From the NCBI GenBank assembly GCA_026391715.1, contig JAPLDO010000045.1, forward strand, positions 7,189-71,188: a stretch of 64,000 nucleotides of DNA, read 5' to 3'. Below the pieces are notes generated by a model that made no database searches, was not told the origin of the DNA, and saw nothing but the letters and a program-made list of their open reading frames with translations. The position numbers and the translations under genes are program-made. The stretch is from Bacteroidota bacterium. Its GTDB lineage: Bacteria; Bacteroidota; Bacteroidia; Bacteroidales; FEN-979. Shown piece after piece: positions 1-64,000 of this stretch (position 1 is its first letter; every line of letters starts with the position of its first letter).

Positions 1-18
1 ATAATTAAAAGAACTTTT

Positions 19-912
19 ATGCGCGCTATATTCCCACTATTGTTATTTCTTTTGTTATTCAGATCCCTGCAAGCCCAGGATGACCTGATGAACCTCATTA
101 ACCAGGATGAAAAGCCCGGCATTGACTATACTTCTGCTACTTTTAAAACCACCAAAGTAGTTATAGGTCAGTCGTCGGAGAATCCGGCGCCTGGCGACCT
201 GCTCTTTCTAATCACTCATCATTTCGGCGCCATCAATTCCGGCTATGAGGAGCTTTTTGGTTTGAAACAGGCAACCATCCGGCTGGGAATTGAGTATGGA
301 GTTACAAAATGGCTTGGACTTGGAGCTGGCTTGAACACACTCCGGAATACATGGGACGGTTTCTTGAAGGTTAAAGCGCTCAGACAAAGTACAGGAGCAA
401 GGAGAATGCCGCTTACGCTGACTCTTTTTGCCGGAACTGCCATCTATACCACGAAATGGACCGATCCCGCGCGAAAGAATTACTTCTCCTCACGCATGTC
501 GTTTGCATTTCAGGCAATTGTGGCAAGGAAATTTGGCGAACGGTTTTCGTTCCAGTTGGCGCCAACGTTTATTCACATCAACCTTGTTCCCACCGCTTAC
601 GATCACAACAATATTTTCTCGCTCGGCGGCGGCGGTCGTTTCAAGATCAGCCCGCGCGTTTCAGTAAATGCTGAATATTATTACCTTTTTCCTAATCAGA
701 TTGTCTCGAAACCTGCATATAGCTCTTTCTCCACAGGTGTTGACATTGAAACCGGCGGGCATGTTTTCCAGATTTTTCTAACCAATTCGATGGGAGAAAA
801 CATGCAGAGCATTATCTCAGAAACTACCGGAAACTGGTTTGATGGAAATATCTTCCTCGGATTCAACATCTCCAGAGTATTTACTGTGATAAAGCCCAAA
901 CAATTCTGGTAA
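19..912 (+). CDS. Secreted beta-barrel protein, DUF5777-like (putative outer-membrane protein)
   Basis: 297-aa ORF with signal peptide MRAIFPLLLFLLLFRSLQAQ. It has an alternating beta-strand pattern and motifs ITHHFG and GHVFQIFLTNS, recalled from the DUF5777 beta-barrel family. No search run. Confidence 0.55.
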   Translation: MRAIFPLLLFLLLFRSLQAQDDLMNLINQDEKPGIDYTSATFKTTKVVIGQSSENPAPGDLLFLITHHFGAINSGYEELFGLKQATIRLGIEYGVTKWLGLGAGLNTLRNTWDGFLKVKALRQSTGARRMPLTLTLFAGTAIYTTKWTDPARKNYFSSRMSFAFQAIVARKFGERFSFQLAPTFIHINLVPTAYDHNNIFSLGGGGRFKISPRVSVNAEYYYLFPNQIVSKPAYSSFSTGVDIETGGHVFQIFLTNSMGENMQSIISETTGNWFDGNIFLGFNISRVFTVIKPKQFW

Positions 913-1014
913 AGATTTAGATTGACGTCTGAGAAATATTTGTCGCGGCAATGACGCTAAATCTTCAGAATGTCATCCGAAAGTACACTGAAAAAAATTA
1001 ACCTGGGTAATAGC

Positions 1015-3243
1015 CTATTTGCTGGTTAGGAAAAATCCTGTATAAATGAATTGGTAGGCGATTCCCAATTGGATCGTTAGAGGAACACTGCCGACATTGT
1101 AAGTTTGATAATAGTACTGATAAGAAGGCGAGTAAGTCGTATTTCTCGACATCCCTGTCTGTTTTCCGAATCCCTCATTCCAATTGCCTGAGGCGTTATG
1201 ATAATGGGCGTCGGAAACAATTTTACCGTTTGAAGCCCAACTTTCTCCCTCTTGAGTATGAACAAGTCCTGTTCCAATGTTAACCCAGAGGTCGTTGCCT
1301 CCGCTTCCAAATCCATTATAATATGCATTATATTTGCCCCATGCCTGTAGGTCTGCACCCACAAGGTTTGCAGGGTCGCTTGCAGCCTGCATGTTGAAAT
1401 CAACAAGGTCAAATGCAATATAGAAATATGGAGTGGTTATCATAGAACCATTCATTTGCAGCATCCCTAAAGTACTATTTGTGAAACCTACATTCATGGC
1501 ATCCGTTCCATGAGGATACAAATTACCATTTTTGTCGGATGTTAGGATATGTGGGGAATTAATGTCTCCTGACACTCCTATATTGCTGTTATATTGATAC
1601 ACGGCAAAATTGTCAGTATGCTGCCAGCCTGCCTGGTTAAAATCTGACATAAAAAGGTAACCCCATTGCCAGTTTGCCGAAAACCAACCGAACTGAAAAG
1701 TATTAGTGGCTGTTGCGCTTGTCGAAGTATTTGCCTCGGATGGGTTTGCCGGGTTGTAAAAGTAAGTTTGGACAAAGCCCTGAATGGGCGCCGTGTGTGC
1801 CCAGGGAGTATAAAAATTATTGTTGTCGCTAATCGTTGCCTGTATCTTGCCTGTGTGCCATGTCACACCATCAGATGTGCCCACGTTTCCTATTCTGTAA
1901 ACGTTCCAGGTATTGTCGGCTCCACATTTTGCAGGGTTTCCACTTGTCCAGTAGGTGTATGGTATTTGGCTCGTATATCTTGTTGCGGTTGTAGTCTTAG
2001 TAACCATATTTCCATAGTTGCTGAAATTAATGGAGATATCGTTTACAATCGGAGAATTGCCATTTGTGTAGTTCAATGGAGTAAGGACATAGCCGCACAT
2101 TACCGGGAATGGTAAGCCTAATCCTTCATATATCATATTGGCGACAAACTGTGACCTGGCAAGCGCATTTATAAAGACATTGTCCGGCGCAAGACCTGTG
2201 TTCCTGTAATTCATGTCGCTGTTAAACCTGTCCGTAGTGCGATAGTCTGATATATTGGCGACAAGATAATCCACCGCATATAAAAATGCGCTTACCTCAC
2301 TCTGTATTTTCGGGGCAAATTTGGTATTATAATCATTTGTGGCAGTTGCCCCGGTGGTATCAAGAACATTGTCAATATTCATGATCATTGTCTCGGCATT
2401 AGACTGATAATTAAGCAAATTGAGAAAATAACCTTCAAGTATCATGTAGTAATTCATTGCCATGGCGGAATCAATGATTGAGCCTTTTGCCTTAGCGCAA
2501 AGAGTTGAAGAAAATTGTGAAAGGATGCCAATGTTCCCACTTAAGTTTATCAGTCCGCTTATATTGGCAAGGTCTGTCCAAATTGTTTTGGAATTTTGTA
2601 ACGTTGCCCAGGTCTTTACGTTTGACTGAGCTTGTTGCATGGTCGCAATTGAATCAGGATTCTGCGGATTTCTTTCATAAGCTGCTGAAGCATTTTGGAA
2701 TGCCATAAAATTGGACCAGCTACCAGGAAAATCCATCCAGAAATTATTGATATCTTCCAGGGAGGGTTTGATATTTTCGTTCGATAACAAAGTCGTCATT
2801 AAATTAAGCTCGCCTAAAATGGCATTCCCATATTGGTTGACCTGTGTTGTCAAGCTGGCAATCTGGCTTGAAATATTATCTAATTCGTCGTCAATCTTTG
2901 CAAACTGATGTTCTGTGTGCTCATAAACATATACATCCCAAAGGCTTTTACCCAGGTTCTTTAGGGGATTGGGTATTTCAGGAACTTCTTCTCCAACGAG
3001 GCCGCGATGAACAAGGCGATTGGAATATGCGGGAAATCTCATGCCATGGGTTTTCTCATAATCAGTTACGAGATGCAGCGCACTCGGCACAAAAACATCT
3101 GGAACCACCGGTGAAGGCGGAACAGGCGGTGAAGGAGGCGCTGGTTCATCGTCTTTCTTTTTGCACGAAATGGCAACAATCACCATGAGCGCCATCAATA
3201 GGACAAACGGTGTAATTTTTTTAAGCAGCATTTTTGTTTTCAT
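1015..3243 (-). CDS. Large surface lipoprotein, paralog P1 of an uncharacterised family
   Basis: The ORF is open to 3348, but ATG at 3243 gives MKTKMLLKKITPFVLLMALMVIVAISCKKKDDEP (signal peptide plus lipobox Cys), followed by the Pro-rich linker PPSPPVPPSP. It is collinear with the ORFs at 6819-9044 and 14300-16570, sharing blocks GLAPDNVFINxLARxQ, YPVMCG, PWAH and FGxFSANWxWG. Confidence 0.8.
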   Translation of the reverse strand: MKTKMLLKKITPFVLLMALMVIVAISCKKKDDEPAPPSPPVPPSPVVPDVFVPSALHLVTDYEKTHGMRFPAYSNRLVHRGLVGEEVPEIPNPLKNLGKSLWDVYVYEHTEHQFAKIDDELDNISSQIASLTTQVNQYGNAILGELNLMTTLLSNENIKPSLEDINNFWMDFPGSWSNFMAFQNASAAYERNPQNPDSIATMQQAQSNVKTWATLQNSKTIWTDLANISGLINLSGNIGILSQFSSTLCAKAKGSIIDSAMAMNYYMILEGYFLNLLNYQSNAETMIMNIDNVLDTTGATATNDYNTKFAPKIQSEVSAFLYAVDYLVANISDYRTTDRFNSDMNYRNTGLAPDNVFINALARSQFVANMIYEGLGLPFPVMCGYVLTPLNYTNGNSPIVNDISINFSNYGNMVTKTTTATRYTSQIPYTYWTSGNPAKCGADNTWNVYRIGNVGTSDGVTWHTGKIQATISDNNNFYTPWAHTAPIQGFVQTYFYNPANPSEANTSTSATATNTFQFGWFSANWQWGYLFMSDFNQAGWQHTDNFAVYQYNSNIGVSGDINSPHILTSDKNGNLYPHGTDAMNVGFTNSTLGMLQMNGSMITTPYFYIAFDLVDFNMQAASDPANLVGADLQAWGKYNAYYNGFGSGGNDLWVNIGTGLVHTQEGESWASNGKIVSDAHYHNASGNWNEGFGKQTGMSRNTTYSPSYQYYYQTYNVGSVPLTIQLGIAYQFIYTGFFLTSK

Positions 3244-3324
3244 AAGAATAGGTTTTAGTGTCTTAATTTTGAAATTGATGTTTTTTTTGGCATAAATTAC
3301 AAAATGCAAATAACAAATAAAAAA

Positions 3325-3332
3325 CAAACATA
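3325..3332 (-). promoter_or_regulatory. Candidate Bacteroidota -7 box (TATGTTTG on the minus strand) upstream of P1
   Basis: Plus-strand caaacata is the reverse complement of TAnnTTTG. It lies 82 nt upstream of ATG 3243 and inside the rejected long-ORF extension. Confidence 0.35.
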
Positions 3333-3475
3333 AATCACTAAATTTCAAACAGGAAGAATAGACTTTATCGGTCTTGTCTTTGAATTTTGAACTTTTAAAA
3401 TTTTCGAATTTATTTGTGTTTTGTTTATTGTTCTTTGTCTTTTCTGGTTTATCCAGGTTAGGTTTAAATTTATGG

Positions 3476-4735
3476 CTATTTGCCGGAGAAACGGTCGGCT
3501 ATCCAGCGCATGAAATCGGGCTGGCTTGCGCCAGGAACCCTCAGATGATCAACCCCGGGATAATGCTTGTAGGTAATTTTAATTCCTGAAGCCTGGGCTT
3601 GCTTTACATACGCTTCGGTTGCAGCCGGGAAAATTGTGGGATCGTCATCGCCCTGGTAAACTGCTATCGGAACTTTTGAAGGAATAGTTCCAAGCGCCAT
3701 CTCTTCAACACGTTTCATCCATTTATCATGGTTCTGCGGGTCGGGTCTTGTTGCGGTCCCTTTCCATCCCTGAAGGTAGGCAAGCGCCTGTCCCATCTGT
3801 TTGCTGCTTTGCCGCTTGCTCGATTCCTTAATGAAATCTATTCCAAGGGGAGTAAGCACATCTGAAAGCTGAAGTTCGGGAAAGGTTCCCGCCATGGCGA
3901 ACTGAGCCATAAGGGTTTCAGAGGTGGTCATCGGTGGCAAGGTCTTGCCTGAAGCAAGAACCTGTGCCTCAATTTTACTTTGCTCCAGGGCATTTACGGG
4001 CGCCATCGCAACCACGCCCACAAGAGTGGCAGAATCGGTAAGATATTCGGCAATTTGACCGGCCCATACCGCCGCCTGACCTCCTTGCGACCAGCCTGTG
4101 ATTACAGCCTGTTTGCCTGCTCCCGCTTCGGGGAGCTGACGGACGGCAAGTATCGCGTCAAGAGTGTTGCGCGCTGCCGTCGGACCGATGAGGTACTGGT
4201 GAAATCCAGGGACTCCCTGTCCCTGGTAATCGGTGGCAACAACCACGTAACCGGCTGCAATCATCTCGGTAAGTCCGGGTATTCCCGCATCAATGCGGTC
4301 GGGACTGTCGGGGAAAAAGTAGAAGGAGGCGTCTTTAGCCGGATTATCAACCATCGAGGGAGCGCAGCCTCGGTTTATACCGGTAGTGCCGTGGGCGTAA
4401 CTCACAATGGGTCGTCCTTCTGCCTGCGCTTTTCCAGTCGGCGCCACGACAATGCCGGTCACAGGACAATCCACGTTGTGGATATCGGTGGAGCGGTAAA
4501 GAATTTTCCATGCCTTTGCTCCCGCGACATCAGTAGAAATCTCAGTTGCCCAAATCAGGTCGCCGTGCTTTCCGGCAGACATCGGATCGGGAGGATCATA
4601 AATGCTGCGTCCGGCGGGTAACTGATACGATAATTCCTTTTTGCTGTCATGAACAATATTGCATGCGACAATGAGCGCCAACGCCGGCAGCATGGGCGCC
4701 AGCACAATTTTTCGGAGAAGGTTTTTTGTTTTCAT
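3476..4735 (-). CDS. Secretory lipase (LIP family alpha/beta hydrolase), lipoprotein
   Basis: 419 aa. Signal/lipobox MKTKNLLRKIVLAPMLPALALIVAC and nucleophile elbow ITGWSQGGQAA. Overall resemblance to secreted LIP-type lipases (YRSTD..., TDYQG). Confidence 0.7.
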   Translation of the reverse strand: MKTKNLLRKIVLAPMLPALALIVACNIVHDSKKELSYQLPAGRSIYDPPDPMSAGKHGDLIWATEISTDVAGAKAWKILYRSTDIHNVDCPVTGIVVAPTGKAQAEGRPIVSYAHGTTGINRGCAPSMVDNPAKDASFYFFPDSPDRIDAGIPGLTEMIAAGYVVVATDYQGQGVPGFHQYLIGPTAARNTLDAILAVRQLPEAGAGKQAVITGWSQGGQAAVWAGQIAEYLTDSATLVGVVAMAPVNALEQSKIEAQVLASGKTLPPMTTSETLMAQFAMAGTFPELQLSDVLTPLGIDFIKESSKRQSSKQMGQALAYLQGWKGTATRPDPQNHDKWMKRVEEMALGTIPSKVPIAVYQGDDDPTIFPAATEAYVKQAQASGIKITYKHYPGVDHLRVPGASQPDFMRWIADRFSGK

Positions 4736-4740
4736 GGGAC

Positions 4741-4766
4741 TTAAGGTAAAGGTTAAAGGCTAAAGG
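4741..4766. repeat. Degenerate 7-bp tandem repeat (nTAAAGG x3-4) filling the gap between the small-protein stop codon and the lipase start codon
   Basis: TAAAGG recurs at 4747, 4754 and 4761 (period 7). On the sense (minus) strand the leader is G-poor: CCTTTAGCCTTTAACCTTTACCTTAA. Confidence 0.7.
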
Positions 4767-5067
4767 TTTCAAATTTGTCATTTTTTTGCAGTTCATCAAT
4801 GAATTTCCGGTAAACACTCACTTCGAGTTTTGCTTGTTCGACAAAACGGGTCAACGTTCGCGTAATATCCTCCAGCCCGCCTTCAGTATTGATGGATGAA
4901 GGTTCATCATCCCCGGTGCAAGAGATATTGTTTTTATCCCTGTCGGGCAGTGGGGAGGATTCCCTCAGGTGCCTAATCTGGAAGCTGAAGTCTTTCAAAT
5001 CGCGGTCACAGTGTGCAAAGGCGCTTATAAGCGCCCAGGTTGGCTGTGCTGATTTGTGAATTTGCAT
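4753..5067 (-). CDS. Small conserved hypothetical protein (paralog of 16604-16831)
   Basis: The C-terminal ~60 aa (SSPLPDRDK...DITRTLTRFVEQAKLEVSVYRKFIDELQK) align with the 75-aa ORF at 16604-16831. The start is uncertain: the ORF is open to 5130, and M22 at 5067 is chosen only as the last ATG before the homologous part. Confidence 0.5.
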   Translation of the reverse strand: MQIHKSAQPTWALISAFAHCDRDLKDFSFQIRHLRESSPLPDRDKNNISCTGDDEPSSINTEGGLEDITRTLTRFVEQAKLEVSVYRKFIDELQKNDKFETFSL

Positions 5068-5161
5068 GAAGGGTTGCAAAAAAGTAAAACAGTGCATAAA
5101 AATAATATCAGAAAAATTGATCAGGGTCAAAAAAAAGATGACGATAAAATACGGAGAAGTA

Positions 5162-6520
5162 TCATGTTTCAGTTTCAGCGATCAGGAGCCTTTTAATATA
5201 CATGGGGGCTTTTCCTGTCAAATAAAATGGCAAATTCAGCAGGGTGAATTCTTTCCCTTTCAATGTTTTTGTTGTTTCAATTTTTAACTCGCCTGAATAT
5301 ATCCGAACCGCGAAATTATGAGGGCATAGGTCAATAAACTCCATTAAGGAACGCAACCGGCCTGTTTTGCCTAATTTTACTTCAACGGGTATCAGCAGAT
5401 TATCTATTTGCAAAACATAATCAACTTCCGCATTTGATTGTTTTTTCTCTTTAATCCAAAAATAATTTTTGGCTGAAACATTCGATTTCAGCGACAAAAG
5501 TTCCTGTCCAACAATGTGTTCTGCGATTTTTCCTTCAAAAACTGTATCTATAAGATCGTTGTTTAAGATCATCAATTGCATTCCGGCAAAATAATTGAGT
5601 ATTCCGGTGTCCAGAATATGCAATTTGGGCGATTTTCTTATATTTTCAATAAGCGGAAGTTTTGTGTTTGTAGTTGGAAAAACCAGGGATAAAAGATAAG
5701 TTTTCTCTAAAGTTCTGAAGCCCTCCCCAATATCTTTTGATTTGTAATTGGATGAGGCAAATCCCTCAAATTTTATTCGCTCGCCGGCCATTTTTATAGC
5801 ATTGTGAATAATGTGCCTGATGATCTTACGATGATTATCGTTTTTTGCATATTTTTCCACGTCATCGGAATAGGCAGTTATCAGGTTCTCAAATATACGA
5901 CCTACTGCAACTAAATCTTTATGTTCAATATAATGTTTTACCACCTCGGGCATTCCGCCAATTAAACAATATTCAGCAAATAAAGCCAACAATTTTTTGT
6001 GACCATATTCCGGGAAGGGAAAGTTGTTGTAAATGGTTAATGCTTCATTTTCCTGAAGCGCTGTTAAATATTCCCCGAAACTGAATGGCCGCAAAATCAG
6101 GTATTCAACCCGGCCTACCGGAAAGCTGATTTGATTGTCAAGAATACTTTCCAGCAGTGAGCCGGCAGCAATGACATACAAATGATTTGCTTGTTCGTAA
6201 AAATAGCGGAGCAATTTTATAGCTTCGGGTGAATTTTGAATTTCATCTATAAAGATCAACACTTTGGCATCGGGGGCTGGCGAAATGTTTGCTTTTAAAT
6301 ATAGAATCTGAATGATGGTTGCAATATTATCGTTCTTTTCAAATATTTGTCTGTCAATACTTTTATCGAGATTAAGATGAACAAAATAATCAAAGCCGAC
6401 AGCAAACATTTCTACCAGCGTAGTTTTACCTACCTGCCGCGCTCCTCTGAGGATAAGTGGTTTTCTGGAAACGCTGGATTTCCACCGGACCAATTCATCG
6501 GTTAGTATTCTTTTAAACAT
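5162..6520 (-). CDS. AAA-family ATPase with C-terminal DUF4143-like domain
   Basis: 452 aa. Walker A GARQVGKTTL, Walker B-like LIFIDEIQ, and a C-terminal region typical of the AAA+DUF4143 proteins common in Bacteroidota. Confidence 0.8.
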   Translation of the reverse strand: MFKRILTDELVRWKSSVSRKPLILRGARQVGKTTLVEMFAVGFDYFVHLNLDKSIDRQIFEKNDNIATIIQILYLKANISPAPDAKVLIFIDEIQNSPEAIKLLRYFYEQANHLYVIAAGSLLESILDNQISFPVGRVEYLILRPFSFGEYLTALQENEALTIYNNFPFPEYGHKKLLALFAEYCLIGGMPEVVKHYIEHKDLVAVGRIFENLITAYSDDVEKYAKNDNHRKIIRHIIHNAIKMAGERIKFEGFASSNYKSKDIGEGFRTLEKTYLLSLVFPTTNTKLPLIENIRKSPKLHILDTGILNYFAGMQLMILNNDLIDTVFEGKIAEHIVGQELLSLKSNVSAKNYFWIKEKKQSNAEVDYVLQIDNLLIPVEVKLGKTGRLRSLMEFIDLCPHNFAVRIYSGELKIETTKTLKGKEFTLLNLPFYLTGKAPMYIKRLLIAETET

Positions 6521-6686
6521 TTCACAAAGTAAGCCATATATTTTAATATATCCAACACAAAGTAACCCATAAACATTATTTGACTTCGCCGAATGACATC
6601 ATTTCATCTTTTTTTGTCTGATCGGAAAAAGTCCCTTGCCTGAAAATATGGCAAGAGACCTGGCGAACCAAAATATTATAATGAAT

Positions 6687-6762
6687 GAGCCCACTCCGAA
6701 AAGGAAACAATCTGGGCTTTAGCCAAATTTTTATTTTTATAACCATTTTTCGGAGTGGACTC
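6687..6762. repeat. MITE-like palindromic intergenic element, copy 1
   Basis: The termini gagcccactccgaaaa ... ttttcggagtggactc are inverted repeats. A second, longer copy lies at 46671-46823 and shares both arms and the internal gggctttagccaaatttt block. Confidence 0.7.
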
Positions 6763-6818
6763 AAACCTGGAATTTGGAATTAGCGTACACTGAAAAAAAA
6801 TTAACAATGGGTATTAAG

Positions 6819-9044
6819 CTATTTGCTGGTAAGGAAAAATCCTGTATAAATAAACTGAAATGCGACGCCCATCTGAATAGTAGCTGACGGACTACTAATG
6901 TTATGAGTTTGATAAACATACTGAAATGAAGGAGAATAATTGGTGTTCCGTTTTATTCCCGTTTCAACGCCCATTCCATATAACCAGTTGTTCACTAAAT
7001 TGTTATAATGGTCGCTGTCTCTGAGCTTTCCATCCGAAGACCAGGTTCCATTGTTATAAATTTGATAAATATTGGTTCCCATGGTCACCCAGAGATCACT
7101 TCCTCCGCTTCCGGCAAAATTGTACATTGCGTTGTACGAACCCCAAGCCTGCAAATCTGAACCAACAAGGTTTCCCGGATCGCTTATTGCCTGCATATTA
7201 TAATAAATCAAGTCATAAGCAATATAATAATAGTCGGTGGCGACTGCATATCCGTACATCTCCATCATGCCGCAGCAATTAGTCGGGTATTCGAACGTCA
7301 CATCTGCAGTGCCATGAGGATACAGCTCATCATTTTTATCGGTTGTTGAAACCTGTGGAGATGGTACCTTTTTTCCTGAAAATCCAACCGTATTATAAAG
7401 ATTGCAGGTGAAATTATCGGTATGTTGCCAGCCTTCCTGATTGAAATTTGACATGTAAAGATAACCCCATTGCCAGTTTACCGAAAAGTAACCAAATTGC
7501 ATGGTGTTTGACTGCGTACTTGATGTGGTTGGAGTTTGGTCAGGATCTGCTGGATTATAAAACATCGTTTGCACGTAACCCTGGATGGGCGCCCAGTGCG
7601 CCCAGGGGGAATACATGTTGCCATTATCGGGAATAGTGACCTGGATTTGACCTGTATGCCAGCCGCCATCAGCCGTGCCCAGAGTTCCACAACGGAAGGC
7701 AGTCCAATTATTGTCGGCTCCACATCTTGCGGAGCTGCCGGCGCTCCAATAGGTGTATGGGATCTGACTTGCAATCGGAGTTGCACTTACCGACCTTGTA
7801 ACGGTTTGTCCGTAGTTACTGAAACTCAGGTTGAACTGCGTCATAACAGGTGAGTTCCCGTTAGAATAATTATAAGGGGTAAGAATATAGCCGCACATAA
7901 CAGGGTAGCCTAATCCCAATCCATCATAAATCATGTTAGCTAATAACTGCGCCCTTGCAAGTACATGGATAAAAACATTGTCAGGCGCTAATCCTGCATT
8001 TCTGTATCCCATGTCATAAGTAAACCTTGCGGAAGTCCGGTAATCGGATATATTTGTGACAAGATAATCAACCGCATATAAAAATGCGTCCACTTCCCCT
8101 TGAATAACAGGTGCAAATTTGGTATTATAGTCCGTTTTTGCAGTTGCGCCGGTAGTGTCGAGATAATTATCAATATTGATAATCATTGTCTCTGCATTTG
8201 ATTGATATTGAAGAATGTTAATAAAATATCCTTCCAACATTTTATAGTACTGCATTGCCTGCGAAGAATCAAGCACTTTTCCTTTTGCCTTGGTTGCCAG
8301 GGTTTGTGCAAATTGAGAAAATATTCCCGTATTCCCGCTCAAATTGATAAGGCCGGCAACGTTTGAAAGGTCGCCCCATACTTGTTTTGATGTGGCATTT
8401 GTAGCAAACTGGGCGATATTTGCAGATGCTGCAGTCATCAATTTTATGGAATCGGCATTTTGCGGATTCCTTTCATACGACGCGGATGCGGCAACAAAAT
8501 CCATATAAGATGTCCATGCGCCTGGATTAGCAAACCACATATTGTTGATGTCGGTTAAATATGGCTTAATGTTTTCAGCGGTTAACAAGGTTGTCATAAA
8601 TTCAACCTCGCCTAATATTGCATTGCCATACTGGTTTACTTCTGTGGTTAGCAGCGCAATCTGATTTGAAATATTACCCAATTCTTCATCAATTTTTGCG
8701 AACTCATGCTCAGTGTGTTCGTAATCATAAATTTCCCAAAGGTTTTTACCCAATTTTTTTAATGGGTTAGGGATTTCCGGTACATCTTCTCCTACAAGGC
8801 CGCGATTGATAAGCCGGTAAGCGTAGCCCGGAAATCTCATTCCGTTGGCCTTTTCATAAGCTGTCATGAAATGAAGAGTTCTGGGAACAAATGCATTCGG
8901 AGTTGCGGGCGGCGACGGTGGAACAGGCGGCGAGGGAGGTATTGGCTCGTCGTCCTTTTTCTTGCACGACATCACCACGACGATCATCAGCGACAGCAGC
9001 AAGCCCGCCGACAAAATTTTTCTGAGGAGGTTTTTTGTTTTCAT
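6819..9044 (-). CDS. Large surface lipoprotein, paralog P2
   Basis: 741 aa. MKTKNLLRKILSAGLLLSLMIVVVMSCKKKDDEP plus PPSPPVPPSPP linker. Collinear with P1 along the whole length and ends with the same QFIYTGFFLTSK. Confidence 0.85.
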   Translation of the reverse strand: MKTKNLLRKILSAGLLLSLMIVVVMSCKKKDDEPIPPSPPVPPSPPATPNAFVPRTLHFMTAYEKANGMRFPGYAYRLINRGLVGEDVPEIPNPLKKLGKNLWEIYDYEHTEHEFAKIDEELGNISNQIALLTTEVNQYGNAILGEVEFMTTLLTAENIKPYLTDINNMWFANPGAWTSYMDFVAASASYERNPQNADSIKLMTAASANIAQFATNATSKQVWGDLSNVAGLINLSGNTGIFSQFAQTLATKAKGKVLDSSQAMQYYKMLEGYFINILQYQSNAETMIINIDNYLDTTGATAKTDYNTKFAPVIQGEVDAFLYAVDYLVTNISDYRTSARFTYDMGYRNAGLAPDNVFIHVLARAQLLANMIYDGLGLGYPVMCGYILTPYNYSNGNSPVMTQFNLSFSNYGQTVTRSVSATPIASQIPYTYWSAGSSARCGADNNWTAFRCGTLGTADGGWHTGQIQVTIPDNGNMYSPWAHWAPIQGYVQTMFYNPADPDQTPTTSSTQSNTMQFGYFSVNWQWGYLYMSNFNQEGWQHTDNFTCNLYNTVGFSGKKVPSPQVSTTDKNDELYPHGTADVTFEYPTNCCGMMEMYGYAVATDYYYIAYDLIYYNMQAISDPGNLVGSDLQAWGSYNAMYNFAGSGGSDLWVTMGTNIYQIYNNGTWSSDGKLRDSDHYNNLVNNWLYGMGVETGIKRNTNYSPSFQYVYQTHNISSPSATIQMGVAFQFIYTGFFLTSK

Positions 9045-9053
9045 AGGAATTTG

Positions 9054-9089
9054 GTTTAAGGGTTAAAGGTTTATGTTTAAGGTTCAAAG
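9054..9089. repeat. Degenerate 7-8-bp tandem repeat immediately upstream of the P2 start codon
   Basis: gtttaagg gttaaagg tttatg tttaagg ttcaaag. The sense-strand leader is G-poor. Confidence 0.6.
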
Positions 9090-9149
9090 TTCTTTCATTA
9101 TTTTTTAAAGCCAAGTGATGTCGACAAAAAGTTACATCTCAGATTTTAT

Positions 9150-16967: not shown

Positions 16968-18722
16968 TTACAGCGCAATAAGGAAAGATGTGAGATTTTG
17001 ATCATCTCCCACGTTCAATTTCTTTTTAATCTGGTATTTGGCAGATTCAATAGTCCTGATACTCCTGTTGAGCATAAGGGCAATCTCTTTGGTGGAGAGG
17101 TCGAGCCTGACCATGGCGCATATTTTCCGGTCGTTGGTTGTCATATCCGGAAAGCGTACAGCCAGTTTTGCCAGGAAGGCGGGATGGATATTTTCGAAAT
17201 ATTTTTCAAACTCTTCCCACAGATTGTCATCAATAGGTTTAATAAATTCGTCAACAAGACTTTGCAAAACAGTCTGTCCTTCTGGGTTAACTAACGGGAC
17301 GAGCGCGGCAAGTTTTTCTGCAAATGCTGCCTTTTTCTCCGCGTCGCCGGCAAGGTGAAGGGCTTTGGAAGTGAGCGCCTGGCTCATTTTCACCATATCC
17401 TCTTTTGCCTCCTGAGCCTCTTGTTCTGATTTGATTTTATTGAGGATTAGTTGTTTTCTTTTACGGATAAAGATACCGGCTAAAAAAACGGCAGTCAACA
17501 ATGCGGCGAGAGCGAATGCCGTAAGCATCCATTGGCGTAGTTTATGAACCTGGATGTCGGATTTAAGGAGATCGTTTTCAGCGCCCTTTTTCTCTGTTTC
17601 ATACCGGATGCTCAGCTCTTCGATCACCTTTGTCTTTTCTACCGACGCCAGGGTATCTTTCAGCGCAGTATATCGTTTAAAGAAATCCAGGGCAAGGCGA
17701 TATTGTTGCAGCGTATCATACACCCGGCTGTAAAAGTGAAAAATCTGGGATTGCAGACCGGGATCGTTTTCGGGGGTATTCAGCCTTTCAGCGTTGGTAA
17801 GGTTGCTGAGCGCCTCATTCCAGTGCGCCTGCTGGTAGTGAATATCGGCAAGGTCGAGGTAAACGGCGGCTTCCGCCCATGTATTACGGATTTGCCGGAT
17901 CAACGGCAGCGCTTTGGCATACCAGGAAAATGCATTCTTAAAATCACCCTTCGATTTATAGAGCTGGGCAAGATTATTGGTTGCCACTGCCATACCGAAA
18001 ATGATTTGGCGCTGCCGGTAAAAATCGAGCGCTCTGTTAAAATAAATTTCCGCTTCTCTAAAATTTCCGGTCCATTTATAAGCAGCGCCGAGGTTTACGC
18101 CTGCATCAGCCATCATCCGCTCATCATTTTCTCCGGTAAAAATCTCAAGGGCTTTATGATGCGCAGTTAACGCTTGATCATACTTTTTTAGCTGTTCATA
18201 AACCAGTCCCAGACTCATATACACGCGAGCCTGTTTTGTCAAATCCTTCTTTTTAATATACCAGTTGAGCGCCTGGGTATAGCATGCCAATGAATTTTCA
18301 AAAGAACCAATCTGCGACCACGCAATCCCCAGATTATTGATAACCTTTGCCTTGCCTTCTTTATCGTTTAGTGAATCATAAATCCTGACGCTCTCCTGCA
18401 GAAGCATAACCGCCTGCCTGTTTTGCTGCATCATCAACATTGGAATTGCAATATCATTCAGGGCGTCAGCCTCAAGAACCCGATCTTTCATAGCGAGAGC
18501 CTGCTCTCTCTCTTCTACGGCGTATTTAAGCGCCTTTGCCGGATCCAATGACTTATAGATTTTACCCAGAGCCTTGAGCGCATCGAACCTGGCTTTTCCT
18601 GCTGATCCGCTAACGACATTCAGCAAACTATCAACATTTTTCTGCGCCGACAAGTTGGTATCCGGCATTAACAGCAGCAACACAATCAGAGTAGAAAAAT
18701 GCAGAAGAATCTGTTTTTTCAT
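16968..18722 (-). CDS. TPR-repeat membrane-anchored transcriptional regulator with C-terminal LuxR/GerE HTH
   Basis: Start at M20 (MKKQILLHFSTLIVLLLLM signal). Multiple TPR-like repeats, a TM helix (WMLTAFALAALLTAVFLAGIF), a coiled coil, and the LuxR-type HTH LSTKEIALMLNRSIRTIESAKYQIKKKL. Confidence 0.8.
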   Translation of the reverse strand: MKKQILLHFSTLIVLLLLMPDTNLSAQKNVDSLLNVVSGSAGKARFDALKALGKIYKSLDPAKALKYAVEEREQALAMKDRVLEADALNDIAIPMLMMQQNRQAVMLLQESVRIYDSLNDKEGKAKVINNLGIAWSQIGSFENSLACYTQALNWYIKKKDLTKQARVYMSLGLVYEQLKKYDQALTAHHKALEIFTGENDERMMADAGVNLGAAYKWTGNFREAEIYFNRALDFYRQRQIIFGMAVATNNLAQLYKSKGDFKNAFSWYAKALPLIRQIRNTWAEAAVYLDLADIHYQQAHWNEALSNLTNAERLNTPENDPGLQSQIFHFYSRVYDTLQQYRLALDFFKRYTALKDTLASVEKTKVIEELSIRYETEKKGAENDLLKSDIQVHKLRQWMLTAFALAALLTAVFLAGIFIRKRKQLILNKIKSEQEAQEAKEDMVKMSQALTSKALHLAGDAEKKAAFAEKLAALVPLVNPEGQTVLQSLVDEFIKPIDDNLWEEFEKYFENIHPAFLAKLAVRFPDMTTNDRKICAMVRLDLSTKEIALMLNRSIRTIESAKYQIKKKLNVGDDQNLTSFLIAL

Positions 18723-18767
18723 CAGGAATATGGTTGACGTTTTCAGGATGCCAGGCAGAATAGGTGT

Positions 18768-18775
18768 CAAAGGTA
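18768..18775 (-). promoter_or_regulatory. Candidate -7 box (TACCTTTG on the minus strand) for the TPR/LuxR regulator
   Basis: Plus-strand caaaggta, 45 nt upstream of ATG 18722. It lies inside the longer ORF version, which supports the shorter start. Confidence 0.4.
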
Positions 18776-18968
18776 TCAATATTAATATACAATCTGTGAC
18801 TTCAAACCTATTGATTTCAAAGAGAGCCGGCGCAGTTAGAAAAGAATACGTTACAATAAAACCATATTATTTTGCAAGAATTATATAACGCATTAATATT
18901 CTTATAAAAACAGAGCGATTTATAATATTGTCATCGAACGTTTTGACCGGCGATTAAACAAAATTATA

Positions 18969-18976
18969 TATATTTG
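18969..18976 (+). promoter_or_regulatory. Orphan candidate -7 box TATATTTG
   Basis: Matches TAnnTTTG. It is ~340 nt upstream of the first possible start of the kinase gene and is followed by two small hairpins (ttctgc/gcagaa and ttctaac/gttagaa). Confidence 0.3.
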
Positions 18977-19313
18977 CGTTCTGCTGAAAATGGCGCAGAA
19001 GGTTAAATAAGAATAAAAGGTTTCATTAAATATTACAATAACCACCTTCTAACTCAAAACAGGTTAGAACCATTTATTTATAAAATTTCAAGTCCCAAAT
19101 TTCAAGCGCCAAATCCCAAGGGAAAAACAAGAGAAAGTAATGGTTTGACAATCCTTAAAATCACGGATTTTGAATTTGCGATTTGGATTTTGCGATCAGA
19201 ATGTCATAATTTAACCCGTTTGCAGTAATATAACGTTACCCGGTGCGTCACAAAAATTCAGTCTTCGCCGGAAGTTTGAAAAATGGCTGAACATTGAACC
19301 AAAAACAACTTCT

Positions 19314-21650
19314 TTGCAACCTGTAGAAGACGAAACGCTGAAACGTACTATTTTTGGAGTTGCCAGTGATATATCAAAAATCAAGTTCTCAGAAGAAAAG
19401 TTTGCAAAATTATTTCAAATCAATCCATCGGCTTGTTGTTTGATTGATCCTGACAATCACAAATACCTTGAAGTGAATGAAGCATTTTGCAGTTTGCTTG
19501 GATTCAGCAACCATGAATTAATTGGTAAAACAGCGCTGGATTTAGGTGTTGTAACCCCGGAAATAATACATGCCGTATCGCAGAAAGCCGATACCAATGG
19601 TAAGGTAACCAACGTGGAAACCGAGTTGAAAACGAAAAACGGCGGTATCAAACATGTGCTGTTCTCAGCGGAAAATATCTATCTGCAAGACAAAAAATAC
19701 TGTTTTACTGTTGTTAATGACATCACCGACCGCAAGCAGGTGGAGGAGGCTTTGATTGAAAGCGAAAAACGGCTAAATCTTGCTCTTTCTGTTGCAAAAA
19801 TGGCATATTGGCGATTTGAAATCGCCACTAATAAGGTCGAGTGGTCGGAAGGGCATCAGGTTCTATTCGGCATTTCAATGGAAGAATTTGCAGAAACACT
19901 GGACGATGTACAGAACCATGTTCATGAAGAAGATCGGGAGTATGGCGAAAAAAACCTTGAGAGAACCATAAAAGAGAATGTTCCTTTTGACAATACCTAC
20001 CGTGTAATCTATCCTAACGGCGATATTCATTGGTTACATTCCTTTGGGTACCTTTTCAACAATGCACAAGGCGCTCCTGATCACGTTTTTGGTGTAACTC
20101 AGGATATCACGGATCAGAAAAGTACAGAAAACGAACTTAGAAAATTATCCCGCGCTGTGGAGCAAAGCCCTGCTTCTATTCTAATAACCGAACCTGATGG
20201 GAAAATTGTTTATGGAAATCCCAAAGTTTGTGAACTTACCGGGTATCCAATCGAGGAGTTGCTTGGGCAAAACCCCAGAATTATGCAGTCGGGCGAAACT
20301 CCCAGAGAAACCTATAAAATCCTTTGGGACGCCATCCTTTCAGGTAATGAATACCGAAATGAATTCATTAACAAAAAGAAAAATGGGGAATTATATTGGG
20401 AATCTGTGTCCATTTCTCCTATCGTTGATTCCAGAGGAAAAATAATCAATTTTCTGGCAGTGAAAGAGGATATTAATGAAAGAAAAAAAATGATTGCCAG
20501 TTTACAGGAAGCATTGGTAAAAGCCGAATCCGCAGATCTGTTGAAAAAGGCTTTCATACAGAACATCTCCCACGAAATCCGTACGCCCATGAATAGTATC
20601 CTTGGATTTGGTCAGCTTACCAGCGATCCTGATCTGACACAGTATGAAAGAGAACGCTATTTTACAATAGTAAAAGCAAGCGCCAATCGGTTAATGAATA
20701 CTGTCACCGATTTTATGGATATATCACTCATCATTTCGGGGAATTTAGAAATACAAAAAAAATATTTTTCCTTTGGTGATTTATTAGATTTATTGTATGT
20801 GACTACAGACAAGTTCATGCCTTCCAGTAAAGCTCAAAACATTGGCTTAACCCTTCAAACGCCGCCGATAACAACCAAATTGAACATATATTCCGACTAC
20901 GAATTGTTGCGTAAGGTATTATCCCATTTGTTGTATAATGCCTTTAAGTTTACTAAGCAGGGAACGGTTTCAGTTGGTTTTGAAGTAAAAGGAAACGAGC
21001 TTGAATTTTTTGTTAAAGATACAGGAGTTGGAATAAACAAAGAATTGCAGGCAATCATTTTCGATAAATTCATGCAGGAAAATCCGTTAGATACCCGCGG
21101 ACACGAAGGCAGCGGGTTAGGTTTATCCATCGCAAAAGGTATTGTTGAACTTATGGGTGGCAATATCTGGCTTGAATCTGTGAAGGGCGAAGGTTCCACC
21201 TTCTTTTTCACGATCCCGGTTTATTTGGTCGGCGATGAAAAACAAGTTCAGAAGGAAACCGCAGTAAGTCCAACTGCCAAACCACTTATCCTTATTGCTG
21301 ATGACGAATTATATGCCGGTTTTTTACTGGAACGGATATTTCATAAAAACGGAATTGATGTTATCGTGGTAGAAAACGGACAACAAGCCATTGACGCGTG
21401 CCGCCAAAACCACACGATATCATTGGTAATGATGGATTTGAAAATGCCTGTCATAAATGGTTTTGAAGCCACGAAACAAATAAAATCCTTCAGACCGGAA
21501 CTGCCTGTTATAGCTCTTACTGCCTTTGCTCTGAGTGGCGATGAAAACAGAGCTTTGGAAAATGGTTGCGATGATTATATTTCAAAACCTTTTGAGCAGG
21601 AGGCAATGTTGAATAAACTTAAAAAGTATGGGATCTATACTGAATCGTAA
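19314..21650 (+). CDS. Cytoplasmic PAS-domain hybrid sensor histidine kinase / response-regulator receiver
   Basis: 778 aa from a TTG start. About three PAS/PAC units (DITDRK, DITDQK, EDINERK ends), H-box ISHEIRTPMNSILGF, HATPase G-boxes DTGVGI and GSGLGLSIAKG, and a REC domain (ILIADDE ... LVMMDLKMP ... K in ISKPF). No TM segments. The start is uncertain. Confidence 0.8.
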   Translation: MQPVEDETLKRTIFGVASDISKIKFSEEKFAKLFQINPSACCLIDPDNHKYLEVNEAFCSLLGFSNHELIGKTALDLGVVTPEIIHAVSQKADTNGKVTNVETELKTKNGGIKHVLFSAENIYLQDKKYCFTVVNDITDRKQVEEALIESEKRLNLALSVAKMAYWRFEIATNKVEWSEGHQVLFGISMEEFAETLDDVQNHVHEEDREYGEKNLERTIKENVPFDNTYRVIYPNGDIHWLHSFGYLFNNAQGAPDHVFGVTQDITDQKSTENELRKLSRAVEQSPASILITEPDGKIVYGNPKVCELTGYPIEELLGQNPRIMQSGETPRETYKILWDAILSGNEYRNEFINKKKNGELYWESVSISPIVDSRGKIINFLAVKEDINERKKMIASLQEALVKAESADLLKKAFIQNISHEIRTPMNSILGFGQLTSDPDLTQYERERYFTIVKASANRLMNTVTDFMDISLIISGNLEIQKKYFSFGDLLDLLYVTTDKFMPSSKAQNIGLTLQTPPITTKLNIYSDYELLRKVLSHLLYNAFKFTKQGTVSVGFEVKGNELEFFVKDTGVGINKELQAIIFDKFMQENPLDTRGHEGSGLGLSIAKGIVELMGGNIWLESVKGEGSTFFFTIPVYLVGDEKQVQKETAVSPTAKPLILIADDELYAGFLLERIFHKNGIDVIVVENGQQAIDACRQNHTISLVMMDLKMPVINGFEATKQIKSFRPELPVIALTAFALSGDENRALENGCDDYISKPFEQEAMLNKLKKYGIYTES

Positions 21651-21666
21651 ATAACCAATCTGAAAA

Positions 21667-22305
21667 ATGGACAAACAAACCATACACTCAAAAGGCTTCG
21701 AAATGGCGCTCCTGGCGCTCGATCAATCAAAAGCCGAATCAATCATTCGCAAAGCAGTGGGCGAGGGTTCCCCGATGGATGTTGCCAGTAAACTGGTGTC
21801 GGATACCCTTCACCGCATCGGCGAGGCATGGGAAGATGGGAAACTGGCGCTTTCACAAGTTTATATGAGCGGCGTAATTTGTGAAGCGATTATTGACAAA
21901 CTGCTACCGCCGGCAAGCCCGCTACGAATGGATCAGCCTAAAATGGCAATTGGCGTTTTTGAGGACTATCATCTGCTGGGAAAACGTATAATTTACTCTA
22001 CTTTACGGGCGAGTGGATTTGAATTGATGGATCTTGGCGGCGGATTAAAAACAGATCATCTGGTGAGAATCGTACAAGACGAAAAAATAAAAATCCTGCT
22101 CTTGTCGGTCTTAATGCTCCCATCTGCCCTCAGAGTGAAAGAGGTAAAAGAAAAATTAGCTGACGCTCAGGTGAAAATTGTGGTAGGAGGCGCTCCTTTT
22201 CGTCTTGATAATCAGCTATGGCTTGAAGTAGGCGCCGACGCCTGCGGAAAGGATTCTGCTGACGCGCTGGAAATTGTAACTAAACTGATGGGGGAAAAGG
22301 TATGA
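21667..22305 (+). CDS. Cobalamin (B12)-binding corrinoid protein, MtaC/MtbC-like
   Basis: 212 aa. An N-terminal helical cap is followed by a Rossmann-like domain carrying the canonical cobalamin signature: DxHxxG (DYHLLG, nt 21964-21981), SxL (LSVLM) and GG (VVGGAP). Confidence 0.8.
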   Translation: MDKQTIHSKGFEMALLALDQSKAESIIRKAVGEGSPMDVASKLVSDTLHRIGEAWEDGKLALSQVYMSGVICEAIIDKLLPPASPLRMDQPKMAIGVFEDYHLLGKRIIYSTLRASGFELMDLGGGLKTDHLVRIVQDEKIKILLLSVLMLPSALRVKEVKEKLADAQVKIVVGGAPFRLDNQLWLEVGADACGKDSADALEIVTKLMGEKV

Positions 22306-23348
22306 AAGCCAATGAAATGACGTCAATGCAACGGGTTTTAACAACTCTCTCGCACAAAGAGCCCGACCGTGTTCCACTTTTTTTGCTGCCAACTATGCAT
22401 GGAGCAAAAGAACTTGGACTGAGCATTAAGGATTATTTTTCGAAAGCCGAAAATGTAGTAGAAGGTCAGTTGCGACTACGCAAAAAATATCGCAACGATT
22501 GTATCTATACTTTTTTTTATGCTCCTTTGGAAATAGAAGCATTTGGCGGAGAAGTTATATATTCCGACGATGGCCCGCCAAACTCAGGAATTCCTTTTAT
22601 CAACGCGATTGAAGATATTAAAAACCTGCAACCTCCTAAAATAAAAGAGACAAAAGCGCTTTACAAAGTATTGCAGGCAACTCAGAAACTGAAAGAGGCG
22701 GTAGGCGACGAAGCGCCAATTATTGGCGTAGTCATGTCGCCTTTCTCGTTACCTGTAATGCAGCTTGGTTTTGACAAATATCTGGAGTTAATGCACTTTC
22801 ACAGCGACTTGTTTAACCATCTGATGCAAATCAATGAGGAATTTTGTGTGGACTGGGCAAATGCACAGCTTCAGGCAGGAGCCACAGCCATTTGTTATTT
22901 CGACCCGGTTTCTTCTACCACCATCATTCCCCGTAATAAATACCTTGAAACGGGTTTCCAAATTGCCAAAAGAACAATTTCCCGGATAGCCGGTCCAACT
23001 GCCACCCATTTTGCCTCGGGTAAATGTTTGAGCATTGTAGATGATGTTTCTCAAACAGGTACTGCGGTTGTTGGAACAAGTTCGCTGGAGGATATTGGCG
23101 CGATGAAGCAAGCATGCAGGGGTAAGCTAACCATTCTTGGAAACCTCAACGGAATTGAGATGCGCCGATGGAGCTCTGCCGACGTTAACCTCATCGTTAA
23201 AGAAACTATCCAAAAAGCAGCCCCGGGTGGCGGTTTTATTTTATCCGATAACCATGGAGAAATCCCATTCCAGGTTCCCGATGAAGCGCTGATGGCTATC
23301 TCCGAAGCCGTGCATACATTCGGAAAATATCCAATATCCGACTTTTAA
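22302..23348 (+). CDS. Uroporphyrinogen-decarboxylase (URO-D) family protein, MtaA/MtbA-like methylcobamide methyltransferase
   Basis: 348 aa. The N-terminus MTSMQRVLTTLSHKEPDRVPLF is typical of MT2-type URO-D family proteins. The ATGA start/stop overlap with the corrinoid gene (22302-22305) indicates translational coupling. Confidence 0.7.
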   Translation: MKANEMTSMQRVLTTLSHKEPDRVPLFLLPTMHGAKELGLSIKDYFSKAENVVEGQLRLRKKYRNDCIYTFFYAPLEIEAFGGEVIYSDDGPPNSGIPFINAIEDIKNLQPPKIKETKALYKVLQATQKLKEAVGDEAPIIGVVMSPFSLPVMQLGFDKYLELMHFHSDLFNHLMQINEEFCVDWANAQLQAGATAICYFDPVSSTTIIPRNKYLETGFQIAKRTISRIAGPTATHFASGKCLSIVDDVSQTGTAVVGTSSLEDIGAMKQACRGKLTILGNLNGIEMRRWSSADVNLIVKETIQKAAPGGGFILSDNHGEIPFQVPDEALMAISEAVHTFGKYPISDF

Positions 23349-25111
23349 TGGACCAAAAACTTTGTCTCTACGTTTGCAGCGCTTACCTCCCTGAAGTCAA
23401 TTATGTCCTTCAATCGGGTGATTTTCCTGACGTAGTAGTTAAAAGTTACGCTTACAATTGTATGACCGCTCCGTTTCGTTACGAAGATCTCCAAATTCCT
23501 GATAAGGAATCCAAGGAGAAATTTACCAAAGTACTGTTAATTGCCGGTTCTTGTTTTCGTTTTACAAAAGAAAATTCCGGGGAAACCCGAAAGTTTGCCT
23601 TTCATAAGTTGGATCATTGCATGGAGTTAATCTTCAGTAAAGAAGCAATCAACCATTTTATTGAAAACAGATATTATATAGTCTCCAACGGCTGGCTTGC
23701 AAAATACAGGGAACACATTGCTGCATGGGGTTTTGATGGCGATATGTCGAAGAAGTTTTTTGGCGAGTCAACCAGCAAAATTCTGCTGCTTGAAACCGGT
23801 ATTTCAAGCGACTTCTTACCCCAACTCAAAGCGCTGTCAGATTACATGGGTTTGCCGTATGAGATTTTGCCAATTGGTATTTCGCATTGCCGGATGTTGA
23901 TAGAAACGCTGATTTTTCAATGGCGGGCAGAAAATGAACAAACCCGATTGATCCAACATATTGCAGCAATTTCCAAAAAAACAGCCGATTATGCTTTGGT
24001 TTTTCATCAATTGCAAAATCTTGTTGAACAGACTCACGAAGAGGAAATTGTCCAGAATATATTTGAGATGCTCAATATCTTTTTTTCCCCAGCAACAATG
24101 GACTATTACCCTATCGAAAATCAACTTCGCATCGGAAAGATATCCTATAATATAAATAGCCCTGTTACATCGGCGCCTTCATTGGCTGGGTTTACCATTG
24201 AGGTTGCTCAACAGGGTGAACTGCTGGGGGTATTTGAGCTTTCAGGTATTGCATTTCCCGGGTTCATGGAGCAATACAAAGATATGAGGCAAATTATCGG
24301 CAGGATGAGCTCATTGGCTATTGCCAATGCAAGGAAATACAAAATTATCCAGGCAAACGAGATGCAGCTTCAGGCGGATGCCATTGAACTCAAGGCGCTA
24401 AATGACAATAAGGATAAATTCTTTTCAATCATCGCTCACGACCTGCGCAGCCCATTCAATGTATTTTTAGGATTGACCAGGTTAATGTCTGAGGATTTAA
24501 GGGATTTGACACATACCGAGATTCAGAAGATGGCAGTGGTTATGAGAAACTCGGCAACCAATCTCTTCCAGTTACTCGAAAACCTGCTTGAGTGGTCGCG
24601 CTCACAAAGGGGATTAATCAAATTTATGCCCGAATCGTTTTTATTGACGTCAATGATTGCCGAAAGCATGCGCCCGTTAATGGATTCAGCCAGTAAAAAG
24701 GGCATTGGAATCAACTACGAAATCCCAAACGATCTGAAAGTTTTTGCTGATGAATCCATGCTGGCGTCAACTATTCGCAATCTGGCTTCCAACGCCGTAA
24801 AATTCAGTCGTAACGGAGGTAATGTCATTATTGCCGCAAAGCCGATACCCGGCAATTCAGTTGAAATTTCCGTAAGGGACACGGGCATTGGAATGAGCGC
24901 CAAAATGGTCAATGATTTATTCCGGCTCGATGTTCAGACAAACCGAAAGGGGACCGATGGCGAACCCAGCGCCGGTTTGGGATTACTGCTTTGCAAGGAT
25001 TTCATCGAAAAGCAGGGTGGAAAGGTATGGGTAGAGAGTGAAGAGGGAAAAGGAAGTATCTTTTTTTTTACCATTCCTCACGAGAAACCTCTTATAGTGA
25101 AAACGGGATAA
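23348..25111 (+). CDS. Sensor histidine kinase with DUF1638-like N-terminal domain and GAF-like middle domain
   Basis: 587 aa with no TM segments. The N-terminal ~200 aa (LCLYVCSAYLPEVNYVL, LLIAGSCF, YYIVSNGWLAKY) resemble DUF1638 by recall. H-box FFSIIAHDLRSPFN, HATPase boxes RDTGIGM and SAGLGLLLCKD. TAATG overlap with the upstream gene (23346-23350). Confidence 0.75.
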   Translation: MDQKLCLYVCSAYLPEVNYVLQSGDFPDVVVKSYAYNCMTAPFRYEDLQIPDKESKEKFTKVLLIAGSCFRFTKENSGETRKFAFHKLDHCMELIFSKEAINHFIENRYYIVSNGWLAKYREHIAAWGFDGDMSKKFFGESTSKILLLETGISSDFLPQLKALSDYMGLPYEILPIGISHCRMLIETLIFQWRAENEQTRLIQHIAAISKKTADYALVFHQLQNLVEQTHEEEIVQNIFEMLNIFFSPATMDYYPIENQLRIGKISYNINSPVTSAPSLAGFTIEVAQQGELLGVFELSGIAFPGFMEQYKDMRQIIGRMSSLAIANARKYKIIQANEMQLQADAIELKALNDNKDKFFSIIAHDLRSPFNVFLGLTRLMSEDLRDLTHTEIQKMAVVMRNSATNLFQLLENLLEWSRSQRGLIKFMPESFLLTSMIAESMRPLMDSASKKGIGINYEIPNDLKVFADESMLASTIRNLASNAVKFSRNGGNVIIAAKPIPGNSVEISVRDTGIGMSAKMVNDLFRLDVQTNRKGTDGEPSAGLGLLLCKDFIEKQGGKVWVESEEGKGSIFFFTIPHEKPLIVKTG

Positions 25112-25150
25112 AACGGGCGCTTTAAAAGTTCCAGGTTCAGAACTCCTGAC

Positions 25151-26923
25151 CTATCGTAATTCTGATGTCGCGATTTTGTAGTTCAGCACCAAATTAGTAC
25201 CGGGGTATATTGTTTCAGATTCGTTCAGTAGTTGGATAACCTGCTCAATTGCAAAGTTCATTCTTTGATTAGCCTGGGTATAGATATTCACCGTGAGCCG
25301 ATTGTTTTGATAATCCGGAATAACGTCCGCGGAAGAGTTTATCAAGCTTTTCACCAACGCTCTTTTTTCGTTGACACTTTTCTTGAAATTAGGTGACAAT
25401 AGGTTTGCACAGGAGGTTTCAGCCCTATAGCAGATCATCTTAATGATGTTTTGAAAACGCTTGCTTTCTGTGTTTAGTTTGGTGTATTTAATCTGGTCAG
25501 GCATGTCCTTTATCTTTATCTGACTTGGTATCCGGTCTCTTTTTTCTAACCACGCCTTTTCCTCATCTTCTAATATTTTTAATTCTTCCCTGACGAATAT
25601 CTGTTTTTTCAGGTATTGATTTGTATTGTCTAAATCGTCATTAATATTGTTTTCGATAAGTTCAAATAATGAGGCTTTTCTCCGGCTGATTTTCTCCCTC
25701 ACCTTGCCAATTTTATAGGTTATATTATTGTACTCAGGATTGTTCACAGAAAAGTTTTTATCTATTTGTTCTACTGTATATTGAAGGAGACGGTCAAAGT
25801 CGTAGTCCTGGCGCATGTATTTGAAAAAATTCTCCTGTGTCCAACGGGAAAACATGTATAAAGCAATCATTAGTATGGTTAGCTTCTTATTGGTGGTGAT
25901 CACGCTGGTTTGGTGTCCATCAGATAAACGCCTTATTTCCCTCATCGGCACAGTGTTTAATTCTACCGGTTTTTCTTCCAGTTTCATTTTTGTCTGGTTG
26001 CCTTCAACATCAACTGAATATTCACAGAAACCACCTTCATCCCATCGGTCTTTTACATTTTTTCGGTAAGTAATCACGGCTATGCGGTACTGCTCCCATA
26101 GTTTCTGGAAGAAAACAGGGCTGTAATCTTCCCGGTCAAAGATAATTGTGAAACGGGGAAGGTCGGGATCGTCATGAAGCTGTTGTGCTGTATATTTCAT
26201 TGGCATTTCTTGTAATAATGCCGGGATGATATGTTTGTCCAACATTTCCAGCAACTTCTCATTTACCTCTCCCGTGATATAGAAATATGGCATTCCATTT
26301 CTATTGTTTATCCAAAACTCTTGCATCCCGGGCAGGCATAGCTTTTGCCTTGAAACGTGTTTTTTCCCCAGTTTTGCCTGGTAACCTGTATAAACCTGAA
26401 CATGCCCATCGATATAATAAAATTCGTTTTCTTCTTCCAAAGCCCATTGGTTGGCCAAATCTATGTTCCATTGGGTTGCCTTTTGCTGGATGCATATTTC
26501 TTTTAACTTGCCACGTAAACATTTTGCTTCAGGAACCCGATCCAGTCCCATGATCTTGCCAAATTCACCAGGACTGTAATATTTTAACTTTTCAGGATTT
26601 TTGATTCTTCGCAAGTACATGAATGCCAGAAATAAAACAATAAAATCTATGTAATAGTATCCTTTGGCAAGTTCATGGTAATGATTGTGAAAACTGAACA
26701 ATCCGGTTTGTTCAAGAAATGGCAACAGGAACAAAACACCTGCCCCGGCAACACTTTCACTGGCATCAAATTGTACCGGTGTTGTTTCGATCTGATGGGC
26801 TATTGCCAAAAACCTTTCTTCGATCCTTGTAGCCCCTATGCCGATAAGGTGCGAAGCAAGAATATCCTGTTGATTGCGCTGTGATGGAAAGCTCGGAGCA
26901 GAACCCGTGCTTACAATTTCCAT
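25151..26923 (-). CDS. Putative transposase (orfB), family not determined
   Basis: 590-aa ORF bounded by the inverted repeats, with its stop codon inside the left IR. It is preceded by an HTH orfA with a 13-nt overlap at an A9 run. The FYYIDGHVQVYTG segment is compatible with a DDE-type first Asp region, but this is unverified. Confidence 0.55.
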   Translation of the reverse strand: MEIVSTGSAPSFPSQRNQQDILASHLIGIGATRIEERFLAIAHQIETTPVQFDASESVAGAGVLFLLPFLEQTGLFSFHNHYHELAKGYYYIDFIVLFLAFMYLRRIKNPEKLKYYSPGEFGKIMGLDRVPEAKCLRGKLKEICIQQKATQWNIDLANQWALEEENEFYYIDGHVQVYTGYQAKLGKKHVSRQKLCLPGMQEFWINNRNGMPYFYITGEVNEKLLEMLDKHIIPALLQEMPMKYTAQQLHDDPDLPRFTIIFDREDYSPVFFQKLWEQYRIAVITYRKNVKDRWDEGGFCEYSVDVEGNQTKMKLEEKPVELNTVPMREIRRLSDGHQTSVITTNKKLTILMIALYMFSRWTQENFFKYMRQDYDFDRLLQYTVEQIDKNFSVNNPEYNNITYKIGKVREKISRRKASLFELIENNINDDLDNTNQYLKKQIFVREELKILEDEEKAWLEKRDRIPSQIKIKDMPDQIKYTKLNTESKRFQNIIKMICYRAETSCANLLSPNFKKSVNEKRALVKSLINSSADVIPDYQNNRLTVNIYTQANQRMNFAIEQVIQLLNESETIYPGTNLVLNYKIATSELR

Positions 26924-27387
26924 TTTTTTTTAATGGCGCCCTTCTTTATGTGATATCGTATAGCTCCCTCAGTTACCCCAAGAAGTTTGGCAACATCACA
27001 TACCGAATAAAATTTACTGATCAATTTTTGTGCTTCGCCAAGCATTTCATCTGTAAGCTTATGTGCATCCCCACGCTTTTCCTCCTTATTGAAAAACCAA
27101 TCCGTTCCCTTTTCCCGTAAGGTCTTGGCATATCGCTGCATATTCCGGTTGCTCACTCCTAAGTCCCTTGCAAGGTCAATGGGTGAACAAAGTCCGGTTA
27201 CGACAAGGTTAGCTATAATGTATCGGTAACTGTTAAGATCGTTCTTCTCATGGCAATAAATCGGAGAACCGTTATGAAGATAATAGACAAAATCATCACG
27301 CTCAAACAATCCCACATTCGAATTTATTAACTTTGTCGTTTGTGGAAATATCGGAAGTTGCATTTGCATGTCGCTTTTTTGCTGCAA
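26911..27387 (-). CDS. IS orfA, helix-turn-helix DNA-binding protein
   Basis: 158 aa with two HTH-like segments (IDLARDLGVSNRNMQRYAK and VCDVAKLLGVTEGAIRYHIKKG). It ends in ATT AAA AAA AAA TGG, overlapping the orfB ATG in the -1 frame. Confidence 0.6.
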   Translation of the reverse strand: MQQKSDMQMQLPIFPQTTKLINSNVGLFERDDFVYYLHNGSPIYCHEKNDLNSYRYIIANLVVTGLCSPIDLARDLGVSNRNMQRYAKTLREKGTDWFFNKEEKRGDAHKLTDEMLGEAQKLISKFYSVCDVAKLLGVTEGAIRYHIKKGAIKKKWKL

Positions 27388-27670
27388 AATTGCGACTTCC
27401 TGTTTTACGAAACAAATCTTGTAACTTGTTGACCTGTAAAGAGCAGGTCAGGAGTTCTGAAATTACTATTCAGAGAACAAACAATGCCCAAGTGTTTATA
27501 AAATCCATCGCGCTCACTTAATATGAAGCGTTGCGGGCTATACTTTCCTTTATTGGCTCTGCCATCGCCAGTCCTTCTGTTGTTTTTCTGTCACCCTTTT
27601 TGCAATCCCACCGTGCAGTATCACATTCCATAAAAAGGAATAAATATTCTGGGTACCCATTTGGATACCC

Positions 27671-27700
27671 AAAAAAGAAAAACCCACGACTGGCGTGGGT
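27671..27700 (-). terminator. Rho-independent terminator downstream of tRNA-Leu
   Basis: On the minus strand, an 8-bp stem (aacccacg/cgtgggtt) with a 5-nt loop is followed by TTTCTTTTTT. Confidence 0.6.
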
Positions 27701-27716
27701 TTTAGGGGTGTTTTCG

Positions 27717-27800
27717 TACCCGGAGCCGGAATCGAACCGGCACGGACTTGCATCCATTGGTTTTTGAGACCAACGCGTCTACCTATTCCGCCATCCGGGC
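27717..27800 (-). tRNA. tRNA-Leu (anticodon CAA), type II with long variable arm
   Basis: The reverse complement reads GCCCGGATGGCGGAATAGGTAGACGCGTTGGTCTCAAAAACCAATGGATGCAAGTCCGTGCCGGTTCGATTCCGGCTCCGGGTA. It has a 7-bp acceptor stem, anticodon loop CTCAAAA, T-loop GGTTCGATTCC and discriminator A. CCA is not encoded. Confidence 0.9.
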
Positions 27801-27811
27801 AAAATGCTGCG

Positions 27812-27819
27812 CAAAGATA
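27812..27819 (-). promoter_or_regulatory. Candidate -7 box (TATCTTTG on the minus strand) for tRNA-Leu
   Basis: Plus-strand caaagata, 12 nt upstream of the tRNA 5' end. Confidence 0.5.
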
Positions 27820-27938
27820 AGTATTTAATTTTACCAGAGGGAAATCAATTTTTATTCCGGCACTGAATTAACCAGCCTGGTTTCCAGTCCATCCCAGTCT
27901 GATGACTTATTTAATTTGCGCCTTCTCAATTAATGGCA

Positions 27939-27946
27939 TATCTTTG
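27939..27946 (+). promoter_or_regulatory. Candidate -7 box TATCTTTG for prs
   Basis: Matches TAnnTTTG and lies 23 nt upstream of ATG 27969. It is downstream of the alternative ATG at 27933, which is therefore rejected. Confidence 0.5.
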
Positions 27947-27968
27947 CGCCACGAAATCCCCCCTCACA

Positions 27969-28901
27969 ATGGCAGCAAAGATCAACATCTTTTCAGGTTC
28001 GGCAACAGCGGGCCTGGCTGAGAAAATTGCGCAAGGTTACGGCATTGAACTTGGCAAATCTTCGGTTGTAAGATATGCCGATGGCGAGTTTCAGCCTTCT
28101 TTTGACGAAAATATCCGCGGGTCGGACGTTTTCCTAATTCAATCAACACACGCGCCATCGGAGAACCTTTTCGAATTGCTTATGCTGATTGATGCAGCGC
28201 GCCGCGCTTCAGCCAAATCAATTGTAGCCGTGATTCCCTACTTCGGTTATGCCCGACAGGACCGTAAAGATAAACCGCGTGTTTCGATTGCGGCAAAACT
28301 CGTTGCAAACCTGCTATCGGCAGCAGGCGTGAACCGCGTTATTGCACTCGACCTTCATGCCGACCAGATTCAGGGCTTTTTTGATGTTCCGGTTGATCAC
28401 CTTTATGCATCTTCTGTATTCATTCCATACCTGAAAACCCTCCATATTCCCGATCTTACCTTTGCATCGCCCGATACCGGCGGAACCCGGCGCGCAGGCT
28501 CTTATGCAAAATTCTTCCACGCCAATTTCGTGATTTGTTATAAACACCGGTCAAAACCAAATGAAATAGCAAAAATGAGGCTCGTAGGGGATGTGAAAGG
28601 AAAAGATGTGATTCTCCTCGATGATATTGTGGATACCGGAGGAACGTTATGTAAAGCCGCAGAGATAATCATGGAACAAGGGGCATTATCGGTTCGCGCT
28701 ATGGTTACTCATCCTCTGCTATCGGGAAATGCTTATGAAGATATTGAAAAATCAGCCTTGAATGAACTGATCGTTACCGATACAATCCCTCTTCAACATG
28801 AAAGCGAAAAGATAAGAGTACTCAGTACCGCCGACCTTTTTGCCGAAGTAATAAGACGATTGAAAAGGAGAGAATCAATCTCCTCGCTGTTTAAGTTTTG
28901 A
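27969..28901 (+). CDS. prs: Ribose-phosphate pyrophosphokinase (PRPP synthetase)
   Basis: MAAKINIFSGSATAGLAEKIA..., YFGYARQDRK, and the PRPP-binding loop VILLDDIVDTGGT. Confidence 0.9.
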   Translation: MAAKINIFSGSATAGLAEKIAQGYGIELGKSSVVRYADGEFQPSFDENIRGSDVFLIQSTHAPSENLFELLMLIDAARRASAKSIVAVIPYFGYARQDRKDKPRVSIAAKLVANLLSAAGVNRVIALDLHADQIQGFFDVPVDHLYASSVFIPYLKTLHIPDLTFASPDTGGTRRAGSYAKFFHANFVICYKHRSKPNEIAKMRLVGDVKGKDVILLDDIVDTGGTLCKAAEIIMEQGALSVRAMVTHPLLSGNAYEDIEKSALNELIVTDTIPLQHESEKIRVLSTADLFAEVIRRLKRRESISSLFKF

Positions 28902-28911
28902 AATTTTTCTA

Positions 28912-28919
28912 TACCTTTG
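28912..28919 (+). promoter_or_regulatory. Candidate -7 box TACCTTTG for rplY
   Basis: Matches TAnnTTTG, 63 nt upstream of ATG 28982. Confidence 0.4.
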
Positions 28920-28944
28920 CAGCCCTTTAAAAAGAGGGAATTTT

Positions 28945-28980
28945 CAATCAAATCAATCAAATCAATTAATTCAATCAAAT
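28945..28980 (+). repeat. 9-bp tandem repeat (CAATCAAAT x4, one variant) ending 1 nt before the rplY start codon
   Basis: caatcaaat caatcaaat caattaatt caatcaaat t ATG. The tract is completely G-free. Confidence 0.85.
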
Positions 28981-28981
28981 T

Positions 28982-29605
28982 ATGAAAACGGTATCATTGA
29001 GCGGTTCTCTTCGCGAGAACGTAGGGAAAAAAGATGCCAAAATGCACCGCAAAGAATTCAAAGTACCTTGCGTGATGTATGGCGGAAAAGAACAAATTCA
29101 CTTTGTGGCAGGTGAAAAGGAACTTATGAAGATTATGCACTCTCCGGTGGTTTATATCTTCAATCTGAAAATTGCCGGCAAAGAACATACAACAATCGTT
29201 CAGGATGTTCAGTATCACCCGGTCACCGACCGTATGCTGCACGTTGATTTCATGCAGATCCTTCCTGAAAAACCTGTTATTATCGGAGTTCCTATAAAAG
29301 TTATCGGTACAGCGCCTGGCGTGCTACGCGGCGGTAAACTGGTTAAAAAGATGCGCAAACTGGCTATTAAAGCCTTGGTGCAACATCTCCCGGATGAGAT
29401 TACCGTTTCTATTGACTCATTGGATATCGGAAATACCCTTAAGGTTTCTGATTTGACACTCGAAAATGTCACATTCCTCGACCCTGCAAGTTCGGTTATC
29501 GTTTCTGTTCAAACAGCCCGCGCGGTTGTTGAAGAAGTCGTTCCCGGAGCTGAAGGCGCTGCCGCTACTGCCGCCGCACCTGCAACAGGCGCAAAGAAAG
29601 CATAA
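28982..29605 (+). CDS. rplY: 50S ribosomal protein L25 / general stress protein Ctc
   Basis: 207 aa with an L25/Ctc-like N-terminus (LSGSLRENVGKKDAKMHRKEFKVPCVMYGG) and an Ala-rich tail. It sits in the conserved prs-ctc-pth neighbourhood. Confidence 0.85.
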   Translation: MKTVSLSGSLRENVGKKDAKMHRKEFKVPCVMYGGKEQIHFVAGEKELMKIMHSPVVYIFNLKIAGKEHTTIVQDVQYHPVTDRMLHVDFMQILPEKPVIIGVPIKVIGTAPGVLRGGKLVKKMRKLAIKALVQHLPDEITVSIDSLDIGNTLKVSDLTLENVTFLDPASSVIVSVQTARAVVEEVVPGAEGAAATAAAPATGAKKA

Positions 29606-29628
29606 CGTAATTATTTTTAATATTCAGG

Positions 29629-29668
29629 AAAGGTGTAGGGCGGGGACTTTACACCTTTTTTGTTTTGT
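29629..29668 (+). terminator. Rho-independent terminator after rplY
   Basis: Perfect 9-bp stem aaaggtgta/tacaccttt (29629-29637 / 29650-29658) with a 12-nt loop, followed by TTTGTTTTG. Confidence 0.7.
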
Positions 29669-29705
29669 ATTGAAATAGTGAGATGACGAAATAGCGAAAT
29701 TTTAG

Positions 29706-30269
29706 ATGAAGTATCTGATAGTTGGGTTGGGAAATATTGGCGATGAATATGCCGATACCCGACATAATATCGGTTTTATTGCGGCGGATGCATTGACTTT
29801 GTCATTGAAGTCAACTTTTTCAACAGATCGGTATGCGGCGGTTGCAAAAGGATCTATCAAAGGAAGAATCCTGATCATCATAAAGCCATCTACCTTCATG
29901 AACCTGAGTGGGAAAGCGGTGCGGTACTGGTTGCAGAAAGAGGAAATTCCGCTTGAAAATATGCTCGTAATTGTTGATGATCTTGCTCTTCCGTTAGGTT
30001 CTCTCCGGCTTAAAACCAAAGGCGGCGACGGCGGTCACAACGGACTGATAAGCATAATTGAAACCATCGGAAGCGCCGATTTCTCAAGATTACGCATCGG
30101 TATCGGCAATGATTTTTCCAAAGGATACCAGGTTGATTATGTGCTTGGACGCTGGACATCCGAAGAACAGAAAACGCTTACCCCCCGGATTGAAACTACC
30201 ATTGAATTAATCAAAAGCTTCGTCCTTATCGGACCTGAGCGGACGATGAATTTCTTTAATAAAAAATAA
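29706..30269 (+). CDS. pth: Peptidyl-tRNA hydrolase
   Basis: [28 protein letters not shown] and GGHNGL motifs. Confidence 0.9.
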
Positions 30270-30275
30270 TATCAG

Positions 30276-31727
30276 ATGAAACATGCCTGCCTGCCGTTTG
30301 TCTTGATTTTTCTACTGTTTTGCAATACCTTTATTCTCCCTGGTCAAAATGTTTCACTCCAGACCTGCTTTTCAATCGCACAAAAAAATAACCTCCTGAT
30401 CAGGCAATCGCAGCATAGTATTCTGTCGCGAAAATATGCCCTGGCGGCTGAAAGACTTTCTATACTTCCTTCGGTTGATCTGCTGGCAGGCTACAACTAT
30501 CTGAGCAATCCGCTTACGATAAATCTGCAGACGGTTAAAAATGGAGTGGTTCTCGGCTCGTCACAGCAAAGCGTGTATGCTGCAAATGAAGTTTACCGGC
30601 AAATCACCGGCGAGAACCTGCCGGGACCGGCGCAGCAGGAGATATACAACACGTCTAAAAAAATTATCGAAACGGCTTACCCCGACTACAACCCGGAATT
30701 AAGCCGGCAACAGTATTTTACAGCGGGGTTGTTCGTCAGACAGCCGATTTGGCTTGGAGGCAAGCTGAGTACAGCGCGGAATGTGGCTTCAACAGAGCTT
30801 AAATCGGGGTTGCTAAACCAGCAGATGATCGAAAATGAGTTGGATTTAACTATTGCCATTCAGTACATCCGGATTCTTTATCTTAATACAATCAATGAAC
30901 TGAATAAGGAAACGGTGACGGCTTTTGAGAAAAATGAAAATTTCGCAAATGAACTTGTTAAAAACAACATTATCCCGCCGTACTTCCAAAGCTGGACAAA
31001 AGTTTTGCTTGTGCAAGCGCGAAGCCGTCAAAACAATACGTTGCTCGATAAACAAAATGCCCTCGCAGAAATGAACCGGTTACTTGGCGTTCCGGCAGAT
31101 ACAACCCTTAAAATAGAGGATTCGCTTCGTTACCGGCAAACCGCAATGCAGTCGCCGGAAAATAATCTTTCATTGCAGAATCCGCTGGCGCTGATTGCAG
31201 GAAATAACACGATCCTCGCGCAGACAAACATCAAAGGAGCCAGGTCGCTGCTTCTTCCAAACCTTTTCGGAATTGCCAATATAAACCTTTATCAGAAAGA
31301 CCTTCCTGTTACAACGCCTCCCTGGATGGTTGGATTGGAGCTTCAGTGGAGCCTTTTCGACGGATTCAAAAATTATAAACGGGTTCAGGCGTCGAAACAA
31401 ATTGCAGAGGAAGTTTCGCTACAGGAAGAAAACACCCGTACCGGAATAAATACAAATATTGCGGTTGCGCTAAACAGGCTTAAATCGCTCCGGCAGGATA
31501 TTGCCGCCCTCGACAGCGCCCGAAGCGAGGCGAAAATCACTACTTCGCTCATTGACGAACGCGCCAGAAATAATTTTTCCTCCCCCAAAGATATCAACGA
31601 CGCGCTGATAATTCAGGAAGAGATTGAAAAAACTTATTACGCCGCAGTTTTAGGATATTACATAGCGCTTGCCGAATATTTTAACCTTACCGGCGCTTCA
31701 TACAAGATAACAGAATATTTGAAATAA
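30276..31727 (+). CDS. TolC-family outer-membrane efflux protein
   Basis: 483 aa with a signal peptide and two repeated coiled-coil/barrel halves typical of outer-membrane efflux proteins. It is followed by an HlyD-type adaptor gene. Confidence 0.75.
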   Translation: MKHACLPFVLIFLLFCNTFILPGQNVSLQTCFSIAQKNNLLIRQSQHSILSRKYALAAERLSILPSVDLLAGYNYLSNPLTINLQTVKNGVVLGSSQQSVYAANEVYRQITGENLPGPAQQEIYNTSKKIIETAYPDYNPELSRQQYFTAGLFVRQPIWLGGKLSTARNVASTELKSGLLNQQMIENELDLTIAIQYIRILYLNTINELNKETVTAFEKNENFANELVKNNIIPPYFQSWTKVLLVQARSRQNNTLLDKQNALAEMNRLLGVPADTTLKIEDSLRYRQTAMQSPENNLSLQNPLALIAGNNTILAQTNIKGARSLLLPNLFGIANINLYQKDLPVTTPPWMVGLELQWSLFDGFKNYKRVQASKQIAEEVSLQEENTRTGINTNIAVALNRLKSLRQDIAALDSARSEAKITTSLIDERARNNFSSPKDINDALIIQEEIEKTYYAAVLGYYIALAEYFNLTGASYKITEYLK

Positions 31728-31732
31728 ACCAG

Positions 31733-32725
31733 ATGAAAAAATTCATTACCCAATACTGGACCATCTTCGTTCCGGTTGTAGTTTTGATTGTTGCATTGCT
31801 TTTTCTCATTAAGAGGAGCGGACAAACCGAAGAAAACACGGTTATCGGAATGGCGGATGCAGAATTTATCAATATTTCATCAACCATTCCCGGAAAAATG
31901 GACTCATTGCCGGTCCACGAGGGTGACACCGTAAAGGAAAATCAGCTACTGGCGGTACTCGGCAGTACCGAAGTGCACACATTTCAACAACAGGCGCGGC
32001 TGAACCTCGAAGCTGCAACAATACAACTCGAATTGCTGCGCAAGGGAACGCGTCCCGAACTGATCGGCATGGCGCAGAATCTTTACCAGGTTTCGCAACA
32101 ACAGTATGAAGTTGCAAAGCAAACCAATGAACGGATCGAAAACCTTTATAAAAACCAGGTAATTTCGGGCGAAGAAAGGGATTTGATCCAGTTGCAATAC
32201 CTGGCGTCGAAGCATGAAATGGAATCGGCAAAAATGAACTACGACATGTTGCAGAAAGGCAATCAGCCTGAAATTATTAAAGCCGCGCAGGTTGGCGTTC
32301 AGCAGGCTGAACAGGGGCTTCTCTTATCGCAAACGATAACCGGCGACGCCCGCATTTTTTCGCCCGCCGACGGCATTATTTCATCGGTAGTAATTCACAA
32401 AGGCGAATTTGTTTCTATTGGTTATCCCATTATTACACTGATGAAGAAAGGCACACAATTCATAAGGTTCAACCTCAGGCAGGATAAGATGAAAGGAATT
32501 GAGCCGGGGAAGGTTTTCAACGTCAAAATGCCCGGTTGCGAGCCGGAAACATTTGAAACCAGGGTTTCGCACATCGAACCATCGCTTGAATTTGCCGATT
32601 GGGTTCCCACAAAAGAAACAGGACAGTTTGAACTTCGCACTTTTACGGTTGAGTTTGAACTCGTAAACGCTTCATCTATTCGTGGATTTCGTCCCGGTAT
32701 GACTGCCTCATTAATTCTTCCATGA
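31733..32725 (+). CDS. HlyD-family periplasmic adaptor (membrane fusion protein)
   Basis: 330 aa with an N-terminal TM anchor, a lipoyl-like segment (VHEGDTVKENQLLAVL), a long coiled coil and a C-terminal beta-barrel domain. Confidence 0.8.
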   Translation: MKKFITQYWTIFVPVVVLIVALLFLIKRSGQTEENTVIGMADAEFINISSTIPGKMDSLPVHEGDTVKENQLLAVLGSTEVHTFQQQARLNLEAATIQLELLRKGTRPELIGMAQNLYQVSQQQYEVAKQTNERIENLYKNQVISGEERDLIQLQYLASKHEMESAKMNYDMLQKGNQPEIIKAAQVGVQQAEQGLLLSQTITGDARIFSPADGIISSVVIHKGEFVSIGYPIITLMKKGTQFIRFNLRQDKMKGIEPGKVFNVKMPGCEPETFETRVSHIEPSLEFADWVPTKETGQFELRTFTVEFELVNASSIRGFRPGMTASLILP

Positions 32726-32780
32726 AGATGACCCAATCAAGGATGGGGCAACTGTGAATTTTTATTAAGGAAAATATTAA

Positions 32781-34373
32781 ATGGCTAAAACAGCAAAGAC
32801 AGAACAAGAAGAACCATTGAAAGTTAAACTCTGGAAAGCAGCCGACAAGCTCCGCAAAAATATGGATGCTGCCGAATACAAACACGTTGCTTTAGGCTTA
32901 ATATTCCTGAAATATATTTCGGATGCTTTTGAGGAACAATATCAAAAATTGGTAGCTCAAAAAAATGAGGGCGCAGATTCCGAAGATAAAAACGAATACA
33001 TAGCAGAAAAGGTGTTTTTTGTCCCGGTTATGGCTCGTTGGACATACATTCAAGGCAGAGCGACACAGCCAACCATAGGCAAAGACATTGATGATGCAAT
33101 GGATGCCATTGAAAAAGACAATCCTTCATTACGTGGCGTTTTGCCAAAAGTATTTGCACAAGAAAAATTAGACAAAACAAGTTTGGGAGGACTGGTTAAT
33201 CTTGTTGGCTCTGCAACATTAGGAACAAAAGAAGCACAGAGCAAGGACTTGTTGGGACAAGTATTTGAATACTTCCTGGGCGAATTTGCTTTAGCGGAAG
33301 GCAAAAAAGGTGGACAGTTTTATACACCTTCAAGTGTTGTGAAATTATTGGTTGAAATGCTTGAACCTTATGAAGGACGTGTATTTGACCCTTGTTGTGG
33401 TAGCGGTGGAATGTTTGTGCAAAGCGAAAAGTTTATCAAATCGCATCAGGACAATTACAAGAAAAAAGGCAAAACTGGTTTGTCATTAAACCCAACCGAC
33501 CGCATTTCAATTTACGGACAAGAGAGTAACCAAACCACCTGGCGTTTGGCAAAAATGAATTTATCTATTCGGGGCATCGACAGCAGTAATGTAAAATGGA
33601 ACAACGAAGGTTCGTTTTTGAACGATGCCCACAAAGATTTGAAAGCTGATTATATTATTGCCAACCCACCGTTTAACGACAGCGATTGGAGCGGCGAACT
33701 ACTGCGTGACGATGCAAGATGGAAGGTGTTGGGTGAAAAACTAACGCCACCAACAGGAAACGCCAACTATGCATGGATTCAACATTTCCTTTACCATTTG
33801 GCGCCCACGGGGCAGGCAGGTTTTGTTTTGTCAAAGGGCGCTTTGACGACCAATACTACAGGCGAAGGCGATATAAGAAAATCTTTGGTAGAAAAAGGTT
33901 TGGTAGATTGCATAGTAAATTTGCCAACAAAATTGTTTTTAAATACGCAAATACCTGCTTGTTTGTGGTTTCTATCCCGAAACAAATCCAATGGTGGTTT
34001 TAGAAAACGAGAAAATGAAATTTTGTTTATTGATGCCCGAAACATGGGTTTTTTGGTAAACCGAAAAAACAGGGAATTAAGCGATGATGATATTTCTTTA
34101 ATTGCAGGTACATATCACAATTGGCGAACGCCGGATGGAAATTATGAAGATGTAGCCGGCTTTTGCAAAGTGGCCACAATAGAAGAAGTAGCTAAGCTTA
34201 ATTATGTATTAACCCCTGGTAGATATGTTGGTTTAGCCGATGAAGAAGACGACTTCAATTTTGTGGAACGCTTTACTTCTTTAAAAACAGAACTGGAAAA
34301 CCAGATTGCCGAAGAAGCAGAACTGAACCGGAAAATTGCAGAGAATTTGTCGAAAATTAAACTACCCAAATAA
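32781..34373 (+). CDS. hsdM: Type I restriction-modification system, DNA methyltransferase subunit
   Basis: 530 aa. AdoMet motif I FDPCCGSGGMF, catalytic motif IV IIANPPFN, and an HsdM N-terminal domain (LWKAADKLRKNMDAAEYKHVALGLIFLKYISD). Confidence 0.9.
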   Translation: MAKTAKTEQEEPLKVKLWKAADKLRKNMDAAEYKHVALGLIFLKYISDAFEEQYQKLVAQKNEGADSEDKNEYIAEKVFFVPVMARWTYIQGRATQPTIGKDIDDAMDAIEKDNPSLRGVLPKVFAQEKLDKTSLGGLVNLVGSATLGTKEAQSKDLLGQVFEYFLGEFALAEGKKGGQFYTPSSVVKLLVEMLEPYEGRVFDPCCGSGGMFVQSEKFIKSHQDNYKKKGKTGLSLNPTDRISIYGQESNQTTWRLAKMNLSIRGIDSSNVKWNNEGSFLNDAHKDLKADYIIANPPFNDSDWSGELLRDDARWKVLGEKLTPPTGNANYAWIQHFLYHLAPTGQAGFVLSKGALTTNTTGEGDIRKSLVEKGLVDCIVNLPTKLFLNTQIPACLWFLSRNKSNGGFRKRENEILFIDARNMGFLVNRKNRELSDDDISLIAGTYHNWRTPDGNYEDVAGFCKVATIEEVAKLNYVLTPGRYVGLADEEDDFNFVERFTSLKTELENQIAEEAELNRKIAENLSKIKLPK

Positions 34374-35215
34374 TGGGAAAGGAAATAACCAAACAAGCTC
34401 TGTCGGTGTTTGAACAAATCCGGCAAACCGATGAAAGCGGGAATGAATTCTGGGCTGCCCGTCAATTGTCCAAGGCTCTTGAATATACCGATTTCAGAAA
34501 CTTTCTTTCAGTAATAGAAAAAGCCAAAGAAGCTTGTAGAAATAGCGGACAGGAGGTCGGGCATCACCTCGTTGAATTCAACGAGGAGATAACTCACGGA
34601 AAAGGCGCTGTTCAAGTTTACCAAAGTTACAAATTGAGTCGTTATGCTTGTTATTTAATTGTACAAAATGCCGATCCATCAAAAGAAATAGTTGCTTTAG
34701 GGCAATCCTATTTTGCCGTGCAAACCCGTTTGCAGGAAATACGCCAGATGGACGAATACAATCGTTTGAGTAGCGAGGATGAAAAACGCTTGTTCCTGCG
34801 CAACGAAATGGCAAAACACAATATCCAACTGGCTGCTGCTGCAAAAGATGCCGGAGTAGTTGAGCCAATTGACTATGCCATCTTTCAAAACCACGGCTAT
34901 ATGGGATTGTACGGTGGGTTGGATGCCAAAGCCATTCACGCAAAAAAAGGTTTGAAGAAAAGCCAGCAGATACTCGACCACATGGGCAGTACCGAATTGG
35001 CAGCCAATTTGTTCCGTGCCACACAAACAGAAGAAAAAATAAAACGTGAAAAAATAAAAGGCAAACAAAAAGCCAATAAAACCCATTTTGAAGTAGGCAA
35101 AAAAGTACGCAAAACCATTGAAGAAATTGGCGGCACCATGCCCGAAAACCTGCCAACAGAAGATAGCATTAAGAAGTTGGAGCCAAAAACCACAAGAAAA
35201 AATCTCACCAAATGA
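34373..35215 (+). CDS. dinD: DNA damage-inducible protein D (DinD)-like protein
   Basis: 280 aa. FEQIRQTDESGNEFWAARQLSKALEYTDFRNF...YKLSRYACYLIVQNADPSKEIVALGQSYFAVQTR matches my recollection of the DinD family. TAATG overlap with hsdM. Confidence 0.65.
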   Translation: MGKEITKQALSVFEQIRQTDESGNEFWAARQLSKALEYTDFRNFLSVIEKAKEACRNSGQEVGHHLVEFNEEITHGKGAVQVYQSYKLSRYACYLIVQNADPSKEIVALGQSYFAVQTRLQEIRQMDEYNRLSSEDEKRLFLRNEMAKHNIQLAAAAKDAGVVEPIDYAIFQNHGYMGLYGGLDAKAIHAKKGLKKSQQILDHMGSTELAANLFRATQTEEKIKREKIKGKQKANKTHFEVGKKVRKTIEEIGGTMPENLPTEDSIKKLEPKTTRKNLTK

Positions 35216-35448
35216 TAGTTCGGGAATTGATAAACCACTTGCAAAACCTGCCACCCGATACCAAAGTGGTGGTAAGAGGCTATGAAGTCGGTTACAATGA
35301 TATCCTTCAATTAAAAAAAGTAAAAATAAAACCCAAGGTTGATGCCCATTGGTATGACGGTGAATTTGAAGACAGCGCCGATGCCGATGCTATTGATGCC
35401 ATTGATTTATTTGGTGAAAACCAAAACCCCATAGACGATTTAAAATGA
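35212..35448 (+). CDS. Small acidic hypothetical protein inside the R-M operon
   Basis: 78-aa ORF with ATGA overlaps to both neighbours (35212-35215 and 35445-35448). No recognisable motif. Confidence 0.5.
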   Translation: MIVRELINHLQNLPPDTKVVVRGYEVGYNDILQLKKVKIKPKVDAHWYDGEFEDSADADAIDAIDLFGENQNPIDDLK

Positions 35449-36704
35449 AAATGGAAAATATCGACAGTGGGGAAATTGAGGTTTATAGTAGGTGGAAGAA
35501 ACTGAAGTTGGGTGAATTATGCTCAAAAATAGGAAGTGGGGCAACACCAACTGGCGGAGGACAAGCATATAAAGAATTTGGTATTTCATTGATTAGAAGT
35601 CAGAATATTCTTGATTTCAAATTTGGTTATGATGGCTTGGCATTTATTGATGACGAACAGGCATTTGCTTTGAAAAATGTAACTGTTCAAGTAAATGATG
35701 TTCTACTAAACATTACAGGCGATAGTGTAGCTAGAGTTTGTAAAGTGCCTTCCGAAGTATTACCTGCAAGAGTCAATCAACACGTTGCAATTTTAAGGGC
35801 GAAAAATGTGGTGTTAAATAATGATTTTTTGCTTTATCAATTACAAGCAAAAAAAGAAAGTTTATTAATTCTTTCAGAAATTGGAGGAACAAGAAATGCT
35901 TTGACAAAAGTTATGATTGAGGATTTTGAAATAAACCTCCCACCACTCCCAGAACAAACAGCCATCGCCTCCATTCTAAGCAGCCTCGATGATAAAATAG
36001 ACCTGCTACACCGCCAAAACAAAACCTTAGAGCAATTGGCTGAAACTCTTTTTAGGCAATGGTTTGTTGAGGAAGCGGAAGTGAGTTGGGCGAATGAAAA
36101 GTTAGGAAAAATATTTGATATAGGAATTGGCAGAACACCACCAAGAAAAGAGCAGCATTGGTTTACATTAAATCCAAATGATGTAAAATGGGTTTCCATT
36201 AAGGATATGGGAACAAGTGGAATTTATATAGATACAGTTTCTGAATATCTTACAAAGGAAGCTGTGGAACAATATAGTGTTCCAGTAATTCCGGCAAACA
36301 CCGTAATATTAAGTTTTAAAATGACGATTGGTCGTTTGGCGATTTCAACTGAAAGAATGGTTTCAAATGAAGCAATTGCACATTTCAAACAAAAAGAAGG
36401 CTCATATTTATTTCCAGAGTTTCTATATCTATTTTTGAAGACTTACAGTTGGGTAGAACTAGGAAGCACTTCGTCAATTGTAGAGTCTATAAACTCACAA
36501 ATGATTAAAGAGATTGAAATGGTTATTCCTGAAAGACAAAAATTAGTTGATTTCAAAGAATTGGTTAAACCAACTTTTGATAAAATCAAATCAAACCAAA
36601 TTCAAATTAGAACCTTAGTTCAAACTCGCGATACGCTTTTGCCAAAGCTAATGAGTGGTGAAGTGAGGGTTTTATTAAACAAGGAGGTTGAATATGAAAA
36701 ATAA
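35445..36704 (+). CDS. hsdS: Type I R-M specificity subunit
   Basis: 419 aa. Two target-recognition halves are separated by the conserved central helix LPPLPEQTAIASILSSLDDKIDLLHRQNKTLEQLAETLFRQWF, and the protein ends in the distal helix TRDTLLPKLMSGEVRV. Confidence 0.9.
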   Translation: MKMENIDSGEIEVYSRWKKLKLGELCSKIGSGATPTGGGQAYKEFGISLIRSQNILDFKFGYDGLAFIDDEQAFALKNVTVQVNDVLLNITGDSVARVCKVPSEVLPARVNQHVAILRAKNVVLNNDFLLYQLQAKKESLLILSEIGGTRNALTKVMIEDFEINLPPLPEQTAIASILSSLDDKIDLLHRQNKTLEQLAETLFRQWFVEEAEVSWANEKLGKIFDIGIGRTPPRKEQHWFTLNPNDVKWVSIKDMGTSGIYIDTVSEYLTKEAVEQYSVPVIPANTVILSFKMTIGRLAISTERMVSNEAIAHFKQKEGSYLFPEFLYLFLKTYSWVELGSTSSIVESINSQMIKEIEMVIPERQKLVDFKELVKPTFDKIKSNQIQIRTLVQTRDTLLPKLMSGEVRVLLNKEVEYEK

Positions 36705-37731
36705 GAACCTCCCAATTCAAAGCGGTTTTACCGAAATACTACTTTACACCACGCCCAACGGTAAGGTAAAAGTAGAAATCTATTTGCAAAACGAAACCAT
36801 TTGGCTAACCCAACAAAAAATAGCCGATTTGTTTGGTGTAGATAGAAGTGTAGTAACAAAGCACCTTGCCAACATATATGCCGAAAACGAATTGAGCAAG
36901 GAATCAACTTGTGCAAAAATTGCACAAGTTCAAAAAGAAGGCGAAAGAACAGTCAATAGGCAAATTGAATTCTATAATCTCGATGTCATTATTTCGGTGG
37001 GTTATCGTGTAAACAGCAGTCAGGCAACCGCGTTTCGCATTTGGGCTACCGAACGGCTTAAGGAATACATCATCAAAGGGTTTACCATGGATGATGAACG
37101 GCTTAAAAACCCAAACAACATTTTTGGTAAAGATTATTTTGAAGAACAGCTTGCACGTATCAGAGACATACGGAGCAGCGAACGCAGGTTTTACCAAAAA
37201 ATAACCGATATATACACACAGTGCAGCGCCGACTATAATGTGGACACAAAAGCCACAAAAGATTTTTTCTCCACGGTTCAAAATAAATTGCATTGGGCTA
37301 TAACAAGGCAAACAGCCGCCGAACTTATCGCCACAAGAGCCGACAATACAAAAGAAAATATGGGTTTAACTTCGTGGAAGAATGCACCCAAAGGAAGTAT
37401 AAGAAAAACAGATGTTGGTATTGCAAAAAACTATTTGAACGAAAAAGAGTTAGACGGTTTAAACAGAATAGTAACCATGTATTTAGATTATGCCGAAAGC
37501 CAAGCCCATAAAGGAATAATGATGTATATGAATGATTGGGTTTTAAAATTAGATGCGTTCCTGCAATTTAATGAAGAAGCTATTCTAATGCATCAAGGCA
37601 AAGTTTCACATGAAATAGCTATTGCGCTTGCCGGGACCGAATATGAAAAATTTAAAATAGCCCAGGACAAATTGATTGAAAGCGATTTTGACAAGGCCAT
37701 AAAAAAACTAAAACCACCAAAAAAGCAATAA
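36688..37731 (+). CDS. rhuM: RhuM-family (virulence-protein RhuM-like) protein
   Basis: 347 aa. EILLYTTPNGKVKVEIYLQNETIWLTQQKIADLFGVDRSVVTKHLANIY... and YNLDVIISVGYRVNS are typical of RhuM-like proteins often embedded in type I R-M loci. Confidence 0.7.
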   Translation: MNMKNKNLPIQSGFTEILLYTTPNGKVKVEIYLQNETIWLTQQKIADLFGVDRSVVTKHLANIYAENELSKESTCAKIAQVQKEGERTVNRQIEFYNLDVIISVGYRVNSSQATAFRIWATERLKEYIIKGFTMDDERLKNPNNIFGKDYFEEQLARIRDIRSSERRFYQKITDIYTQCSADYNVDTKATKDFFSTVQNKLHWAITRQTAAELIATRADNTKENMGLTSWKNAPKGSIRKTDVGIAKNYLNEKELDGLNRIVTMYLDYAESQAHKGIMMYMNDWVLKLDAFLQFNEEAILMHQGKVSHEIAIALAGTEYEKFKIAQDKLIESDFDKAIKKLKPPKKQ

Positions 37732-37733
37732 CC

Positions 37734-39503
37734 ATGAAACCCATCACCGAAGGTAATATAGAAACCTTTGCAATAGAGGCTCTTCAATCATTAGGTTGGG
37801 AGTATTTGCACGGTTTGTCTATTGCGCCCGGCGCTGAGCAGGCAGAAAGGGAAAATTTTGAACAAATTCTTTTAGTTGACCGTTTACGCAAATCGGTGGC
37901 TATATTAAACCCAAATATTCCACACGATGCGCAGGAACAAGCCATACAAAAAGTATTGCGTATATATTCTCCCGAGTTGTTGCACAACAACGAAACTTTT
38001 CATCAGTTGATGGTTGAAAAAGTAAAAGTTCCTTATCAGCAAAATGGTTTTGAGCGCAGTCATGAAGTGGCATTGATTGATTTTGAAAATCCTTCTAACA
38101 ATGAATTTCTATGCGTTAATCAATACACCATTGTAGAGAAAAACCAAAATAAACGACCCGATGTATTGCTTTTTGTAAATGGCATTCCGTTAGTTGTAAT
38201 CGAAATAAAAAATGCAGCGGACGAAAACGCAACAATGCGAAAAGCGTTTGACCAGATACAGACATACAAAGCAACCATTCCGAGTTTGTTTACTTACAAT
38301 GCCATTTGCGTTATTTCAGATGGGCACGAATGTAAAGCAGGCAGTGTTTCGGCAGGTTACAGCCGTTTTATGACATGGAAAACAGCAGACGGAAAAAAAG
38401 AGGCATCACGTTTTATTCCGCAATTAGAAATATTACTAAAGGGAATGTTGAACCCTTCTATTTTTTTAGATTTGGTTCGCAATTTTATAGTTTTTGAAAA
38501 GAGTAAAAAAGAAGATGCTAAAACTGGTCTTATTCAAATAGAAACAGTTAAGAAATTAGCAGCTTATCATCAATACTATGCTGTAAATAAAGCCGTGCAA
38601 TCTTCCTTAATTGCATCAGGCATAAACGGAGATAAACGAGGCGGTGTAGTTTGGCATACGCAAGGTTCGGGCAAAAGTTTAAGTATGGTTTTTTATTCAG
38701 GAAAGCTAATAACAGCGCCCGTAATGCAAAACCCGACCATCTTGGTAATTACAGACCGTAACGACTTAGACGACCAATTATTTGACACCTTTGCAGCATC
38801 AAAACAATTATTAAGGCAAGTGCCGGTTCAGGCAGAAAATCGCGAACATTTAAAAGAATTGCTGAAAGTAGCAAGCGGGGGTATTGTATTTGCTACTATT
38901 CAAAAGTTTCTACCCGATGACCAAAAATCTGTATACGGACAACTTTCTGACCGCAGAAATATTGTAGTTATTGCAGACGAAGCACACCGGACACAATATG
39001 GTTTTGAAGCTTCTATTAGAGAAGTTAAAGACAAGGAAACCAAAGAGAAGATTGGAGAACGCATTGCGTATGGTTTTGCAAAATATATGCGTGATGCTTT
39101 GCCAAACGCCACATATATTGGTTTTACAGGAACACCAATTGAAGGAACAGACATAAATACTCCGCAAGTATTCGGACAGTATGTTGATGTTTATGATATT
39201 TCACAAGCTGTTATTGATGGTGCAACAGTTCGGATTTATTATGAAAGTCGTTTGGCTAAAGTGAATTTAGATGAAGAAGGTAATCGCCCGCAATCCCTTG
39301 CTGTCCATACCGCATTGTATTCTAAAGCAAACAGGCGCAACAAATTTGACGCCCGATACTTTCGACCGAAAAGAATTTTATATGGTAACAGTACGTCGAG
39401 GCAAGTGGAATTTCTGTGGTTAATTGAACCTTCTACTTTGCAATACGGTTTCGGCTTGGTTAATAGTTTATCGTTTCGGAATAGCTACCTGCCCCAATCC
39501 TAA
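37734..39503 (+). pseudogene. hsdR: Type I R-M restriction subunit, 3'-truncated
   Basis: N-terminal nuclease-like domain, then helicase motif I HTQGSGKS, motif II VVIADEAHRTQ and motif III IGFTGTP. Family-like sequence stops near YYESRLAKVNLDEEG (~39283). The remaining ~73 codons look unrelated, and the whole C-terminal helicase lobe plus assembly domain (about half of a normal ~1000-aa HsdR) is missing. Confidence 0.75.
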
Positions 39504-39508
39504 AAACC

Positions 39509-40669
39509 ATGACAACGTTTCGCATCACAATCAGGGAATGGCGCCGGATCCTCACTTTACCTGTATTCTACTGGCTTCTGATTGTAATGCCGCCCTGTTT
39601 GTTTTTCTTTTATTCCTTTATTTATCAGCAAGAAAAAGTAACGGATCTGCCTTTTGCCATCTGGGATGAAAACCATTCATCTGTTTCCCGGCAACTTACT
39701 TTCATGCTTGAACAGATGGAAAGCATCCACATCACAAACCAGATCAAAAGCCGGAAGGAACTGGAAAAGCTGATCCTCAAAGGCGAGGTGATGGGCGCAG
39801 TGCATTTCCCTGTAAAAATGGAAGAGCACATCCTGAGCGGTCAACCCGTTAATATCACTCTTTATACAAATGCTTCGGCGCTGGTGCCTGCCAAGCTGCT
39901 GTTCAAAAATGCGTCGGAGGTTATAATCACCGGCGGCGCAGGGGTAATACTTAAAAAACTCACTCAAACCGGAATGAACCCTGATAAAGCAATGGCGCTG
40001 GTACAACCGGTCAGGCTGACAACACTTCCGCTGTATAACCCCGGATACAACTACTTCCAATACCTCGTGCCCGGATTAATAACCGTTGCGCTTCAGATGA
40101 TCATAATAATGGTCGGAGTTTTGATTTTCAACTACGAGTCGAAAACCGGAACTACTCAGGAACTCTATGCTCTTGCCAAAGGATCGGCAATCAGGATCGT
40201 ATCTGGAAAAATGCTCGCTCACCTCTGCGTGGCATGGATTAACTTCATCCTCGTTACCGGGATTATCTTTCCAATCTTCGGGATTGGGAATGGCATGGAT
40301 GCATTTAATTTTTTCATCCTTTACACTTTACTGGCAATTGCCTGTATCAGTATCGGAATGACGATTTCGGTTATCATAAGCGACACAATGCTTGCCACTG
40401 ATATTGCTCTCTTTTACACCGCCCCGGCATTTGTCTTCAGCGGATATACCTTCCCCCGTTGGGCAATGCCATGGTACGACCAGTATTATGCGATGGTAAT
40501 GCCATATTCCTCGTTTCTCGATGGTTTCGTGAAACTATACCAGATGCAGTTGCCATTCAGGTACGCGTATCATGAAATGGCAGTTTTGCTGGTGTTTGTT
40601 CTGGTGACCTTTCCGCTTTCGCTGTTTGTCTTAAAAAATAAAATCCGCAGGGAATATAAAGTTACATGA
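39509..40669 (+). CDS. ABC-2 type transporter permease (YbhS/YhhJ-like)
   Basis: 386 aa with an N-terminal TM, a large periplasmic loop and a C-terminal cluster of ~5 TM helices. Confidence 0.75.
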   Translation: MTTFRITIREWRRILTLPVFYWLLIVMPPCLFFFYSFIYQQEKVTDLPFAIWDENHSSVSRQLTFMLEQMESIHITNQIKSRKELEKLILKGEVMGAVHFPVKMEEHILSGQPVNITLYTNASALVPAKLLFKNASEVIITGGAGVILKKLTQTGMNPDKAMALVQPVRLTTLPLYNPGYNYFQYLVPGLITVALQMIIIMVGVLIFNYESKTGTTQELYALAKGSAIRIVSGKMLAHLCVAWINFILVTGIIFPIFGIGNGMDAFNFFILYTLLAIACISIGMTISVIISDTMLATDIALFYTAPAFVFSGYTFPRWAMPWYDQYYAMVMPYSSFLDGFVKLYQMQLPFRYAYHEMAVLLVFVLVTFPLSLFVLKNKIRREYKVT

Positions 40670-41856
40670 AGTCTTTCAGTGGTATATTATCCGTTTTTTT
40701 CAGGGAACTGAAACTTATAGGCAGGGATCACAGCCTGCTCCTTACCCTGCTTATTGCCCCTTTGCTCTATCTGTTTTTTTACGGCAGCATATATTCCTAT
40801 AAAGAAGAGGAGAGGGTAAAGCTGGTTGTAGTTGACGACGACCAAACCGGTTTGTCGCGCCTGCTGACCCAGCAGATTAACAACCTTCAGATGGTTGACG
40901 TGCTTTTTGAACCTTCGGTTGATCGCGCCCAACACCTGATGTATGAAGGCGGGTGCCAGGGTTATCTCTATATTGACAAAGGTCTGGAGCAAAAAGTGTT
41001 GTCGTTGCATCAGGGGAACGTAGTATTGGCGGTAAATGCAGCGCGTTTTCTCCCTTCAAGCGACATCGTTGCCTCTGTAACTACAATTTGTTTGACAGTT
41101 AGCGCCGGAGTGAGGATGCAATATTTCGAGATGAAAGGATTGACCGAACAAACTTCACTTAAAGAGGCGATGCCGGTTAGCCTCGATTACCGCCCAATGT
41201 TCAACGAACGATCGAGCTATGGCGCTTTTTTATTGCCTGGTCTGCTGATGCTGATATTACAGCAAACCCTGCTTTTAGGATTAGGCGAGAGCGTAGCGGC
41301 AGAACGGATGAAAAAAACGCTGCCTGAATGGTTTTCCAATACCAATGGTAATATCTTCCAGGGAATTATTGGAAAAGGAGCCTTTTATTTTTTCCTCTTT
41401 GCCTGTTACGCACTTTTTGTGCTTACCATTAACTTTTCTGTGTTTCATCTCACCTTAACCGGAAGCGTTTGGGCATTGGCATTTTTAATCGCGGTATTTC
41501 TTCTTGCCTTGATCCCAATGGCAATGTGGATTGGTTCCTTTTTCAAATCGCAGCTTCTTTGCCTGCAGATAATGGCATTTTCATCCTATCCATTCTTTTT
41601 GATCACCGGGTATTCCTGGCCATTCAGAATGTTGCCGGTTTTCGTACAGGTTGTTTCTTCACTTCTGCCCACCACGCCGTTCATGCAGGCATATATATCG
41701 GTTGCACAGCAAGGGGGAACGCTTGGCGACAACATCGCCGCCGTAATTCATCTTCTGGGTTTGATGGCGCTTTTTTCTTTTCTGTGTTTTTGGAGATTCA
41801 GATGGCTTATGGGCAAATCATCCGGGGTTTTTAAAAAACGATTGAAAATCGTTTAA
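40666..41856 (+). CDS. ABC-2 type transporter permease (YbhR-like), paralog of the preceding gene
   Basis: 396 aa with the same topology. ATGA overlap with the upstream permease gene. Confidence 0.75.
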   Translation: MKSFSGILSVFFRELKLIGRDHSLLLTLLIAPLLYLFFYGSIYSYKEEERVKLVVVDDDQTGLSRLLTQQINNLQMVDVLFEPSVDRAQHLMYEGGCQGYLYIDKGLEQKVLSLHQGNVVLAVNAARFLPSSDIVASVTTICLTVSAGVRMQYFEMKGLTEQTSLKEAMPVSLDYRPMFNERSSYGAFLLPGLLMLILQQTLLLGLGESVAAERMKKTLPEWFSNTNGNIFQGIIGKGAFYFFLFACYALFVLTINFSVFHLTLTGSVWALAFLIAVFLLALIPMAMWIGSFFKSQLLCLQIMAFSSYPFFLITGYSWPFRMLPVFVQVVSSLLPTTPFMQAYISVAQQGGTLGDNIAAVIHLLGLMALFSFLCFWRFRWLMGKSSGVFKKRLKIV

Positions 41857-41885
41857 CAATTCCTTAGTTAATCGTAAATAAAAGT

Positions 41886-41893
41886 TACTTTTG
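41886..41893 (+). promoter_or_regulatory. Candidate -7 box TACTTTTG for gadB
   Basis: Matches TAnnTTTG, 50 nt upstream of ATG 41943. Confidence 0.4.
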
Positions 41894-41942
41894 CTTAAAC
41901 AGATATTCATTATTATCAAAACGTTCACTAAAACAATTAATC

Positions 41943-43337
41943 ATGGCTCTGCACGAAAAAGAAAAAATCATTTCTAAGCTGGATGAGGATATTTATACCT
42001 CAACTGATTTACGGATTAGCGTTCCAAAATTTAAAATTCCGGAAAAAGACAGCAGAAGTGAAGATGTCTATTCTATCATCCATGACGAATTGATGATAGA
42101 CGGAAATTCAAGACTGAACCTCGCTACTTTTTGTTCGACATGGCTCGATGCAGGGATTCATAAACTAATGGATGAATGTCTCGATAAGAACATGATTGAT
42201 AAGGATGAATATCCGCAAACTGCCGCCATTGAAGAGCGTTGTGTGCACATGATTGCCGATTTATGGAATTCGCCGAAAAGCAAGAACACGATAGGTTGTT
42301 CCACTACCGGCTCAAGTGAAGCGGCAATGTGCGGAGGTCTCGCAATGAAATGGCGCTGGCGCGAAAAAATGAAAGCTGCCGGAAAAGACTCTTCAAAACC
42401 AAATTTGGTAACTGGTCCGGTACAGGTTTGCTGGGAAAAATTTGCCCGCTATTTCGATGTCGAATTAAGGCAAATTCCCATGGAACATGGGCGGTTACTG
42501 ATGAATGCAGAGGAAGTGCTGAAACGCTGCGACGAAAATACAATCGGCGTCGTTCCCACTCTCGGAGTTACTTTTACCTGCCAGTACGAAGATGTTAAAT
42601 CAATCAACGACGCTTTGGACGAATTGCAGAAAACAACCGGGCTCGATATTCCCATTCATGTTGATGCAGCCAGCGGCGGTTTTGTTGCGCCATTCCTCAC
42701 CCCGGAACTTGTGTGGGATTTCCGTTTGCCGAGGGTAAAATCCATTAATGTATCTGGGCACAAATTCGGATTGTCGCCACTTGGCGTTGGTTGGGTTATC
42801 TGGCGTGAAAAATCGGACCTGCCACAGGGGTTGGTTTTCGATGTAAATTATCTCGGGGGCAATATGCCAACTTTCGCGCTCAATTTTTCACGCCCCGGAG
42901 GTCAGATTGTTGCCCAATATTATAATTTCCTGCGTCTCGGCAAAGAAGGATATAGAAAAATCCAGCAGGCTTGCGCCGATCATGCAACCTATATTGCCCG
43001 GAAAATAGAAAAGATGAAGGTCTTTGATATAATATATGATGGTCAGGGCGCGCTCCCCGGCGCTTGCTGGACTTTGAAAAAAGACGCCCAAGTCGGTTTC
43101 ACTCTGTACGATTTATCGGATCGTCTGCGAAGCAGGGGTTGGCAAATTGCCTCCTACTCCATGCCAGCCGACCGCGAAGATTTGGTTGTTCAGCGGGTTT
43201 TGATCCGTCACGGTTTCAGTCGCGATATGGCTGATCTTCTGGTTGCCGATTTTGAACGCGCGCTGAAATGGTTCGAAAAACATCCGGTCAGTAATTTGAA
43301 AGAAATTGAAGAGGGTAAAGGATTTAATCATAATTAA
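41943..43337 (+). CDS. gadB: Glutamate decarboxylase (PLP-dependent)
   Basis: 464 aa. The PLP-lysine motif is [11 protein letters not shown], with GAD-like blocks [11 protein letters not shown] and HVDAASGGF. Confidence 0.85.
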
Positions 43338-43347
43338 AAACATAATA

Positions 43348-44778
43348 ATGGAACCGACAAAAACTGTCAGCATGACAACCACCCGTTTGGTATTTATGAC
43401 GGGAGCCGCTGTATTTAGTCTTCGCGGCTTATCTTTTATGGCGCTCGAAGAACTAACAATGGTTTTTTATGTGCTATTCGGGACAATTTTATTTTTGATT
43501 CCCGCATCAATGGTTTCAGCCGAACTTGGCGGCGCTTTCGGAAGCGTTGGCGGCGGTGTTTACACATGGGTTAAAGAGGCGTTCAACAAAAAATTCGGGT
43601 TTCTTGCCATCTGGTTGCAATGGATACAGAATGTTGTATATTACCCAATTCTTCTGGGGTTTGCAGCTTCAATAATTGCCTATATGATAGGAAAACCCGA
43701 ACTGAGCAACAACGGAACTTATGTTGGGATTTTCTGTATCGTTGTCTATTGGCTTTCTACCTTGATAACGCTGAACGGCACGCAACTGATGTCGAAAATT
43801 GCGAGTTATGGTTTCTTATTGGGAACCGTAATCCCAGGCGCTGTTTTGATTCTTTTTACAATAATTTATATTGCGCAGGGAAACCCATTGGCCTTTCTGC
43901 ACCCATCGGCAATTGACGTTACCTCCGCTTATGTCACCGAAGGAATCACCCACCCGCGTTGGTTTCCCCATATTACTAGTTTGGACAATGTCACTTTTCT
44001 CGCTGCCGTAATTTTAATTTTTGCCGGGATTGAAGTCCAGGCTGTGCATGCCAACGAATTAAAAAATCCGTCGAAACAGTTCCCGAAAGTCCTGCTTCTT
44101 GCTGCAGCGCTGATATTTTTTCTTCAGATTCTCGGATCGCTTGCAATTTCGGTTGTTCTGCCGGAAAGCCAGATTACTTTACAATCGGGTTTGATGCAGG
44201 CTTTTGAAAACATTTTTGTCAGCATGGGGATAAAATGGCTGCTTCCGGTTGTTTGTATTTTGATGGCATTTGGCGTTCTCGGCAGCGTAATTTCCTGGAT
44301 AGCGGGTCCGAGCCGCGGTTTATTATGGACTGCCAAAGACGGATTGTTGCCGGCAAGCCTCGCAAAAGTCAATAAAAAAGGGATCCAGCAAAATATTCTC
44401 ATCATTCAGGGATTGATTGTCACCCTTCTTTCATCAATCTATTTTATTATTCCAAACGTTGGCGTGGCTTTCTTTTTATTAGGCGCTTTAACTATCGGTT
44501 TATATCTGATTATGTATTTATTCATGTATGCAGCCGGAATTAGCTTACGGTATTCTCAGCCAAATCTTCCGCGGTCATACAGAGTTCCCGGTGGGAATGT
44601 TGGAATGTGGGCTATTGCAGGAATCGGATTTCTTGCTGTATTGTTCGCCTTCATTGTATCATTTTTCCCGCCTTCGCAATTGCCTGTCGGCAGTCCGTTG
44701 GAATATGTAGGATTGGTTTTTGGAGGAACGGTTCTTTTTACCGTTTTGCCTTTCCTCATTATTGCCGGGAAAAAGTAG
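43348..44778 (+). CDS. gadC: Glutamate/GABA antiporter-like APC-family amino-acid permease
   Basis: About 12 TM segments and adjacency to gadB. Start taken at ATG 43348 (MEPTKTV...), just downstream of the gadB stop (43337). The longer ORF from 43306 would overlap gadB. Confidence 0.7.
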   Translation: MEPTKTVSMTTTRLVFMTGAAVFSLRGLSFMALEELTMVFYVLFGTILFLIPASMVSAELGGAFGSVGGGVYTWVKEAFNKKFGFLAIWLQWIQNVVYYPILLGFAASIIAYMIGKPELSNNGTYVGIFCIVVYWLSTLITLNGTQLMSKIASYGFLLGTVIPGAVLILFTIIYIAQGNPLAFLHPSAIDVTSAYVTEGITHPRWFPHITSLDNVTFLAAVILIFAGIEVQAVHANELKNPSKQFPKVLLLAAALIFFLQILGSLAISVVLPESQITLQSGLMQAFENIFVSMGIKWLLPVVCILMAFGVLGSVISWIAGPSRGLLWTAKDGLLPASLAKVNKKGIQQNILIIQGLIVTLLSSIYFIIPNVGVAFFLLGALTIGLYLIMYLFMYAAGISLRYSQPNLPRSYRVPGGNVGMWAIAGIGFLAVLFAFIVSFFPPSQLPVGSPLEYVGLVFGGTVLFTVLPFLIIAGKK

Positions 44779-44877
44779 CTTATCCTTAAACCGGGATGAA
44801 TAATTGTTGACTTATCAACTTTTCCATTTCATTTTTGGCGATGTGGCGATGTTTGTAATTGCTCTCTTTTCCCTTGT

Positions 44878-45609
44878 TCAATGAGAAACAGGGACTTTCC
44901 GGGTAATGATACGTTTTCCATCAACCACCAGAGAACAGTAATAAACCCCGGAAGGCAGATCCGAGACGCTGAATTGAACAGTTCCTGAAAGATTGACATT
45001 CCCACTACCAGAAACAGATTTTCCGGCAGCATTTATTAGTTCAATATGACCTTGTTTTCCTGATGGCAGCATAAGGTTAACTGCGATTTGACGATTCGCA
45101 GGAATTTGTCCGGCAAAGGAAAGGGAATATTTTGGGTCAGGAATTTGTTCCACAGACGAAGGAAATGTTGAATAATGAACCGTCACACTCAATGAATCGT
45201 TTGGATTCGCTTCATTGAAAAAAACCCATCGCATCGAACTTACTCCCCGGCTCCCGTTGGGCGCAAAATGACCAAAACATCCGGAAACTGTTTCTCCCGC
45301 CGACATTGAAAGCGGGAACAGCGAAATCATAACCTCTGGTCCGTAGCAGTAACCCGCCCAGCAAATTGAAGCATTCGTCCCCGACTGCATATTTAGCTCC
45401 TCTTTCTTCATCAGCGTTTGTAAGTTATTCCCGGTTTTGTTGGTAAGATGAAGCCAGGTAATAAGCTGTGTTGTATCGGAGGATCCCGACTGAAAAACAT
45501 CAGCTCCGTTGGTAAGCTCGCCAAAGTCATCTGCAAGGCTAAAACTCTGCGAATAGCAGGCAACACAGGCAAAAATCAAAAGAAATATGGTAACGGCGCT
45601 GGTTTTCAT
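44878..45609 (-). CDS. Secreted protein with T9SS C-terminal sorting domain
   Basis: 243 aa. Signal peptide MKTSAVTIFLLIFACVACYSQ and a C-terminal ~80 aa with a CTD-like pattern (IELINAAGKSV...LPSGVYYCSLVVDGKRIITRKV). Confidence 0.65.
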   Translation of the reverse strand: MKTSAVTIFLLIFACVACYSQSFSLADDFGELTNGADVFQSGSSDTTQLITWLHLTNKTGNNLQTLMKKEELNMQSGTNASICWAGYCYGPEVMISLFPLSMSAGETVSGCFGHFAPNGSRGVSSMRWVFFNEANPNDSLSVTVHYSTFPSSVEQIPDPKYSLSFAGQIPANRQIAVNLMLPSGKQGHIELINAAGKSVSGSGNVNLSGTVQFSVSDLPSGVYYCSLVVDGKRIITRKVPVSH

Positions 45610-45645
45610 TTCTGGCTCTGGTTTATAAGGCTGTTAACAAAAAAA

Positions 45646-46638
45646 TCAGGCTTTTCGTTCCACATACCATTTTACTGTTTCGCACAGTCCTGCATCAAAA
45701 GTATGCGTAGGATTGTAGCCAAGCAATCGCTTTGCTTTTTCAATTGAGGCATGTGAGTGAGGGATGTCTCCTTTCCTTTCGGGACCGTGGAGTATAGGTA
45801 TTTCCGCGATTGCAGGATCATATTCGGAAAGAAATTTTTTCAACAGGTTTGCAAGTTGATTAAGATTGTTTCGGTCGCTCACGGCGGTATTAAACACCTC
45901 GCCAATCGCCTCGCTGGAAACCGTCATGGCTGCGAGATGATTCATCTGGATTACGTTGGCGATATAAGTAAAGTCGCGCGAATTTGTGCCGTCGCCATTA
46001 ATTACCGGGCTTTCATGTTTCATAAGCTGAATCACGAATTTCGGAATCGCCGCAGCATAAGCGCCAGCGGGATCCTGCCGGGGACCAAAAACGTTGAAAT
46101 AGCGAAGTCCGATCAGTTCCATGCCCCAGGTGATGAAAAAAACGTGCGCATACAATTCGTTCACATACTTGGTTACGGCATAAGGCGACAGCGGCTTACC
46201 AATGATCTCCTCAACTTTTGGAAGCGTTTCCGAATCTCCGTAGGTGGATGAACTTGCCGCGTAAACCATACGTTTAACGCCGGCGTCGCGCACAGCCATA
46301 AGCATATTGAGGAACCCGCCAATATTTACCTCGTTGGTGGTTACAGGGTCGTTTATTGACCGCGGCACCGACCCCAGCGCCGCCTGGTGCAACACCAAAT
46401 CAACTCCATCCACAGCTTTTCGGCAATCGTCAAGGTTTCGGATGTCGCCTTCGATCAAACTAAAAGAGGGATTTTCCAGAAAGTCGCTGATGTTGTGGCG
46501 ATGTCCGGTCGAAAAATTATCAAGGCAAACAACGTAGTTGCCGTGTTTGAGCAAGTCTTCACACAGGTTCGAGCCTATAAAACCGGCGCCGCCAGTAACG
46601 AGTACGCGTTTGTTAGAAATTATCGGATGAGTTTTCAA
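45646..46638 (-). CDS. NAD-dependent nucleotide-sugar epimerase (WbpP/TviC-like)
   Basis: 330 aa from a TTG start. Rossmann motif VTGGAGFIGSNL and catalytic YxxxK (SPYAVTKYVNE). Paired with a TviB/WbpO-like dehydrogenase gene. Confidence 0.8.
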   Translation of the reverse strand: MKTHPIISNKRVLVTGGAGFIGSNLCEDLLKHGNYVVCLDNFSTGHRHNISDFLENPSFSLIEGDIRNLDDCRKAVDGVDLVLHQAALGSVPRSINDPVTTNEVNIGGFLNMLMAVRDAGVKRMVYAASSSTYGDSETLPKVEEIIGKPLSPYAVTKYVNELYAHVFFITWGMELIGLRYFNVFGPRQDPAGAYAAAIPKFVIQLMKHESPVINGDGTNSRDFTYIANVIQMNHLAAMTVSSEAIGEVFNTAVSDRNNLNQLANLLKKFLSEYDPAIAEIPILHGPERKGDIPHSHASIEKAKRLLGYNPTHTFDAGLCETVKWYVERKA

Positions 46639-46639
46639 G

Positions 46640-46670
46640 GTTCAATGTTTGATGTTCAATGTTGTATGTT
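46640..46670. repeat. 7-bp tandem repeat (GTTnnAT x4) abutting the epimerase start codon
   Basis: gttcaat gtttgat gttcaat gttgtat gtt. G-poor on the sense (minus) strand. Confidence 0.75.
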
Positions 46671-46823
46671 GAGCCTACTCCGAAAAGGAAGCAATTTGCA
46701 CTAAAGTCCAGTAACTATCTGTTGATCAATTGCCACGACCTTAAGGTCGTGGCAATTCAAGTTGCTGACATTCCGGGCTTTAGCCAAATTTTGATTTTTC
46801 TAACTACTTTTCGGAACGGGTTC
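46671..46823. repeat. MITE-like palindromic intergenic element, copy 2, with a nested 30-bp perfect palindrome
   Basis: Shares both arms with 6687-6762 (gagcctactccgaaaaggaagcaat ... gggctttagccaaattttgatttttctaac.acttttcggaacgggttc). It carries an extra ~85-nt core that includes aattgccacgaccttaaggtcgtggcaatt (46728-46757). Confidence 0.7.
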
Positions 46824-46835
46824 GAGGTTTTAAGT

Positions 46836-48212
46836 TCAAACTCTTCCATCTGTAATTTTTCTGTCGAGAATTCCCTTTATATCGAAGATAATGCCGTTTT
46901 CATTTTTCAAGGAAGTCAAATCCATTTTCAGGAATTTATCATGAGCCACTGCGAGAACGACAGCGTCGTAACGAAGGACGGAGGACGAAGGACGAAGGAC
47001 GTCAGAGGTTGGACGAAGGTTGTTAGAAGTTTCGGATTGGTTTTCCAGCACATTTATTAGGTCTAGACCATATTCATGTTTTACTTCAGCGGGGTTTGCC
47101 CAGGGATCGTAAACCTCCACTTCGCAGCCAAATTCCTTAAGTTCGTTAATAACGTCAATTACTTTGCTGTTGCGGATATCGGGACAGTTTTCCTTGAAGG
47201 TGATACCAAGTATCAGTACCCTGCTTCCGTTCACTGGAATGTTCCGGTGAATCAATAGTTTCACAATACGACCGGCGATCCAGGCGCCCATGGTGTCGTT
47301 CATACGGCGACCTGCGAGGATGATTTCGGGGTGATACCCTGCTTCCTGGGCTTTCTGGGCAAGGTAATATGGATCAACGCCAATGCAGTGACCGCCGACA
47401 AGTCCGGGTTTGAATTTAAGGAAGTTCCATTTTGTTCCTGCGGCTTCGAGCACGTCGGTCGTATCAATGCCGAAATGTGCGCAGATTCTGGCGATTTCGT
47501 TCACAAAGGCGATGTTGATGTCGCGCTGGGAATTTTCGATAACCTTTGCGGTTTCGGCAACTCGGATTGAAGGCGCCTTGTGAGTTCCTGCAACAATAGT
47601 GGTTTTATACAATTGATCAATGAATTCAGCTACTTCAGGGGTGGAACCGGAAGTTACCTTGCGAATTGTGGTAACTGTATGTTCCTTATCTCCCGGATTA
47701 ATTCTTTCCGGTGAATATCCTGCAAAAAAATCAAGCTGAAACCTGAAACCCGAAACCTTTTCAATCACAGGAATACAGTCTTCTTCGGTACATCCGGGAT
47801 AAACAGTTGATTCATAAATGACAATATCATTTTTTCCGATCACCTTACCAATTGTTTCGCTGGCGCGGATGAGCGGGGTGAGGTCGGGACGGTTGTTCTT
47901 GTCAACAGGAGTTGGCACTGTGACAATATAAACGGTGCAGTCCCCGATATGGGATAGTTGGTCGGTGAGGAAAAGTCCTGGCTTACAGTTTTCTGATTCT
48001 GATTTCGGCGACCAGTTGGTTTTCCGGAGTACCGACGCAAGGTTTTCATCTTCCACTTCGAGTGTTGCGTCGTGACCTTCATTGAGTTCTTCTATACGGC
48101 GGCGGTTGATGTCGAAGCCAACGACGGGAAATTTCTTTGCAAATTCAACGGCGAGAGGGAGCCCCACGTAGCCGAGGCCGATCATACAGATTTTAGTTTC
48201 GGATAGTTTCAT
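46836..48212 (-). CDS. Nucleotide-sugar dehydrogenase (UDP-GlcNAc/UDP-ManNAc 6-dehydrogenase, TviB/WbpO-like)
   Basis: 458 aa. Rossmann motif ICMIGLGYVGLPLA and the catalytic-Cys region GLVGGHCIGVDPYY. It contains a low-complexity insert near the C-terminus. Confidence 0.8.
   Translation of the reverse strand: MKLSETKICMIGLGYVGLPLAVEFAKKFPVVGFDINRRRIEELNEGHDATLEVEDENLASVLRKTNWSPKSESENCKPGLFLTDQLSHIGDCTVYIVTVPTPVDKNNRPDLTPLIRASETIGKVIGKNDIVIYESTVYPGCTEEDCIPVIEKVSGFRFQLDFFAGYSPERINPGDKEHTVTTIRKVTSGSTPEVAEFIDQLYKTTIVAGTHKAPSIRVAETAKVIENSQRDINIAFVNEIARICAHFGIDTTDVLEAAGTKWNFLKFKPGLVGGHCIGVDPYYLAQKAQEAGYHPEIILAGRRMNDTMGAWIAGRIVKLLIHRNIPVNGSRVLILGITFKENCPDIRNSKVIDVINELKEFGCEVEVYDPWANPAEVKHEYGLDLINVLENQSETSNNLRPTSDVLRPSSSVLRYDAVVLAVAHDKFLKMDLTSLKNENGIIFDIKGILDRKITDGRV
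46972..47001. repeat. 7-bp tandem repeat (GAAGGAC/GGAGGAC x4) inside the dehydrogenase coding sequence
   Basis: cgaaggac ggaggac gaaggac gaaggac g, translated on the minus strand as part of ...RPTSDVLRPSSSVLR.... Confidence 0.75.
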
Positions 48213-48232
48213 AAGTTGTTTATTTATTGAGG

Positions 48233-48240
48233 CAAAAGTA
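48233..48240 (-). promoter_or_regulatory. Candidate -7 box (TACTTTTG on the minus strand) for the dehydrogenase-epimerase operon
   Basis: Plus-strand caaaagta, 20 nt upstream of ATG 48212. Confidence 0.5.
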
Positions 48241-48348
48241 GGAATTTTATATCAGACTACCCTAAACCTTTGATGAGAAGTACTCATCCAGCCGCTTCTC
48301 CCGGTAGTGAGAAGCAATTGACAGTCCTTGTATTTCAGAAAAATATTG

Positions 48349-48356
48349 TACTTTTG
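48349..48356 (+). promoter_or_regulatory. Candidate -7 box TACTTTTG for wza
   Basis: Matches TAnnTTTG, 20 nt upstream of ATG 48376. It lies inside the longer ORF version, which is therefore rejected. Confidence 0.5.
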
Positions 48357-48375
48357 CCCTTCAATTTTTGCCTCT

Positions 48376-49170
48376 ATGAAACATTCAGTTGCCCTTGCAG
48401 CGAAACTTGCTTTCATTTTACTTGTGATTGCTGCCGTGTTTTCTTCCTGTGTGCCCCAGAAAAGAATCAAGTACCTTCAGCGAAAACAGGAACAGGATAC
48501 GGCTGTGTTCTATCAAACGAAACGGGATATGAATTATCTTATCCAGTCGCGCGACAACCTTTATATCAGGGTTTATTCGCTCGATCCCAATGCTTCGCTC
48601 TTCTTCAACAAACAATCGTCATCAAGTTCATATAATGATTATGCCAACGACGCCTCTATTTACCTGAACAGTTATGCAGTTGACGACGAAGGAAATATAG
48701 AATTTCCGATAATCGGCAAGGTGAATGTTAAAGGTAAAACAGTGAATGAAATCAATGCGATTGTTCTGAAGCTGGTGAGCGATTACCTGAAAGAGGTTGC
48801 CGTAGTGGTGAAACTTGTCAACTTCAAAGTTACCGTAGTTGGCGAGGTAATGCGCCCCGGAGAATATACTTTTTACCAGAACCAGGTGAACCTGTGGGAA
48901 GCTATTTCAATGGCTGGCGACCTGGGCGAGTTTGCCAATCGCACAAAGGTTGCTTTGATACGTAAAACCAAAGATGGATCGAGGGTGCATTATCTCGACC
49001 TGACCCAGGAAAATATCCTTCGCTCCGAATTTTATTACCTTCAGCCTAACGACGTCCTCTATATCTCGCCTCTGGGATACAAACGCTGGGGACTTGGCTC
49101 CACCTTCCCGTGGGCAATGATTCTGGCGTCCATCTCTACTACACTTTTGTTGATTAATTACTTCAAATAA
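48376..49170 (+). CDS. wza: Polysaccharide export outer-membrane lipoprotein (Wza-like)
   Basis: Signal/lipobox MKHSVALAAKLAFILLVIAAVFSSC, then a Poly_export-like domain (IQSRDNLYIRV, EGNIEFPIIGKVNVKGKT) and an SLBB-like domain (VTVVGEVMRPGEYTF). Confidence 0.8.
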   Translation: MKHSVALAAKLAFILLVIAAVFSSCVPQKRIKYLQRKQEQDTAVFYQTKRDMNYLIQSRDNLYIRVYSLDPNASLFFNKQSSSSSYNDYANDASIYLNSYAVDDEGNIEFPIIGKVNVKGKTVNEINAIVLKLVSDYLKEVAVVVKLVNFKVTVVGEVMRPGEYTFYQNQVNLWEAISMAGDLGEFANRTKVALIRKTKDGSRVHYLDLTQENILRSEFYYLQPNDVLYISPLGYKRWGLGSTFPWAMILASISTTLLLINYFK

Positions 49171-49185
49171 TAAATTTTACTACCC

Positions 49186-51660
49186 GTGAACGACAACCTT
49201 CAGGAATTTGCCCAGCAGGAACAGACCGTTGATTATAAATTGATTCTGTTCAAGGTTTACCGCTACTGGTATTTCTTTGCAGTTACTATCTTCATCGCTC
49301 TCGTGCTGGCGTTTGTATTCAATAAATATACCAAGCCGGTGTATGAAGTCAAATCAACCTTACTCATCAAGGATAAATCGGAAAATAAAATTGATCCTGC
49401 CGCCCTCCTCGGAATTGGGATGGGTAACAATCAACAGAATCTCCAGAACGAAATCGGGATACTCACATCAAAGTCCATGACCTATCGCACCGTTACCAAA
49501 ATGGGAGGCGAGGTGAGCTATTTCAGTGAATCAAACTTCGTAACCAAAGAACTTTATAAAGATTGCCCCTTTACGGTTGTAATTGATACCTCTTTCCCAC
49601 AGCCTGTGAGCATGCGTTTCGACATTACATTGCTTTCCAAAGACCGGTTCATGCTGTCGGCAGAAGGTGAAAAAATCGGTTTGTACAGTTTTTCACGCAA
49701 GAAGGCGATAGAAGACCGCATGGAGAACATCCGTTTCAACGAAACTTACAAGTTCGGACAAGTTGTTGAATCTAAGAATTTCAGGTTTAGGGTTTTGCTC
49801 AACGACGCGTATAAAGCGGAAACCGATTTGAAACAGGCTTACTATTTCATGTTTAATGACTTTGACGCCCTCGCCGGGCAATTTGCCTCCTTCACCGTTG
49901 AGCCTATCAACAGAGAGGCTTCTATTGTGGAGATCAAGCTAAAGGGAGGGAATGTTCAAATGCTGGTTGATTTTTTAAATCTTCTTTCGCGCGAATATCT
50001 CGCCAAAGGGCTGGAGAAGAAAAATCTGGTTGCCACCCGTACAATTGCCTTCATTGACGGTGAACTGCAAGGCATTTCCGATTCGCTGAACGCCTCGGAA
50101 AAGGCGCTTATGGTATTCCGCACCAACAAGGAGATCATGAACCTCGATAATGAGGCTCAGGCAGTTTTTGAAAAGATGATGCAGCTCCAGGATGAGAAAG
50201 CGGTACTGATTGTGAAGTCGAAGTACTTGCAGAATATGAAGGAGTACATTGAAAACAACCAGAAACTCGATGAGTTGATCGTGCCGGCTTCAATGGGTAT
50301 TGACAACGCCATTCTGAATGGACTGACTATGCAGTTGACCGACCTCTATATGAAGCGAACCGATATGGCGCAATATTCAAAGGCGAAAAATCCGGGTCTG
50401 ATGTCAATTGATTTACAGATCGCCACCACTAAAAACGCCTTGTATGAAAACGTGAAGAGCGCTATCAACTCTAACGATATCGCAATGCTGGAGATCAACA
50501 GCCGCGTGAAAGAGATAACTTCGCGCATCAACAACTTACCCGAAACCCAGCGGGTGCTGTTCGGAATAGAGCGGAAATTCAAACTTACCGACGCCATCTA
50601 TACCTACCTGCTTCAGAAACGCTCGGAGGCGCAGATAACGCTTGCCGCTAACCTTTCCGACAACGAGGTGGTTGATGCAGCTTCGGGAAAGGGAAATTCG
50701 CCGGTATTCCCAAAAAAGAGCCTCAATTATATGATAGCTCTGATTCTTGGGATCATTATTCCATTAGTGTATATCTTCGGGAAAGATTATTTCAACGATA
50801 AAATACTGGCGCGTGAGGATATTGAAAAAATCACTTCGCTTCCAATCATAGGTCATGTAATACATAGCGATAAGCCTGGTAAGGTGGTGGTTGTGGATTT
50901 TCCGAAATCAACCATTGCCGAGTCGTTCCGGTCGGTGCGTACAAATCTGAACTACCTGCTAAAGGGTAAGGAAAAGCAGACTATCCTTGTCACCGCCGAC
51001 ATGGTAGGCGCAGGCAAGACCTTCATTTCCACTAACCTTGCATCAATATTTGCCATGTATGGTAAAAAAACGCTGCTGATGGGATTCGACCTTCGCAAGC
51101 CAAAGCTCCACAAGGATTTTGACCTCAGCAACACCGATGGCATCAGTTCTTACATGATCGGCAAAAGCAAGCTGGAGGACATCATTCAGCCGTCGGGCAT
51201 TCCTCATTTCGACATTCTCGTTTCAGGTCCCATTCCTCCAAACCCTGCCGAGTTGATTGCTTCGGAACGCTGTGTCGAAATGTTTACTCGACTCAAAGAG
51301 ATTTATGATTATATCATCATTGACACCCCGCCGGTAGGGCTTGTAACAGATGCTTTCCTACTGATGAAACTGGCAGATGCTACTATTTTTCTTGCCCGGC
51401 AGGGTTATACTCACAAGAAAATATTTGGCTCCATAATTCACGACATTGAATCGCGCGGTATTCCGAATCTGGCAATCCTGATCAACGATGTGCGCCTCGA
51501 CCGTAGCTCTTATGGTTACGGCTACGGATATGGTTACGGATATGGTTACGGATATGGCTCAGGTTATGGCTACGGCTATGGCTACGGCTATTATTCCGAC
51601 GACAAAGAATCGGCAAACAAAAACAAGACCCTCCTCGAACGCATCTTCGGAAGTTCATAG
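49186..51660 (+). CDS. wzc: Polysaccharide co-polymerase / tyrosine autokinase (Wzc-like)
   Basis: 824 aa from a GTG start. Wzz-type N-terminal TM plus a long periplasmic coiled coil and a second TM. Kinase Walker A VGAGKTF, Walker A' GFDLRKP, Walker B IIIDTPP, and a C-terminal Tyr cluster. Confidence 0.85.
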   Translation: MNDNLQEFAQQEQTVDYKLILFKVYRYWYFFAVTIFIALVLAFVFNKYTKPVYEVKSTLLIKDKSENKIDPAALLGIGMGNNQQNLQNEIGILTSKSMTYRTVTKMGGEVSYFSESNFVTKELYKDCPFTVVIDTSFPQPVSMRFDITLLSKDRFMLSAEGEKIGLYSFSRKKAIEDRMENIRFNETYKFGQVVESKNFRFRVLLNDAYKAETDLKQAYYFMFNDFDALAGQFASFTVEPINREASIVEIKLKGGNVQMLVDFLNLLSREYLAKGLEKKNLVATRTIAFIDGELQGISDSLNASEKALMVFRTNKEIMNLDNEAQAVFEKMMQLQDEKAVLIVKSKYLQNMKEYIENNQKLDELIVPASMGIDNAILNGLTMQLTDLYMKRTDMAQYSKAKNPGLMSIDLQIATTKNALYENVKSAINSNDIAMLEINSRVKEITSRINNLPETQRVLFGIERKFKLTDAIYTYLLQKRSEAQITLAANLSDNEVVDAASGKGNSPVFPKKSLNYMIALILGIIIPLVYIFGKDYFNDKILAREDIEKITSLPIIGHVIHSDKPGKVVVVDFPKSTIAESFRSVRTNLNYLLKGKEKQTILVTADMVGAGKTFISTNLASIFAMYGKKTLLMGFDLRKPKLHKDFDLSNTDGISSYMIGKSKLEDIIQPSGIPHFDILVSGPIPPNPAELIASERCVEMFTRLKEIYDYIIIDTPPVGLVTDAFLLMKLADATIFLARQGYTHKKIFGSIIHDIESRGIPNLAILINDVRLDRSSYGYGYGYGYGYGYGYGSGYGYGYGYGYYSDDKESANKNKTLLERIFGSS
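51511..51593 (+). repeat. Hexanucleotide (TAYGGN) tandem repeat encoding the (YG)n tail of Wzc
   Basis: Encodes YGYGYGYGYGYGYGSGYGYGYGYGYY. Codons alternate tat/tac and ggt/ggc/gga. Confidence 0.85.
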
Positions 51661-51793
51661 CCCTTTTCCTATCAGGATGGGAAGCGGTTCAGGTTCAGCA
51701 ATATTATTGGGAAAACTGCGTTTGTATTGGAGTTTAAGCACGCTCTGATAGAGTTTTTCACCGCATAAGCGCGAAATAATATAATTGACTTTC

Positions 51794-54127
51794 ATGAAAC
51801 GGATCCGTTACATTTTTGCCTTCATCCTGATATTCCATTCTGTTTTTTCACTTTTCGCTCAGCAGGTTCCTATTGGGCAATGGCGTGATGAACTCCCCTA
51901 CTACCTCTGCAACTCTGTAACCGACGCCGGGAGCCGAATTTATGCTTCCACTCCCTTTGCCGTATTCTATTTCAATAAAGAGGATAATAGCGTAGCCCGG
52001 ATTACCAAAATATCAGGATTATCGGATATCGGAATCAGCGCCATTAGTTATAGCAAAGAGTACAAAACACTGGTAATTGCATACAGCAATGCCAACATTG
52101 ATCTGATCAAAGAGAATCAGATTATCAACATCTCCGACATCAAACGAAAACAAATCCTTGGAAATAAAACCATCAACAATATCTTTTTTATCGGCAAGGA
52201 CGCCTATTTGTCCTGCGGATTTGGCATTGTGGCGCTCGACATTGTAAAGGAGGAAATTCGCGAAACCTACTACATCGGCAGCGATGGCAGTCAGGTGAAT
52301 GTGCTTGCGATAGCAAAAGACGCTAACGACACTCTGTTTGCCGCCACTGAAAAGGGCATTTACAAAGCCTGGGCTAAAGATCCCAATCTCGCTAATTTTG
52401 CCTCCTGGCATAAAGACCCGCGTATAGACACTTCGGCAACCTACAATACCATTTCGTGGTTTGCCGGAAAAGTATTTGTTAGCAAGAGAACAAATATTTC
52501 AATTCCTGATACTATCTTTTCTTATGCCAACGGATCCTGGAGCAAATTGATACGGAATGATTATTCTACAGTGAAGCAAATCCGGTCAACCAATGATTAC
52601 CTCGTGGTTTCATTCAGTTATTTTGTGGTGATATTCAATCCAGCTATGGAGGTTTACACAACCATCTGGAGTTATGAGCCTGGCGGACCATTCCCGCTTG
52701 ACGCAATCGCCGACGCTGAGGGAAAATTCTGGGTAGCCGATAACTATATGGGGCTGATCAATTATGACAAACAATCCGGAGTCTTTAATCAAATCAACCT
52801 TGGAGGACCTCTTACATCGCTTGCTTTCAGCATGACCGGCATGAATAACGACCTCTACATCGCGCCAGGCGGAAAAGATGCTTCGTTTATACCAATATAC
52901 ACCCAGCCGCAGGTTTACCATTTCAATAACACCGACTGGAAAAACCTTACAGCATTTAACAATCCTGTACTCGGACAAACCCATGATATTGTTACAATCG
53001 CCGTAAATCCGACCAACTCGCGGCAGGTTTTCGCCGGCTCTTATGGAAAAGGGCTGGTTGAAATATACAATGATTCCGCCATCCGCCGCTATACCGAAAG
53101 TAACAGTACACTGCGCCATCATACCGCTTCCGATACTTCCGACATAAGGGTGGGCGGAGCCACTTTCGACAAAGAAGGCCGGCTTTGGGTAGTCACCTCG
53201 CACAACAACAGTTGTTTGTCGGTGAAAGACGGCGATAAATGGACAGGGTTCACTATTCCCAAAGTGAATGAGAATGACCTGGGTCAAATCATAGTTGACA
53301 AGCATGGACAAAAGTGGATACAGATGCGTTATGGAAATATGAATCCCAACTCGATTTTGGTTTTTTCCGATAACAACACACTTGAAAATACCGGCGATGA
53401 CCAATCAAAGTTGTTGAATAGTACTGTGGGCAGCGGCAATATTCCCGGTAACAATGTATTCGCGATGGCCGAAGACCAGAAGGGAGAAATCTGGATTGGC
53501 ACTGAAAAAGGGATTGCTGTATTTTATTCCCCCGAAAATGTTTTTTCAGATCTGAATTTTGACGCCCAGCGGATTCTCGTGACCCAGGGCGGGTATGTGC
53601 AATATCTGCTTGAAAACGAAACTGTCACAGCTATCGCCGTTGACGGAGCCAACCGCAAATGGGTAGGGACCGACCGCGGCGGGGTTTTCCTCTTTTCGGA
53701 AGACGGCGTCAAACAAATCTACCATTTCACCGCCGAAAACAGTCCGCTTTTATCTGACAGAATCACCTGCATCGCGCTAAACCAGGATGGTGAAGTGTTT
53801 TTTGGCACCGACAAGGGAGTGATCTCTTTCCGGGCGTCGGCTACTCCTGGCGGCGATACTTTTGGGGATGTATATGCCTTTCCCAACCCTGTGAAACCGG
53901 ATTATGATGGCTATATCGCAATTAAAGGTCTTGTAAGCAATGCCCAAGTCCGTATTACAGATGTGAATGGAACCCTGGTTTATTCAACCCGCGCAGAGGG
54001 CGGACAAGCTATCTGGGATGGGAAAAATTTTGACAGGAACAAAGTTCGCACCGGAGTTTATCTTGTAACCGCCGCAAACGATACAGGATCAGAAAAGGTT
54101 GTCACCAAAATCCTCTTTATCAACTGA
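51794..54127 (+). CDS. porZ: PorZ-like T9SS protein (double beta-propeller plus C-terminal sorting domain)
   Basis: About 777 aa with signal peptide MKRIRYIFAFILIFHSVFSLFAQ, two-component-regulator-propeller-like repeats and a CTD-like end (YAFPNPVKPDYDGYIAIKGL...GVYLVTAANDTGSEKVVTKILFIN). The size, architecture and position next to recO fit my recollection of PorZ orthologs. Confidence 0.6.
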   Translation: MKRIRYIFAFILIFHSVFSLFAQQVPIGQWRDELPYYLCNSVTDAGSRIYASTPFAVFYFNKEDNSVARITKISGLSDIGISAISYSKEYKTLVIAYSNANIDLIKENQIINISDIKRKQILGNKTINNIFFIGKDAYLSCGFGIVALDIVKEEIRETYYIGSDGSQVNVLAIAKDANDTLFAATEKGIYKAWAKDPNLANFASWHKDPRIDTSATYNTISWFAGKVFVSKRTNISIPDTIFSYANGSWSKLIRNDYSTVKQIRSTNDYLVVSFSYFVVIFNPAMEVYTTIWSYEPGGPFPLDAIADAEGKFWVADNYMGLINYDKQSGVFNQINLGGPLTSLAFSMTGMNNDLYIAPGGKDASFIPIYTQPQVYHFNNTDWKNLTAFNNPVLGQTHDIVTIAVNPTNSRQVFAGSYGKGLVEIYNDSAIRRYTESNSTLRHHTASDTSDIRVGGATFDKEGRLWVVTSHNNSCLSVKDGDKWTGFTIPKVNENDLGQIIVDKHGQKWIQMRYGNMNPNSILVFSDNNTLENTGDDQSKLLNSTVGSGNIPGNNVFAMAEDQKGEIWIGTEKGIAVFYSPENVFSDLNFDAQRILVTQGGYVQYLLENETVTAIAVDGANRKWVGTDRGGVFLFSEDGVKQIYHFTAENSPLLSDRITCIALNQDGEVFFGTDKGVISFRASATPGGDTFGDVYAFPNPVKPDYDGYIAIKGLVSNAQVRITDVNGTLVYSTRAEGGQAIWDGKNFDRNKVRTGVYLVTAANDTGSEKVVTKILFIN

Positions 54128-54915
54128 TGCTTTGTTCCACGAAAGGCATCGTTTTTCATTCGCTCAAGTACTCGGAAACCAGTATCATCGTTAAAATTTA
54201 TACCGAACTTTTCGGTATTCAGTCCTATCTTATCCGGGGAATGCGCAAAACCCGTTCGAAAATCAAACCAGCCCTTTTTCAGCCGCTCACGCTTCTCGAC
54301 CTCGAAGTTTACCACCGCGAACAGGCTTCCTTGCAATCAATCCGCGGAGTCCATTTGGCAGTTCCCTATCAAACTATTCCATTCGACATTCGGAAAAGTT
54401 CAGTGGCGCTGTTTATCAACGAGCTGTTATACAAATCTATTCGCGAAGAGGAACCCAATCCAAATCTGTTTGGTTTCCTTTGGAATACTTGTATCGCGCT
54501 TGATTCTACGGATGAAAATGTGTCTGATTTTCACATCCGCTTTGCCATTCAACTGATGCATTATCTTGGGATATTTCCACAGCTCAACTATTCGTTGGAA
54601 ACTAACTTGTTCAACATGCGCGAAGGCATTTTCCAGTCGGGCGCGCCGATGTATCCGGAATGCCTCGATGCAAAACTTAGCATAAAATTTTTCGCGTTGC
54701 TGGAATCCAACCTGTCGCTATCTGACCTCACCCCCGGCCCCTCCCCAAAGGAGGAAGACCCCACCCCCGGCCCCTCCCCAAAAAGGGAGGGGGGAATGAT
54801 CGTAGCAAGCGAAAGGAGGGAATTGCTGGAGAAGATTTTGCAATACTATCAATTGCATTTGCCGGGGTTTACAGGTATAAAGTCGCACGGAATACTGCAA
54901 GAAGCGCTTAGTTAG
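54127..54915 (+). CDS. recO: DNA repair protein RecO, carrying an in-frame repeat-element insertion
   Basis: MLCSTKGIVFHSLKYSETSIIVKIYTELFGIQSYLIRGMRK... is typical of Bacteroidota RecO. Its ATG shares one nucleotide with the porZ-like TGA (TGATG). The insert TPGPSPKEEDPTPGPSPKREGG comes from the GC-rich element. Confidence 0.85.
   Translation: MLCSTKGIVFHSLKYSETSIIVKIYTELFGIQSYLIRGMRKTRSKIKPALFQPLTLLDLEVYHREQASLQSIRGVHLAVPYQTIPFDIRKSSVALFINELLYKSIREEEPNPNLFGFLWNTCIALDSTDENVSDFHIRFAIQLMHYLGIFPQLNYSLETNLFNMREGIFQSGAPMYPECLDAKLSIKFFALLESNLSLSDLTPGPSPKEEDPTPGPSPKREGGMIVASERRELLEKILQYYQLHLPGFTGIKSHGILQEALS
54724..54799 (+). repeat. GC-rich hairpin repeat element (1.5 tandem copies, period 33 bp) inside recO
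   Basis: cacccccggcccctccccaaa occurs at 54729 and 54762. The second copy forms the hairpin cccctcccc-aaaaa-gggaggggg. Related copies lie at 58011-58049 and 58102-58146. Confidence 0.8.
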
Positions 54916-54974
54916 GATTCGCTCCTAAAAACCAGCAAGGGGGATCTTTTTATTCAAAATTTGTAAATCAATTG

Positions 54975-54982
54975 TATCTTTG
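54975..54982 (+). promoter_or_regulatory. Candidate -7 box TATCTTTG for the BNR/Ycf48-like gene
   Basis: Matches TAnnTTTG. It lies only 6 nt before ATG 54988 but 39 nt before ATG 55021, which favours the latter start. Confidence 0.45.
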
Positions 54983-55020
54983 AATTCATGAAATGGCGCT
55001 ACATTGATATTTTCAATTTT

Positions 55021-56364
55021 ATGGCTAAATGTATTTTGGCTGTCTTCCTGTTTTTTGGTCAGTTCGCCATTATGGCACAGGGAACTTGGGAAAAGAAAGA
55101 CCTTCCCACTATTCAATTCTTCAGGTCTGTTTTTTTTACCGATAGTTTATATGGCTGGATCGCCGGCGATTCGGGGATTATCCTGCATACCGTTGATGGC
55201 GGTGATTCATGGGTAGCTCAGAATAGTCATACTGATAATGAGATTACTGACATTTTTTTTCTGAGCAGGAACCTTGGATGGGCAGCCGCATTAAATTACA
55301 TCGTTCCGCCTTATGGAACAATTTTACTGAAAACCGATAACGGAGGCGCCACCTGGATACCTCAAAATTATCCCGAAGAAAACATCTTCATTACCTGCAT
55401 CCTGTTCAGGGATTCTCTGAATGGCTGGATGGGAGGAAGGCCGCACGCTATTGTAAGAACCGCCGACGGCGGCGTAACATGGAACCAGGCAACGGTTGAT
55501 ACGAGCATTCTTGCATTCTTTCCTGTTCTTACAATTCAATTTTATAATGATCAGTATGGATATGCAAGCGGCGGCATGTTTGATATTGCCGGCGTGATTT
55601 GGCGAACTTCAAACGGCGGAGATACCTGGTACGCCATTGATCCTTCTGACGCGCCTGCCGACGAGGTTCATTCGCTGCATATTTTTGATTCCATAACGGT
55701 TATGGGCGCGGGCGGCGATCCCGATTTCGGGTATGGAGTTGGCATGATTCGCACCTTTGATGGCGGAATCAATTGGGAATACGATGAACTCGACATCCAG
55801 GGAAACGCCACTGATCTTGATTTCAGAAATGCCACTGAAGCATGGGCGCCACTGGGTCAGCAACGAAAAATGATCTATAGCCTTGACGCCGGTAATACCT
55901 GGACGCCAATTTTTCCACCCGATTCTGTATCTATTTATGATGTTACATTTCCCGATTCGCAACATGGTTACGCAGTTGGACGCGATGGCGCATTCCTGAA
56001 ATATCACCCGCCCGTAATTCCCTCGGCGCCGCAGAATCAGGTAAATGATCTTTTTAATTATTTACTGTTTCAGAATATCCCTAACCCCGTTCAAAGAAAT
56101 ACCACAATCGGGTTCAGGATTCCAGCCGCTAATCCGTATATTGTCGGTTTTGCTGATAATGGAGAGGTCAAAATTCAAATACGGTTGTTTGACGGTTTCG
56201 GGAAAATTGTTTTCCGGTCGCAGGAACAACGCATGATAACCGGAAACCATGAAATTAATGTTGATCTCAGCAAACTGAACAATGGCGTTTATTTCTACCG
56301 GCTTTACGTAAACGACTATCTTGTTCCCCTCGCCGGCGCCAAACGGTTGATTGTTGCAAGGTAA
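55021..56364 (+). CDS. BNR/Asp-box repeat beta-propeller protein (Ycf48-like) with T9SS C-terminal sorting domain
   Basis: Signal peptide MAKCILAVFLFFGQFAIMAQG. Six SxDxGxTW-like boxes (TVDGGDSW, KTDNGGATW, TADGGVTW, TSNGGDTW, TFDGGINW, SLDAGNTW). CTD-like end (FQNIPNPVQRNTTIGF...NGVYFYRLYVND). Confidence 0.7.
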   Translation: MAKCILAVFLFFGQFAIMAQGTWEKKDLPTIQFFRSVFFTDSLYGWIAGDSGIILHTVDGGDSWVAQNSHTDNEITDIFFLSRNLGWAAALNYIVPPYGTILLKTDNGGATWIPQNYPEENIFITCILFRDSLNGWMGGRPHAIVRTADGGVTWNQATVDTSILAFFPVLTIQFYNDQYGYASGGMFDIAGVIWRTSNGGDTWYAIDPSDAPADEVHSLHIFDSITVMGAGGDPDFGYGVGMIRTFDGGINWEYDELDIQGNATDLDFRNATEAWAPLGQQRKMIYSLDAGNTWTPIFPPDSVSIYDVTFPDSQHGYAVGRDGAFLKYHPPVIPSAPQNQVNDLFNYLLFQNIPNPVQRNTTIGFRIPAANPYIVGFADNGEVKIQIRLFDGFGKIVFRSQEQRMITGNHEINVDLSKLNNGVYFYRLYVNDYLVPLAGAKRLIVAR

Positions 56365-56366
56365 AG

Positions 56367-58016
56367 TTACCGGATCATTACCATTTTCCCCGATTCCACG
56401 CAATCGTTAATCCTATACTTGTAAAAGTACATGCTTCCGGAAATTAATTTCTCAATACCTGGTGCGATAGAAAGAAAATCAACGTAATACCTGCCGGGAA
56501 ATTTCCACTCATCAACCAGGGTGACAACATCCCGCCCATAGATGTCATAAACCGTTATAGTTGCTTTTCCCGACTTAATAACCTGATATTCAAAAGTCGT
56601 TTTGTCACGGAATGGATTTGGAAAATTTCGGATCAGACTGCTCTCTGATCCGGATTTAGGTTCATTGATTCCATCAACATCAGAAAATTTAATGGGAACT
56701 GTCCAGATTTGATAGACCCCCGTAGAATTGTCCATCCAAACAGGCCATAAATGAGTATCGGTGGAAGTGATGTCAATGTTATCGCCCTGATAACCCTCTC
56801 CGAGATAACCGATAGAACGCGGTTTAAAATGATGATCGCAAATTTCATACTCCCTGAAGGTCTCGCCGCCATCGTTCGACCGGGCGAGGAAAACCCCGGA
56901 TGAATCATTGGTAGTATTCCGGTCATCGTAGAAAATCACATTTACGGCCCCGGATTTATCTACATGGACTGTTGGAAAATACTGGGTTTTGCCGTTATTC
57001 AGCGCATCCTGATTGACCCTGATTCCTGCCGACCATGTTTTTCCGCCATCGGTGGATCGGTTTAAAACTATGTCGGGATCGCTTCCTGCGGGCGCCAGGT
57101 CTTTTTGTCCTGTAACTATGTAAATCCATCCTTTCCGGGTTCCTTCGGTAGCGTCAACGGCTATGCCGGGCAACCCGTTTACCCTGATTTTTCCCTTGTT
57201 TATGAGTTCGCCGGTAATTCCGTTCATCGGGAAAACATTTTCGGTTACACTCCAATCAGCCCCGCCGTTTAACGACGATGCAAAGCCAACCAGAATCTCC
57301 TTGAATGGGGAAACATCGGTAACGCCAGCCCAGCAAATATAAACCTCTCCTCCCGGACCAACAGCGAGATCGCCGCCGGCGCTCCGGTTGGTTGGATTGT
57401 TTAACTTTCGCGGCGTACTCCATGATTGCGCTCCGTTGTCGGTATATGCAATCATCATTGGAAACGGATAAGCAAACTTTATCCACCCGGCAAAAGTTCT
57501 TCCGTAGCCGGGCGTTCCGGGCAAATCGTTGGTAGCAAGAGATGCGCGCTCAAGATCGTCAGTTGAAATGACCTTCTGCGCCGACCAGGTTTGCCCATTG
57601 TCGGTTGAGTAATGCGAATATAAACCAACGAAAGGAGAACGTCCGAGGCGTGTAATAATAAAGGCGCCATTGACATCTATCGCAATACCTGGATCGCCGC
57701 CATGAAATGCGATAGGCGACCCGGTGCAAGTATCGTTGCCTTGCCAGGAGATTCCGCCATCGGTGGTGACAAATATTCCCTCACTGATAAATAATGGTAT
57801 AAAATTCAGGGTGTTGCAGGAAACCCAGAGGATATTCTGGTTTATGGGACTTTTTACGATGAAGACCTCAGTTTGATCGACGCTACCGGGATAGATTCGA
57901 TAACTGGCGCCGATCTTCAGGGGAGAATCCGGGTTGTTGGCGGATTGGGCAAACATGCCAAAACTGATCAAAAGACAGACGAAAACAAGGAATGTTCTTA
58001 AAATAGAACACCTCAC
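56367..58016 (-). CDS. BNR-repeat sialidase-superfamily protein with T9SS C-terminal sorting domain
   Basis: Asp-boxes TTDGGISW, STDNGQTW, YTDNGAQSW, STDGGKTW and SNDGGETF, with CTD-like end NFPNPFRDKTTFEY...YFYKYRIND. The ORF is open to 58160, but that extension is repeat-element sequence. GTG at 58016 would give the signal peptide MRCSILRTFLVFVCLLISFGMFAQS. The start is uncertain. Confidence 0.65.
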   Translation of the reverse strand: MRCSILRTFLVFVCLLISFGMFAQSANNPDSPLKIGASYRIYPGSVDQTEVFIVKSPINQNILWVSCNTLNFIPLFISEGIFVTTDGGISWQGNDTCTGSPIAFHGGDPGIAIDVNGAFIITRLGRSPFVGLYSHYSTDNGQTWSAQKVISTDDLERASLATNDLPGTPGYGRTFAGWIKFAYPFPMMIAYTDNGAQSWSTPRKLNNPTNRSAGGDLAVGPGGEVYICWAGVTDVSPFKEILVGFASSLNGGADWSVTENVFPMNGITGELINKGKIRVNGLPGIAVDATEGTRKGWIYIVTGQKDLAPAGSDPDIVLNRSTDGGKTWSAGIRVNQDALNNGKTQYFPTVHVDKSGAVNVIFYDDRNTTNDSSGVFLARSNDGGETFREYEICDHHFKPRSIGYLGEGYQGDNIDITSTDTHLWPVWMDNSTGVYQIWTVPIKFSDVDGINEPKSGSESSLIRNFPNPFRDKTTFEYQVIKSGKATITVYDIYGRDVVTLVDEWKFPGRYYVDFLSIAPGIEKLISGSMYFYKYRINDCVESGKMVMIR

Positions 58017-58146
58017 CCCCTGACCCTCCCCAAGAAGGGAGGGGAATGACGTTCTACTCAAATTAAAACAAACTTTATAGGTTTTTGCCGGATTAGAATC
58101 GGCTCCCCCTTCCCTTTTTGGGGAAGGGGGTCGGGGGGAAGGGGTC
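58011..58146. repeat. Inverted pair of GC-rich hairpin repeat elements flanking a 52-bp AT-rich spacer
   Basis: 58011-58049 (cctcaccccctgaccctccccaagaagggaggggaatga) and, in the opposite orientation, 58102-58146 (reverse complement gaccccttccccccgacccccttccccaaaaagggaagggggagc). Both are related to the recO insert. Confidence 0.75.
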
Positions 58147-58202
58147 AAATTATCTGTCATTTTGTTTTTTTTGAAATTAATCAGCGAGAAATATTAAGCG
58201 GG

Positions 58203-60356
58203 TCAGAAGGTGTACCCCAAATTCAGCGACACAAAATAATCTCTCGGCGCGCCTGCTTCATAGTATCGTTTATTGGCAGAATTTGTATTTGTGAAGCCGA
58301 CATAAACTTCATTGAAAATATTATTTACTCCTCCTGAAGCCATCAGGTTGAAATTTCCGAATTTCAAATCAATACCCAGCAAGCCGTTCAGCAGGTTATA
58401 TCCTTTGGTTTTATCGCTGTTTGCATCATCAACATACATCCCGCTTATCCCCTGATAGCTGGCTCTGGCGAAAATATTAAGATGTTTTCCGATAGAGAGT
58501 GAATAGGCGAGTGAAAGGTAAAGGTTATTTACCGGAACGCTCGGAACAATGTTACCCGAGAAATCTTTGTTGGAAATGATAAAACTTCCGGTATCTAATT
58601 CAATCGTTTGCGCTTCATAAGTAAGGTAGTCAAAAGCTGACCATGTGTAGGAAACGCCGAAATTCAGATTTGGTAGTATTTCAAGTTGCGCACCCAGTTC
58701 AGCGCCCCTCCTGTTTGTCTTTGCTGCATTGCGGTAATAAACTTCCCCAAGCACTTCATAAGGAATTATCTCATTATTGAGCCGGATATTAAACAAAGTA
58801 ACCTCGAAACTCAACCTTCTGAAAAAATCCTTCTCCCACCGTAAAATATTCCCTTTAATACCAACTTCAAAATTCCCCGATTCCTGAGGTTTTAGGTCTG
58901 GATTAAAAAGAAAGGGATCAGGACTACCCATTTCGTTGGCTGCCGGAGCGTCAAAACTCAAACCATACGAGGTATAAATTGAAACCATTGGCGTAATTTT
59001 ATAGTTCAAAGCCAGTTTGGGAGTAACTGCGCTGTATGGTTTACGATCGGTGCGCGAGGGCAGGATTTGCTCGGCGATGCTATATAATACATTATCGTAT
59101 CGAGCTGTAAGCAAAACAAACATCTTCTCCTTCAGAATCTCGAAATTGTTTGAAAGATAAAACCCTTTGTTTGAAATGTCTTCACTTTCCAATCCATCGA
59201 TTTGATCCCCTTTTGCCCCATAGATGTTTTTATAATATTCGATTCGCGCCGGTTGGGTAAAGAGGTCGCCGCCAACCGAAAACTCATTGTGCCGCGATCC
59301 AATCATGCATTTATGGATATATCGGGCGCTAAGTCCAAGCCCATAGCGGTTGATAATGCGGTAATCGGCGGCTGTTCGTTCAAAGAATTTAATTGTTCCA
59401 TAAGCGGTAATTTCAATCTCATTATTCAGATTCCCACCAAAAATAGCGTCGTATCGTATTCCCACCCTTCCTTTGGTAGTTATCCGTTTTTCATCCCGGT
59501 CAATTGACCGCTGATCTGCCTGGTAAGGATCAGCGTCAAATTCACTTTTTGTAAGAGACCCCGGAAGTTTGATTGCCCCATCAACAAAATAACCGAGTAT
59601 TGACAACTTTGTATGAATTGACGGAGTCGCTTCCAAAACCATATTCAGAATATGCCAGTATTCATTATTATGTTGCCGGTAGCCGTCATAATTCACATAA
59701 CTGTATGTAGTAAGAAACCGGTATTTATCGGTTTTAATTGCAGCTTTAAACCCATTTTTATGAAGCCCGAATGATCCGAACTGATTGAACTGAACCACTG
59801 ATGACCGATCAAAATCAAGGTCGTTCATAAAGTTTGCAACCCCGCCGGGAGCGTTTGTATATAAGGAAGAGGCATTTCCTTTAACGATTTCAATCCTGCC
59901 GATGGAATTGAAATCAAGAGCCTCAAGCCGTGTCTGTCCATCCGGTTCCGATTCGGGAATATCATCAAGCAGAATGCGTATTCCTCTAACGCCGGAGTTT
60001 GAACGGCTGCCAAATCCGCGAATCGAAAACCGTACATCATGATCGCCGTAACGCGACTGTAGAAATAGCCCCGGAACGGAAGAGAGCATATCATTGGCGC
60101 CTATTTTACGATCGTATTTGAAGTTTGAGTAATTAATTCTGACTACAGAATACGGGATGTCAATGATACGTTTAGATACGCGGGTGGCAGATATCACTAC
60201 TTCGTTAAGTTCCCGATAAATAGTGTCAGGCGCTTTTGTAACAGTATCAGTTAATGATATTTTCTGGCTCATGGCGCTGGAATGACCTGTAACAAGCACA
60301 ATCAGCGAGATAATAATCATCGCCACAAATCTTTTAATCTGTATAAATTTTTCCAT
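58203..60356 (-). CDS. TonB-dependent outer-membrane receptor
   Basis: 717 aa with a signal peptide, a plug domain (EVVISATRVSKRIIDIPYSVVRI, FSIRGFGSRS), a long beta-barrel and a terminal aromatic residue (LNLGYTF). No SusD-like partner gene is adjacent. Confidence 0.85.
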   Translation of the reverse strand: MEKFIQIKRFVAMIIISLIVLVTGHSSAMSQKISLTDTVTKAPDTIYRELNEVVISATRVSKRIIDIPYSVVRINYSNFKYDRKIGANDMLSSVPGLFLQSRYGDHDVRFSIRGFGSRSNSGVRGIRILLDDIPESEPDGQTRLEALDFNSIGRIEIVKGNASSLYTNAPGGVANFMNDLDFDRSSVVQFNQFGSFGLHKNGFKAAIKTDKYRFLTTYSYVNYDGYRQHNNEYWHILNMVLEATPSIHTKLSILGYFVDGAIKLPGSLTKSEFDADPYQADQRSIDRDEKRITTKGRVGIRYDAIFGGNLNNEIEITAYGTIKFFERTAADYRIINRYGLGLSARYIHKCMIGSRHNEFSVGGDLFTQPARIEYYKNIYGAKGDQIDGLESEDISNKGFYLSNNFEILKEKMFVLLTARYDNVLYSIAEQILPSRTDRKPYSAVTPKLALNYKITPMVSIYTSYGLSFDAPAANEMGSPDPFLFNPDLKPQESGNFEVGIKGNILRWEKDFFRRLSFEVTLFNIRLNNEIIPYEVLGEVYYRNAAKTNRRGAELGAQLEILPNLNFGVSYTWSAFDYLTYEAQTIELDTGSFIISNKDFSGNIVPSVPVNNLYLSLAYSLSIGKHLNIFARASYQGISGMYVDDANSDKTKGYNLLNGLLGIDLKFGNFNLMASGGVNNIFNEVYVGFTNTNSANKRYYEAGAPRDYFVSLNLGYTF

Positions 60357-60620
60357 AACTCATTTTTTTAATAATCAACGTTTTATTGAAAAGGTTCCAA
60401 GGAAGGGCAAGATGAAAAAGAGTAGCGGCAATATGCGCGAAAATTGTTTCACCGGATAGAAATTGGAAAACGGTCAAAGATAATAAATTCAAGGGTAAAT
60501 GCGCTTGCGATACTGAAAATCCGATCTCTTTGTTAAAGTTTTGTTAATACCTGATTTCTCCAGAATTGCGACAAAATCTACGATCACCTTTGCGTCATAA
60601 AACTTTAAAAAAATAAAAAT

Positions 60621-60827
60621 ATGAAAAAGTTAATGGTAATCGCGATGGCTGTAATGTTTAGTGTCAGCCTTTTTGCCCAGGATCAGAAACCGGTTGAGAA
60701 AAAGGAAGCTCCTAAAACGGAAAAGAAGGCTAAGCATTCAAAGGAAACCGCCAAACCTGCCGAGAAGAAAGAGGAAGCTAAGCCTGCGCCAAAAAAGGAA
60801 GAAGCCAAGCCCGCGCCAAAAAAATAA
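60621..60827 (+). CDS. Small secreted Lys/Glu/Pro-rich repeat protein
   Basis: 68 aa. Signal peptide MKKLMVIAMAVMFSVSLFAQ, then KKEEAKPAP x2 encoded by a 27-nt tandem duplication. A terminator follows. Confidence 0.55.
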   Translation: MKKLMVIAMAVMFSVSLFAQDQKPVEKKEAPKTEKKAKHSKETAKPAEKKEEAKPAPKKEEAKPAPKK

Positions 60828-60857
60828 AAGATTGGTTTTTCATTGGGTTAATTCAGG

Positions 60858-60885
60858 AAGCCATCCGTTGGGGTGGCTTTTTTTA
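60858..60885 (+). terminator. Rho-independent terminator
   Basis: 9-bp stem aagccatcc/gggtggctt (one G-U pair), loop gttg, followed by a run of T residues. Confidence 0.65.
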
Positions 60886-60968
60886 TTGTTACCCTGGAGG
60901 GAGGAATACATTAACCGAATAATTGTTTGTTTTTAAAACAAATATTTGTAGCATTTTGCAACTTTTAC

Positions 60969-60976
60969 TATTTTTG
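60969..60976 (+). promoter_or_regulatory. Candidate -7 box TATTTTTG for the toxin-antitoxin operon
   Basis: Matches TAnnTTTG, 26 nt upstream of ATG 61002 and inside the rejected longer ORF (60927). Confidence 0.45.
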
Positions 60977-61001
60977 CTACATAGATAAGATATTTTGCAA
61001 T

Positions 61002-61805
61002 ATGAGCACAACCCCAACGCAAAAACAATTAGGAGGCAGAATAGCTGAACTTAGAAAAAGGAAAGGGTTATCGCAGAATGATTTGGCGAGGACTGTAAGT
61101 ATTTCCAGACCTTCAATAGCTCAAATTGAACTTGGTAAAAGAAATCTGAACATTATCGAGTTGCAGAAATTATCGCTGATTCTTGGTTTTTCATTAGATG
61201 AATTCATGTCTGACAATTTCTCATTGAAAAATGAATTTCAAATTGATGTTTTACCAAAATCGGAGATAATCAATGAACGAATTTCTTTTCCTGAATTCCA
61301 ATCTGGAAAGTTCGGAAATGTGCTGTTATATATTCTTGAACGCTGTGCCGGTAAACCAAACGTTGGGGAAACTGTTATCGGCAAACTATTCTATTTTGCT
61401 GATTTTAATTATTATGAATTGTATGAGGAGCATTTGACAGGAGCTGTTTATCGGAAACTGCCTTTTGGACCAGCGCCTGAGAAACTTGAATCAATCATTC
61501 AGCAAATGACTACCAATAGTCAATTACAAAGAGTTAAAACCGAATATAACGGTTATCCGCAAATACGTTTTCTGCCGCTTGAAAAACCAGATCTGAAAGG
61601 AATGAAAGCAAGTGAAAAGGATGTAATTGACAGGGTTATTGAGCAAATGAGCGATTGGTCGGCGGCTGCCATAAGTAATTATTCCCATCAGGATATGCCG
61701 TGGTTAGCTTCAAAAGATGGCGAAGATATTGATTACGAATTGGTCTTTTACAGAGACGCGCCTTTTTCAATCAAAAACTACGGCGATGAAAATGAGCAGC
61801 CATGA
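61002..61805 (+). CDS. XRE-family HTH fused to a DUF4065/Panacea-like (SocA-type) antitoxin domain
   Basis: The N-terminus QLGGRIAELRKRKGLSQNDLARTVSISRPSIAQIELGKRN is an XRE HTH. The C-terminal part (KFGNVLLYILERCAGKPNVGETVIGKLFYFADFNYYELYEEHLTGAVYRKLPFGPAP) matches my recollection of DUF4065. Confidence 0.65.
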   Translation: MSTTPTQKQLGGRIAELRKRKGLSQNDLARTVSISRPSIAQIELGKRNLNIIELQKLSLILGFSLDEFMSDNFSLKNEFQIDVLPKSEIINERISFPEFQSGKFGNVLLYILERCAGKPNVGETVIGKLFYFADFNYYELYEEHLTGAVYRKLPFGPAPEKLESIIQQMTTNSQLQRVKTEYNGYPQIRFLPLEKPDLKGMKASEKDVIDRVIEQMSDWSAAAISNYSHQDMPWLASKDGEDIDYELVFYRDAPFSIKNYGDENEQP

Positions 61806-62146
61806 CATTTGATGAACTGCCCGAATTTAATAAGGATTTGAAAATTCTGTTGAAAAAGTACAGAACATTGCAGGATGACATTGAAACTGTGAAAAAAGTT
61901 TTAACAGTGATTCCGGATGAAAGACCTCCTTTCAGTTTTCGAATTGACAACCTTGGCTTGACCACGTGTGTAATAAAAGTAAAAAAGATTGCCTGCAGAG
62001 CGCTAAAAGGGAGAGGCGTTAATTCCGGACTGAGGTTGGTTTATGCGTACTTCAAAGAAGAAGAAAGAATAGCGTTTATTGAGCTCTTTCATAAGAACGA
62101 CAAGGAAAACGAGGATAGAAAAAGGATTCTAGAAAACTTCAAATAG
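61802..62146 (+). CDS. RelE/ParE-superfamily-like toxin (putative mRNA interferase)
   Basis: 114 aa with an ATGA overlap to the antitoxin gene. KIACRALKGRGVNSGLRLVYAYFKEEERIAFIELFHKNDKEN resembles the K..GKSGGxRvIY....i.ll.iYdKsekeN pattern of RelE-like addiction toxins. Confidence 0.5.
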   Translation: MTFDELPEFNKDLKILLKKYRTLQDDIETVKKVLTVIPDERPPFSFRIDNLGLTTCVIKVKKIACRALKGRGVNSGLRLVYAYFKEEERIAFIELFHKNDKENEDRKRILENFK

Positions 62147-62163
62147 AAAGAAAGGTATAAATA

Positions 62164-64000
62164 TTAATCCCGCACGCAAAAAAGCATCTTACACGCCCCT
62201 GATTCTCCATTCGGTCCGGTTAAGCGGATACAATAAACCCCATCCTGAAGATTCCGACTGATGATGATTTCATTAAGCGCTATTTGGTGTGAACCTTTTT
62301 CCATGATACGGTTCATGGTTCCAAGGTTGCAACCCATACCATCAACCACTTCAAGCGTCCAGCTTCCGGCAACCGGCAGGTCAAAGCAAACCCTGCTATC
62401 AAAACCGGCGGGATTAGGTACGACGCTGAGTTTGGTCTTATGATTTTTTTCCGCAATCCCATCAAGGATAAAAACAAAAAGCAGATGATGGTTATTTGCA
62501 TTGATAACCGTGTCGGACAGTACCGGGTAGCTGCCAGGAAAATAAGCTGTGCCATTGAATGTTCCATAAGGGACATGCAGAAATGTCAGTGAATCGTTGA
62601 TGATTGTGCCGTTATAAGGTCCTTCAGGTCCCTGTATCTCAATGCCTACATTGTTCAGCGTAGTTCCAAGGTTGTCAACAGCTCTGCAAACCATATCTGC
62701 CCTGTTTACTGTAAGGAGGAAATTGATCCCTGTCGTTGCCTGCCCCTGTGCAACCAGAACATTGCTAACAGTTACAGTTGTTGTATATGGATGAGTTGCC
62801 ACCACATTGTAAGTCCCTGCCGGAACCACAAGATCGTAATTTCCGAAAGCATTAGGATGCGTTGAATAACTGCCTGCCGTTACGTCGGTAAGAGTAACAT
62901 CGGCTGGTTCGCCAACTATTGTTACAAGCCCCTTGATATTCCCTGTGCCTGCGACAGGAACGAGCGTAAAATTGACATTTGGCGTAGTCTGATTTACAAC
63001 AACCGGAATGCCTGTAAGCATTTGGGTTGCATATCCGGCAAGACTTGCCGTTACATCATAATTCCCTGCCGGTAAATCGAGCGTATAAAATCCGCTTGCA
63101 TTGGGATTGGTAGTTGCAACTCCGCCACCTGCGGTTACCACAACCTGGGTTACATTCCCGGTTCCGCCGTTCAGAGTAACAGTTCCGGTCATCAAACCGT
63201 TTGTTGGAGCAAGGACAAGGGTAAGGTTTATGCCGGTAACTGTTTGCTGGTTAGCAACTGATACATTCATCACCGTATCCGGAATGTAGGCAGTTAGCGA
63301 GGCAATGACATTATAAGTTCCCGGAGACACTGTCAACGTGTAGTTGCCATTCTGGTCGGGATTGGTTGTATGCGTACCAGCCGATACCAACACTTGCTGG
63401 ATAATGCCAAACCCGCTGGAAAGTGTGACGGTTCCATGAATATATCCTGTTGGAACGGGTATTAAGGTGAGATTTACTGTGGTGGTTTGATTGGTAGTGA
63501 CAACAACGTTTGATTGCGAAGCGCCTTGATATCCGGAAAGCGACGCCGAAACGGCATAAGCGCCTGAAAGTACTGTCATTGAATAAAACCCTGTGGCATC
63601 GGGACTTGTTGTGGTAGTTCCGGCTGATACCACTACTTGCGCCACATTGCCACTTCCGCCGTTGAGTGTTATAGTTCCGGAAATTGTTCCTGAGAAAGCG
63701 GGTCCCAGACTGCCATCCAGTTGAATATTCTGGGCATAAACGTCAACATCGGCGCCGCGATCATCTTCCCAGGCAACAATCCATTGGTTGTTCGCAAATT
63801 CGTTTACCACAGGATGTACCTTTTGGGAGGATACTGTGCAGATTTCCTTTTGGGCGGGAGTCCAAAGCATAGCGCCGGAAGGAGAAATGCGCATAGCCTT
63901 TATCATTCCATCAATAGCATTCGAATACTGCTCAAAGACAAGGATCATATCAGTCGGTGTGTTGCGGGCTTCATAAGGATAAACATCGGTGAGGGAAACC
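62164..64000 (-). CDS. Secreted protein with five or six tandem carboxypeptidase-regulatory-like (Ig-like) domains and a T9SS CTD; 5'-partial at the window edge
   Basis: Repeated ~85-aa units (GxVTLxGGxGNVxQVVVxAG...TNPxxxGxYxLxxxxGxYxVxASLxGY). CTD-like end (LSVVPNPAGFDSRVCFDL...DGVYCIRLTGPNG). The frame stays open upstream of ATG 63948 to position 64000, so the gene probably begins outside the window. Confidence 0.7.
   Translation of the reverse strand, partial: VSLTDVYPYEARNTPTDMILVFEQYSNAIDGMIKAMRISPSGAMLWTPAQKEICTVSSQKVHPVVNEFANNQWIVAWEDDRGADVDVYAQNIQLDGSLGPAFSGTISGTITLNGGSGNVAQVVVSAGTTTTSPDATGFYSMTVLSGAYAVSASLSGYQGASQSNVVVTTNQTTTVNLTLIPVPTGYIHGTVTLSSGFGIIQQVLVSAGTHTTNPDQNGNYTLTVSPGTYNVIASLTAYIPDTVMNVSVANQQTVTGINLTLVLAPTNGLMTGTVTLNGGTGNVTQVVVTAGGGVATTNPNASGFYTLDLPAGNYDVTASLAGYATQMLTGIPVVVNQTTPNVNFTLVPVAGTGNIKGLVTIVGEPADVTLTDVTAGSYSTHPNAFGNYDLVVPAGTYNVVATHPYTTTVTVSNVLVAQGQATTGINFLLTVNRADMVCRAVDNLGTTLNNVGIEIQGPEGPYNGTIINDSLTFLHVPYGTFNGTAYFPGSYPVLSDTVINANNHHLLFVFILDGIAEKNHKTKLSVVPNPAGFDSRVCFDLPVAGSWTLEVVDGMGCNLGTMNRIMEKGSHQIALNEIIISRNLQDGVYCIRLTGPNGESGACKMLFCVRD

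Follow-up and report, generated by a model that had tools for sequence, protein, structure and literature searches.

In the methylotrophic and O-demethylase systems MtaABC, MttBC/MtbA, MtsA, OdmABCD and Vdm, the gene for a small two-domain corrinoid protein with a DxHxxG motif adjoins, and is translationally coupled to, a gene of the URO-D superfamily. In Methanosarcina, an archaeon, the cytoplasmic GAF kinases MsmS and RdmS are encoded beside corrinoid methyltransferase genes; they carry haem in the GAF domain, regulate the Mts corrinoid/methyltransferase fusion genes via Msr regulators and are thought to be redox sensors. We know of no DUF1638 domain in these kinases and of no conserved three-gene cassette around them. 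Type 1 mlp clusters are widespread orphan sets of URO-D and corrinoid genes in non-methylotrophic anaerobes, in which two or three Mlp paralogues accompany a Ram/RACE activator beside genes of sulfur or selenium metabolism, and which have no H4folate methyltransferase (Kountz and Balskus, PMC10418091); sensors did not come up in a term search of that paper. In Phaeobacter inhibens and Ruegeria pomeroyi, the gene for a stand-alone DUF1638 protein adjoins that of a B12-binding protein; genetics show that the DUF1638 protein is required for a biosynthetic enzyme, the split B12-dependent methionine synthase, and it occurs together with a RamA-like partner (PMC5764234; PMC12478193). Cobalamin-binding domains also serve in signalling in CarH/LitR, AerR and the photocobilins, some with enzymatic outputs such as GGDEF (PDB 8j2y; PMC10979010).

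Here we analyze a locus in a 64-kb window (the whole stretch of DNA examined) from a Bacteroidota bacterium, in which four plus-strand reading frames lie in a row at 19314-21650, 21667-22305, 22302-23348 and 23348-25111. A 16-nt gap separates the hybrid kinase gene from the corrinoid gene, the corrinoid and URO-D genes share an ATGA overlap at 22302-22305, and the URO-D and sensor kinase genes share a TAATG overlap at 23346-23350. The ORF positions thus reproduce the packing described in an earlier note on this DNA, and that note's description of the kinases as soluble agrees with the lack of any transmembrane-strength hydrophobic stretch in all four proteins. Its domain assignments were largely borne out by profile searches, with Pfam matches to B12-binding_2, B12-binding, URO-D, DUF1638, PAS, HisKA, HATPase_c and Response_reg. 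The arrangement is real and beyond chance, as dozens of unrelated genomes show the same order of genes.

The corrinoid protein (21667..22305, plus strand; 212 aa) consists of a B12-binding_2 cap (Pfam, 4.5e-10) and a B12-binding Rossmann domain (7.2e-17), and scores 79.6 bits against NCBIfam TIGR02370, under the model cut-off. The cobalamin signature had been called complete, and so it is: the DxHxxG motif reads DYHLLG (D100-G105; 21964..21981, plus strand), S147-x-L and G174-G175 follow, and H102, G105, S147, G174 and G175 are invariant in an alignment of 38 orthologues. His102 is presumed to be the lower axial cobalt ligand. The best relatives in the PDB are MttC (7xcn), MtmC (3ezx) and the corrinoid protein of a D. 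hafniense O-demethylase (4jgi), and similarity to MttC (5e-16) far exceeds that to CarH (1e-4); judged by sequence, the protein is of the type that partners methyltransferases. The CarH motif Wx9EH is absent. Whereas the B12 photoreceptors are single proteins that sense light via adenosyl- or methyl-cobalamin, the B12 protein of this locus is a separate polypeptide with a dedicated enzyme.

That enzyme (22302..23348, plus strand; 348 aa) matches Pfam URO-D over its full length (3.9e-56), and every score in an NCBIfam scan falls under the cut-off. PDB alignments reveal neither the zinc-ligand Cys of the MtaA HxC motif nor the catalytic Asp of HemE, and the protein is about equally distant from MtaA (7e-15) and HemE (1e-13). 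We therefore reject a canonical MtaA identity; the earlier label "MtaA/MtbA-like" holds at the level of the superfamily and fails at the metal site. Orthologues at least 69% identical come from many phyla, and identity across phyla is about 70%. Since the enzyme is paired with a corrinoid protein, we assume methyltransferase activity for its subfamily and presume it to be a corrinoid methyltransferase of an uncharacterised, very conserved kind. A reductive activator is normally required for the Co(I) cycle; none is linked to the cassette, since RamA/RACE is not conserved within ±5-8 kb of the cassette loci and was not found in the 64-kb window.

The third protein of the cassette is a cytoplasmic sensor kinase that begins with a DUF1638 domain of α/β fold (residues 1-190; 23348..23917, plus strand; Pfam and AlphaFold models), matched by Pfam over residues 55-184 (36.9 bits; cut-off 27). 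Four cysteines, C10 (23375), C38 (23459), C69 (23552) and C91 (23618), are conserved at 95-98% among 171 representatives and lie, in the predicted fold, at or just past the C-terminal ends of β-strands 1-4. A search of the PDB returned no structural match for this fold. The following domain (residues about 191-340; 23918..24367) is matched by no Pfam GAF model, and its predicted structure (pLDDT 79.5) matches the GAF structures 5w10, 4g3k and 4y2f with Foldseek probability 1.0. The earlier reading of this region as DUF1638-like plus GAF-like is consequently supported by Pfam for its first half, and for its second by predicted fold but not by Pfam. The rest of the kinase (24368..25111) comprises a linker helix (24368..24409), a HisKA and HATPase_c core (24410..25084; Pfam, family alignment and PDB kinase matches) with His364 at 24437 and intact N, G1 and G2 boxes, and a C-terminal tail with the stop codon, which ends the ORF at 25111.

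A profile search with the DUF1638-GAF module yielded 1281 representative clusters, of which 468 reach E<=1e-30. The module is N-terminal in all cases, and its partners include HisKA, HisKA_2/HWE, HisKA_3, GGDEF, PAS, REC and a small Cys-rich domain; because it always precedes such interchangeable outputs, we read it as an input module. In about 12% of cassettes (9/72 metagenome loci), and also at the loci L054 and L055, the sensor has a GAF-like domain but no DUF1638. DUF1638 can therefore be neither the sole reader nor general in its role, and the GAF-like domain is the one element shared by virtually all sensors that accompany the corrinoid and URO-D genes.

Conservation sets the last three genes apart from the first. 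Among genome loci whose upstream DNA extends far enough, 35 of 37 keep the order corrinoid, URO-D, sensor, the corrinoid/URO-D junction being a 4-nt overlap in 21/35. In a survey from the enzyme side of 80 metagenome loci, the gene directly 3' of the enzyme could be scored in 72 and encodes a sensor in 67 (58 with DUF1638, nine GAF-like only), mostly in overlapping or near-abutting frames; upstream, the corrinoid gene is present in 67 of the 73 loci scored. Compared with the proteins of the window, the enzyme has a median identity of 70% and the corrinoid protein one of 63%, against 37-38% for the sensor domains. Record titles place the cassette in nine or so phylum-level groups, mostly anaerobes of sediments, groundwater and digesters, and almost every member derives from a metagenome-assembled genome.

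The PAS hybrid kinase, in contrast, precedes the cassette in only 12/35 loci and is not orthologous from locus to locus; it is an optional neighbour outside the conserved unit, and the kinase-corrinoid-MtaA-kinase block proposed earlier is upheld for its last three genes only. The protein (19314..21650, plus strand) is soluble, with PAS domains, HisKA (His420), HATPase_c and Response_reg (receiver Asp708) in Pfam. Its ORF has TTG as sole start in the window. In a 94%-identical relative (L008) the gene starts at an ATG 32 codons further upstream, and DNA alignment together with the L008 translation reveals a 35-nt deletion in the window (junction 19240..19241, plus strand) that takes out this ATG and the first codons. 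The TTG is thus what the loss of the ancestral ATG has left, and the start of the gene may be damaged.

Only the corrinoid, URO-D and sensor families are conserved within ±5-8 kb of the cassette. In agreement with the earlier note, no MT1, RamA/RACE, transporter, catabolic gene or DNA-binding response regulator, and no MtrH, is conserved in these neighbourhoods, and no MT1, MtrH, RamA/RACE, transporter or DNA-binding response regulator was found in the 64-kb window. The cassette hence differs from the methylotrophic and O-demethylase systems in having one methyltransferase-like gene rather than an MT1/MT2 pair, no linked activator or pathway genes, and a signalling protein as its third gene. 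Compared with mlp clusters it has a single enzyme, lacks an activator and always includes a DUF1638/GAF sensor as an obligatory part, and unlike the alphaproteobacterial proteins its DUF1638 is an N-terminal domain fused to a GAF-like domain in a signalling protein. The literature searched contained no description of a corrinoid/URO-D/DUF1638-GAF cassette, in line with the earlier note, whose author knew of no characterised system of this architecture.

The analysis establishes the domain content, tight gene coupling, trio conservation and modular outputs. The most likely reading, to which we give about an even chance, is that the three genes are an uncharacterised cassette dedicated to sensing and linked with corrinoid chemistry. 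The comparison of genomes points to signalling and not to methylotrophy, as had been proposed; the near-constant sensor behind the pair favours the proposal, while the missing MT1 is a weak argument by itself, because the URO-D superfamily also holds substrate-side methyltransferases such as the O-demethylases OdmB and VdmB (PMC10418091). In fact, these catabolic enzymes, the CoM methyltransferases, the mlp clusters that similarly do without an in-cluster H4folate methyltransferase (PMC10418091), and the tie of Phaeobacter DUF1638 to B12-dependent methyl transfer rather than signalling (PMC5764234) would all suit a metabolic methyltransferase pair whose remaining pathway is encoded elsewhere. 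The kinase would then be a local expression regulator sensing the substrate or another cue, with DUF1638 a corrinoid maintenance factor fused to it by chance. We regard this as unlikely: the sensor follows the pair too regularly and too closely; in none of the phyla does a conserved second methyltransferase, activator, transporter or downstream pathway gene adjoin the pair; GGDEF and Cys-rich outputs do not work as local transcription regulators; the neighbourhood has no conserved DNA-binding response regulator; and sequence conservation is much higher in the enzyme than in the sensor.

Two further explanations place the signal elsewhere. The four conserved cysteines at the strand ends, the co-occurrence of DUF1638 with the reductive activator RamA in alphaproteobacteria (PMC5764234) and the mostly anaerobic carriers could point to a redox or oxygen sensor, in which an iron-sulfur cluster or metal at the Cys4 site controls the kinase; the corrinoid protein and URO-D enzyme would then serve this site as partners for electrons or methyl groups and would not be the primary sensor. 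Cassettes that keep corrinoid, URO-D and GAF-like sensor without DUF1638 make this quite improbable, and no solved DUF1638 relative offers a cluster for comparison. About equally improbable is a sensor of cobamide availability (apo versus holo) or of light through photolysis of methyl- or adenosyl-cobamide, as in CarH/LitR, AerR and photocobilins. The complete cobalamin signature fits it, B12-binding domains are known light sensors, some GGDEF-fused (PDB 8j2y; PMC10979010), and one locus (L005) has salvage genes (CobS, CobU, CobT-like DBI_PRT) and uptake-type genes (Peripla_BP_2, TonB-dependent receptor) 5-10 kb off. However, the absence of Wx9EH disfavours light sensing (an option raised in the earlier note) in its CarH form, as does the far weaker similarity to CarH than to MttC; simple holo/apo sensing needs no dedicated, extremely conserved URO-D enzyme, the carriers live mostly in anaerobic settings, and the 64-kb window contains no cobalamin riboswitch.

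In the corrinoid-coupled sensing cassette that we favour, the URO-D enzyme would transfer methyl groups between some small molecule and the corrinoid protein's cobalt, and the corrinoid state (with methyl-Co(III), Co(I) or oxidised Co(II) as candidates) would therefore indicate whether that molecule is available and/or whether redox potential is very low or oxygen is present. The GAF-like domain would read this state by protein contact, assisted in most family members by the Cys4 DUF1638 domain, for which the split methionine synthase already provides a genetic link to a B12-binding protein. It might instead bind the small-molecule substrate or product, in which case the corrinoid state would not be what is read. 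From the sensor, the signal would run via the helical linker to the kinase, and phosphotransfer would carry it on to unlinked regulators, among which the receiver of the neighbouring hybrid kinase may count. The near-constant presence of a signalling gene beside the corrinoid/URO-D pair in many groups of anaerobes suggests that B12 chemistry is used here for sensing, not feeding.

The unit consists of four plus-strand genes encoding a PAS hybrid kinase (gene 1, 19314-21650), a corrinoid protein (gene 2, 21667-22305), a URO-D protein (gene 3, 22302-23348) and a sensor kinase (gene 4, 23348-25111). A 16-nt spacer separates genes 1 and 2, an ATGA overlap joins genes 2 and 3, and a TAATG overlap joins genes 3 and 4, exactly the layout on which the earlier note had built its proposal of a four-gene, cobamide-dependent signalling operon. 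Pfam analysis assigns HisKA and HATPase_c to both genes 1 and 4, together with PAS domains and a receiver in gene 1 and DUF1638 above its gathering score in gene 4; gene 2 matches B12-binding_2 and B12-binding, and gene 3 is a full-length URO-D protein (PF01208, 3.9e-56, residues 7-339). Every domain originally claimed is thereby supported, apart from the GAF-like domain of gene 4. The four proteins also appear soluble, as had been proposed for the two kinases, with no stretch of membrane-span hydrophobicity in any of them.

A word-indexed search with the sensor region returned 25 full-length relatives, and a one-genome-per-species scan yielded 43 loci, all from metagenome-assembled genomes and, by record title, from Bacteroidota, Ignavibacteria/Melioribacteraceae, Victivallaceae, Cloacimonetes, Bacillota and Spirochaetales. 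ORF calling and phmmer analysis of these sensor-side loci reveal the order corrinoid, URO-D, sensor on the same strand in 35 of the 37 loci with enough upstream DNA, with a 4-nt corrinoid/URO-D overlap in 21 of the 35. A kinase lies directly upstream of this trio in only 12 of the 35 loci (on either side in 15), and the adjoining kinases vary in length and architecture between loci. We therefore find that the conserved unit is three genes and not four: the block described in the earlier note stands for the trio but not for the upstream kinase, whose patchy presence argues against membership of the core. The two exceptions to the trio are a Melioribacteraceae DUF1638 kinase with no corrinoid or URO-D gene upstream and three kinase genes downstream (locus L013, 8001-9752) and a Prolixibacteraceae locus in which the DUF1638 frame is broken into two (L049, 8001-10523).

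The same order is seen from the enzyme side. Among 80 metagenome loci retrieved by the URO-D protein alone, the gene downstream of the URO-D gene encodes DUF1638 in 58 of the 72 with enough DNA, the GAF-like domain only in nine and something else in five; a corrinoid gene lies upstream in 67 of 73, and loci inspected individually agree with the corrinoid/URO-D/sensor order. The GAF-like-only partners are either GAF-kinases of about 395-401 aa or proteins of about 240-276 aa in which the GAF-like domain is followed by a Cys-rich tail. Compared with the window proteins, the enzyme is conserved at a median identity of 70% and the corrinoid protein at 63%; within the sensor the medians are 38% (DUF1638), 37% (GAF-like domain) and 44% (kinase core).

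All-against-all clustering of the flanking ORFs of 45 and 80 loci reveals only the corrinoid, URO-D and sensor families as conserved, and no conserved RamA, MT1 (substrate-specific methyltransferase) or response-regulator neighbour. A further 'family' of flanking ORFs from 13 loci consists of antisense ORFs over the URO-D gene (the example checked was L087, 159-2180, minus strand) and probably reflects composition and conservation rather than a real gene. Neither MT1 families, MtrH, the reductive activators RamA/RACE/DUF4445, cobamide synthesis genes nor a unit-dedicated transporter was found in the 64-kb window, and none of these is conserved around the cassettes elsewhere. MT1, RamA and a transporter, which the earlier note had missed in the unit, are therefore not conserved beside the cassette in other genomes either. 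In sum, the three genes form a tightly coupled cassette that is kept across many phyla and has no conserved metabolic partners.

Individual loci carry additional genes. Some cassettes have a second corrinoid gene, located past the sensor kinase and a few kb downstream of it (L015, 15709-16837; also L020, L031 and L043), and a conserved 153-aa ORF without a Pfam match occurs in four loci, directly after the second corrinoid gene in L015. In the Bacteroidota locus L005 (16206-21734), cobamide salvage and uptake-type genes lie 5-10 kb from the cassette and encode a His_Phos_1 phosphatase-family protein, CobS, DBI_PRT (CobT-like), a Peripla_BP_2 binding protein, CobU and a TonB-dependent receptor; no such set is present in the window or in the other inspected loci.

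As its third member, the cassette encodes a signalling protein whose input module is dedicated and whose outputs are interchangeable. In gene 4, DUF1638 (PF07796) spans residues 55-184 at 36.9 bits against a gathering score of 27, and it is matched in homologues too. Pfam GAF models give no match to gene 4 at E<=0.01; an AlphaFold model of residues 1-340 (pLDDT 79.5) places at residues about 190-340 a fold that Foldseek pairs, at probability 1.0, with the solved GAF domains of Lcd1 (5w10), Nlh1 (4g3k) and KdpD (4y2f). The second domain is thus predicted to adopt a GAF fold, and the GAF-like assignment of the earlier note holds by predicted fold but not by Pfam profile. The kinase core conserves across the sensor family the phospho-accepting H364 of HisKA and, for the N, G1 and G2 boxes of HATPase_c, N478/N482, D511-x-G-x-G and G543-L-G-L.

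A DUF1638-domain profile, searched with no word filter against 1.84 billion representative proteins, retrieved 1281 representative clusters, 468 of them at E<=1e-30, and nearly all of the best 150 of the 1281 are of the sensor type. In the 171 sequences examined (these 150 plus earlier matches), DUF1638 is invariably N-terminal. Across these sequences and the related loci, the GAF-like domain is followed mostly by HisKA kinases, with or without PAS or receiver domains, and otherwise by HisKA_2/HWE kinases, HisKA_3 kinases, GGDEF or a small Cys-rich domain. This domain, C-terminal and with the pattern LPICxxCKKIRDDxGxW...HGxCPxC, has no Pfam match in the proteins carrying it; it stands in for the kinase in the sensor-type protein P0026 (L051, 4135-5400) and at L054 8034-8726 and L055 7014-7772. 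A single input combined with diverse outputs typically marks a sensory input module, and these domain arrangements suggest that DUF1638-GAF is one. No cognate response regulator with an output domain lies beside the kinases in the unit, which is flanked upstream by a divergent TPR-LuxR protein without a receiver and downstream by an insertion sequence. The DNA-binding response regulator that the earlier note had missed is indeed absent from the unit, and no such family is conserved across the loci.

Within DUF1638, C10, C38, C69 and C91 are 95-98% conserved in the 171 sequences and, in the AlphaFold model, sit at or just past the C-terminal ends of beta-strands 1-4 of an alpha/beta fold, an arrangement that suggests a metal or iron-sulfur site. 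The model of DUF1638 alone (pLDDT 84, pTM 0.81) bears a vague resemblance to two-lobed alpha/beta proteins; no solved relative was found by sequence or by fold (best E 0.01, TM <= 0.4). Ada-like methylation of this Cys4 site by the URO-D enzyme is unlikely as a general signal, given that some cassettes have no DUF1638 domain. The sole sensor element common to all cassette variants is the GAF-like domain, in which conservation peaks in the first and last helices (ADY, ANARKY). On both counts we lean, weakly, towards a domain that docks a protein rather than one that holds a ligand in a pocket.

In the corrinoid protein, a helical cap (PF02607, 4.5e-10) precedes a Rossmann domain (PF02310, 7.2e-17). 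The complete cobalamin signature described previously is found, with DYHLLG at residues 100-105 (21964-21981), and its elements are D100-Y-H102-L-L-G105, S147-V-L149 and G174-G175, of which H102, G105, S147, G174 and G175 are invariant in 38 orthologues. By domain order and motif, gene 2 is a predicted member of the methyltransferase-cognate type. Its NCBIfam score for TIGR02370 is below the cut-off (79.6 against 215.3 bits), those for MtbC, MtgC and MtaC are all far under theirs, and in place of the combination of MT1, MT2 (the MtaA-type partner) and activator it is linked to a single URO-D gene. A CarH/LitR-type photoreceptor was rejected: gene 2 has no Wx9EH match and no HTH domain, and similarity also speaks against it (46.9 bits for the CarH equivalog, cut-off 400).

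Gene 3 had been called MtaA/MtbA-like, a description that is correct at the superfamily level but fails at curated NCBIfam cut-offs: it scores 98.6 against 235.4 for TIGR01463, 102.1 against 244 for NF004889, 85.4 against 400 for MtaA and 73.6 against 600 for MtbA. The zinc ligands of MtaA include a His-x-Cys motif. The corresponding 'HiC' of MtaA lies opposite H236-F-A238/S239 of gene 3, so that the His is retained and the Cys replaced, with A238 and S239 invariant in the family. The MtaA alignment ends before the region of the C-terminal zinc-ligand cysteine; the family has an invariant D316-N-H318-G-E320 opposite the HemE 'GHG'. A true MtaA is rejected on the low scores and the replaced HxC cysteine. 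A true HemE is likewise rejected, with 57.3 bits for the equivalog TIGR01464 (cut-off 303) and a catalytic-Asp region that is not conserved: the catalytic Asp of UROD belongs to an 'SDIL' motif, and alignment of the profiles sets 'fsDil' of HemE against 'fyap', leaving no Asp at this position in the gene 3 family. The family profile is about equally close to HemE (1e-13) and MtaA (7e-15), and an 'EAxG' stretch is common to gene 3 and MtaA. We infer that gene 3 encodes a corrinoid methyltransferase. Its homologues form 4288 clusters at E<=1e-10, the best 120 of which are all at least 69% identical and include Aminicenantes, Thermodesulfovibrio and Candidatus Parabeggiatoa. Carriers of the cassette include the closed Aminicenantes genome CP070627 and two metagenome records at chromosome level, OW818695 and OW818654.

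The start of gene 1 differs from that of a close relative. In the window its only start is the TTG at 19314, the frame being otherwise open, whereas its counterpart in L008, a 94%-identical relative from a Bacteroidota metagenome-assembled genome, begins at an ATG 32 codons farther upstream. Comparison of the two (window 19215-19316; L008 3871-3970) reveals that a 35-nt deletion in an A-rich stretch takes out this ATG and about eight codons. Possible readings are use of the TTG, a damaged gene, or an assembly error that mimics a deletion. This hybrid kinase next to the trio might participate in a phosphorelay. Upstream of the unit, the 535-nt spacer is well conserved and contains tandem 14-nt repeats at 19083-19110 (AAATTTCAAGnnCC, twice) and 19166-19193 (GATTTnGAnTTTGC, twice); the two pairs are roughly inverted relative to each other and are kept in L008. 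A structured RNA was rejected for this spacer, which folds no better than shuffles (z = 0.09), and the repeats may therefore be protein-binding sites. An Rfam search of the whole 64-kb window detected no cobalamin riboswitch, its sole match being one tRNA.

An insertion sequence (Transposase_29 ORF and small HTH ORF, 25151-27387, minus strand) lies 40 nt past the sensor kinase stop, beside a tRNA gene (27717-27800, minus strand). Synteny with L008 breaks here, downstream of the sensor: in place of prs-L25-pth, L008 has genes for a T9SS-tailed protein, OsmC, thioredoxin and DUF302. Upstream, a 759-aa ORF without a Pfam match (14300-16579, minus strand) lies between a 273-aa ORF and the TPR-LuxR gene; the counterparts of these two are only about 380 nt apart in L008, so the stretch is apparently a 2.3-kb insertion. 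A type I restriction-modification island of low GC content (0.37-0.42) encoding HsdM, a Bro-N protein, HsdS, RhuM and HsdR (32781-39503, plus strand) splits OEP/HlyD genes (30276-32725) from two ABC-2 permease genes (39509-41856), seemingly one efflux operon. A pyridoxal-dependent decarboxylase gene and, after it, an amino-acid permease gene (41943-44778, plus strand) may form a pair of the acid-resistance type, and an HTH-SocA/Panacea antitoxin-like gene (60927-61805, plus strand) lies in a low-GC patch.

Every part of the cassette belongs to a known family, and B12-dependent signalling is already known in other forms. Photocobilins (PDB 8j2w/x/y), among which one is a GGDEF fusion, sense light by means of B12 (PMC10979010). 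In Phaeobacter, methionine synthesis requires a DUF1638 protein encoded beside the B12-binding component of the split methionine synthase (Price et al., PMC5764234); this type co-occurs with a RamA-like protein, and no mechanism was offered (PMC5764234). The idea of a role for DUF1638 in reactivation was repeated for Ruegeria in 2025 (PMC12478193). The URO-D superfamily also includes the O-demethylases OdmB and VdmB (PMC10418091). Compared with the type 1 mlp gene cluster as defined in that paper, in which a term search finds no mention of a sensor, the cassette differs in having a single URO-D gene and no activator. In agreement with the earlier note, which knew of no characterised system with such an architecture, our literature search found nothing describing a corrinoid/URO-D/DUF1638-GAF cassette, and no characterised precedent for a corrinoid carrier and dedicated URO-D enzyme feeding a DUF1638/GAF module.

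We propose, tentatively and at somewhat less than even confidence, that a corrinoid half-reaction serves here as the perception step, and that the DUF1638/GAF module reads whether the cobalt of the small carrier protein is methylated or oxidised and passes this on, depending on the lineage, to histidine-kinase, c-di-GMP-synthesis or Cys-rich outputs, in about nine bacterial phyla. Some small molecule, redox conditions or both would act through the URO-D protein on the methylation of the corrinoid protein; the GAF-like domain would read the outcome, with the Cys4 DUF1638 assisting in most lineages. The missing activator may be encoded elsewhere; alternatively, the signal may in part consist of the oxidative inactivation of Co(I).

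If the cassette were a metabolic methyltransferase pair plus local regulator, the near-obligatory sensor linkage, the GGDEF and Cys-rich outputs and the lack of pathway genes would be hard to explain. A sensor of B12 availability or of light leaves the dedicated, highly conserved enzyme unaccounted for, and the CarH motif is absent. The Cys4 site of DUF1638 as the centre of a redox sensor is attractive; some cassettes lack DUF1638, however, and such a sensor cannot therefore be general.

The family is large and environmentally widespread, and it has gone unstudied because almost all carriers seen are metagenome-assembled genomes. The cassette could account for some of the 'orphan' corrinoid/URO-D pairs in non-methylotrophic anaerobes, and it offers a tractable handle on DUF1638, which is genetically required for the split B12-dependent methionine synthase of marine Rhodobacterales. 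If the proposed reading is true, DUF1638 would gain its first molecular role, in docking a corrinoid protein and reading its state. If the cassette does sense via corrinoid chemistry, an enzyme-coupled, dark form of B12 signalling would stand beside the light-sensing B12 regulators and, should the mechanism hold, would represent a sensing principle not recognised before.
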